Origin: Caecitellus pseudoparvulus
Lineage: Eukaryota > Protista > Bigyra: Bicosoecida
NCBI GenBank assembly: GCA_965644315.1
Contig: CBFFRQ010000121.1
Span: 1-41,049 of the forward strand
DNA length: 41,049 nt
Reading direction: 5' to 3'
A program made the position numbers and the translations under genes. The notes under the pieces were generated by a model, which worked only from the letters and a program-made list of their open reading frames with translations, was not told the DNA's origin and ran no database searches. Shown here in pieces: positions 1 to 41,049 of the stretch (position 1 is its first letter; each line of letters opens with the position of its first letter).

Positions 1-2214
1 GCCGGAGCGCGTGGGCGGTTGGCAATTGCAAATGCTCTGCTGTGGCAAGCTGGAATCGGCGTCATCGTGTTCGTTGATGAAGCGGAGTGCCTCTTTCAGC
101 AGAGCAAATTCGACTCCGCAGTCGCGGATCGATGGCGCGAGCAACTGTATGGGATCCTGAGCTTGAAGAAGAGCGCCATTGGCATGGTGATCTGTGCAAG
201 CTTTCAACGCGCCCGACAGCTGTTCCTGTCCGACGGATCAGCCCATGACTTCCCGTCTGACTACGCGCATTTGTCACTGCGGGCGGACTGGAACGGGAGC
301 AAGTTCAAGCAAGTTCGTTTGGGGGGGGTGAAATGGACACGATCGTCTCTGATGAACTTCCTGCTCACGCACACATGCAGGGTGGTGGACCCTTCATTCA
401 CTCTGTACCGAGAGGAAGAAGAGACGCAGACTCCTGGTGCAGCGGTGGGCGCAGCACAGGAGGCATCAAGTGCAATGGCGAAGGAGGACAAGCAGCCTTC
501 AGAAGCAGCGCTGGAAATGGCGAGGAAGCTTGACGCACTGTTCCTGCAGCGCTGGAAGGGAGAAGATGACCTGAGCGAAGAGGAGAAGCTCGACATGTCC
601 CTGGAGCAGGTCCTGGAGATGTACGGGCACACACCCCGGGACCTGGCGCGTGCTGCAACGGAGCACTTGTGTTCATGGATGCCACCTCGCCCTTGGCCAA
701 TCCCCTCTGAGTCTCGACGCCTGTCTGGCAGCAAGCTTCCAAGCGCCGCACTCAACCTGGTGATGACCTCATTCCTGGCGCTCTTGCCAGAAGACGTGAG
801 GGCAGGGCTGCCGAAAGCCACCATGCTCGGCTTTCGCTCCGCTGAGTACACTGTCCAGGAAGAGCAGCTGGAGACGCACCTGATGGAGCTTCCCCAGGAG
901 ACCCTCGTGGCAGCAGCAGGCGATGGCATGGCGCAGGGGGCAGCTACAACCACACCAACCGCCACACGACTTGTGGACAACGCTGTCGACAAGGGCTGGC
1001 TTGTGGAGCACGAAGACTGCCTGGGCCTGGGCAGCCTGGGGGTGTACCGCAAGTATGGGCGTGGAGGGGTGCACGCTGACGTCATGGTGTGGATACGGTA
1101 CAACGGGTACGGACAGGAGGCCGAGCTGCCCATTACCCGTGCCCTGGCGAGGATGCCAGACCAAGGCGGGCATGTCCTTGTGACAGTCGACAGTGTCGTT
1201 GACAAGGCCCGAGTGGGAGCCGCAAAGGCCACGGAGCGAGACGTGAAGGCAAGGAAGCAAGCAGCGAAAGCAGGGAAGCAAGCCGTGAAGGCCAGCAACA
1301 GCGACACCGAGGGCGGGCAGCTGGCGGGGGTGCGCATGGAGGTCGTGACAGGCCGCACAGCAGACCTGCCTGCACAAGCGGCTGCACCAGGGGAGAGTGT
1401 TGGGGCACCACACGCCGCAGCGGGAGCTGGTGGAGCAGGCGGTGGGGGCCAGGCAGTCGGGGCTGAGGCAGATTGGCGTGCGCGTGCACGGGCTGCGTAC
1501 GAGGCGCTTAAGCAGGTTCATGAGAGTCTGTGGGAGTATTTGGCTCTCCTCAAGGGTTCATTCTGGATGAAGGAGCTCCCAGATGTCTACGGTGGCGACG
1601 TGATCCGGGTGTCCTTTGAAGAGAAGGACGGCGTGACGACTGTGTGGATCATGCGTGTGCAGGTGAAGCGAGCCAACCAGAAGACGCTGAAGAACGGAGA
1701 TGTGAACGATGCAGGAGTTGCTGCAGTGCGGAAGGCAGTGGAAGGCTTGATGGATGTGAAGCCGTACGGGAGAGCGAAGCGGGAGGACATCAGGCGGAAG
1801 CACAAGCCCGCTGTGCGTGCTGTGGGTGACTTGATTGCTGCCGCTCTAATGTTGTACAAGGACAAAATGTCAAAACCTGTGGAAATGTCCGAGTGGGCGG
1901 AAGACTTTGAAGGGTACTGGCAGCTAGGCAGCCTCCGCATTGAGGATGGCGGCGCCATGATCGCATTGACGCACACAGTCCCAGACGGCATGCGAGAACA
2001 TGTGGAGGGGCAGCTGGGCATCCGCATCGTGGACGGGACCAACCTGCGAGGGCACTGGGGTCCCTTGGGGCTTGCAAGCAAGGGGGAAGGACTGTACTTG
2101 GAGACTGCCGGCGCCAATCCGGAAGAGGCAGCGGGCTCTGGAAGACCACTCACGGTACAAGAACGCGCTACCGAGTATCTTCGAAAGAGAAGGGCATTGA
2201 GACGCAAACAATAG
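1..2214 (+). CDS. STAND-like P-loop NTPase fused to Mrr-like PD-(D/E)xK nuclease (Crinkler/CR-type NTPase+REase), copy 1, 5'-partial
   Basis: Open from base 1 (AGARGRLAIANALL aligns with AGKRGRLDMASALL of copy 2). Walker B VIVFVDEAE, sensor-like strand GMVICASF, YGHTPRDL, VDKGWLVE. Nuclease motifs GQEAELPITRAL, PDVYGGDVIRV, IMRVQVKR, GIRIVDGTNL. Confidence 0.75.
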   Translation, partial: AGARGRLAIANALLWQAGIGVIVFVDEAECLFQQSKFDSAVADRWREQLYGILSLKKSAIGMVICASFQRARQLFLSDGSAHDFPSDYAHLSLRADWNGSKFKQVRLGGVKWTRSSLMNFLLTHTCRVVDPSFTLYREEEETQTPGAAVGAAQEASSAMAKEDKQPSEAALEMARKLDALFLQRWKGEDDLSEEEKLDMSLEQVLEMYGHTPRDLARAATEHLCSWMPPRPWPIPSESRRLSGSKLPSAALNLVMTSFLALLPEDVRAGLPKATMLGFRSAEYTVQEEQLETHLMELPQETLVAAAGDGMAQGAATTTPTATRLVDNAVDKGWLVEHEDCLGLGSLGVYRKYGRGGVHADVMVWIRYNGYGQEAELPITRALARMPDQGGHVLVTVDSVVDKARVGAAKATERDVKARKQAAKAGKQAVKASNSDTEGGQLAGVRMEVVTGRTADLPAQAAAPGESVGAPHAAAGAGGAGGGGQAVGAEADWRARARAAYEALKQVHESLWEYLALLKGSFWMKELPDVYGGDVIRVSFEEKDGVTTVWIMRVQVKRANQKTLKNGDVNDAGVAAVRKAVEGLMDVKPYGRAKREDIRRKHKPAVRAVGDLIAAALMLYKDKMSKPVEMSEWAEDFEGYWQLGSLRIEDGGAMIALTHTVPDGMREHVEGQLGIRIVDGTNLRGHWGPLGLASKGEGLYLETAGANPEEAAGSGRPLTVQERATEYLRKRRALRRKQ

Positions 2215-2366
2215 GACAGCCCATTGAATGCAGTGCCATGCCATATGCCTGGCCGCTCAGCCTTGAGGGTTGCGTGGCGTGCATGGGCTTTACAGATTGC
2301 CTGCCTTGTCTTGCTTCTCTGCGACACGAAGTTTAAGCCAACACGGCAAGTGCACAAGGCTTCCGA

Positions 2367-4054
2367 GTGCAAGTCGCGGTGAGCAAGGCAGGCGGCGGGC
2401 TCCTGCAGCTGTCCTCCCCCACTGTGGGCCTCGTGCACACCCACCCACTGTCTGGCACACTGGCCCTACTCCCAGATGCGGAAGCATGCAGCACCACAAC
2501 CGCCGCCTCCGTGCCAGCTGCCGCGCTGCAGCAAGCTCTACCGTGGACCTGCACTTTCCGCATGCCTGCTCTCGCCGCGAGCGCCTGTACGCCCCGCACG
2601 CTGCAGGCCTCGGCTCTGCCTGCTGGCAGCGCAGCCCACATCGCAGCTGGCCAGCTTGCAGAGGCGATGGCGCAGGCTGGCAGTGATCTGCCGTTCATCG
2701 TGCCCATGAGCCACGTGGAGCTGTCCCTGGCGACCTGGGCGAATGCTGGTGCCGGCCTCAGCTCCCTCACACTCACAGTGGGTGCCACGGCTCTGGGGTC
2801 TCAAGCCATGCCACACATGCGGGAAGTGGGCAGCTGGTACGCCGTGCGATCCAGCGCCTCGTGGGCCGACTTTGATCAGGTGGCAGGCGGCCGCCTGGCT
2901 CAAGTGACTCTGAACTCCAGCGCACTGGAGGACGGCGACACGCTGTGACTCACAGCTGTCGCCACGAACTTCGCAGGCCTGTCCACGGCAGTCATTGCAC
3001 CTCTGGGCGTGCTGGATGTGACGCCACCTGCCTTGATACCACGCATCGTCATGCCACGAGGCGGCCACGCACTGCTGCTAGCTCCCGGCTCCTCACAGGC
3101 GGAGGCTGCCGCAACCGCCTGCGCCGTGCAGACCATGCCTGATCTGGAGGCAGCATCCTTCATGACTGTGGAGTCTGTGCAGGCCGGGCTGGTGCTGCAT
3201 GTGGAAGGCCTGGGAGATACACAGTCAGGACTGGCCAGCGCCACCCTGTCCGTGCTTGTTGTGCCTGGCCAGTGGAACGGCTCCTCCCCGGTGCAGCTGA
3301 GCGCAGACCTGCTCCGCAATGGCCCCGACCTTGTGGACGAGTCCTGCACACTGTCTGCCATATCTCAAGCGTCAAGCAAGGCAGTTGACTCGGGTGCCGT
3401 GCTCGCCTTGCAGGGTGGCATGTGCTCCTGCACACCCAGCGCCACATCCCACCTTCTGAGCGCACCCGCAACGCTTGCCTTGGCCCCCAGCCCCTAGTGC
3501 GCTCACACTCGCCGTGCCGCCTGTGCCATGGGGACATGCCGACCGCCTCTTCCCTGTCGCCCAGGTGACCCATGGTGCGGGGTCGCAGCAGCTCGTGCTG
3601 GGGCAGCCCATGTTGGGTGGACGGCACGGTGCCAGCCTGGAGCGACGAAGTGGAAGTGCGTGATGGTGGCGACGTGGACGCGGACTGCATCCTGGGTAGT
3701 TCTGGTGCAGTGTTCCAAGCCTCATTGACCCCAGCAGCTGATGCAGAGTCGGGCATCGTGCAGTACGAGTGGTGCGTTGGCAGCACTGGCTCCGGCGCCG
3801 GGCGGGACGACCTCATGCCTTGCAGGCTTGTGGGCGACTCCCTCGAGGCCAGTGTGCTGGTGACTGGGCCAAATCAAGCTGACGATGGCTTCACGTGGCC
3901 GGCTGGTGGCTCGCTCTTCGTGAGTGTGCGCGGGCCCAGAACGGAGCTGGGACGTGGGGCGCCTGGATCACGTCGGGTGGCGCCTGAGCCCTGTCTGATG
4001 CAGCCGCGGACGTCTCCTGCGTGGCGGAGGCTGTTCGTGGGGTGCTGTGTGTAG
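2367..4054 (+). pseudogene. Decayed fragment of a large fibronectin-III/Ig-like beta-sandwich repeat protein (unit 1)
   Basis: FN3-type strands L*LTAVATNFAGLST, DAESGIVQYEWCVGS, LFVSVR. In-frame TGA at 2946-2948 plus frameshifting insertions relative to unit 2 near 3494, 3617 and 3930. Confidence 0.6.
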
Positions 4055-5250
4055 CTTTGTAGCTGCTGTGCAGGTAGCGTACCTTCCAAATGCAGCTTTC
4101 TGTCTCCCATGCGGTAGTCGTGCTGCACGCTCGCTGCGCGACCCGGTCTGACCCCATTGCAGCAGATCGGTGTCTTGACCGGGCAGGCGGAGCTCTGGGG
4201 CGTCCCCACACTACTACACACAACGTGTAGCTGAGCTGCGGCAAAGTGCCTTGTCACCTTCATGTTGAGGTTGGACGTGGGCGAGGGCGCACATGCAGCG
4301 TCTGTGACAGCGCACACCATTCCGGCACTTGAGCAGGGTTTGTCGCTGATCGCAAGTTCTCAGGGGCCTGTGGCACAGTGCCACTCGGTAGTGGACATGC
4401 AAGTATCTCGAACTGCACGTGGGGACACCGCCTCGCGTTGAAGGCGAGTCCTACCGAGCTCGTGATTGCAAGCGTGACCAATTTGCTCATGATGATGCAC
4501 GAGACTTCGGGCTTCGGCTGGGGGCCACAGAGAGTCGTACAGGGCGGTGGGGAATGTACAAGCTCCAATCCACTCGTAAGCAACCATCAACAGTAGGTGA
4601 GCATGGCCAAGGGAGGGCTCCTCTTGCTCAGGCGCCTCGCCATGCGCTCGACAGGAAGCATGTGCGAGCTGGCGTTGAAGCCAGACCCGGCGGTGGAGTG
4701 ACGCAGGTGGGCAATGTTGAGACCTAGGAGCATGGACTGCCGAGAGCACATGCGCCTGGGAGGTAGAGGGGTACAACATGCGTGAGCGCTCACCCTGGAT
4801 CGGTGTGCACGTCTGAAGGGGGCTTGACACCCCCTCCCTAAGCGCAGCAGCATTCTCGCTGCCAACGGCATTCTCTGCACAACGCCAAACTCCCCATCAC
4901 GACCATCCCTTCTTCCAAACTCGGCCCACTGCACTTCACGTGCAGCACATTGTGGTTTTCGGGGGTTGTTTGCACTTGCTTGCGCCTGGCTGGGCGCGGT
5001 TGGTGCTGGCGTTGTGAAGTGTGTGGCAGCTCAATTTCCGCACTGCATCATTTTGCAAGCAGCGTAGGCGTCGAGTTCGAAGCGGCACGCCCCCACTGTA
5101 CAGTAGAGGTGACTGATAAACACCAAGAACAAGTAGTGAGTGCACGTTTGTGACGTGAAGTGGCGTCCATTGCGAGATCTCATGGCTGCTGCTGCGGCCG
5201 CGTTGCCAGCCCTTGCGCCGGTAGAACCCGCCTTGCATGATCTCGCAGGC

Positions 5251-8067
5251 ATGGCGGCAGCAGAAGTACCCCCGGAAGTCGGAGCTTGTGAACACGAGAT
5301 GGGGCCATTTGAGAAGCTGTGCATGTCTGGTTTGTCCTTTGGTTACCCAGGCCACCTGTCTGAGGAAGCTGTAGAGCTTTGGAAGAAGATGGTGCTCAAC
5401 CAGGAGCTGACCTTTCTGCCCATGACACACCTCTTCCGAGCCTTTCGTGTCCTGGCAACCATGCTGAAGGGCACGCATGAGCATGAAGAGGCGCAGGCAT
5501 GCTTGATCTCTGGTCCAAAGGGCGTCGGGAAGTCCCGCCTTTTCGAAGCGATTGCCGAGGCAATGGACGAGGAGAACAGGAAAGGAGCGGACGGCAGGCT
5601 CACCATTTGCTTCCGTATCGACCTCCAACGACACAGCTCCACAGACGACGAATCCTTCCACGAGTGCCTCTTCAAGGCCATTATCTACGAGCTTGATCTC
5701 TTGAATAGACACGCGGAAGTAGCAGAGGTGCTCAGCAATCTCGCCACCCATGCTGCAGGCTCGAAGAATGAAAACGTGGAGAAAGGGGATCTTCAAGATA
5801 TCTTCACCCTGCGTGGCGACCCTGAGGCTCTGTCACCCAAACTGCGGGCAGACTTGTCAGTTGCCGGAAAGCGTGGCCGGTTGGACATGGCAAGCGCTCT
5901 GCTGAGGCAAGCTGGCATCGCGGTCCTCGTGATCGTTGATGAAGCAGAACACCTCTTCCAGGGACTCAAGTTCGACTCCAACCTCGCCAAACGATGGCAT
6001 CGGCAACTGCAGGAGATCCTTGGAGTGGTCAATCCTACCATTGGCATGGTGATCTGTGCGAGCTTTCAGCGCTCCCGACAGCTGTTCCTGTCCGACGGAT
6101 CAGCCCATGACTTCCCACCCGAGTACACACATGCGTCACTGCGAGCGAACTGGAACGGGACGAAATTCCAACACTTGCGCATTGGAGGTGCCATGTGGGC
6201 GGAGGACTCCCTCAAGGCTTTCCTGCTCACGCACGCGTGCAAGACGGTTGACCCTTCATTCACTCTGTACCGAGAGGAAGCAGAGACGCAAACTGCTGGT
6301 GCAGCTGTGGACGCAGCACAGGAGCCGTCGGGTGCAGCGGTGAAGGAGAGGCAGCCCTCAGAAGCAGCGCTGGAAATGGCGAGGAAGCTTGACGCGATGT
6401 TTCTGGAGCGCTTGGGGGAAGATGAGCTTCGTGACGAGGAGAAGCTCCAGTCCTCCCTGGAACGTGCCCTGGAGCTGTACGGGCACACACCCCGGGAACT
6501 GATGCGTGCTGCAAGAAAGTGTCTGCCTGTGTGGATTCCAGGTGTGCCCTGGCCAGACCGCCCTGTGCCTCAACGACATTCTGACAGCAACCCACCCAGC
6601 ACATTATTCCAGCAGGTGATCGACTCATTTCTGGCGAGCTTGCCTGCTGCCGTGAGGGCAAAGCTGCCGAGAGCCACGATGCTTGGTTTTCGCTCCTCGC
6701 AATACGTCGTACCAAGGGACGAGTTCACAAGAAAACTCGCAGGGCTTCCTGAGCAGCCAGCCGCAGCGGCAGCAGGCGACGGCACAGCGCGAGCAGATGC
6801 CGCCACCAAGGCCGCTACGAGACTGATTGACGACGCCATCGACAAAGGTTGGCTTGTCGAACACGGGAAAGGCCTGGGACTCGCCAGCCTTGAAGTGTAC
6901 CGCAGGTTTGGGCGTGGAGGTGTGCACGGTGACGTCATGGTGTGGATGCGACATGACGGATACGGAGAGAGGGCCGAGCTGCCCATTACTCGTGCCCTGG
7001 CGAGGATGCCAGACCAAGATGGAGATGTCCTCGTGGAGGACGAAGGTGGAGAAGAAGAGAGCAGCGAAGGCAAAGCAAATCCCCCCAAGCAAGCCGTGAA
7101 GGCAAGGAAGCAAACGGCGAAAGCAGGGAAGCAAGCCGTGAAGGCCAGCAACAGCGACACCGAGGGCGGGCAGCTGGCGGGGGTGCGCATGGAGGTCGTG
7201 ACAGGCCGCACAGCAGACCCGCCTGCACAAGCGGCTGCACCAGCGGAGAGTGTTGGGGCACCACACGCCGCAGCGGGAGCTGGTGGAGCAGGCGGTGGGG
7301 GCCAGGCAGTCGGGGCTGAGGCAGATTGGCGTGCGCGTGCACGGGCTGCGTACGAGGCGCTTAAGCAGGTTCATGAGAGTCTGTGGGAGTATTTGGCTCT
7401 CCTCAAGGGTTCATTCTGGATGAACGAGCTCCCAGATGTCTACGGTGGCGGCGTGATTCGGGTGTCCTACGAAGTGAAGGACGGCGTGACGACTGTGTGG
7501 ATCATGCGTGTGCAGGTGAAGCGAGCCAACCAGAAGACGCTGGAGAACGGAGATGTGAACGATGCAGGAGTTGCTGCAGTGCGGAAGGCAGTGGAAGGCT
7601 TGATGGATGTGAAGCCGTACGGGAGAGCGAAGCGGGAGGACATCAGGCGGAAGCACAAGCCCGCTGTGCGTGCTGTGGGTGACTTGATTGCTGCCGCTCT
7701 AATGTTGTACAAGGACAAAATGTCAAAACCTGTGGAAATGTCCGAGTGGGCGGAAGACTTTGAAGGGTACTGGCAGCTAGGCAGCCTCCGCGTTGAGGAT
7801 GGCGGCGCCATGATCGCATTGACGCACACAGTCCCAGACGGCATGCGAGAACATGTGGAGGGGCAGCTGGGCATCCGCATCGTGGACGGGACCAACCTGC
7901 GAGGGCACTGGGGTCCCTTGGGGCTTGCAAGCAAGGGGGAAGGACTGTACTTGGAGACTGCCGGCGCCAATCCGGAAGAGGCAGCGGGCTCTGGAAGACC
8001 ACTCACGGTACAAGAACGCGCTACCGAGTATCTTCGAAAGAGAAGGGCATTGAGACGCAAACAATAG
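5251..8067 (+). CDS. STAND-like P-loop NTPase fused to Mrr-like PD-(D/E)xK nuclease, copy 2 (ORF open from 5140)
   Basis: Walker A GPKGVGKS (5512-5535), Walker B VLVIVDEAE, YGHTPREL, IDKGWLVE, PDVYGGGVIRV...VQVKR...IRIVDGTNL. Start placed at the MAAAEVP ATG conserved with copy 3. Confidence 0.8.
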   Translation: MAAAEVPPEVGACEHEMGPFEKLCMSGLSFGYPGHLSEEAVELWKKMVLNQELTFLPMTHLFRAFRVLATMLKGTHEHEEAQACLISGPKGVGKSRLFEAIAEAMDEENRKGADGRLTICFRIDLQRHSSTDDESFHECLFKAIIYELDLLNRHAEVAEVLSNLATHAAGSKNENVEKGDLQDIFTLRGDPEALSPKLRADLSVAGKRGRLDMASALLRQAGIAVLVIVDEAEHLFQGLKFDSNLAKRWHRQLQEILGVVNPTIGMVICASFQRSRQLFLSDGSAHDFPPEYTHASLRANWNGTKFQHLRIGGAMWAEDSLKAFLLTHACKTVDPSFTLYREEAETQTAGAAVDAAQEPSGAAVKERQPSEAALEMARKLDAMFLERLGEDELRDEEKLQSSLERALELYGHTPRELMRAARKCLPVWIPGVPWPDRPVPQRHSDSNPPSTLFQQVIDSFLASLPAAVRAKLPRATMLGFRSSQYVVPRDEFTRKLAGLPEQPAAAAAGDGTARADAATKAATRLIDDAIDKGWLVEHGKGLGLASLEVYRRFGRGGVHGDVMVWMRHDGYGERAELPITRALARMPDQDGDVLVEDEGGEEESSEGKANPPKQAVKARKQTAKAGKQAVKASNSDTEGGQLAGVRMEVVTGRTADPPAQAAAPAESVGAPHAAAGAGGAGGGGQAVGAEADWRARARAAYEALKQVHESLWEYLALLKGSFWMNELPDVYGGGVIRVSYEVKDGVTTVWIMRVQVKRANQKTLENGDVNDAGVAAVRKAVEGLMDVKPYGRAKREDIRRKHKPAVRAVGDLIAAALMLYKDKMSKPVEMSEWAEDFEGYWQLGSLRVEDGGAMIALTHTVPDGMREHVEGQLGIRIVDGTNLRGHWGPLGLASKGEGLYLETAGANPEEAAGSGRPLTVQERATEYLRKRRALRRKQ
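7087..7149 (+). repeat. In-frame 21-bp minisatellite (KQAVKAR/KQTAKAG/KQAVKAS); 3 units here, 3 degenerate units at 1234-1296, 1 unit at 12953-12973
   Basis: aagcaagccgtgaaggcaagg / aagcaaacggcgaaagcaggg / aagcaagccgtgaaggccagc. Confidence 0.8.
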
Positions 8068-8219
8068 GACAGCCCATTGAATGCAGTGCCATGCCATATG
8101 CCTGGCCGCTCAGCCTTGAGGGTTGCGTGGCGTGCATGGGCTTTACAGATTGCCTGCCTTGTCTTGCTTCTCTGCGACACGAAGTTTAAGCCAACACGGC
8201 AAGTGCACAAGGCTTCCGA

Positions 8220-9911
8220 GTGCAAGTCGCGGTGAGCAAGGCAGGCGGCGGGCTCCTGCAGCTGTCCTCCCCCACTGTGGGCCTCGTGCACACCCACCCA
8301 CTGTCTGGCACACTGGCCCTACTCCCAGATGCGGAAGCATGCAGCACCACAACCGCCGCCTCCGTGCCAGCTGCCGCGCTGCAGCAAGCTCTACCGTGGA
8401 CCTGCACTTTCCGCATGCCTGCTCTCGCCGCGAGCGCCTGTACGCCCCGCACGCTGCAGGCCTCGGCTCTGCCTGCTGGAAGCGCGGCCCACATCGCAGC
8501 TGGCCAGCTTGCAGAGGCGATGGCGCAGGCTGGCAGTGATCTGCCGTTCATCGTGCCCATGAGCCACGTGGAGCTGTCCCTGGCGACCTGGGCGAATGCT
8601 GGTGCCGGCCTCAGCTCCCTCACACTCACAGTGGGTGCCACGGCTCTGGGGTCTCAAGCCATGCCACACATGCGGGAAGTGGGCAGCTGGTACGCCGTGC
8701 GATCCAGCGCCTCGTGGGCCGACTTTGATCAGGTGGCAGGCGGCCGCCTGGCTCAAGTGACTCTGAACTCCAGCGCACTGGAGGACGGCGACACGCTGTG
8801 ACTCACAGCTGTCGCCACGAACTTCGCAGGCCTGTCCACGGCAGTCATTGCACCTCTGGGCGTGCTGGATGTGACGCCACCTGCCTTGATACCACGCATC
8901 GTCATGCCACGAGGCGGCCACGCACTGCTGCTAGCTCCCGGCTCCTCACAGGCGGAGGCTGCCGCAACCGCCTGCGCGGTGCAGACCATGCCTGATCTGA
9001 AGCCTGCGTCCTTCACGACTGTGGAGTCTGTGCCAGCCATGTTGGTGCTGCATGCGGAAGGCCTGGGAGATACACAGTCAACATTGGCCAGTGCCACCCT
9101 GTCCGTGCTTGTTGTGCCTGGCCAGTGGAACGGCTCCTCCCCGGTGCAGCCGAGCTCGGACCTGCTGCGCAATGGCCCTGGCCTTGTGGACGAGTCCTGT
9201 GTGCTGCCTGTGGTATCCCAAGCGTCAAGCATGGCAGTTGACTCGGGCGCCGTGCTCGCCTTGCAGGGTGGCCTGTGCTCCTGCACACCTAGCGCCACAT
9301 CCCACCTTCTGAGCGCACCCGCAACGCTTGCCTTGGCCCCCAGCCCTAACGCGCTCACACTCGCCGTACCGCCTGCGCCATGGGGCCATGCCGACCGCCT
9401 CTTCCCTGTTGCCCAGGTGGCCCATGGTGCGGGGTCGCAGCAGCTCGTGCTGGGGCAGCCCGTGTTGCTGGACGGCACGGCGCCGGCCTGGAGCGACGAA
9501 GTGGAAGTGCGTGATGGTGGCGACGTGGACGCAGACTGCATCCTGGCCAGTCCTGGTGCAGTGTTCCAAGCCTCATTGACCCCAGCAGCTGATGCAGAGT
9601 CGGGCATCGTGCAGTACGAGTGGTGCGTTGGCAGCACCGGCTCCGACGCCGGGCGGGATGACCTCATGCCTTGCAGGCTCGTGGGCGACTCCCTCGAAGC
9701 CAGTGCGCTGGTGACTGGGCCAGATCAAGATGGCGATGGCTTCACCTGGCCGTCTGGCGGCACGCTCTTCGTGAGTGTGCGGGCCCAGAATGGAGCGGGG
9801 ACATGGGGCGCCTGGATCACGTCGGATGGCGCCCGAGCCCTGTCTGATGCAGCACAGGACGCCTCCTGTGTCGTGGAGGATGTCCGCGGGGTGCTGTGCG
9901 TAGCTTTGTAG
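8220..9911 (+). pseudogene. Fragment of a fibronectin-III/Ig-like repeat protein interrupted by one in-frame TGA (unit 2)
   Basis: ORFs 8220-8801 and 8862-9911 are in the same frame, separated by TGA 8799-8801 inside GDTL*LTAVATNFAGLST. Downstream motifs DAESGIVQYEWCVGS...LFVSVRAQNGAG..WITSDG are typical of FN3-like repeats. Confidence 0.65.
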
Positions 9912-11104
9912 CTGCTGTGCAGGTGGTTTACCTTCGAAATGCAGCTTTCTGTCTCCCATGCGGTAGTCGTGCTGCACGCTCGCTGCGCGACCCGGTCTGA
10001 CCCCATTGCAGCAGATCGGTGTCTTGACCGGGCAGGCGGAGATGTGGGGAGTCCTCACACAGCTGGGTTGCCTGTGCTGCAACATCAAATCCTAGTGACT
10101 GCTCAGCTTCGTCATGCACTTGGGTTGGGCGCACAGGCAATGGCCGTGTTGTGCAACACCCCGGCATTTGAGCAGGGCTCGCGCTGATCGCAAGCTGTCT
10201 GGGGCCTGTGGCGCCACGCTGCTCGGGGATGAATGGCTCCATCTCTCCATTTGCTAGTGGTGACACTGCCTGACGCTGGAGGTGAGTCTTGCCCAGCCAG
10301 TGATTGCAAACGTGACCAATTTGCTCATGACGATGCACGAGACTTCGGGCTTCGGCTGGGGGCCACAGAGAGTCGTACAGGGCGGTGGGGAGTCTGCCAG
10401 CACCAAGCAGCTGACATGCAATCGTCAACAATATGTGAGCATGCCCAACGACGGACTACCTTTGCTCGGGCGCCCCGCCATGACCTCGAGGAGGAGCAGC
10501 CGGCAGTGGTCATTAAAACCGCACCGAACCGCACCTGGCTGTGGAGTGGCGCAGGTAGGCAATGTTCAGACCTAGGAGCATGGACCGCCGAGGGCACATG
10601 CGCCTGGGACGCAGAGGGCTACACCATATGTGAACGCTCACCTTGTGCTGTGCCGTGGTGTGGTGGAGGGGGGCTTCACACCCATTGCGCTCAGCGCAGC
10701 ACCGGCATTCTCGCTGCCAACGGCATTCACTGTGCCACACCAAACTCCCCATCACGCCCATTGCCACCTTCGCACTCGGCCCATCATACTTCATGTGTGG
10801 TACATCATCGTTTGTGGTGGTTGCTTGCACCTGGCGTGTGCCTGACTGGGCGCGGTTGGCGCTGGCGTTGCGAAGTATGTTGCTGCTAAGCTTCCGCACT
10901 GCACCATTTGCAAGCGGCGTGGGCGTCGAGTTCGAAGCCGCACGTCCCCCCTGTACAGTAGGGGTGACTAAGCAGTACAAACAACTAGCAGTGAGTGCAC
11001 GTTTGCGACACGTGGTGCCGTCAATTGCGAGATCTCGTGGCTGACTCTGCGTCCACGTTGTCAGCCCTTGCGCCGGTATAGCACGCCTTGCGTTGCTCGC
11101 AGGC

Positions 11105-13897
11105 ATGGCAGCAGCAGAAGTACCCACGGAGGTTGGAGTCAGTGAGCGTGAGATGGGGCCGTTCGAGAAGCTGTGCAGGTCTGGATTGCGCGTGAGCCGC
11201 CCAGCAAGGGTACCCAAGGTTTATGGTAGCTTGTGGAAGATGATGGTGCTGGACCATGACAGCGCATTTCTCCCCATAGGCCACTTGGTTGAAGCGTACA
11301 CAGTTCTAGCATCGATGGCAGGTATCTTGCACAGGTCAGCACCATCACCGGTGACCTTCTTGCTGACTGGCCCGAAAGGCATCGGGAAGTCCCACCTGTT
11401 TCGCAAGTTTGCCAAGCACGTCGCTGATGTCAGCAGGAGAGCAGCGGATGGGAGGCTCACCATCTGCTGCCGGGCCGACCTCAGAAAGCGCAGTTCCACA
11501 TGCCCAAAGAATTTCCATGAGTGGCTGTTTCATGCCATTGCCGAAGAACTCGAAGATCTGCATCGGCACCCAGAAGTGGTGCAAGTGCTCCGCAACTTCG
11601 CCGCCCACGCTGCAGGTTCGATAGACGAGGAAGTGAGCAAGGAACAGCTTTCTGTCATCTTCACCTTGCGTGACGGCACCAAGGCTCAGCGACCCCAGTT
11701 GCATAGAGAAATGTCGAGTGCCAGTGAGCTTGACCGACTGGACATTGCAAGCGCTTTGCTGAAGCAAGCTGGCATCGCGGTCATTGCAGTCGTTGATGAA
11801 GCGGAGTACCTGTTCCAGGAACGCAAGTTCGACTTCGCAACCACAAGACGATGGCAAAGTCAAATGGAGGGTGTTCTCAGCCTGGTCGAGCCCGCCATTG
11901 GCATGGTGGTCTGTGCGAGCTTCCAGCGTGCACGACAGCTGCTCCTGTCCGACGGATCACCCCATGACTTTCCCCCAGAGTACACACATGTGTCACTGCG
12001 AGGAAACTGGAACGAGACCAAGCTTAAAAGCAAGCGCCTGAGGGGTGCCACGTGGACGGAGACGTCCCTCAAGGCTTTCCTGCTCACACACGCCTGTCAG
12101 TCGGTGGACCCTTCGTTTGCACTGTACAGGGGGGAAGCAGACAAGCAGCAGCCTAGTGCGGCGGTGGACGCAGCACAGGAGCCGTCGGGTGCAGCAGCGA
12201 AGGAGAAGATGCAGCCGTCAGAAGCAGCGCTGGAAATGGCGAGGAAGCTTGACGCGCTGTTCCTGCGGCGCTTGGAGAGGGAAGGGGACATGAGCGAAGA
12301 GGAGAAGCTCAAGTCCTCCCTGGAATGTGCCCTGGAGCTGTACGGGCACACACCTCGGAACTTGGCGCATGCTGCATCTACGCTTTTCCTAGAATGGGAA
12401 CCATCCACTCCATGGCCAGAACCCACGAGCCCCGTGTTCACAGAGGACCTGTGCGAGGCAAGCGAAGACCACGAGCAGGTGATGCGCTCAGTCCTCGCGC
12501 TCTTGCCGGATGCCAAAAGAGCAAAGCTGCCGGGAGCCACGGCGCTTGGATTCCGATCCTCACATTTCGTCGTACCAAGAGGCAAGCTCACGAGAAAGCT
12601 GAAGGAGTCCCCCGAGCAGCCGCCCGCGGCAGCAGCAGGCGACGTCACAGTACAGGGGACAGCTACAACTACTCCAGCCGCCACAAGACTCATTGACAGT
12701 GCCATCGACAAAGGCTGGCTTGTGGAGCATCGCGGCTGCCTGGGCCTAGGCAGCCTGGGGGTGTACCGCAGGTATGGGCGCGGAAGAGTGCACAAGGACG
12801 TCATGATGTGGATGCGACATGACGGATACGGAGAGAGGGCCGAGCTGCCCATTACCCGTGCCCTGGCGAGGATGCCAGACCAAGATGGAGATGTCCTCGT
12901 GACGGACGAAGGTGGAGAAGAAGAGGACAGTGAAGGTGTAGCGGAGTCCCAGAAGCAAGCCGTGAAAGCCAGCAACAGCGACACCGAGGGCGGGCAGCTG
13001 GCGGGGGTGCGCATGGAGGTCGTGGCAGGCCGCACAGCAGACCTGCCAGCACAAGCGGCTGCACCAGCGGAGAGTGTTGGGCCACCACACGCCGCAGCGG
13101 GAGCTGGTGGAGCAGGTGGTGGGGGCCAGGCAGCCGAGGCTGAGGCAGATTGGCGTGCGCGTGCACGAGCTGCGTACGAGGCTCTTGAGCAGGTTCATGA
13201 GAGTTTCAAAGAGTACTTGGCTCTCCGCAGGGGTGCATTCTGGATGAAGGAGCTCCCAGATGTCTACGGTGGCGGCGTGATTCGGGTGTCCTACGAAGTG
13301 AAGGACGGCGTGACGACTGTGTGGATCATGCGTGTGCAGGTGAAGCGAGCCAACCAGAAGACACTGGAGAACGGAGATGTGAACGATGCAGGAGTTGCTG
13401 CAGTGCGGAAGGCAGTGGAAGGCTTGATGGATGTGGAGTCCTACAGCGAAGCGAAGCGGGCGCACATCGAGGGGAAGCACATGCTCGTGGTGCGTGCTGT
13501 GGGTGACTTGATTGCTGCCGCGAGATTGCTGTGCAACCAACCCAAACTAAAGCCTGGGAGCATGTTCGCCTGGGAGGAAGAATTCGCAGGGTATTTGCAG
13601 CAAGGCAGCCTCCGCATTGAGGATGGCGGCGCCATGATTGCCTTGACGCACACAGTACCAGACGGCATGCGAGAACATGTGGAGGGGCAGCTGGGCATCC
13701 GCATCGTGGACGGGACCAACCTGCGGGGGTACTGGGATATCCTGCAGAAAGCAAGCAAGCGGGAAGGGGTGTACTTGGAGAATGCCGGCGCCAAAGCAGT
13801 TGAGGCAGCGGGCTCTACTGGATCGCGCACGGGCCAAGACGTGCTTGACGCGCTCTACAAAAAGTACATGGCATGGAGTGCAAGATCTGGGGAATGA
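11105..13897 (+). CDS. STAND-like P-loop NTPase fused to Mrr-like PD-(D/E)xK nuclease, copy 3 (ORF open from 11093)
   Basis: Walker A GPKGIGKS (11369-11392), Walker B VIAVVDEAE, YGHTPRNL, IDKGWLVE, PDVYGGGVIRV...VQVKR...IRIVDGTNL. C-terminal tail diverges from copies 1 and 2. Confidence 0.8.
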   Translation: MAAAEVPTEVGVSEREMGPFEKLCRSGLRVSRPARVPKVYGSLWKMMVLDHDSAFLPIGHLVEAYTVLASMAGILHRSAPSPVTFLLTGPKGIGKSHLFRKFAKHVADVSRRAADGRLTICCRADLRKRSSTCPKNFHEWLFHAIAEELEDLHRHPEVVQVLRNFAAHAAGSIDEEVSKEQLSVIFTLRDGTKAQRPQLHREMSSASELDRLDIASALLKQAGIAVIAVVDEAEYLFQERKFDFATTRRWQSQMEGVLSLVEPAIGMVVCASFQRARQLLLSDGSPHDFPPEYTHVSLRGNWNETKLKSKRLRGATWTETSLKAFLLTHACQSVDPSFALYRGEADKQQPSAAVDAAQEPSGAAAKEKMQPSEAALEMARKLDALFLRRLEREGDMSEEEKLKSSLECALELYGHTPRNLAHAASTLFLEWEPSTPWPEPTSPVFTEDLCEASEDHEQVMRSVLALLPDAKRAKLPGATALGFRSSHFVVPRGKLTRKLKESPEQPPAAAAGDVTVQGTATTTPAATRLIDSAIDKGWLVEHRGCLGLGSLGVYRRYGRGRVHKDVMMWMRHDGYGERAELPITRALARMPDQDGDVLVTDEGGEEEDSEGVAESQKQAVKASNSDTEGGQLAGVRMEVVAGRTADLPAQAAAPAESVGPPHAAAGAGGAGGGGQAAEAEADWRARARAAYEALEQVHESFKEYLALRRGAFWMKELPDVYGGGVIRVSYEVKDGVTTVWIMRVQVKRANQKTLENGDVNDAGVAAVRKAVEGLMDVESYSEAKRAHIEGKHMLVVRAVGDLIAAARLLCNQPKLKPGSMFAWEEEFAGYLQQGSLRIEDGGAMIALTHTVPDGMREHVEGQLGIRIVDGTNLRGYWDILQKASKREGVYLENAGAKAVEAAGSTGSRTGQDVLDALYKKYMAWSARSGE

Positions 13898-13923
13898 GAC
13901 AACCAATGCAGTGCTGTGCCATA

Positions 13924-16700
13924 CACATAAACAATGAATCTTGATGCTTCCAACCGGTCATGTACCATTTTGACTTCCACTGTCACCATTCGATCCGACC
14001 CCGTAAATGTGAGGTCGGGACCTGGAGCTAAGAACGCCAGGCCTCTTACGTTTCCTGGCTTTCTAGGCAACTGTCAGAGCTTTTAGGTGTGCCCGGCATC
14101 ATTCATGAAACGACATGTCAAAGTTTCAAGAAAAACTGTGAACTCTGTGCCCAAAGTTTGAGGGCCCCTCAAAAAATTGAGGGTTGCTCGAACTGATGAG
14201 GTCATGATCTGGACAGGCGGAACTGTCCCCTTTGCCCAACAGGGACGAGACTTCGGAATGAAACATCTGGAATCAAAGCGTTTGACATTACTTTCTATCC
14301 CACTTTAGAATCCTTCCAAACACTGCCGTTCACAAGAATTCCAGACGTCCCTACACGGAAAATGTATGACATCTTTCACTATGCTCCTCAAACCTTTCCA
14401 AACAACCACCGATTCAAAGCAAATGGCAAGCTTCATGCTTGAACGCGACAAGGCGAGGCACGCAGTACCCCCAGCACATTCATTAAACAGTGTCGCACTG
14501 CCTGCAGACAAACAAGAGCTTTTCTTTACCTTGACTTTCAAATGATTGCCAATTGCAAAGAACCAAGGAGATTTGCGTTCTATATTGACAAATTATCCCG
14601 CCGCCGCATTCACTTCTTGAACTGAAAGAGAAATACTTCTGCAAGGAAGCATTTTCTCTTCATGAGATAATGCGCTTTACTATATTTCTGTTCATTTGAT
14701 TACACCTTTCTCCTGCCGAGTGATAGAAAACAGACAAACAAAAATTCTCTCATTCTTAACAGATGGAATCACCAATCCAGTAACTTCATTCTCTCAGTGG
14801 AAATTCCGTATCTGGATTCCAATTTTGCTAAACATGGGAATGCGTGGATTTTCTCTTTCAAAGTATGTATAAGAATGTCCAGACTGCACTTACGTGCCTT
14901 ACAAGGCCTCCAGCTGGTCAAAGTTGGCAGTAAAGTAGACGTACATACTTTTTTTGACAGTAAGTTGCAAGATATAAGCTTTCTGTGTAGCTTGGGCGGG
15001 CTCGCCCTTGTCTTCTTCCTGTCGCGCTCGAATCCACTCGTTTGTGGTTGCTCAGGACGGCAGGTGCATTCCACGCTCCCATTGAGAGCGCTAAATGGCT
15101 CTGAGATCCGCCAACAGGCCCAGTACAAGTCCATGGGTGACATGCTTCAATCAAACTTGAGTGCATCGCTTCACGACTAACATTTCGTATCCAGGGGCTG
15201 TTTTCATGTCTGGGCCCTTGAAAATAGTACTTACAGTTTCTGCCACACTGGCCACAAGCTTCATCAGCTTTGCATTCCTTTCTGTGCGGTTTCCCATGCG
15301 AGCAGGACTAACCATCCAGTGCTCCCTAGGCTAAAGCACAGGCTTCAAGTACTGATTATTGTTGTATGATGTCACTGTTCTCTCGTGTCATGGAGACTTT
15401 GTGTGGTGCATTTGTCACGATTTTGGAGCGACCGAACGGATCGCCACACTTTCCAAGCGATTCGCCGCTGGTAAATGCAATTATGTAAACTCTTGAATGA
15501 ATAATATAAACAAGGCACTATTGGGCGCATGTACTTTGTAGTATCCGGTTTTGCGGAGTTACGCCCGAGTGAATGCCCAAGATAGCACCCTGTCAACTGC
15601 CTAGAGTGCACAAGTGCGTTGAGAACCGGACATTCTGTCTCCCTGATACGGTATGCTCTGTTCGATTAGAAGTCACGTTTAATTAGATGCAACTTCATAG
15701 GTCTTATGTTGGTGTACCGGGACAACGTAACTCTGAGCTGGTGCGTTGAATTCCAAATTGTCATAGTACCAATGCCGATCGAGCCTCATTGAATGTCAAA
15801 TCTACAGACACAGTAGCCTGTTCACTCTGCTAGTTCTGAATTGCGCTGTATTGGTTTCTCCGAGCGTCGCAACTTTCCATGGAGAGCAGTTGAGTCTCTT
15901 GCACAGTACTTTTCACCGCTGACAGATTTGTCTGGGAATGATGCTGTTGCACAGTACTTCCTAAATGCAGTATGATGCTTTTGAGCACGCCCATGGCAAG
16001 CATTCTGGATTACTATGGATTCCTCTTGCTCTATTGATGCAAGGGAAGCAATATTGACATCGCTGCCAGAAAAATGGCAATGATTCGGACATGTGTGAGC
16101 TACGCGAAGGAACTGTGCAGTCACGACGAACGAATGGTTGCAACGAAGCGGATCTGCATAGGAGATGCTTCTTCCAACGGCGCTAATTTTATTCAAGCAA
16201 GCCTGCGGTTCTCCGCAGCTTCATTTTTTCTATTTTTTTGGAGTTTAGTGAAGTGAGAAGATCTCGAGTTCAATGCTGATTCTCTCATTGTTTTCCGACA
16301 GTCCCTGGTCGCACCTGAGAGCGATTTGCTTTGTCTTCAGTTTAGAATTTGTTGCTGTGTATTGATTTTAATTGAAGGCCATCCCTTGAGTTCAGTGGTA
16401 TGCGGGTTCTGGTCTTTGGGAATGGTTTTCATATGTTCAATTTGTCGGGTCATGCGCTGTGCTTCAGTGCCTGCTGCAAGAGGTTTTGTAAGATGGGGAT
16501 GGGCATCGTTTTTTTGTGTTTGTATGTTCGTTTGCAGGGTACGTCCGTCTTCGTTGAAGGTGTGCAGTGTGTGCTCTGCGCCAGAGCTGCCAGTTGTCAC
16601 GCCTGGGCGATCCAGTTGGCAAATCCATGCTGCAGGCAAACTTGGCAACTGCGTCAGATCTCCCTCGGACCATGACATTCATTGGGTGGTGACTGTCGTG
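13924..16700. other. Lower-GC island without an intact gene; possible decayed mobile or viral insertion
   Basis: Hand counts of 60-nt lines: 20/60 GC at 14641, 19/60 at 15481, 35/60 at 15001, versus 38/60 at 17941. Only short ORFs. Begins exactly where array homology stops. Right boundary approximate. Confidence 0.55.
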
Positions 16701-16868
16701 CGGAGTGCGGCTCGCTGTCTTGGCATTGCCTCTCGGTGTTTGCAGGCATTGCCGTTTCAGTGCAAAGTCCGCAGTTGCCACTGGCGCGGCTATTTCGCGG
16801 GCATCCGCGTGGGCTTCATCTGAGGCAAGCGCTTCGGAGAACGTACTCGTGCTTAAGCTCTGTGTGCC

Positions 16869-18683
16869 ATGTCTGCGACATCCTCTTCTGCTGCGGGCGG
16901 AATCGTGCTGGAGGAGGCCAAGCCGCTGCGGGAATCCATCTTGTGGCGGCTGCAGAGCGCCTTCTACAATGATGTCAGCATCGAAGCGTGGTCAAAGGCA
17001 ATCGTGCCGAACTTCGTGTCTTCCAACAGCTTTCTGGCCAAGTGCTATGCCCGCATGATCCTTGCTTACGCTCGTGACTGGTTCCTTGGGTAGGTGAAGC
17101 GTGGCGTGGTGCGTGGTGGCCCGTGCACTGCACAGGCTGCGTCTGCAATTGTTTGCAGGAATGGCGCTGCCGACCCGTCACAACCTGTGTATGTGTTGGA
17201 AGTTGGCGCTGGGCATGGCAAGTTGACGCACCTGCTGCTGTACCACTTGAACGACATGCGTGAGGCATGGCCGCCAGGGGTAGAGGTGCCGTTCCAGATC
17301 ATCATGACAGATTTCACGCAGAACAACGTGGATTTTTGGCTGAAGCACGAGCCGTTGAAAGCTCACGTGGAAAGTGGTTTGTTGGACATGGCTGTGTTTG
17401 ACGCAGTGTACGACTGCAGCCTGCGCCTGGTGCACGGGAAGAAGACGCTGAACCCGACAAACCTCGCCAACCCCGTCATCGCCATCACGAACTACATCTT
17501 CGACACGCTGCCCCACGATGCGTTTCAAGTGCGGGGCGGGGCTTTGCACCAGGCCAGCGTCCGCACCAGCACCGCCAGTGCTTCCGAGGAGGCTCAGCGC
17601 AAGGTGCAGCAGGTGCTGGGCAAGGCGGCTGCAGAGGGCCGCCCAGTGCCAGGCACGGCTGTGCCAGTGGAGGCAGGGATGATCAAGCGCCTGGGGTGTG
17701 AGTGGTCGTACCAGGAGGTGGACGTGGAGACCCTGCCTGAGCCGTACGCAGGTGACCCCGCCCTGGCTAGTGTGCTGCAGTGGTACCAAGGTGAAGTGGA
17801 GGAGGCCAGTGTGCTGGTGCCAATCGGCGGCCTGGCCCTGCTGCGCAATCTCCTGACCTTGTCCAAGGGGCGCTGCATGCTGCTGCTGGGGGACAAGGCG
17901 TACAGCAAGCTGAGCGAGCTGGAGGGTGTGCGGGATCCACACATCGCCCTGCACGGCTCCTTCAGCCTCATGGTGAACCTGCACGCGGTGGACCTGTACG
18001 CGCAGGCCAAGGGGGGCTTCTCCCTCATGACGCCGTACATTGACGGCTTCAAGTGCGCCGCCGTGGTGTTCGGGGAGTCACCGGAAGGCCTCGTGGAGAC
18101 TCGCCTGGCGTGGGAAGACGTCATGGTGGACTTCGGGCCAGAGAACTTCTCCTGCGTGCAGCGGTGCATCAAGGACGAAACGGCCAGCCCGTCCTTGGCC
18201 ACGGCTCTGGCTGTGATCCGCGCGGCGCAGTGGGACAGCGACGTCTTCTACAAGTTCAAGGCCACCATCCTCGCCAACAGCAGCAGCAGCAGCGTGCCCG
18301 ACAAGCTCAAGAGTGACCTGTACGAAGATGTGAAGCGCATCTCGGCAACGTACTATCCCCTGCAGAGCTCCAAGGACATTTCGTTTGAGCTGTCACGCGT
18401 GCTGATGGGGCTGGGGCGGTACGCTGAAGCTGTGGAGGGTTTCCAGCGCAGCATGGCGCAGTGCGGGGAGCACCATGTGACGTGGTACAACATCGCCCTG
18501 TGCCAGTTCCACATGGGGGCGTTCCCAGCGGCGAAGGAGCTGTTCACCAAGTCCCTGAAACAGTCGGGAGGGCGCTACGAGAACGCGAAGCTGTGGCTGG
18601 ACAAGACTGAGGAGAAGCTTGCTGCATTGGAGGGGGGGAAAGCCGAGGTGGCGCCAGAGGGTGGTGAGGCCGCAGCGGAATGA
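16869..18683 (+). CDS. SAM-dependent methyltransferase (MidA/NDUFAF7-like) with C-terminal TPR repeats; intron 17090-17158
   Basis: Motif I VLEVGAGHGKL, MidA-like NYIFDTLPHD, TPR-like YAEAVEGFQRS and TWYNIALCQFHMG. A 69-nt GT-AG intron joins the 16869 exon in frame (WFLG-NGAADP). Confidence 0.75.
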
Positions 18684-18821
18684 GTGCCGCAATTCAACAC
18701 TGACACAAAGGCACACCGCCCTGCAGGCCACTGCCACTGGGTGGAGCGTGGGCTGTTCAGGGGGAGTGCAGGCAGCTGGAGCTTGCAGCGGAAATTGGTC
18801 ACATTGGGGCGTGTGCAAGCG

Positions 18822-19944
18822 ATGGCGTCTGCTTCGGCAGCCAAGCGGTCTGAGGCTGGAGACGCTTCCATCCTCGCCCGCTACAAGCACGACTTGCTGG
18901 CAGCTGTGGAAGATGATGTGGGTCCCGGCACTTGCCCCGTGTCGGCGAGGGTGTGCGCGGATCACCCGCTGGTGGCTTTCCTGCTTTGCCCCAGGTTTCA
19001 AGCCGCATCGTGGACATCCTCACGGCCCTGCTGGACGAGACGTTTAATCTCAAAGCCATTGCAGTGTGTATGTGCGCTGCGTACGAGTGTGCGTGGTCCT
19101 GTGACTTGGGCCGCCCTATCTCGCCACTGCGCAGGCCAGCAAGGTGGGGCACTCCCTCAGCAAGCTGCGCAAGCATGCCGATGCAGGTGTGGCAAAGGCG
19201 GCCAAGGCAGTGGTGAAGAAGTGGAAGGCTCAGCAGGAGGCGGCGATCAAGGCTGCCAGCGTAAGCCCCACTCCGAGTGCCGCAGAGGCTGCCGCTGCGG
19301 TCGTACCAACATCTCCCCCGGCAGAGCCATTTGAAGACGAGGCAGGGCTGCCGAGGAACCGACTGGCGGTGCGTAAGGCGCTGGGCAAGAAGGTGTTGGC
19401 TGCCTGCGAGAGTGAGCAGGGGCTGGCGCTGCAGCGAGAGCTGCGGCCTGGGCGGGAGCCGCTGACAGGGCAGCAGCTGCAGTGGAAGGTGGCGGGGCGC
19501 ATGGCTGAGGTGGAGCGGGCCCTGCACAAGCTGCAGGGGTGCATTGATCCACAGCGCCCGTCAGCTGAGTATTCGGAACAGTTCCGCCGCCTGCACTTCA
19601 ACTTCGGCGACAACGTGCCGTTGGCTGTGAAGGCGGGCTTGGGGCTGGCAGACGCGGCGTGGCTGGCGACCGCCTCCAAGGAAGACGTGGCGTCCGAGAC
19701 CATCAAGAAGCAGACTGATGCCGTTCTGACAGCAGGCAAGGAGGCGGTGCAGCTGGACTGGGCGGCCAAGAACAAGACGAAGCAGATGGAGGCTGCCGGC
19801 ATGCAGGTGCACAAGGGCACCTTCCAGTGCAAGGTGTGCAAGTCCTGGAACACCACATACACACAGAAACAGACACGGTCGGCAGACGAACCCATGACAA
19901 CCTTCGTCTTGTGTGTGGACTGCGACAACCGGTGGAAGATGTGA
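18822..19944 (+). CDS. TFIIS: Transcription elongation factor TFIIS; introns 18918-18994 and 19064-19134
   Basis: C-terminal zinc ribbon CKVC...[19 protein letters not shown]-terminal domain [12 protein letters not shown]...AKAVVKKWK. Splicing restores a continuous frame from MASASAAK. Confidence 0.93.
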
Positions 19945-20145
19945 CCAATGCAGTGGCCACTTCAGCGGGCCAGCGCAAGCCAGCGCCTGGGGGCCGCAAA
20001 TGCACCCGTGAGCCTGAGCGTTACATTTCCCCACGACTCACACAACCCCAACACCTCACACGGCACCCCGGCTCGCCCCTGCCCCTTTCCCCTGCATGTG
20101 CACCTGCACTGCCAGCACCAGCACCTCCCGGCACACGTAGCAGTC

Positions 20146-20437
20146 ATGGCATCCACGCAGCTCACCAGCGCCTTCCGCAAGGCTGGCCTGAACTACCTGG
20201 AGGTGTTGAACGTGCAGACGTCAGCTCTGCGCAACGTCCTCAAGGAGCCCATGCGCTCTCAGGTCATGTCCCGCACCACCTACCAATTCCGGCAGTTCAC
20301 CTACGATCAGGGCGTGGAGAGCCCCGCCAGTGCGTGCTGCGAGCTACTCAGCGCGGCCCATGCTGGCCGTGACATGCACAACATGCTTTCTCCCCGCAGC
20401 TGTCGTGACGAACGCGCAGGGTGCCTCTGGCAAGTAG
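20146..20437 (+). CDS. ATP15: Mitochondrial F1 ATP synthase epsilon subunit; intron 20330-20399
   Basis: SAFRKAGLNYLEVLNVQTSALRNVLKEP fits the epsilon consensus WRxAGLxYxxYxxxxAxxxRxxLKE. A 70-nt intron gives a ~73-aa protein ending TVVTNAQGASGK. Confidence 0.85.
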
Positions 20438-20574
20438 ATGGAGGTCCTGGTTCGGCGGTGACGAAACGCTGGTGTCACGCCCACGCGCAAGGGGTGGACG
20501 TGCGTGGCAAGCACCCGCCGATCCAACCCGCGAAATGCATTTGTCACCAAACCACTCAGTGTGCGAAGCTGCCT

Positions 20575-22014
20575 CTATGCGAGCTCCACGTCGTGCTCCT
20601 CTGAAGCTGCGGAGGCCTGCAGCGACACAGCTTCAGCTGGCGCATCCACACGCACGGCCGGACTGCCAGGGACGGAGCTGGCACCACTGGACAGGCTGCT
20701 GGCGCGCCGTCGGCGGGCCACACGACCATGCAAGGACCCCAGCACGTACCCGAAGACGTCGGAGAGGGAGATGATGCCAGAGCACCTGCCTGCTGCGTCC
20801 ACCTCCACCACGCGGTGTGCGCCGGTGGTGCCGAACAACTCCAGCAGCTGTGCCATGGTCGTGCTGCGGGGCACAGTGACGAGCTCCGTGTTGCCCCGCA
20901 TGAGGTCCTGCTGGCCTGCCTTGAAGGCGCTGGCTGACGCGGTGAGGGCGGCCAGCGTCTCATCCAGCGCCAGCACCAGCGTGTCCTCCCGCGTGAAGAT
21001 GTCCCGCACGACGCCCTCGCTGTCCGTGAGCGGGATGGCGCTGACGTTGTGCGTGGCCATGGTGTCCAGCACCTGGGACAGAACCGTGCTAGAGGGCAGC
21101 GTGACCATGTTGCTGTACGTGCCGATGCCCAGCTTGTGAGCGCTACGGGGGAAGAAGCCAGTCTCCAGCGCGGCGGCGGTGGTGCCGGCTGCCACGGTGG
21201 CGTCCTGTGCAGGGGAGAAGAACTCCACGACGTGCTTCAGGACGGCCCTGTGAGTGAGGATGGCCAGCACCGACTGCTGCGGCTCGTACACCACTGGCAG
21301 TCGGTGGATGCCGTACTGGTGGAACACACTGCAGGCGTCCAGAAGGGAGTCTTCCGGGGACACGCAGATGAGCCGCCCGCCGCCCACGGGCCCCCCGGCG
21401 CCGTCAGCCACATGCGCCATGGCGCCCTGCTGCCCCCCGGCGCTGTGGGCTTGGGCGATGGCAGCAGAGGCGCTGGCCGACACTGACGTGTCGCTGGTGG
21501 CGGAGTGAGTCACGCCCAAGTCCCCTTCCTTGAGAGCTGCGCCCTGGGAGGGGGTGGTGCCCTGTCGCAAGGCTTGGGCAGCTTCTGTGTGTGGGGTGCG
21601 GGGTGGGGTGCGTCGCGCCAGCGGTGCGGCGGGGTGCGTGTGCGCCGTACCTCGCCAGCTGCGGATTGTGTGAGTGCTCAGCGCCTCCACCGCCTTGGGG
21701 CCGTGTCGGTACGTGTGCAGGAGGTGCACGAAATCGGAGGACGTCAGCATGCCACTGAAGCAGCCATTGCGCGAGTCCCACAGCGCTGCCGCGAACATGC
21801 CTGCGACGAGGGCAGTCAGGGGGCAATGCAGAGGGTGGGAATGGCAGCGAAACTCCACCCTGGCGAGCTCACCGTGCTCCGCGAACGCAAAGAAGGCCAT
21901 TTGGATGGAGATGTCCATGTCACACACGAGCACCTTGCTGGATATGGGCACCAGGTCGTAGCATTTGATGTCGCAGAGGAACTCCCGAAGGGAGCTGGCG
22001 CTCTCCTTGGCCAT
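20575..22014 (-). CDS. SNF4: AMPK/SNF1 gamma regulatory subunit (CBS domains); probable in-frame introns 21801-21872 and 21585-21650
   Basis: CYDLVPISSKVLVCD, AALWDS...GMLTSSDF, IHRLPVV, LTHRAVLK, VSAIPLTD, GIISLSDVF are characteristic of AMPK gamma. Confidence 0.9.
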   Translation of the reverse strand: MAKESASSLREFLCDIKCYDLVPISSKVLVCDMDISIQMAFFAFAEHGELARVEFRCHSHPLHCPLTALVAGMFAAALWDSRNGCFSGMLTSSDFVHLLHTYRHGPKAVEALSTHTIRSWRGTAHTHPAAPLARRTPPRTPHTEAAQALRQGTTPSQGAALKEGDLGVTHSATSDTSVSASASAAIAQAHSAGGQQGAMAHVADGAGGPVGGGRLICVSPEDSLLDACSVFHQYGIHRLPVVYEPQQSVLAILTHRAVLKHVVEFFSPAQDATVAAGTTAAALETGFFPRSAHKLGIGTYSNMVTLPSSTVLSQVLDTMATHNVSAIPLTDSEGVVRDIFTREDTLVLALDETLAALTASASAFKAGQQDLMRGNTELVTVPRSTTMAQLLELFGTTGAHRVVEVDAAGRCSGIISLSDVFGYVLGSLHGRVARRRRASSLSSGASSVPGSPAVRVDAPAEAVSLQASAASEEHDVELA

Positions 22015-22492
22015 GGCGTTTCACTGCTCTCCTGCTGCTGTGCACCCTTCGCGACAAGGCTGTGGGCCAAGCTCGCTCCCACCTGCAGGCCTAGCAGGCC
22101 ACGGGGGCACAGACAAAAGCCTTGGCGTTGGTCAATGAAATGGAACAGGTTTTGATCCCCGCAGGGAGCCGTTGTGCCGAGGCTTGCTGCACGTGGCAGG
22201 CTTCCCAAGCGGCAAGCCTGTGAAGGGAGGGTCAGGCCTGCGCAGCCTGTGCCAGGGCCGGCACTCTGCGCTGTCACCACAAATGCAACCGGTCATCCGT
22301 GCACCTTTCATCGCCAGATTGGCCGAGGATTGCACGTGTGAGCCGTTGGAGTGCCGCACTTGTGGCCAGGAGGCCCTGGCGAGGGGTGCTGCAAGTTCCG
22401 CACACGGCAAGCCTGGCGGCGTCGCTGCTCCCAGCATGCCCTGCGCGCAGTGACCGGGTTTGGTAAAGCTGCACTGGACCGCTCCGCCAACC

Positions 22493-25400
22493 ATGGACCC
22501 CTCTGTGCACTTGGAGCAGCACACACAGCTGCTGGCACCGCTGCACATCACGCCTCACAGGCTGCTACAGGTGCCTGGTTCGGCCAGCACCCAGGACGTC
22601 ACGGCACCTGCTCCGCCTCGCAGTGCAGCTGTACCCATTCCACGCGCAGCAGGAGGGCGGCCTGGCGGCGAGCCCGTCCCCCCTCGGGCCGTTGATGACT
22701 CATCCCTTGGCAGCTACCTCTTCCGCGCACCCTCCACGCCACGGGACCTGACGGGGTCCCCCCGCATCCCCCAGTCCGCGCCGTCCTCCGCCTCCCCTAT
22801 GCTGCGGGCGGCAGCATGGCGGCAGCTGGGTCACACAGTGGCCTGGCCGCCGCCTCTGCCCTCCCCTGACGTGGCTTCCCCTCTGCGCACCACCCAAGCC
22901 ACGGCACACCCCCTGCAGAGCCTGACCCCCCCTCGACCACTGCCACGACAGGCCCCCTCACCCAACCCTTACAGCCCGTTCCCCGCGCCGGAACTGCCCA
23001 GCAGGGCGGCGCCCCCCACTGCCCGCCCCTCCCGAGCGGTCACGCAGGACAGCATGATGTCAGTCTTCAGCGGCGCCCAGGTGGACAGCGGGGCAGGCCA
23101 GGCACCAGCCCCGCCCCTGCCCCCCCTGCCCCCCCCTGCCTTCTACGCCGGCGTCTCTGCGCTGGCCAACGCCGCCTTACTGGTGCGCTGGCGGGGCAGG
23201 GTGCTGGCGGCAGGCCCTGGCGTGGACAAGTCCGCCCTCTGGCTGGCAGCTGCGCGGCAAGTGGCCTCCAACGTGCTACACGCAGCACGGCAGTGCGGGG
23301 CGGAACACCGCCTAGCACGACATATCATCGCGCGTGTGGCCCCCACCCTGCATCTGCTGCAGGCAGTAGGACCTGGGGAGCACTCAGCAGGCAGCGGTGG
23401 GCTTGTGGTGCCCACTGTCACTGCAGCTGTGGCGGAGACAGCTGCTGCAGCTCGCAGTGCTGCCTTCGCAGCCTGCCTCGCAGGCGTCACGGAGCAAGGG
23501 CATGAAGGGGACACCAAGGCCCGGCGCCTAGACAGCAGCATCCACGGCAAGTGCCTCGCCGCCGCTGCCTGCGTGCTAGAGGTGGGGCAGGGCACCCGGG
23601 CCGCCCTGCAGCAGCACATGCGGCAGGCAGGCACGCCCGCCATGCCTGCCCGGCAGTGCGCGCTGTACCTGGGGCGCTACATGCGCCGTTGCATGCGGCT
23701 GCGGTACCGAGTCAGCGACCGGCCCTCCCATCGGCCTGTCGTGCATTCCCTCGGAACAGCCATCAGCGCCTTCGCCATGGGGCTGGAGGGTGTGTATGGT
23801 CCGTATGCAGTGGGCGACCTGGCGCGGCCATTCCAGAGCCGCAGGCACGATGCATCAGTTTGGGAGGATGCGCTGGGCAGCGTCACGAAGGCGCTGCGGG
23901 CGGCGACAGCGGCGGCAGCAGCCCTGGGCTCCCCCATGCCCCCGCTGGCCAGGCCCACACTTGACCCCGCCCAGCGGAGCTACAGCGCACACCGCCGTGG
24001 CAGCAGCGGCAGCGACAGCAGTGGCGGCATGCTGGGCTCAGGGCTGGGGCAAGCCCTGGATGCAGCCCTGGCAGCGCCCAAGCCCAAGCCGGCACCCAAA
24101 CAGCGTGGTGCGTTCATGTCCCTGCTCATGCGTTTCGGGCGCCGGAAGCAGCCCAACCGCCCCCGCCATGCCAAAGCGCAAGTGATGCGGCGTGAGGACT
24201 TGCGCCTGCCGCCCCCCCTTCCCAGCCGAGCAGGAAGGGAGGAGGGCGTGGACATGGCAGCGCTGCACACCGCCATCGAGCAAGCCTGTGCCCGCCCAGC
24301 CCCTGCTACGCCCTCCTCCCTTCGCACCGCCGTGCTGAGTCAGCAGGGGCAGCTGCAGCCTGTGCTGGCCAGGCGAGCGGCCAAAGCCGCTGCCGCCCAC
24401 GCCACCGCCGACGTGAAGGGTTTCATGGGCCACTTGACTGCTGCACTGCTGCGGAAGTTCAGGTTCCTCGCTGCGGTGCATGGGGCGCGGGAGGTGGCGG
24501 ACGTGGACAGGGCGGTGGTGGCGTTGACGGCCGTGCGCCCCACACCTGCCGTGCCAACCACCCACCGCCACACACCGGCCCAGCACCCCCCATCGGCTGC
24601 CATTGCCATGCAGCTGCAAGGACCGCAGATGCGAGTGAGGGGGTGGGGACCGGGGGGATCCGCCCGCACCATGCAGGTGGTGGATCGGCATGGGCGACAC
24701 GGGCGCTCAGCCAGCGAGGCGCCCCGGCCCTCCCCAGCGCTGTGGGGCGCGGGCACCTCTGACACGTCCCTGCCTTCGATGGGCGTGGAGATGGCAGTCA
24801 CGAGCCGTGCAGGGGCAGGAGCGGACGCCACCCCCCCTGGCACTGCCCCGGACACCCCCCCCCGGACACGGCGCCTGAGCGCGCCTTCCTCCAGCCTGCC
24901 CCTGCCGGAGGAAGGCAGTGCACACCTCCCGTTCGCCATGGACCGCTCCATGCCGGAGCTGCTGGGCGGCGCTGGGGGTGACTCAGACCACGACGCGGAG
25001 GAGGACAGTGACTCGGCGCCTGACGCAGACGGCCTGGGACTGAGCGGCGGCAGCAGTGGCAGCCAGACGTCAGCTGGACTGCTCGGCAGTGCCGCTGACG
25101 TCCTTGTGGGCAGCCCAGGGAGAAGCCATGCCGCCCCTGCTGTGCCCTTCGTGCCCTTGGACCACGTCGTGTCCATGTTCAAGTACACGGTTGAGGTGGA
25201 GGTGTGGCGGTGTGTCGTCGCGCACTGCCACACCCTGCTCTTCAACCTGGAGCGCAGCGTGCAGGCCCCCATGGACGAGCGGTACAACAGCACGTTGCGC
25301 CGGGCCATGACGCAGTGGGGCGCTGCCCCCCTTGTGGGGGGCGAGGGCGGCAGTGGCATCGCCCTGCCGTTGGAGGAGGTGGGCGTGCCGCCGACCCTCA

Positions 25401-25792
25401 TCCCCACACCGCTGCCCCACGAGCAGCCCACCGCCGCAGCCTTGCGTGCATACAGCGGCTGCATTGACGCCCTGGTCAGGTGCACATTGCACCGGTCAGG
25501 CGTGGGCAAGGGCCAGTGCCTGGCGGCGGCGCTGCGTGGATTGAACGATGCTGGGCAGGCTGTGCGGGGGGGAGGCGCGGGGCTGTCGGCAGACGAGCTG
25601 CTGCCCCTGCTGGCCTGGGCCCTCGTGGCGTCCAACTTGCAGGACATACCCAGCCACGTCGCGTTTGCAGAGGAGTGGCTGCCGCCCAGCCAGGCTACTG
25701 GCGAGTGGGGCTACGCTGTGACTCTGGCGTCCACTGCAGCTCACTGCGCGTTGCTGCACCTGGAGGCAGAGGGGGAGGGAGGGGGGGTGTAG
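22493..25792 (+). CDS. VPS9-domain protein (Rab5-family GEF) with long low-complexity N-terminal region
   Basis: C-terminal LSADELLPLLAWALV...ATGEWGYAVT is the VPS9 signature. ATG 22493 is in frame with ORF 22460-25792. Confidence 0.8.
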   Translation: MDPSVHLEQHTQLLAPLHITPHRLLQVPGSASTQDVTAPAPPRSAAVPIPRAAGGRPGGEPVPPRAVDDSSLGSYLFRAPSTPRDLTGSPRIPQSAPSSASPMLRAAAWRQLGHTVAWPPPLPSPDVASPLRTTQATAHPLQSLTPPRPLPRQAPSPNPYSPFPAPELPSRAAPPTARPSRAVTQDSMMSVFSGAQVDSGAGQAPAPPLPPLPPPAFYAGVSALANAALLVRWRGRVLAAGPGVDKSALWLAAARQVASNVLHAARQCGAEHRLARHIIARVAPTLHLLQAVGPGEHSAGSGGLVVPTVTAAVAETAAAARSAAFAACLAGVTEQGHEGDTKARRLDSSIHGKCLAAAACVLEVGQGTRAALQQHMRQAGTPAMPARQCALYLGRYMRRCMRLRYRVSDRPSHRPVVHSLGTAISAFAMGLEGVYGPYAVGDLARPFQSRRHDASVWEDALGSVTKALRAATAAAAALGSPMPPLARPTLDPAQRSYSAHRRGSSGSDSSGGMLGSGLGQALDAALAAPKPKPAPKQRGAFMSLLMRFGRRKQPNRPRHAKAQVMRREDLRLPPPLPSRAGREEGVDMAALHTAIEQACARPAPATPSSLRTAVLSQQGQLQPVLARRAAKAAAAHATADVKGFMGHLTAALLRKFRFLAAVHGAREVADVDRAVVALTAVRPTPAVPTTHRHTPAQHPPSAAIAMQLQGPQMRVRGWGPGGSARTMQVVDRHGRHGRSASEAPRPSPALWGAGTSDTSLPSMGVEMAVTSRAGAGADATPPGTAPDTPPRTRRLSAPSSSLPLPEEGSAHLPFAMDRSMPELLGGAGGDSDHDAEEDSDSAPDADGLGLSGGSSGSQTSAGLLGSAADVLVGSPGRSHAAPAVPFVPLDHVVSMFKYTVEVEVWRCVVAHCHTLLFNLERSVQAPMDERYNSTLRRAMTQWGAAPLVGGEGGSGIALPLEEVGVPPTLIPTPLPHEQPTAAALRAYSGCIDALVRCTLHRSGVGKGQCLAAALRGLNDAGQAVRGGGAGLSADELLPLLAWALVASNLQDIPSHVAFAEEWLPPSQATGEWGYAVTLASTAAHCALLHLEAEGEGGGV

Positions 25793-25938
25793 GGCTTGGG
25801 CGTCGACGGGCAATGCAGGGAATATGTGCACATTACTTGTGTAATCGACCTCACTCTGCCCCCCCACTCATCTGGCCAGCCGCACTGCCATCACACGCGC
25901 CTCAGCACCACCCAATCCTGCACCGAAGCTTGCCAACC

Positions 25939-26941
25939 ATGGCTGCCACGTCTCAGTCTGGAGGTCGGCGCCTCTTCATCGGCGGGAACTGGAAGATGGC
26001 CTCCACCAAGGAGACCATCAGCACAGTGACGAGCGCCATCAACGCTATGGAGTCCCTCCCAGCCAACGCAGGTGCGCGATGAAACTCCCGTGAAACTCAG
26101 CTGCTCCCCGCCCCACCCGAGGCTGCCTCTGCGCGACACAGACATCTTCCTGGCACCTCCCGCGCTGCACATTCAAGCAACCAAAGAAGCCCTCACCAAG
26201 GATGTGCTGATTGGTGCTCAGAACATTCATTCACACGAGGTGCGTCTGCCGGCGTGTGTGGTGTCGACTTCCCGAAACTGAATGAACCAAGTGCAACCCC
26301 TCGACCCGCCAACTCGCAGGGATTCGGCGCCTTCACCGGGGAGCACTCTGCCGCCATGCTGAAAGGTGTGGCCCTTGCCTGCGCACCAGCCCAAGTCTAC
26401 GCGCCACCGCCCTGCACGCGGATCGCCCCTCGCAGACTTTGGCGTGGACTGGGTGATCGTGGGGCACTCTGAGCGCCGGCACATCTTCGGGGACTCCCTG
26501 GACACCTGTGCCGCCAAGGCCAAGGTGGCCCTGGACGCTGGACTCTCTGTCGTGTTCTGCGTGGGGGAGCAGCTGGAGGAACAAGAGGCTGGCAAGACGA
26601 TGGAGGTGGTGGAGGGGCAGCTGAAGCCACTAGCACATTCCATCTCCTCCGAGCAGTGGGGCCGGGTCGTCATCGCGTATGAGCCCGTGTGGGCCATTGG
26701 CACTGGCAAGACCGCCTCGCCAGCCCAGGCGCAGGAGTCCATCTCCGACATCCGAAGCTGGCTGGAGGAGAACGTGTCCGTGGACGTGGGCACTGCCACC
26801 CGCATCATCTACGGCGGCAGCGTCAAGCCTTCGAACTGCAAGAGCCTCATCAGCCTCTCGGACATTGACGGATTCCTTGTGGGTGGCGCCAGCTTGAAGG
26901 CAGACTTCACCGCCATCATCGCCTCAGCCAGCGAGGCGTGA
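25939..26941 (+). CDS. TPI1: Triosephosphate isomerase; introns 26072-26141, 26240-26319, 26366-26435
   Basis: FIGGNWKM, IGAQN, GAFTGE, VIVGHSERR, AYEPVWAIGTG, IIYGGSV, DGFLVGGASL. Three GT-AG introns restore the frame. Confidence 0.97.
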
Positions 26942-26975
26942 GCGCCCCCCTGCGCAATGCATTGGCCGACACGCC

Positions 26976-29450
26976 TCACTTGCGAGAGCGCTTGCCGCCG
27001 CGAGCTGGCGCAGCACTGTCCGACGCGCGCTTGGTGCCGCGCAGTGGCTTGCCGGCGGGCTTGGCATCCTGCACCGTCACGCCAAGGGCCTTGCCCAGGA
27101 CTGCCTTGCCTGAGCAGGGGTCGGCTGCCTTGAGGGCTGCCACAGCCGCCTTGGAGCCCAGCACGCCCCGCACCGCCTCACCTGCGGAAGGGGACTGCGC
27201 CAGGTCAGACAGCAGGAAGCACCCGCGGTTGTGCTGCAGGAGGGCGGTGCCGTCCCCCGCCGGGCCGCCGTACTTGGCCGCCACCGCATCCCACAACATC
27301 TCCCCGATGGGCACCTGGCCGATGCTGGCGGGTGTCTCCCGCTCCAGCAGCAACAGGCGCTTGAGCAGCAGTGTGGAGGCAGCGTTCTCCACGAGGGACT
27401 GCCACGGCTCAGCGCCCTCGCCTGTCCGGGCGGGCGTGGGGGAGTCGCCCCCCTCGTCACCCCCTCCGAAGTGCACGCCAGAGCGAACTGCTGTGGACGC
27501 GGCAGCCTGCCCCGCACCTGCGGCAGCAGCCAACTGCACGTCCTCCTCCTCGCCCCCCTCCTCACTGTCCTCCCGCACTGCCTCTGCTACCGCCTCCAGC
27601 ACCTGCTGCACGTCGGATGGAGTGGCGACACCCTTGGGCAGAGCTGCCTGCTCCGCCATGGCCTTCACTGTCTCCAGCAGCACCTCAGCACCCCACCGGC
27701 TGCGCATGAAGTCCGCAGTGTGCACCAGCATCGCATCCCGCAACTTGGGCAAGGCGGCCTTCAGCAGCTGCTTGCGGCGGATGGGGGCAGACTTCTTGCT
27801 CGTTGCCTGCCACTGCACAGTGGTCAAGTCCAGGACACCGTCCCGGCTCTTGCGCTTGCCTGTGGCAGCCACAGTGTCGGCGGCGTCCCCTGCCTCCTCC
27901 TCCTCTGCGCCCTGCCCTGCCGGCTCCAGCGCACTCAGGTCCCGCACAGGCGCACGCTGCCCCGTGGCGGCCGTCCCTTCCTCCTGCTCCTCCTCCTCCT
28001 GCTCAGGCACCCACACAGGCTGCAGCAGCTGCATGTCTGTCTGGGGGAAGTACCGGCTGCTGCCTGGCGCCAGCAAGTGCAGCCACACCCGGCGCCCGAA
28101 GCGGTCACAGGCGACGTCCCGCACCAGGTCCAGCTCCGCCGACAGCGGCTTGAGGATGGCCTTGGTCAGCTGCACCGTGTCGTCCACGCAGTCCAGCGCC
28201 TTGACCAGCAGCATGTGGCCCTGGTCGTGCAGCGCCAGCTCCGCCACGTGCGCCTTGATGCTGCTGAGGATGACCTTGCGCTCCTTGGTGGTGGCGTATG
28301 CGAGGGCGATGCAGGCGGCCAGCATGCCGTCACGGGAGGACACCAGGGCCACGATGGCGTCGGTGATGGTGGGCACCACCTGGCGGATGGACAGGGGCGA
28401 CGCCACGCGCAGGAAGTCTGCGAGCAGGCGCTGGCCGATGGTCGTGCCCAGGAACCCCTTGGCCACGAACTTGTTGATGTGGTGGTACAGGTTGCGCAGC
28501 ACGCTCAGCTTCTCAGAGGGGTGCTCTGCCAGGAGGGAGTCCAGGGAACGCTTGGCAGCCAGGACGGACATGTCCTCTGGCTTGGCAGGGGGCAGAGTTG
28601 CCACGTCCTCCCCGCCCTCGGCGCAGCCAGGCGGCGGCAGGGCGCCTGTGCCGAGCAAGTGCGCCACGGGCGCCTGCTTGGCGGGGGTCACCTTCAAGTG
28701 AGCATACTGCGGCCCATACGCCTCCTGCAGCAGCTCCCAGGTGTCTGCCGTGGACCACGCCTTGGCGTAGCCAGCCTCCAGCACCAGGATGCCCATCTTG
28801 TGCGTCATGAGCCGGGCGGCGTGACCCTTGAGCTCCTTGTGCACTGCCGCCTTCATGGACGGCGAGCCGTACTTCAAGATCTTCTCCAGGATGTTGTGGG
28901 CGTGCTTCTCCTTGGACATGTCCAGGAGGTGCCCCCTCAGCTCCGCCATCACCTTCTCCTGCTGCACCACCGTGCCGAACTGGAAGACACTCTGGATCAC
29001 GCGGCTGGCATCGTGCCGTGCACACAGCGTCTTCATGGACCCCTTCCACATGTCCAGGACCTTGTCAATGCTCTCCCGCTTGTCGGCCAGCGTGACGGCC
29101 TTCTGCCGGTACACCTCCCACAGGTTCTGCGCCGAGGCGGGGTGCGGAAATCGATTGTGCACCCACGCACCACGGCAGCCGCCACTGGCAGCCAGGCACA
29201 CACCTTGCCTCCCTCAACTAGGTCAAAATGGGGATCAGTCTGGGATTTGCGCTCCTTGCGGGCTTTCTGGGGGGCACGACGTTGAAGGATGTGTGCTGTT
29301 GGGCCTTGGCAGGTGTTCGCGTGACTTTCCGCAGCCTGACCACGACCACCTGCTCACCTTCTTGTTGCGGGGTGCATCGTCAGCAGGCTTGGGAGGCTTG
29401 GGGGTCCACTTCTTCTTCTTGCCCCCACTGAATCCAGCTGAGGCACTCAT
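26976..29450 (-). CDS. PUF6: Pumilio-family nucleolar protein Puf6/PUM3 (Puf-A); introns 29267-29357 and 29127-29203
   Basis: Lys-rich N-terminus, HDASRVIQSVFQFG, TTKERKVILSSIK, LDCVDDT, CPL-like FGRRVWLHLLAP and SKKSAPIRRKQLL. Confidence 0.88.
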
Positions 29451-29640
29451 TCTACCTCCTGCCCACGCTGATGGCTCAGACGGTGCAAGGAGGCTGAGCC
29501 GCTGCTCTGGCCTCGCTGCACTGCGCACACTCGAAGTCTCGCTGCCAAACGCACTGCCCACGAGCCGGACAGTTCAATTGCAGGTGTGCCCAGCGCCAAT
29601 GTCATGTCTGCTGTGCATTTGAACAGTGTTTGGTTCTGTG

Positions 29641-31772
29641 TCACTTGCGCCCCTTGCCGTTGCCTGAGCTTCCGATGTCCTCCATCAGCCGCTTCAACTT
29701 CCGCTCCTGCTTCCGCTTGCCGCTGCCAAAGCCGTGGAAGGCATAGTTCAACTGCCTCCACGCCTCCTTCTGTGTCAACTCCCGCCCGAAAGCGTCTTGC
29801 TGCCGCAGGTGCACTCGTGGGGCGGGGTCCTCCTCCCCTCCAGGCAGCGCCGGACGCCGGTCGTTTGCACGGCCGGCCACCAGTACACCTGCGTTGGCCT
29901 TGGACAGCGCGCCTGTGCGCCTCAAGAACGACAGCGCTGCCGCTGTGCTAGAGCTCGTCTCCCCTGCCTCTGTCACCATCTCCCCGTCCACAGTGGCCTT
30001 GGCGACGTCCGCCTTGGCTGCAGCCAGCTGCCGGTCCAGGCTCCCCTCCTCGTCCTTCGCCGCCGCCTCCCCTCCCCCGGACGCCACAGCAGCACTGGGC
30101 GCACTTCCAGCACTACCACCCCTCCCATCCCTGGACGGCACAGCTGGCCCAGCAGTCTTGGCTGCTAGGCGCCGGGTGAACTCTGCGCTGGAGGAGAAGG
30201 TGAGGGTGCCGGGGCCACTGCCGCCTGACGTGGCGCCAGCGGACGCCGCAGCAGCCGCCGCACGAGCGGCACGGGCCGCCTTTACCTTCGCCAGCACCGC
30301 ACTAGCCTCCACGTCACCTGCCTCCTCAGAGGCGGTCGGCTTGGGCGGCGCAGCTGCCTGGGCCGCCCGGGCGCGCGCCAGCCCCGCCGCCAACTGCGCT
30401 GCCCAGGCAGCCTCCCCGCCATCCTCCTCGGCATCCCCGTCACCCAGCCCACTCATGGCACCTCCAGGGGTGTCGCGCAGAGTGTACTTGCGAGCCTTCG
30501 TCAAGTGCTGTGCTCCGTCACCCCCCACCTCCTCGCCCTCAGCTGCCGCGAGGCGAGCACGCACGGCTGCAGCCGCCGCTTCGCCAGCTACATCCACCTG
30601 TCCCCCCCCATCCTGACCGCCAGAGCTCGACAGCTCTGCAGCCAGGCGTGCCCCAGCAGACGTGCCTTGCCCCAGCCTGCCTTCTGACGTGCCAAAGCGA
30701 GCTGCCGCCTCCGCCTCCACTGCCCCATCGACGGCAGAGGGCGGGGAGCCACCACCCTCCTCCCGCTGGCGCTTGCGACGCTTGGAGGCTTTCTTGGCCT
30801 TCTTGGCCTTCTTCGAGGCCTTGCCCGCCTGAGGCATCAACGCAGCAGCCTCCTCCAGAGTCATGAAGTCACTCGCCACCACCACACCGCCCGCCTCGGC
30901 TGCCGCCGTGCCACCCCCCGCCGCTGCCTGCAGGCGCTGCCGCACTGCGTCGCCTGCAGCCGAGTCCACAGCATCGTCGCCGCCCTCCAGCCCTGCACGC
31001 GACACCAGCGCCCCGCTCGCCGTCAGCACCGCCTTGCCCGCCAACATGGCCTCCTCATCCCCATCGTCGTACTGCTGCAGGAGACCAGGTGCTGAGCCAC
31101 CTGCCTCTCGAGACGCCAGGCGACTGTAACCAGTGGCCCCCCGCATGGCTGCCACCTTGGCCTTCCGCGACACGGCCAGACGCGCCTTGGCATCCGCCAT
31201 CAGCCGGCTGTTCTCCAGCACGTCCTCCCCCTCCTCGTCCAACACGCTGCGGTCTGCCAGCGTCAGCACCACGTCCTGCCCCTCAGCAAAGTCGCCCACG
31301 GCGTGGCGCACAGACAGCCCCGCCCCCTCCACCTGCTCCTCCTCCTCGCCGTCTCCGAGCAACGCCATGGGGCCGGAGCGGCGAGCTGGGGCAGCCTTGC
31401 CAGTCGCCTTGCGAGCTGCCCTCTTGGCTTTCATATGCGCCACCCAGTCGGAGGCACTACCAGATGCTGCCTTGCCGATGACGTCCTCCTGTGCGGCGGG
31501 CGCTGAGCGCTTGGCCTTGGCAGCAGCAAGGCGAGCAGCCAGTCCGCCAGACTGCTCCTTTGCATCACCAGCCGCGGCTGCAGGTGGGGCGGGAGCCTCT
31601 GCTGGGGCCTGCGAAATACGCAGGGGCTTCAATCCTAGCTTTGCACGGAGGGCGTTGGTTTCGTCCACGGAAAGGCTGCGGCCGGAGCGGAGGGAGGGCG
31701 GCTGTGAGCGGGGCACATGCTCGCGGAAATTGGACAGCCGCCCTCGAACCTGATCTCCTTCTCTGAGGCCAT
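29641..31772 (-). CDS. SART1: U4/U6.U5 tri-snRNP-associated protein SART1/Snu66; intron 31676-31749
   Basis: Spliced start MASEKEISLSVDETNALRAKLGLKPL (HIND motif), VVLTLADRSVLD, C-terminal DAFGRELTQKEAWRQLNYAFHGFGSGKRKQE. Confidence 0.92.
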
Positions 31773-32211
31773 CCTGGACCCTTCAAGCTGAATGCCGTTC
31801 CTTGCGTGTCTGTATCTGCTTATGTAATGCTGCAACTGGTGCAGAAAGCTGCTGAAAATCCCCCCACAGCACTGCAACGCAGGGGAATGCAGTGAGAGTG
31901 GCGCCCGCCTGTCCAACCAGAGTTCAGTCGTTTGCGTGGGCTGCACGGGGGAGGCGCACTAGCACCGGCATGTATGTCGTCCACAATGAGCACCCATGGT
32001 TCGAGTTTTGGGGCGCGCACCTTCTGCACCAGCACGCCCCCTGCTGGACGCAGCAGCGCATGTTGGCCAGTGAGAAACACACACGCCTTGCTCGCCTGCA
32101 GCCGCCCCCCCCCACCTAAGCAGGCCCACTCCCCGACATCGCAGGCACATGGCACACTTCCGTCAATGCTCTGCATTAGCCTGCTCTCGCGTTGAATGCC
32201 CTTGACCGGCT

Positions 32212-34680
32212 GTGCCGCCTGCAGTCAGCCGTTCTGTCCCGCTGGTGTCTGCGGTAATTGCCACCATGCACCCGACATCAGCCGCGGTCTCGGCTGCGCA
32301 GAAGTTCACGAGGCGCAGTGGGGGCAAGCGACTTGGCCGTTATTTTCCGTATCTTGCGCTGCAGACGAGACCCGCTGCCCCTTGGCGCCTTCACAGTGCC
32401 CTCTACGCCCTCGCCCCGCCTGGCCTGCCAAGCCCACTGACAAACACATGCCACCTCAGCACCAGCACCGGGCACGACTCACCCGCGGTGCTGGTCACCA
32501 AGCACCTGCAGCGGGAAGGCGTGTCGTTGTCTGCACAGGGGTGGGCGCGCATGTTGCGGGTGCTCGTGGCCATGGTGCAGAGTGGGCCTTTTCCCGCAGT
32601 GCACATGGACAGGTGCATGGCAGCCCTGGGCAGCGCGCTGGCTCAGGCGCCCCCCGTAGATGCGCAGGAGTGTGTGCAGATCCTGCTGCCAGTGCTGCAG
32701 CTGTCAATGATGCGTGCCTTTCGCTCTCGGGAGCTGGCTGTGGTGGTGGACCTCACTGTGCAGACGCTGTGCCAGCCCAGTGTGGCGGTCACTCTGCACC
32801 CCTTTGACGCCGCACAGACGCTGGCAGCTGCGCACATTGGAGGCGCAACAGACACGCGCCTCATGGAGGTGCTGCTGCCTCCTCTCAGCGGTGCCCTGGC
32901 CACGTCTGTGCCCCCTGCCATGCCCCCAGGCAACCTGGGCGTTACGGGCGTGTACGTGGACGGCCCTGCTGTTGCCACCAGCGACCCGGAGTTTGCGTAC
33001 TTCCACGCTGGCCGGGACCATGGTGCAGAGCGAGAAGTCAGCCACCTGGACGCGGCCGGTGCCAGCAACCTTGGCCGCCTTGGCACCACCTTCACTCCCT
33101 TCTCGCCCCAGGAGGTACACGCCCAAGCCCTGGCGGGCGCGGCCGCCGTGCTGCAGACAGCTGTGGCGGCACCCCCCGGTGCTGAGCGTGACTTGGCGCT
33201 CCCCGCCGCCACTGCCATTGTGGCGCTGGCCCAGGATGTCGTGAGCAGGGCCCCCCCCGGCGTGGCTGGGTCAGTCCCCAACCCCCTCGCGTCACTGGCG
33301 GCCGAGGCAGAAGCTGGCCACGCCCTGCACCACGCCCTGACAGCTCTCAAGCAGCGCGGTGGAGGGCACCTGGACCCCAACGTGGCCAAGGCCCTGGGCG
33401 CCACTGCGAGCCGGCTGGCGGGGCACTTGCACGCGTACACCCTCAAGGCCTGGCGCGCCTTCAGCTCGCCCTCCCACCCCGACCACCACAAGCAGTCTGC
33501 TGAGGCGGCGTACGCCTTCGTCACCCTGCTGCACAGCATGGCCCACACGCCCCGCATGCTGCGCACGCCACGGACCGTGCGCCCCGGCAGTGTCTCCACC
33601 GCCGGTGTCCGGGGGGCGGTGTCCTCCAAACCCGCGCGCTTGCTCTTCGCCGCCAAGCCGTGGCTGCTGCACAGCCTGCCGTCCTGGGCCCCCAGCCGCA
33701 CCGTGAAGCTGCTGCAGGCCGTCGGTGCCACGCCCGACGCCGACACCCACGTGGCCAGCACCGTGGCTGTGGAGGCACTGTGTGGCCTGGCCACGCACGC
33801 CGTGCAGCGGGTGGCTGAGAATCCCCCCGCACACGGCCACAGCACCCGGCCTCTTGTCTTGCGGGGCTGCAGCCAGGCCTCTGGTCTCCTGCGAGGCGTG
33901 TGTGCGGTGGGCATGCCTGCAGCTGCCCTGCCGCTGCTCACCGTGTCCGTGCAGCCCCCCCGCGGGCACCCAGCACCCCCCCTGCGTGTCAGCGTGGACC
34001 TGCTGGGTGAAGCCCTGGCCGCCATCGGGCACACATGCAGTGCCAGCAGTGGCATGCAGCCCAGCCTACCCGCCCTGTGCATGGCCATGTCGGCTGCCGC
34101 CTTCATCCTGCGCAGCCGAGCCCCCGACTTCCACGACCGCAGCATGAAGGTGAAGGGTGCCAGCGTGCACATGCTGCCCCCTGAGCACCTCCTGGAAGCT
34201 GCAGAGGCGGCAGCCGGGGACATCCCCCTGCACCACCTCTCCCACGCCTTCGTCCAGGGCGTGGCCGGGGACATCTCCCGGCACTGCGCGGAGCAGCTGG
34301 CAAACGGCTCCCTCGTGGCAAGCGGGGCTGTCGGGGTCATGGACGGCCTGCTCGCTGCGCACTTTGCAGCTGAGGGCGGTCCAGCGCCCCTGTCGCCCCC
34401 TGTCACCGACTTCGCCCTGGCCACCCTGGCCCACGTGACACGCACGTCTCGAGTGGGCAGGCGCCCCCTGACGCCCCTCCTGGCCAACGCTGCCAGGGCA
34501 GTGGGCAGCTGGGCTGAGCGGGGCGGCGCTGCAGCACTGGCAGATGACCACCCCGTCATGGCAGCCTGCCGCACCTTCCTCCAAGCCATCACAGACAGCC
34601 CTGCCAAGCACACTGGTGCTCACGCAGAGCGAGCCAAGGCACACGCCGCCGCCGGCCTGGCCGCCCTGCCGCCCTGCTGA
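32212..34680 (+). CDS. Hypothetical Ala/Leu-rich helical protein, possibly OPR/HPR-like repeats; true start uncertain
   Basis: 822-aa ORF with GC3-rich codons filling the gap between SART1 and the ANKRD13-like gene. Weak repeat-like motifs HPFDAAQTLAA..DTRLMEVL and FSPQEV. Confidence 0.55.
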   Translation: MPPAVSRSVPLVSAVIATMHPTSAAVSAAQKFTRRSGGKRLGRYFPYLALQTRPAAPWRLHSALYALAPPGLPSPLTNTCHLSTSTGHDSPAVLVTKHLQREGVSLSAQGWARMLRVLVAMVQSGPFPAVHMDRCMAALGSALAQAPPVDAQECVQILLPVLQLSMMRAFRSRELAVVVDLTVQTLCQPSVAVTLHPFDAAQTLAAAHIGGATDTRLMEVLLPPLSGALATSVPPAMPPGNLGVTGVYVDGPAVATSDPEFAYFHAGRDHGAEREVSHLDAAGASNLGRLGTTFTPFSPQEVHAQALAGAAAVLQTAVAAPPGAERDLALPAATAIVALAQDVVSRAPPGVAGSVPNPLASLAAEAEAGHALHHALTALKQRGGGHLDPNVAKALGATASRLAGHLHAYTLKAWRAFSSPSHPDHHKQSAEAAYAFVTLLHSMAHTPRMLRTPRTVRPGSVSTAGVRGAVSSKPARLLFAAKPWLLHSLPSWAPSRTVKLLQAVGATPDADTHVASTVAVEALCGLATHAVQRVAENPPAHGHSTRPLVLRGCSQASGLLRGVCAVGMPAAALPLLTVSVQPPRGHPAPPLRVSVDLLGEALAAIGHTCSASSGMQPSLPALCMAMSAAAFILRSRAPDFHDRSMKVKGASVHMLPPEHLLEAAEAAAGDIPLHHLSHAFVQGVAGDISRHCAEQLANGSLVASGAVGVMDGLLAAHFAAEGGPAPLSPPVTDFALATLAHVTRTSRVGRRPLTPLLANAARAVGSWAERGGAAALADDHPVMAACRTFLQAITDSPAKHTGAHAERAKAHAAAGLAALPPC

Positions 34681-34688
34681 CGTCTGCA

Positions 34689-36704
34689 TTACAGCTGCCG
34701 GATGAAGCCCTGCTCCTCGTACTCCCCCATGGCGTAGTCCTTCGGCACACTGAACAGCTCCTCGGCTGGCGTGACCAGGTTGCACTCTCCGAACGTGATG
34801 GTGGCGGTGACGGTGGGGAAGACGGGGATGGAGAAACGCACAGGGAAGCCCGCCTCGGGGGGCATGTGGTGCTCGAAGAAGCGCTTGAAGTTGTCGAAGT
34901 GCGCCCCCGTGCGGGCAAGCGCCGCGGCGATGGGCAGCATCTGCTCCCGCGTCAGGGGGAAGCCCGGGTGGAACGCCACCTGGCAATCCATCACCTTCTC
35001 CTCCACACTCGTGTTGGCCTCCTGCACCACGCCCATGTTGTGGCTGGCGATGTGGTCGCCCTCCCGCGCCGCCACGCCTGCTGGGCAGTCAGGCGGCCGC
35101 TCTGTGGTGGCAGGCGCCTTGCCTGGCACCGGCGTGGCGCCAGGGGCGGGTGTCGCGGTGCCTGTCACGGGCTCCGTCCCCAGCTCCGCGAGCAAGGCGT
35201 CCACGGCGCCCTCGTCCACGTCCTTGTGGCCCCGGAACACCTTCATGCCCGGCACGCCGTAGTTGTTCGTGTTGTGGTCGTACTCCAGCACGTGCCCCGC
35301 CTTGAGTCCCTTGAAGTGACTCATGAAATTCACGCGCCGCACCGTCTTTGCCGACGCCGCGGCGCCGTGCAGGCCCTGCCCGCTGTCGCCCTTGCCAGCC
35401 GCCGCGTCCTCCGCCGCTTTGGTGGCAGCGGCAGCCGTGGCGGCGCCAGCCTCCCCGCCGCCCATGGCTGCCAGGGCTGACGTCAGTGGCGCCAGGCCCG
35501 CCTCCGGGCGGTCCTCCACCAGCGCGCCGCTGTGCTGGTGCAGGTCCACCGAGTCAGGGGCGGCGCCCGCCTCCAGGGCTCCCCACTTGGCCTTTTCGTA
35601 CACGGGCAGCCACCAGTCAGCCAGGGTCAGGTCCTTGCGGATGGCGGCATGCGTCAGCTCTGTCTGCTTCAGCCCAGCCATGTCGTACAGGGTGCAGCCA
35701 GTCCACACGTCCACATCGGCAGTCTTGGGGTCGGTGGTGGTGCCTCCCAACCAGCCCTTCGTGAACACCTGCTTGAAGGTGGTGTCCTTGCTCCACCAGT
35801 CAGACACCTTCTGGGGCGTGGACAGCACCTTGCGCACCCAGTCCTGCACGTTCTTGTCCTCGGGGCACAGGAAGCTCTCCCGCCCGTCCCCTGCCGTGCG
35901 CGCCTTGTTGTCCAGCAGCAAGAATTGCCCCTCGTGGCTGCCGCGCTCGGCCTGCACCCTCACGATCTGGCTGACATCCCCCCGCTGCCAGGTCATGCCC
36001 GACATGCCCAGCAGGGTGCTGTCCATGCGCAGGGCGGTGCCGCGCTTGCGAATGGTCATGGTGTCCTTGGGCAGCAGTCCGGACACGAAGGGGATCCAGG
36101 AGCTGAACTCCCACACCATGGTCATCTCGAAGTCGGGCATGGAGGCAAAGCCCTCTGCCAGGCGCGGCGCACGCCGCTGGAAGGCGATGTCGGTTTCTCG
36201 CAGCATGGCCATGACAGTAGAGCGCACCAAGTGCGGGTTGGTCGTCAGCGCTGCCACCTGGTAGCACTCCCACGCCAAGCCGTTCAGCCCCTTCAGCTTG
36301 TCGTGTGGCAGGCGGGCCTTGGCGTACGCGCCCGCCGCCAGCAACATGGCTGCCGCCGTGCTGCGCCCCAGGGCCAGCGCCAGCAAGTACGGCGTGAAGC
36401 CGCTCGCATCACGTGTCTCCAGGTCTGCACAAGGGTATACGGGACACTATGTGCATACTGTAAGAAGCTAAGTGCTGGCACGGCGGCTCCGGCAGGATGC
36501 CGGACGCTGCAACGCAGACGCCGCGTGCGGAAATCGCACCCAACACGCACCGTAGCATTGCGAGGCTAGCAGCTTGTGCAGCAAGGCCAGGTCGCCGTCC
36601 CACACGGCAAAGTGCACATCCAGTGCCACAGATTTGCCGCGGTACGAGCAAACGTTGCCCGAAGTCGCCACGCCCTTTCTCGGGGCTGCCGCTGCCGCTG
36701 CCAT
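34689..36704 (-). CDS. Ankyrin-repeat protein with GPCR-chaperone domain (ANKRD13-like); intron 36425-36550
   Basis: Ankyrin repeats VHFAVWDGD and DLETRDASGFTPYLLAL. GPCR-chaperone-like PDFEMTMVWEFSSWIPFVSGLLPKDT..I.KRGT.LRMDSTLLG..WQRG and PEAGFPVRFSIPVFPTV. Confidence 0.85.
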
Positions 36705-36973
36705 GCCAGGTGTTGCGCCCAAGTCGCTGCAACTTCCTCAAACACTCGGACCACGCGCAGCAGGCCAGGGAACTTCACTTCCTCGAGTGGCGTGAGTACA
36801 TGCAAGAATAGGACACAAGTTGGTTTTCTGTAAATTACTGAAGCCCCAGACTCTGCTGCCGCAGCACATTCTCCCCCCCACCACGGCTCGGCACGTGAAC
36901 TGGACTGTGCAGCTCGCTTGTTCAGCACAGGCTGCAGTGCTGCCCCAGGAAGGGCCAAGACCGTAGATTCTCC

Positions 36974-38065
36974 ATGGACTCTGCATCTTTTCTGTCTAAG
37001 TTCCCGCCCACGCGGTGGTCCTTTGGCTATGGCTCAGGCGTCTTCCAGCAAACCGGGTACGACGGTGAGTGCTGATGAGGAAGCAATTTCCGCTGCACAC
37101 CTCGTGGCTCACGGCCCTCCTACAACCCACCTGCAGACTCTGCCCCGCCCCCGATGGTGGATGTTGTCTTTATCGTGGACGACACTGCCAAGTGGCATGC
37201 TGCGAATCGACTGCTGCACCCCGACCACTACACCGGCGTTGGCGGATGGGGGGAACGATGGGTACAGCTGCTGCAAGGCCCAGGCGCGGCCATGTACTAC
37301 AACACGCTGCTGCCCATGCCCAGTGGTGTGCAGGGTGCGCAGCCAGGCCAGGAACTCAAGTACGGCGTCATCAGCACCGCTGACCTGCTGGCTGACTGTG
37401 CCCAGTGGCGCACCCTGTACATGGCCGGGCGCCTGCACAAACCCATCCGGCCCCTGCAGCCCCTGCCTTCCCGCATTGCAGCAGCACAAAGACAGAACCT
37501 AGCCGCTGCCGCTGCAGCAGCCTCCCTCATGTTGCCGCCCTCCTTCACTGCGTGGTCGTGGCTGTGTGCCATCACCGGCCTCAGCTACACGGGGGACTTC
37601 CGCATGCTGGTGGGGGAGCACCCAGCCAAGGTCTCCAACATCGTGGAGGGCAACCTGCAGAGGTTTGGCGCGCTGTACGCGCCGTTCGTGGGGCCTGGCG
37701 GCGTCGTGGACCTCGCCACGCCGTCTCCCACTGCCACCTTGGCACGCCTGCCCAGTGCCGCCGCGGCACGCTCCATCTGGCTGCGGCGAGACGCCTCTCC
37801 ACAAGGCACTCAACAAGCGCTGGCGTGCCTGCCCCCCCGCCTGCAGGCATGCATCCGCTCCAGCGTGGCTGCGCCTGGCACAGGGGGCGGGCCAGATGCT
37901 TGGCGCGGCATCGCCCGCGCCACAAAGACCCACATCAGTCGCACGGTAGCCTACCCCGCTGGCGTGCAGAGCTTCAAGGGGTTGCTCACGGCTGGGTGGC
38001 AGAAGTCTGCCGCCTACGCAGGCGCCAAGCTGCAGAAGCAGCTGCGCGCACTGCTGCGCAGATGA
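36974..38065 (+). CDS. TAM41: Mitochondrial phosphatidate cytidylyltransferase Tam41/Mmp37; intron 37065-37136
   Basis: FGYGSGVFQQ, MVDVVFIVDD, WHAAN...DHY, LKYGVIST, LYMAGRLHKP, LSYTGDFRM..GEHPAKV.NIV. Confidence 0.92.
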
Positions 38066-38257
38066 GCAGGCACAAACTCGAGCCTGCCCACAATCCTTGA
38101 CACCGACGCGCTGCCGTCGTGCAGGCTGATTCCTCGAGCCTGACGTTGTACCTGCTCTGGCTGCCTGGTTCTGCCTGCCTCCAGCTGTCCAGGCCAGTGC
38201 CACTGCGATCGGGTCAAGGAAGCCAGTGCTCCCGCACGGCCACAGCTCTCCCGCACC

Positions 38258-40560
38258 ATGGCCTCATCAGCAGTGGATGAGCACGCCGCTCTGGCAAGTG
38301 GTGCTGGAGATGAAGGTGTGTGGTTCCAGCCGGCGCAAGCCGCGAAGGCCTGCTGAGCTGCGCGGCAGCCAATCCATGCTTGCTCCAACTGCACTGCACC
38401 TGCGCCTGCGCCCCACGCCAACTTGCCGTGCCGCCTGCAGGCTATCGAGCAACAGCACACGACGAAAGCGAAGCTGTGGACGATTGGGATGCTCAGGGGA
38501 GCGCCAAAGGCCAGAGTGCTGGCAGTCAGCCACAGTCTTGCATCGCCCGCATCAGCCCGTTGCCTGGCCCGCCAGTCGTGAACAACATCGTCGCAAACGA
38601 AGCAGCAGAGCGCTTCTCATACTACAGCATGCGAGCCTTGCTAACGCTGTACATGACAGACAAGCTGGGCTTCGCCCCTCACACAGGTGAGGTGCCTGCG
38701 CCAGCCACGCCCCAGCGCGCAGCCGCCACCCCAGCGCTGACCCTGCCCCCTCTCGCAGCCATCGCCACATTCAGCTTCTTCTCGGCGTCAGTGTATTTCA
38801 GCCCGCTCATCGGCGGAACGGTGGCAGACTCGTACCTTGGCAAGTACAAGACCATTTTCTCCTTCTCCATCGTGTACGTCATCGGCAGCCTCATCCTCAC
38901 CCTGACCTCCATCCAGGCCCTGGAGTGGGGCATGTACTTGGGCCTCCTCCTCATCGCCCTGGGCTCCGGCGGCATCAAGCCCTGTGTGGCCAGCTTCGGC
39001 GCCGAGCAGTACACCGCTGGCGACTACTCCAGCGCCGACCTGGACAAGTACTTCCTCATCTTCTACGCCGCCATCAACTCCGGCAGCATCTTCTCGTACA
39101 TCGTGGCGCCCTTCACGCGCGCCAAGGTGGGCTTCCCCGCCGCATTTAGCCTCTCAGCCGTCATGCTGTCCCTGGCCTTGCTCGTCTTCGCCCTGCCCCG
39201 CAAGCAGTACGTGCACCAGCCCCCCGCCGGCAGCGTCCTGCTGCAGGTCTTGGGCGCGGTCTGCTCCGCCTGCTCCCTCAACGGAGGCTGCCTGCCCACT
39301 TGCGGCCTCATCATGCGCTCGTGGGGCGAGTCGTGTCGCTGCCTGCAGCGCCCCGAGCATGAGCTGGGCGAAGCCCTGGCAGCCCAGGCACAAGGCGACC
39401 CCGCCCTGCACACCGCCACAGCCAGCCCAGCAGGACGAGTGGATGCCGCCGCAGAGGCCCTGGTGCCACATGCTGACGACGCTGAGGCAGGGGTGGGCAG
39501 CGCTGGCGGAGGCACTGCCCTGGACACCTTCGAGATGGGGCCCCAGACTCCCCAGCTGCCGCTGCGTGGCGCAGAGGAGGGCGCTGTGGACGGATCCGCC
39601 CCTGTCCACAAGCGGCGGGGGGCACACTGGATCGACGTGGCTCGTGCGACCCACCCCCGAGATGTCGTGGACGGCGCCAAGGCCGTCCTGGGCGTGACCC
39701 CCTTCTTCCTCGCGTTCCCGCTGTTCTGGACGTTGTTTGACCAGCAAGGCTCAGCGTGGACCCTGCAGGCCAAGAGCACGAACTTGTACTTCTTGGAGCC
39801 TGACAACATCGCCGTGCTGGGGCCTGCCCTGGTGCTCATTTTCATCCCCCTGTACGATCAAGTCATCTTCCCAGGCCTGGCCCGCTGCGGCATCCGCCCC
39901 ACCAACATGCAGAAGATCGGCGCTGGCATGTTCCTGGCCGCCGGCTCCTTCGTGCTGTCAGCACTGGTGCAGGCGATGATTGACGGCGCGGAAGCCGCGG
40001 GCGAACCCAAGATCCCCGTCATGTGGATGCTGCCGCAGTACATCGTCATCACCGCTGCGGAAATCTTGGTCAGCACCATCGGGCAAGCCTGGATGTTCAG
40101 TCAAGCCCCAGAAACCATGCGTGCCACCATGCTGGCGTTCTGGTTCGCGTCCGTCGGCATCGGCGACGTCCTCGCAGGCGTCCTGTACTCTGCCCTCGAG
40201 CACTTGCCCCAGCAGGCCTTCTTCTGGCTGTTCGCATGCTTGATGGGCTTGGCAGCTGTGCTGTACCTCATCCTAGCGGCGTCGTACACGCCCTCTGAGA
40301 GTGCCCTGCGCCGGGCACGCGCGGAGGCTGCAGCACAGGCAGCTGCCACCACCGCGCCGCAGGCAGCTCAGAGCGGTCTTGCTGCCTCAGATGCGCTGGA
40401 CGCCCCCCTCACGTACCAAAGCCCGGAACTGGGCCCCAGCCACCAGGCAGTTGACGCCTTCACCACGCAGCAAGACGCGGAGCACAGCGGGTCAGAGCAT
40501 GACAGTGGCAGTGAAGAGGATGGTGCGCCAGACGTGCATTTGCATGGCGCCCGAGTTTGA
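38258..40560 (+). CDS. Proton-dependent oligopeptide transporter (POT/PTR/NPF family, MFS); introns 38316-38440 and 38687-38758
   Basis: ExxERFxYY motif NEAAERFSYY, PTR2 signatures GGTVADSYLGKYKTI and LIALGSGGIKPCV, FWTLFDQQGSAWTLQA, many hydrophobic helices. Confidence 0.93.
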
Positions 40561-41049
40561 TCAAGTGTTCCCAGCCCGGAACAACACCAGGGCTCTGCGG
40601 GCTTCCCACTGCACGTCCCGCACCAGGCGGGGCGAAGTGGCCGCCGCTTCTTGCAGCAGATCATCAGAACGAGGGAAGCCCCCACGCAGCAGAGCTCGAA
40701 GGGCTCCGGACAGAAGGTTGGGCGGTGCGCTGACGGCGGCCAGAAACTTCTTCCCGTACCCCATGTTAGCAGCATCCAGCAAGGCTTCGGCCACATGAGA
40801 CTCTGAAATGTACTCCAACCGTCCCCCCGCCAATGCTTCTGACACACCGTCAGCCAGCATCAACACCTGCCACCTGCCGTAGTATGCATCCAAGCCTGAC
40901 ATGAACTGGCGCTGAAGCAGCCCAAGCTTGCACAGGCGCTCCACAACGCCCCCTGACCAGCCTATGTTCAGCCGGCGTGCTCTCTCGCTGCTCTGCCGGC
41001 GACCAGGCAGTCCCCCCTGCACCCGCATTTGTATTCCACGGGTCGTGCT
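40561..41049 (-). CDS. Hypothetical protein, 3' end only (extends beyond the window or is spliced upstream)
   Basis: ORF 40561-41028 with helical character ending WEARRALVLFRAGNT. No diagnostic motif recognised. Confidence 0.4.
   Translation of the reverse strand, partial: STTRGIQMRVQGGLPGRRQSSERARRLNIGWSGGVVERLCKLGLLQRQFMSGLDAYYGRWQVLMLADGVSEALAGGRLEYISESHVAEALLDAANMGYGKKFLAAVSAPPNLLSGALRALLRGGFPRSDDLLQEAAATSPRLVRDVQWEARRALVLFRAGNT

Follow-up and report, generated by a model that had tools for sequence, protein, structure and literature searches.

NTPase-nuclease proteins in prokaryotes and eukaryotes

STAND ATPases of the MNS type with a C-terminal restriction endonuclease (REase) domain, either DUF234 or Mrr-like, form an archaeal and bacterial clade. 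More generally, STAND NTPases are characterised by a polar sensor-1 residue after strand 4 and by a GxP motif in the helical domain. Avs3 and Avs4 are bacterial NLR-like defence proteins in which STAND and nuclease modules are combined. In a bacterial NACHT protein with a predicted Mrr-like effector, growth is inhibited on activation (10.1101/2022.07.19.500537).

In eukaryotes, comparable modules occur in CR (Crinkler-RHS) proteins. According to a review, NTPase plus REase modules constitute slightly over a quarter of CR C-termini, CR proteins are found in eukaryotes with a free-living habit too, most Phytophthora CRN C-termini display the layout NTPase, helix-turn-helix (HTH) and REase, and CRN copies occur tail-to-head; the same source relates the proposal that CR-type NTPase+REase proteins arose against invasive intracellular DNA (PMC5289972). 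The CR architecture scheme is repeated in two further papers (PMC11064341, PMC6131194). Another paper describes Tribolium Medea1 as composed of CR-NTPase8 and CR-REase7 (PMC11342252).

Organization of the array

The window analysed here is a stretch of 41,049 nucleotides from Caecitellus pseudoparvulus. ORF inspection of positions 1-13,897 revealed three paralogous, stop-free and intronless ORFs arranged in tandem on the + strand, as claimed in the initial annotation, which had been made from the letters of the sequence. The repeat period in the DNA is ∼5.85 kb. The repeat is indeed a gene array, but the unit also includes a ∼3 kb spacer with a decaying fragment of an unrelated gene. Copy B is 77% identical to copy A and 67% identical to copy C.

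Copy A (1..2214, + strand, 737 aa) is 5′-open at the window edge, which cuts it 25 codons upstream of Walker B (nt 76) and leaves its Walker A outside the window. It continues with GxP (nt 622), a predicted winged helix, a predicted Mrr-like nuclease with complete E/D/QxK and a basic C-terminal tail. Copy B (5251..8067, + strand) is full length, with 938 aa from the ATG at 5251, and comprises Walker A (nt 5512), Walker B (nt 5938), GxP (nt 6478), a predicted winged helix and a predicted nuclease domain in which Gly takes the place of the putative catalytic Asp (nt 7450). Its stop-free frame spans 5182-8067 (961 aa), and the true start is most likely 5251 rather than 5182, because the MAAAE start is common to copy C and to the relatives P0001, P0006 and P0007 and because one base at 5182-5183 is deleted in sequencing runs X1 and X4. 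Copy C (11105..13897, + strand), the array's last copy, is also full length (930 aa), with Walker A (nt 11369), Walker B (nt 11795), GxP (nt 12341), a predicted nuclease domain whose putative catalytic Asp is replaced by Gly (nt 13274), and a helical insert and tail of its own. The motifs listed in the initial annotation are thus present, with the correction that Walker A is found only in B and C.

Spacer 1 (2215..5250, + strand) consists of a decayed piece of the unrelated gene, with an in-frame stop near 2946 and a frameshift near 3499, followed by the upstream region of copy B. Spacer 2 (8068..11104, + strand) contains the same gene fragment (open at 8802-9911, stop at 8799-8801) and the upstream region of copy C. 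The fragment has no Pfam match and presumably resembles fibronectin-III-like repeats. On the 3′ side of copy C lies an AT-richer 2.5-kb stretch without long ORFs, and the genes downstream of the array match SART-1, PUF/CPL, ANKRD13, Tam41, PTR2, CBS, VPS9 and TPR in Pfam. Judged by this downstream gene content, the window DNA is eukaryotic. The window is gene-dense and intron-poor, in which it does not resemble dinoflagellate DNA. No Rfam match was found in 1-20000.

The DNA was detected in 20 of the 23 runs listed in a run search. Eight contain at least half of the words, four of these eight being marine metagenomes, and the marine metagenome run X3 covers 30 of 30 bins. The run with the highest share may stem from the source sample itself. 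The single run recorded as RNA contains 0.06 of the words. Summed contig depth in run X1 was 138-689 over 1-14 kb and 63-89 over 14.2-17 kb, figures that are no measure of copy number. Diverged contig pieces among the runs (e.g. 50 differences in 263 bases), taken without the depth itself, suggest that there are more paralogues than the window shows.

Distribution of the family

When 1.84 billion representatives were searched exhaustively by HMMER, a five-row profile recovered 43 family proteins at E<=0.001, 41 of them at 1e-10, with identities to copy B of 19-93%. Word-indexed protein searches gave two to four relatives each, overall P0001, P0002 and four shorter proteins. P0001, which is 89% identical and labelled Symbiodinium sp. 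KB8, is the only named match; a published study reports mavirus-like virophage genes in the KB8 assembly (PMC10120064), at most a faint hint from context. Twenty family members were looked up; they belong to the ENA, Logan, JGI, MGnify and NCBI sets, and their names are all uninformative. In a FastTree tree of 33 rows, built without an outgroup and with the ten shortest of the 43 left out, the window copies group with P0001, P0006 and P0007. Shortened forms exist: P0006 and P0007 contain only the NTPase and P0002 lacks the winged helix.

Pattern scans found no relative in IMG/VR or GTDB genomes, but they are insensitive and do not show absence. An equally insensitive scan with close-alignment patterns found no relative in JGI metagenomes, yet distant members exist in JGI. 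Searches with tblastn against plasmids and phages gave nothing. No description of the family appeared in full-text literature searches, whose scope leaves out most subscription journals, or in Pfam, NCBIfam and PADLOC.

The NTPase half

The N-terminal half fits a STAND/AAA+-like P-loop NTPase by sequence and model, its clade being left undivided with respect to ORC/TnsC-type AAA+. Walker A, in the form GxxGxGK[S/T], is present in B and C, and Walker B, in the form hhhhD[D/E], in the window copies. Among rows with a residue at these positions, the Walker A K is conserved in 30 of 31 and the Walker B D in 28 of 33. A Ser and an Arg after strand 4 are likewise kept (S294 in 29 and R297 in 31 of 34 rows), as is the GxP motif of the helical domain, here G-x-x-P-R (G434 in 30 and P437 in 24 of 32 rows).

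Profile searches point in the same direction. The Pfam matches AAA_16 (E 6e-6), AAA_22 (1.5e-5) and ATPase_2 (3.5e-4) include those that the initial annotation had expected for this half, but all lie below the cut-off; a weak match to TniB (E 0.003) was also found. AAA_16 matches 29 of the 43 family rows at E<=0.1. The best ESM Atlas matches (0.95-0.96) are bacterial and archaeal AAA_22/ATPase_2/nSTAND1 clusters, and NCBIfam and PADLOC gave weak P-loop matches only. The full-length model is poor (pLDDT 40). With this model, Foldseek ranks ORC5 first and the Pyrococcus/archaeal ATPase 2QEN second, and VIA-align gives a tie of ORC4, TnsC and ClpX at Z 10.6. The clade comparison combines sequence matches below every Pfam cut-off with tied ORC, TnsC and ClpX matches to a pLDDT-40 model.

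A short conserved segment, GPFE.LC, lies N-terminal to the NTPase; the model has pLDDT <50 there and Pfam gives no match. No LRR, TPR, WD40 or other repeat family matched the window copies, whose C-terminus is the nuclease half, in line with the earlier remark that no repeat sensor is visible.

Predicted winged helix and nuclease domain

Residues 255-714 of copy A were folded with a 35-row alignment (pLDDT 83, pTM 0.79), and the resulting C-terminal model was compared with 48,161 chains in a structure search made without Foldseek, for which the tool's caution line is Z 8. Of the top 50 rows, 34 cover model residues 1-105 and are mostly winged-helix domains. The predicted winged-helix domain of copy A (763..1071, + strand; model residues 1-103) has matches at Z 4.5-6.2 that include MukF as well as ORC1, Cdc6 and the NB-ARC proteins ZAR1 and NRC1, these last four at Z 4.5-5.1. 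The winged helix is predicted to sit after the helical domain, as in STAND NTPases.

The other 16 rows cover model residues 100-460, and 15 of them are counted as restriction-endonuclease-fold proteins, 12 by entry title and two presumably so. The remaining one is AF1548, the best nuclease match (Z 6.8, rmsd 2.7, 114 aligned), which is counted here on the strength of a paper that describes it as a predicted restriction endonuclease (PMC1821046). LlaBIII, MspJI, AspBHI and FokI follow. Foldseek found nothing at E<=0.001 in PDB or BFVD for the C-terminal model, with MspJI and phage 'restriction endonucleases' high in its ranking. A nuclease-only profile had no match in PDB, and sequence profiles gave no nuclease in Pfam either. 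The Mrr_cat profile (PF04471), which the initial annotation had expected to match, failed to do so at E<=10, both with the C-termini of the three window copies and with ten homologues. In the ESM Atlas, DUF234 and Mrr_cat are weak leads for this half (0.81-0.83; Mrr_cat 0.83).

The predicted nuclease domain of copy A (1081..2061, + strand) includes a low-confidence insert, with the putative catalytic E at nt 1123, D at nt 1597 and Q-x-K at nt 1660-1668. In the model, the first helix begins with Glu121, the second core strand comes after Asp279, and the third contains Gln300-x-Lys302. Conservation among rows with a residue is 21 of 26 for E, 27 of 32 for D, and 25 of 31 for both Q and K. About 150 residues are inserted between the first helix and the Asp strand, and a further helical insert follows QxK. 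Because the structure matches agree and the motif is conserved, with moderate Z values and no significant Foldseek match, the C-terminal half is predicted to be a winged helix followed by a PD-(D/E)xK, Mrr-like nuclease. Asp279 is a predicted metal ligand, a role assigned by position because the Glu and Asp of the neighbouring KExPD are likewise conserved. Fold searches and family conservation thus back the original reading of a STAND-like NTPase, a winged helix and an Mrr-like nuclease, and the predicted fold is of the restriction-endonuclease type.

Copies predicted to be armed and disarmed

Where strand 2 of the predicted nuclease fold begins, at the site of the putative catalytic Asp, copy A has Asp (nt 1597), and copies B (nt 7450) and C (nt 13274) have Gly. 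The motif PDVYGG(D/G)VIRV had been reported correctly in the initial annotation, in which it was overlooked that its variable position is the predicted catalytic Asp and is Gly in B and C. Gly also occupies this position in P0008, and P0001, like copy A, has the full site. An assembly artefact was considered and rejected, P0001 and P0008, which come from other assemblies, carrying the Asp form and the Gly form, respectively. Copies B and C are predicted to combine intact NTPase motifs with a dead or weakened nuclease. Given the Gly in B and C and the position of copy A's Walker A outside the window, no window copy is shown with both sites intact. Across the family, 19 of the 43 rows span the seven diagnostic sites. 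Both sites are intact in nine, the NTPase only in eight (counting the truncated and misaligned P0042), the nuclease only in one and neither in one. P0002 and P0029 are degenerate members.

The copies are under purifying selection. Between B and C, dN/dS is 0.53 (bootstrap 0.44-0.63) over the whole gene and 0.47 (0.33-0.66) in the NTPase by the Nei-Gojobori method, values that gene conversion makes rough; the value near 1 that the initial annotation had associated with neutral evolution is not seen over the whole gene. In the segments of the nuclease half that differ most, dN/dS is 1.0 (0.55-2.33) at 811-870 and 1.24 (0.74-2.34) at 905-961, and since both intervals span 1, positive selection is not demonstrated.

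These data bear on the idea of an ex-nuclease family whose copies are largely non-nuclease or decaying, either as ATP-dependent DNA-binding proteins or as neutral duplicates kept open by conversion from an active copy. Both full-length window copies lack the predicted catalytic Asp, forms reduced to the NTPase (P0006, P0007) or devoid of the winged helix (P0002) exist, the spacer gene fragment was duplicated while decaying, and a dN/dS of ∼0.5 is relaxed and may record past selection. Yet the three ORFs remain open over 2.2-2.9 kb, whereas the co-duplicated spacer gene has acquired stops and a frameshift; catalytic residues are kept among members that are 19-30% identical, and the full site persists in copy A and P0001. 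We consider this reading unlikely.

Gene conversion and unequal crossover

Between copies A and B, a stretch of 1825 bases that covers the nuclease and runs on for another 900 bases contains 12 mismatches, as against differences at 14-44% of bases in upstream 30-codon blocks. This homogenised tract (1300..3124) pairs with 7153-8977. Seven of the 12 differences cluster at 1572-1690 around the D/G site, and B matches C at six of them, so that a short tract appears to have transferred the Gly form from one copy to another. In the two catalytic blocks all copies are 96-99% alike, and the helical insert and tail of copy C are 61-66% alike, with dN/dS near 1 and wide intervals. The clustering of site patterns, at 318, was higher than in any of 10,000 shuffles (mean 200, maximum 238), although adjacent changes within codons inflate this test. 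The window copies are mosaics that arose by gene conversion, and P0001 is another mosaic. Transposition is not needed to account for the array, which can be explained by unequal crossover together with gene conversion.

A selfish origin has to be weighed at this point. The genes would then encode the NTPase-nuclease of a mobile unit or a Medea-like toxin, and the nuclease-dead copies would be remnants or antidotes. Published work ties NTPase+REase modules to transposons and shows the beetle Medea1 killer to have this architecture (PMC5289972, PMC11342252); TnsC is among the tied best structural matches (Z 10.6) and TniB among the weak sequence matches (E 0.003). The array genes are intronless, with a GC3 of 64-67% against 73-89% in five neighbours, and many family members are degenerate. 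A distant homologue, at locus L001, is a lone intronless copy among different neighbours, eukaryote-like genes including an acyltransferase, and is lower in GC than they are. Mobility is countered by a search of 1-17000 for inverted repeats, in which the 25 longest of the 138 pairs included no terminal inverted repeats bounding the unit, the left end of the array lying outside the window, by a repeat unit without a transposase or antidote gene, and by the 3 kb of host gene fragment carried in that unit, as unequal crossover predicts. Moreover, the dead-site copies retain open ORFs and NTPase motifs under purifying selection. We hold a selfish element to be rather unlikely, while granting it an appreciable chance.

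Comparison with described systems

Like CR proteins, the array family is eukaryotic, follows the order NTPase, HTH, REase, occurs in head-to-tail copies with inter-copy recombination and has a proposed role in conflict. It differs from them in having no LFLAK or recognisable header, no Pfam Crinkler/RHSP match, an Mrr-type QxK, and matches without a sequence link to named CR proteins. The absence of a LFLAK/HVLV header noted initially holds for LFLAK in all three copies; an HVLV string does occur in copy A, but inside the C-terminal half and not as a header. On the predicted models, the family shares the NTPase+HTH+REase layout of CR C-termini without the LFLAK header, and is taken here as CR-like, not as an established CR member. 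The novelty accordingly lies elsewhere than in the layout, which is known: the family is header-less, of Mrr type by its motifs, and without a Pfam model. The proposal of an undescribed clade stands with respect to Pfam, NCBIfam, PADLOC and the literature searched, but not for the layout, already known from CR proteins, and the CR clades of Zhang et al. 2016 were compared by description only.

The resemblance to CR proteins raises the question whether the product is a Crinkler-like toxin that is exported and enters prey, competitors or a host. The NTPase+HTH+REase layout is that of most Phytophthora CRN C-termini, as stated in the review (PMC5289972), and a basic, NLS-like run ends copies A and B. 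Such export is nevertheless highly improbable: the proteins have neither a ubiquitin-like header nor LFLAK, B and C match no Crinkler or RHSP model of Pfam at E<=1, the N-terminus is not signal-like, and at most about 50 residues precede the NTPase core, although short helical CR headers would escape the tests used.

MNS-type STAND ATPases (Pfam ATPase_2; 2QEN) have in common with the array family the P-loop, the GxP helical domain, the winged helix and the lack of a repeat sensor. In contrast to them, the array proteins are about twice as long, contain long inserts, are encoded on a eukaryotic chromosome and fall below every Pfam cut-off; an insensitive pattern scan found no prokaryotic relative. 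With AF1548, MspJI, AspBHI and the LlaBIII nuclease domain, which we take to group as Mrr-like, the family shares the predicted fold, the order E...D...QxK and the C-terminal hhhTH...GhhhhDG..L pattern. It departs from this superfamily in that no SRA or other methyl-reader domain is seen, in the ∼150-residue insert before the Asp strand and the helical insert after QxK, and in the lack of a Mrr_cat Pfam match.

Coupling of a STAND switch to a nuclease effector is also found in bNACHT25 (with an Mrr-like REase) and in Avs3/Avs4, but these bacterial NLR-like proteins have an N-terminal effector and usually a C-terminal sensor, whereas the array proteins have a C-terminal nuclease and no repeat sensor. 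Tribolium Medea1 likewise joins NTPase and REase within one eukaryotic gene. In CR-REase7 of Medea1 the active-site Glu is followed, three residues further on, by a His (PMC11342252), while in the array family QxK is followed by x-A-[T/N/S]-Q. By analogy, the array proteins would work like the CR C-terminal module and the prokaryotic ATPase-REase fusions.

Proposed role

Our tentative reading, to which we give slightly less than an even chance, is that the family acts as an intracellular ATP-gated DNase against foreign DNA, with the Gly copies as non-cutting partners or decoys. By extension from STAND and CR proteins, the protein at rest would be autoinhibited. The trigger, either a foreign protein or foreign DNA sensed through the winged helix, would lead to nucleotide exchange and oligomerisation; the oligomer would join the nuclease domains, the DNA would be cut, and the invader would be destroyed or the cell killed. 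Gly copies B and C may enter such assemblies as non-cutting partners or act as decoys. Unequal crossover and gene conversion would keep the nuclease core uniform and the NTPase halves diverse. A comparable pattern of uniform and diverse parts results from crossover and conversion in immune-receptor clusters.

The absence of a header, of LFLAK and of a hydrophobic N-terminus in B and C fits intracellular action. Conversely, only 9 of the 19 informative rows are intact at both sites, 8 keep the NTPase alone, and two further members, P0002 and P0029, have degenerated; a selfish or dispensable family undergoing birth-and-death decay would give the same pattern. A more elaborate version of the proposed DNase role, which we regard as quite improbable, is a protist innate-immune locus whose core is a STAND-Mrr fusion of prokaryotic type. 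Diverse NTPase sensors, their nucleases disarmed, would there co-assemble with an armed executor against giant-virus or virophage DNA, and conversion would reshuffle sensors and cutters, as in paired NLR clusters.

To our knowledge, very little is established about how free-living protists defend single cells against viruses by proteins of their own. The array offers a single-gene, header-less NTPase-nuclease that occurs naturally in neighbouring variants predicted to be intact or disarmed and is directly testable for DNase activity and virus restriction. The family is also relevant to the proposal that the original task of Crinkler/RHS effectors was to attack foreign DNA inside the cell and that their export headers were gained later.

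Sequences between and behind the array copies

Both spacers of the array carry a copy of the same gene fragment on the forward strand (2337–4060 in spacer 1, between copies A and B, and 8190–9911 in spacer 2, between copies B and C), interrupted by in-frame stops in each and by a frameshift in the spacer 1 copy. The fragment, for which Pfam gave no match, derives from a large beta-rich gene and contains a DAESGI..Y motif, known from fibronectin-III-like repeats. Its undamaged parent may lie to the left of the window.

Copy C, the last of the array, is directly adjoined by an AT-richer stretch (14000–16600; GC content of 43–51% versus 60–72%), which contains no ORF of more than 190 codons, has no match in Rfam and is present only once in the window. 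The first gene past the array (16870–18683, forward strand), with weak matches to Methyltransf_28 and TPR, seems likely to have a short intron near 17092. Housekeeping genes of an ordinary kind lie within 20575–40560 (CBS-domain protein, VPS9, PUF/CPL, SART-1, ANKRD13, Tam41 and a PTR2 transporter). An 824-codon open frame (32206–34680, forward strand) has no Pfam match above the cut-off, the SelB winged-helix match being weak (E 0.003).

Divergent and shortened homologues

At another locus (L001, 5097–8138), the single-copy gene of P0029, a distant homologue, has a GC content of 49–54%, below that of the adjoining genes; its Walker motifs are intact and its nuclease site is degenerate. P0002, a homologue of 702 amino acids without the winged helix, has changed Walker motifs and lacks the predicted catalytic D/QxK residues, and its frame is nonetheless open in four records. 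P0006 and P0007 (458 and 460 amino acids; 54–56% identity to copy B) share an aligned end point ahead of the winged helix, and are either NTPase-only forms or the products of a stop common to both.
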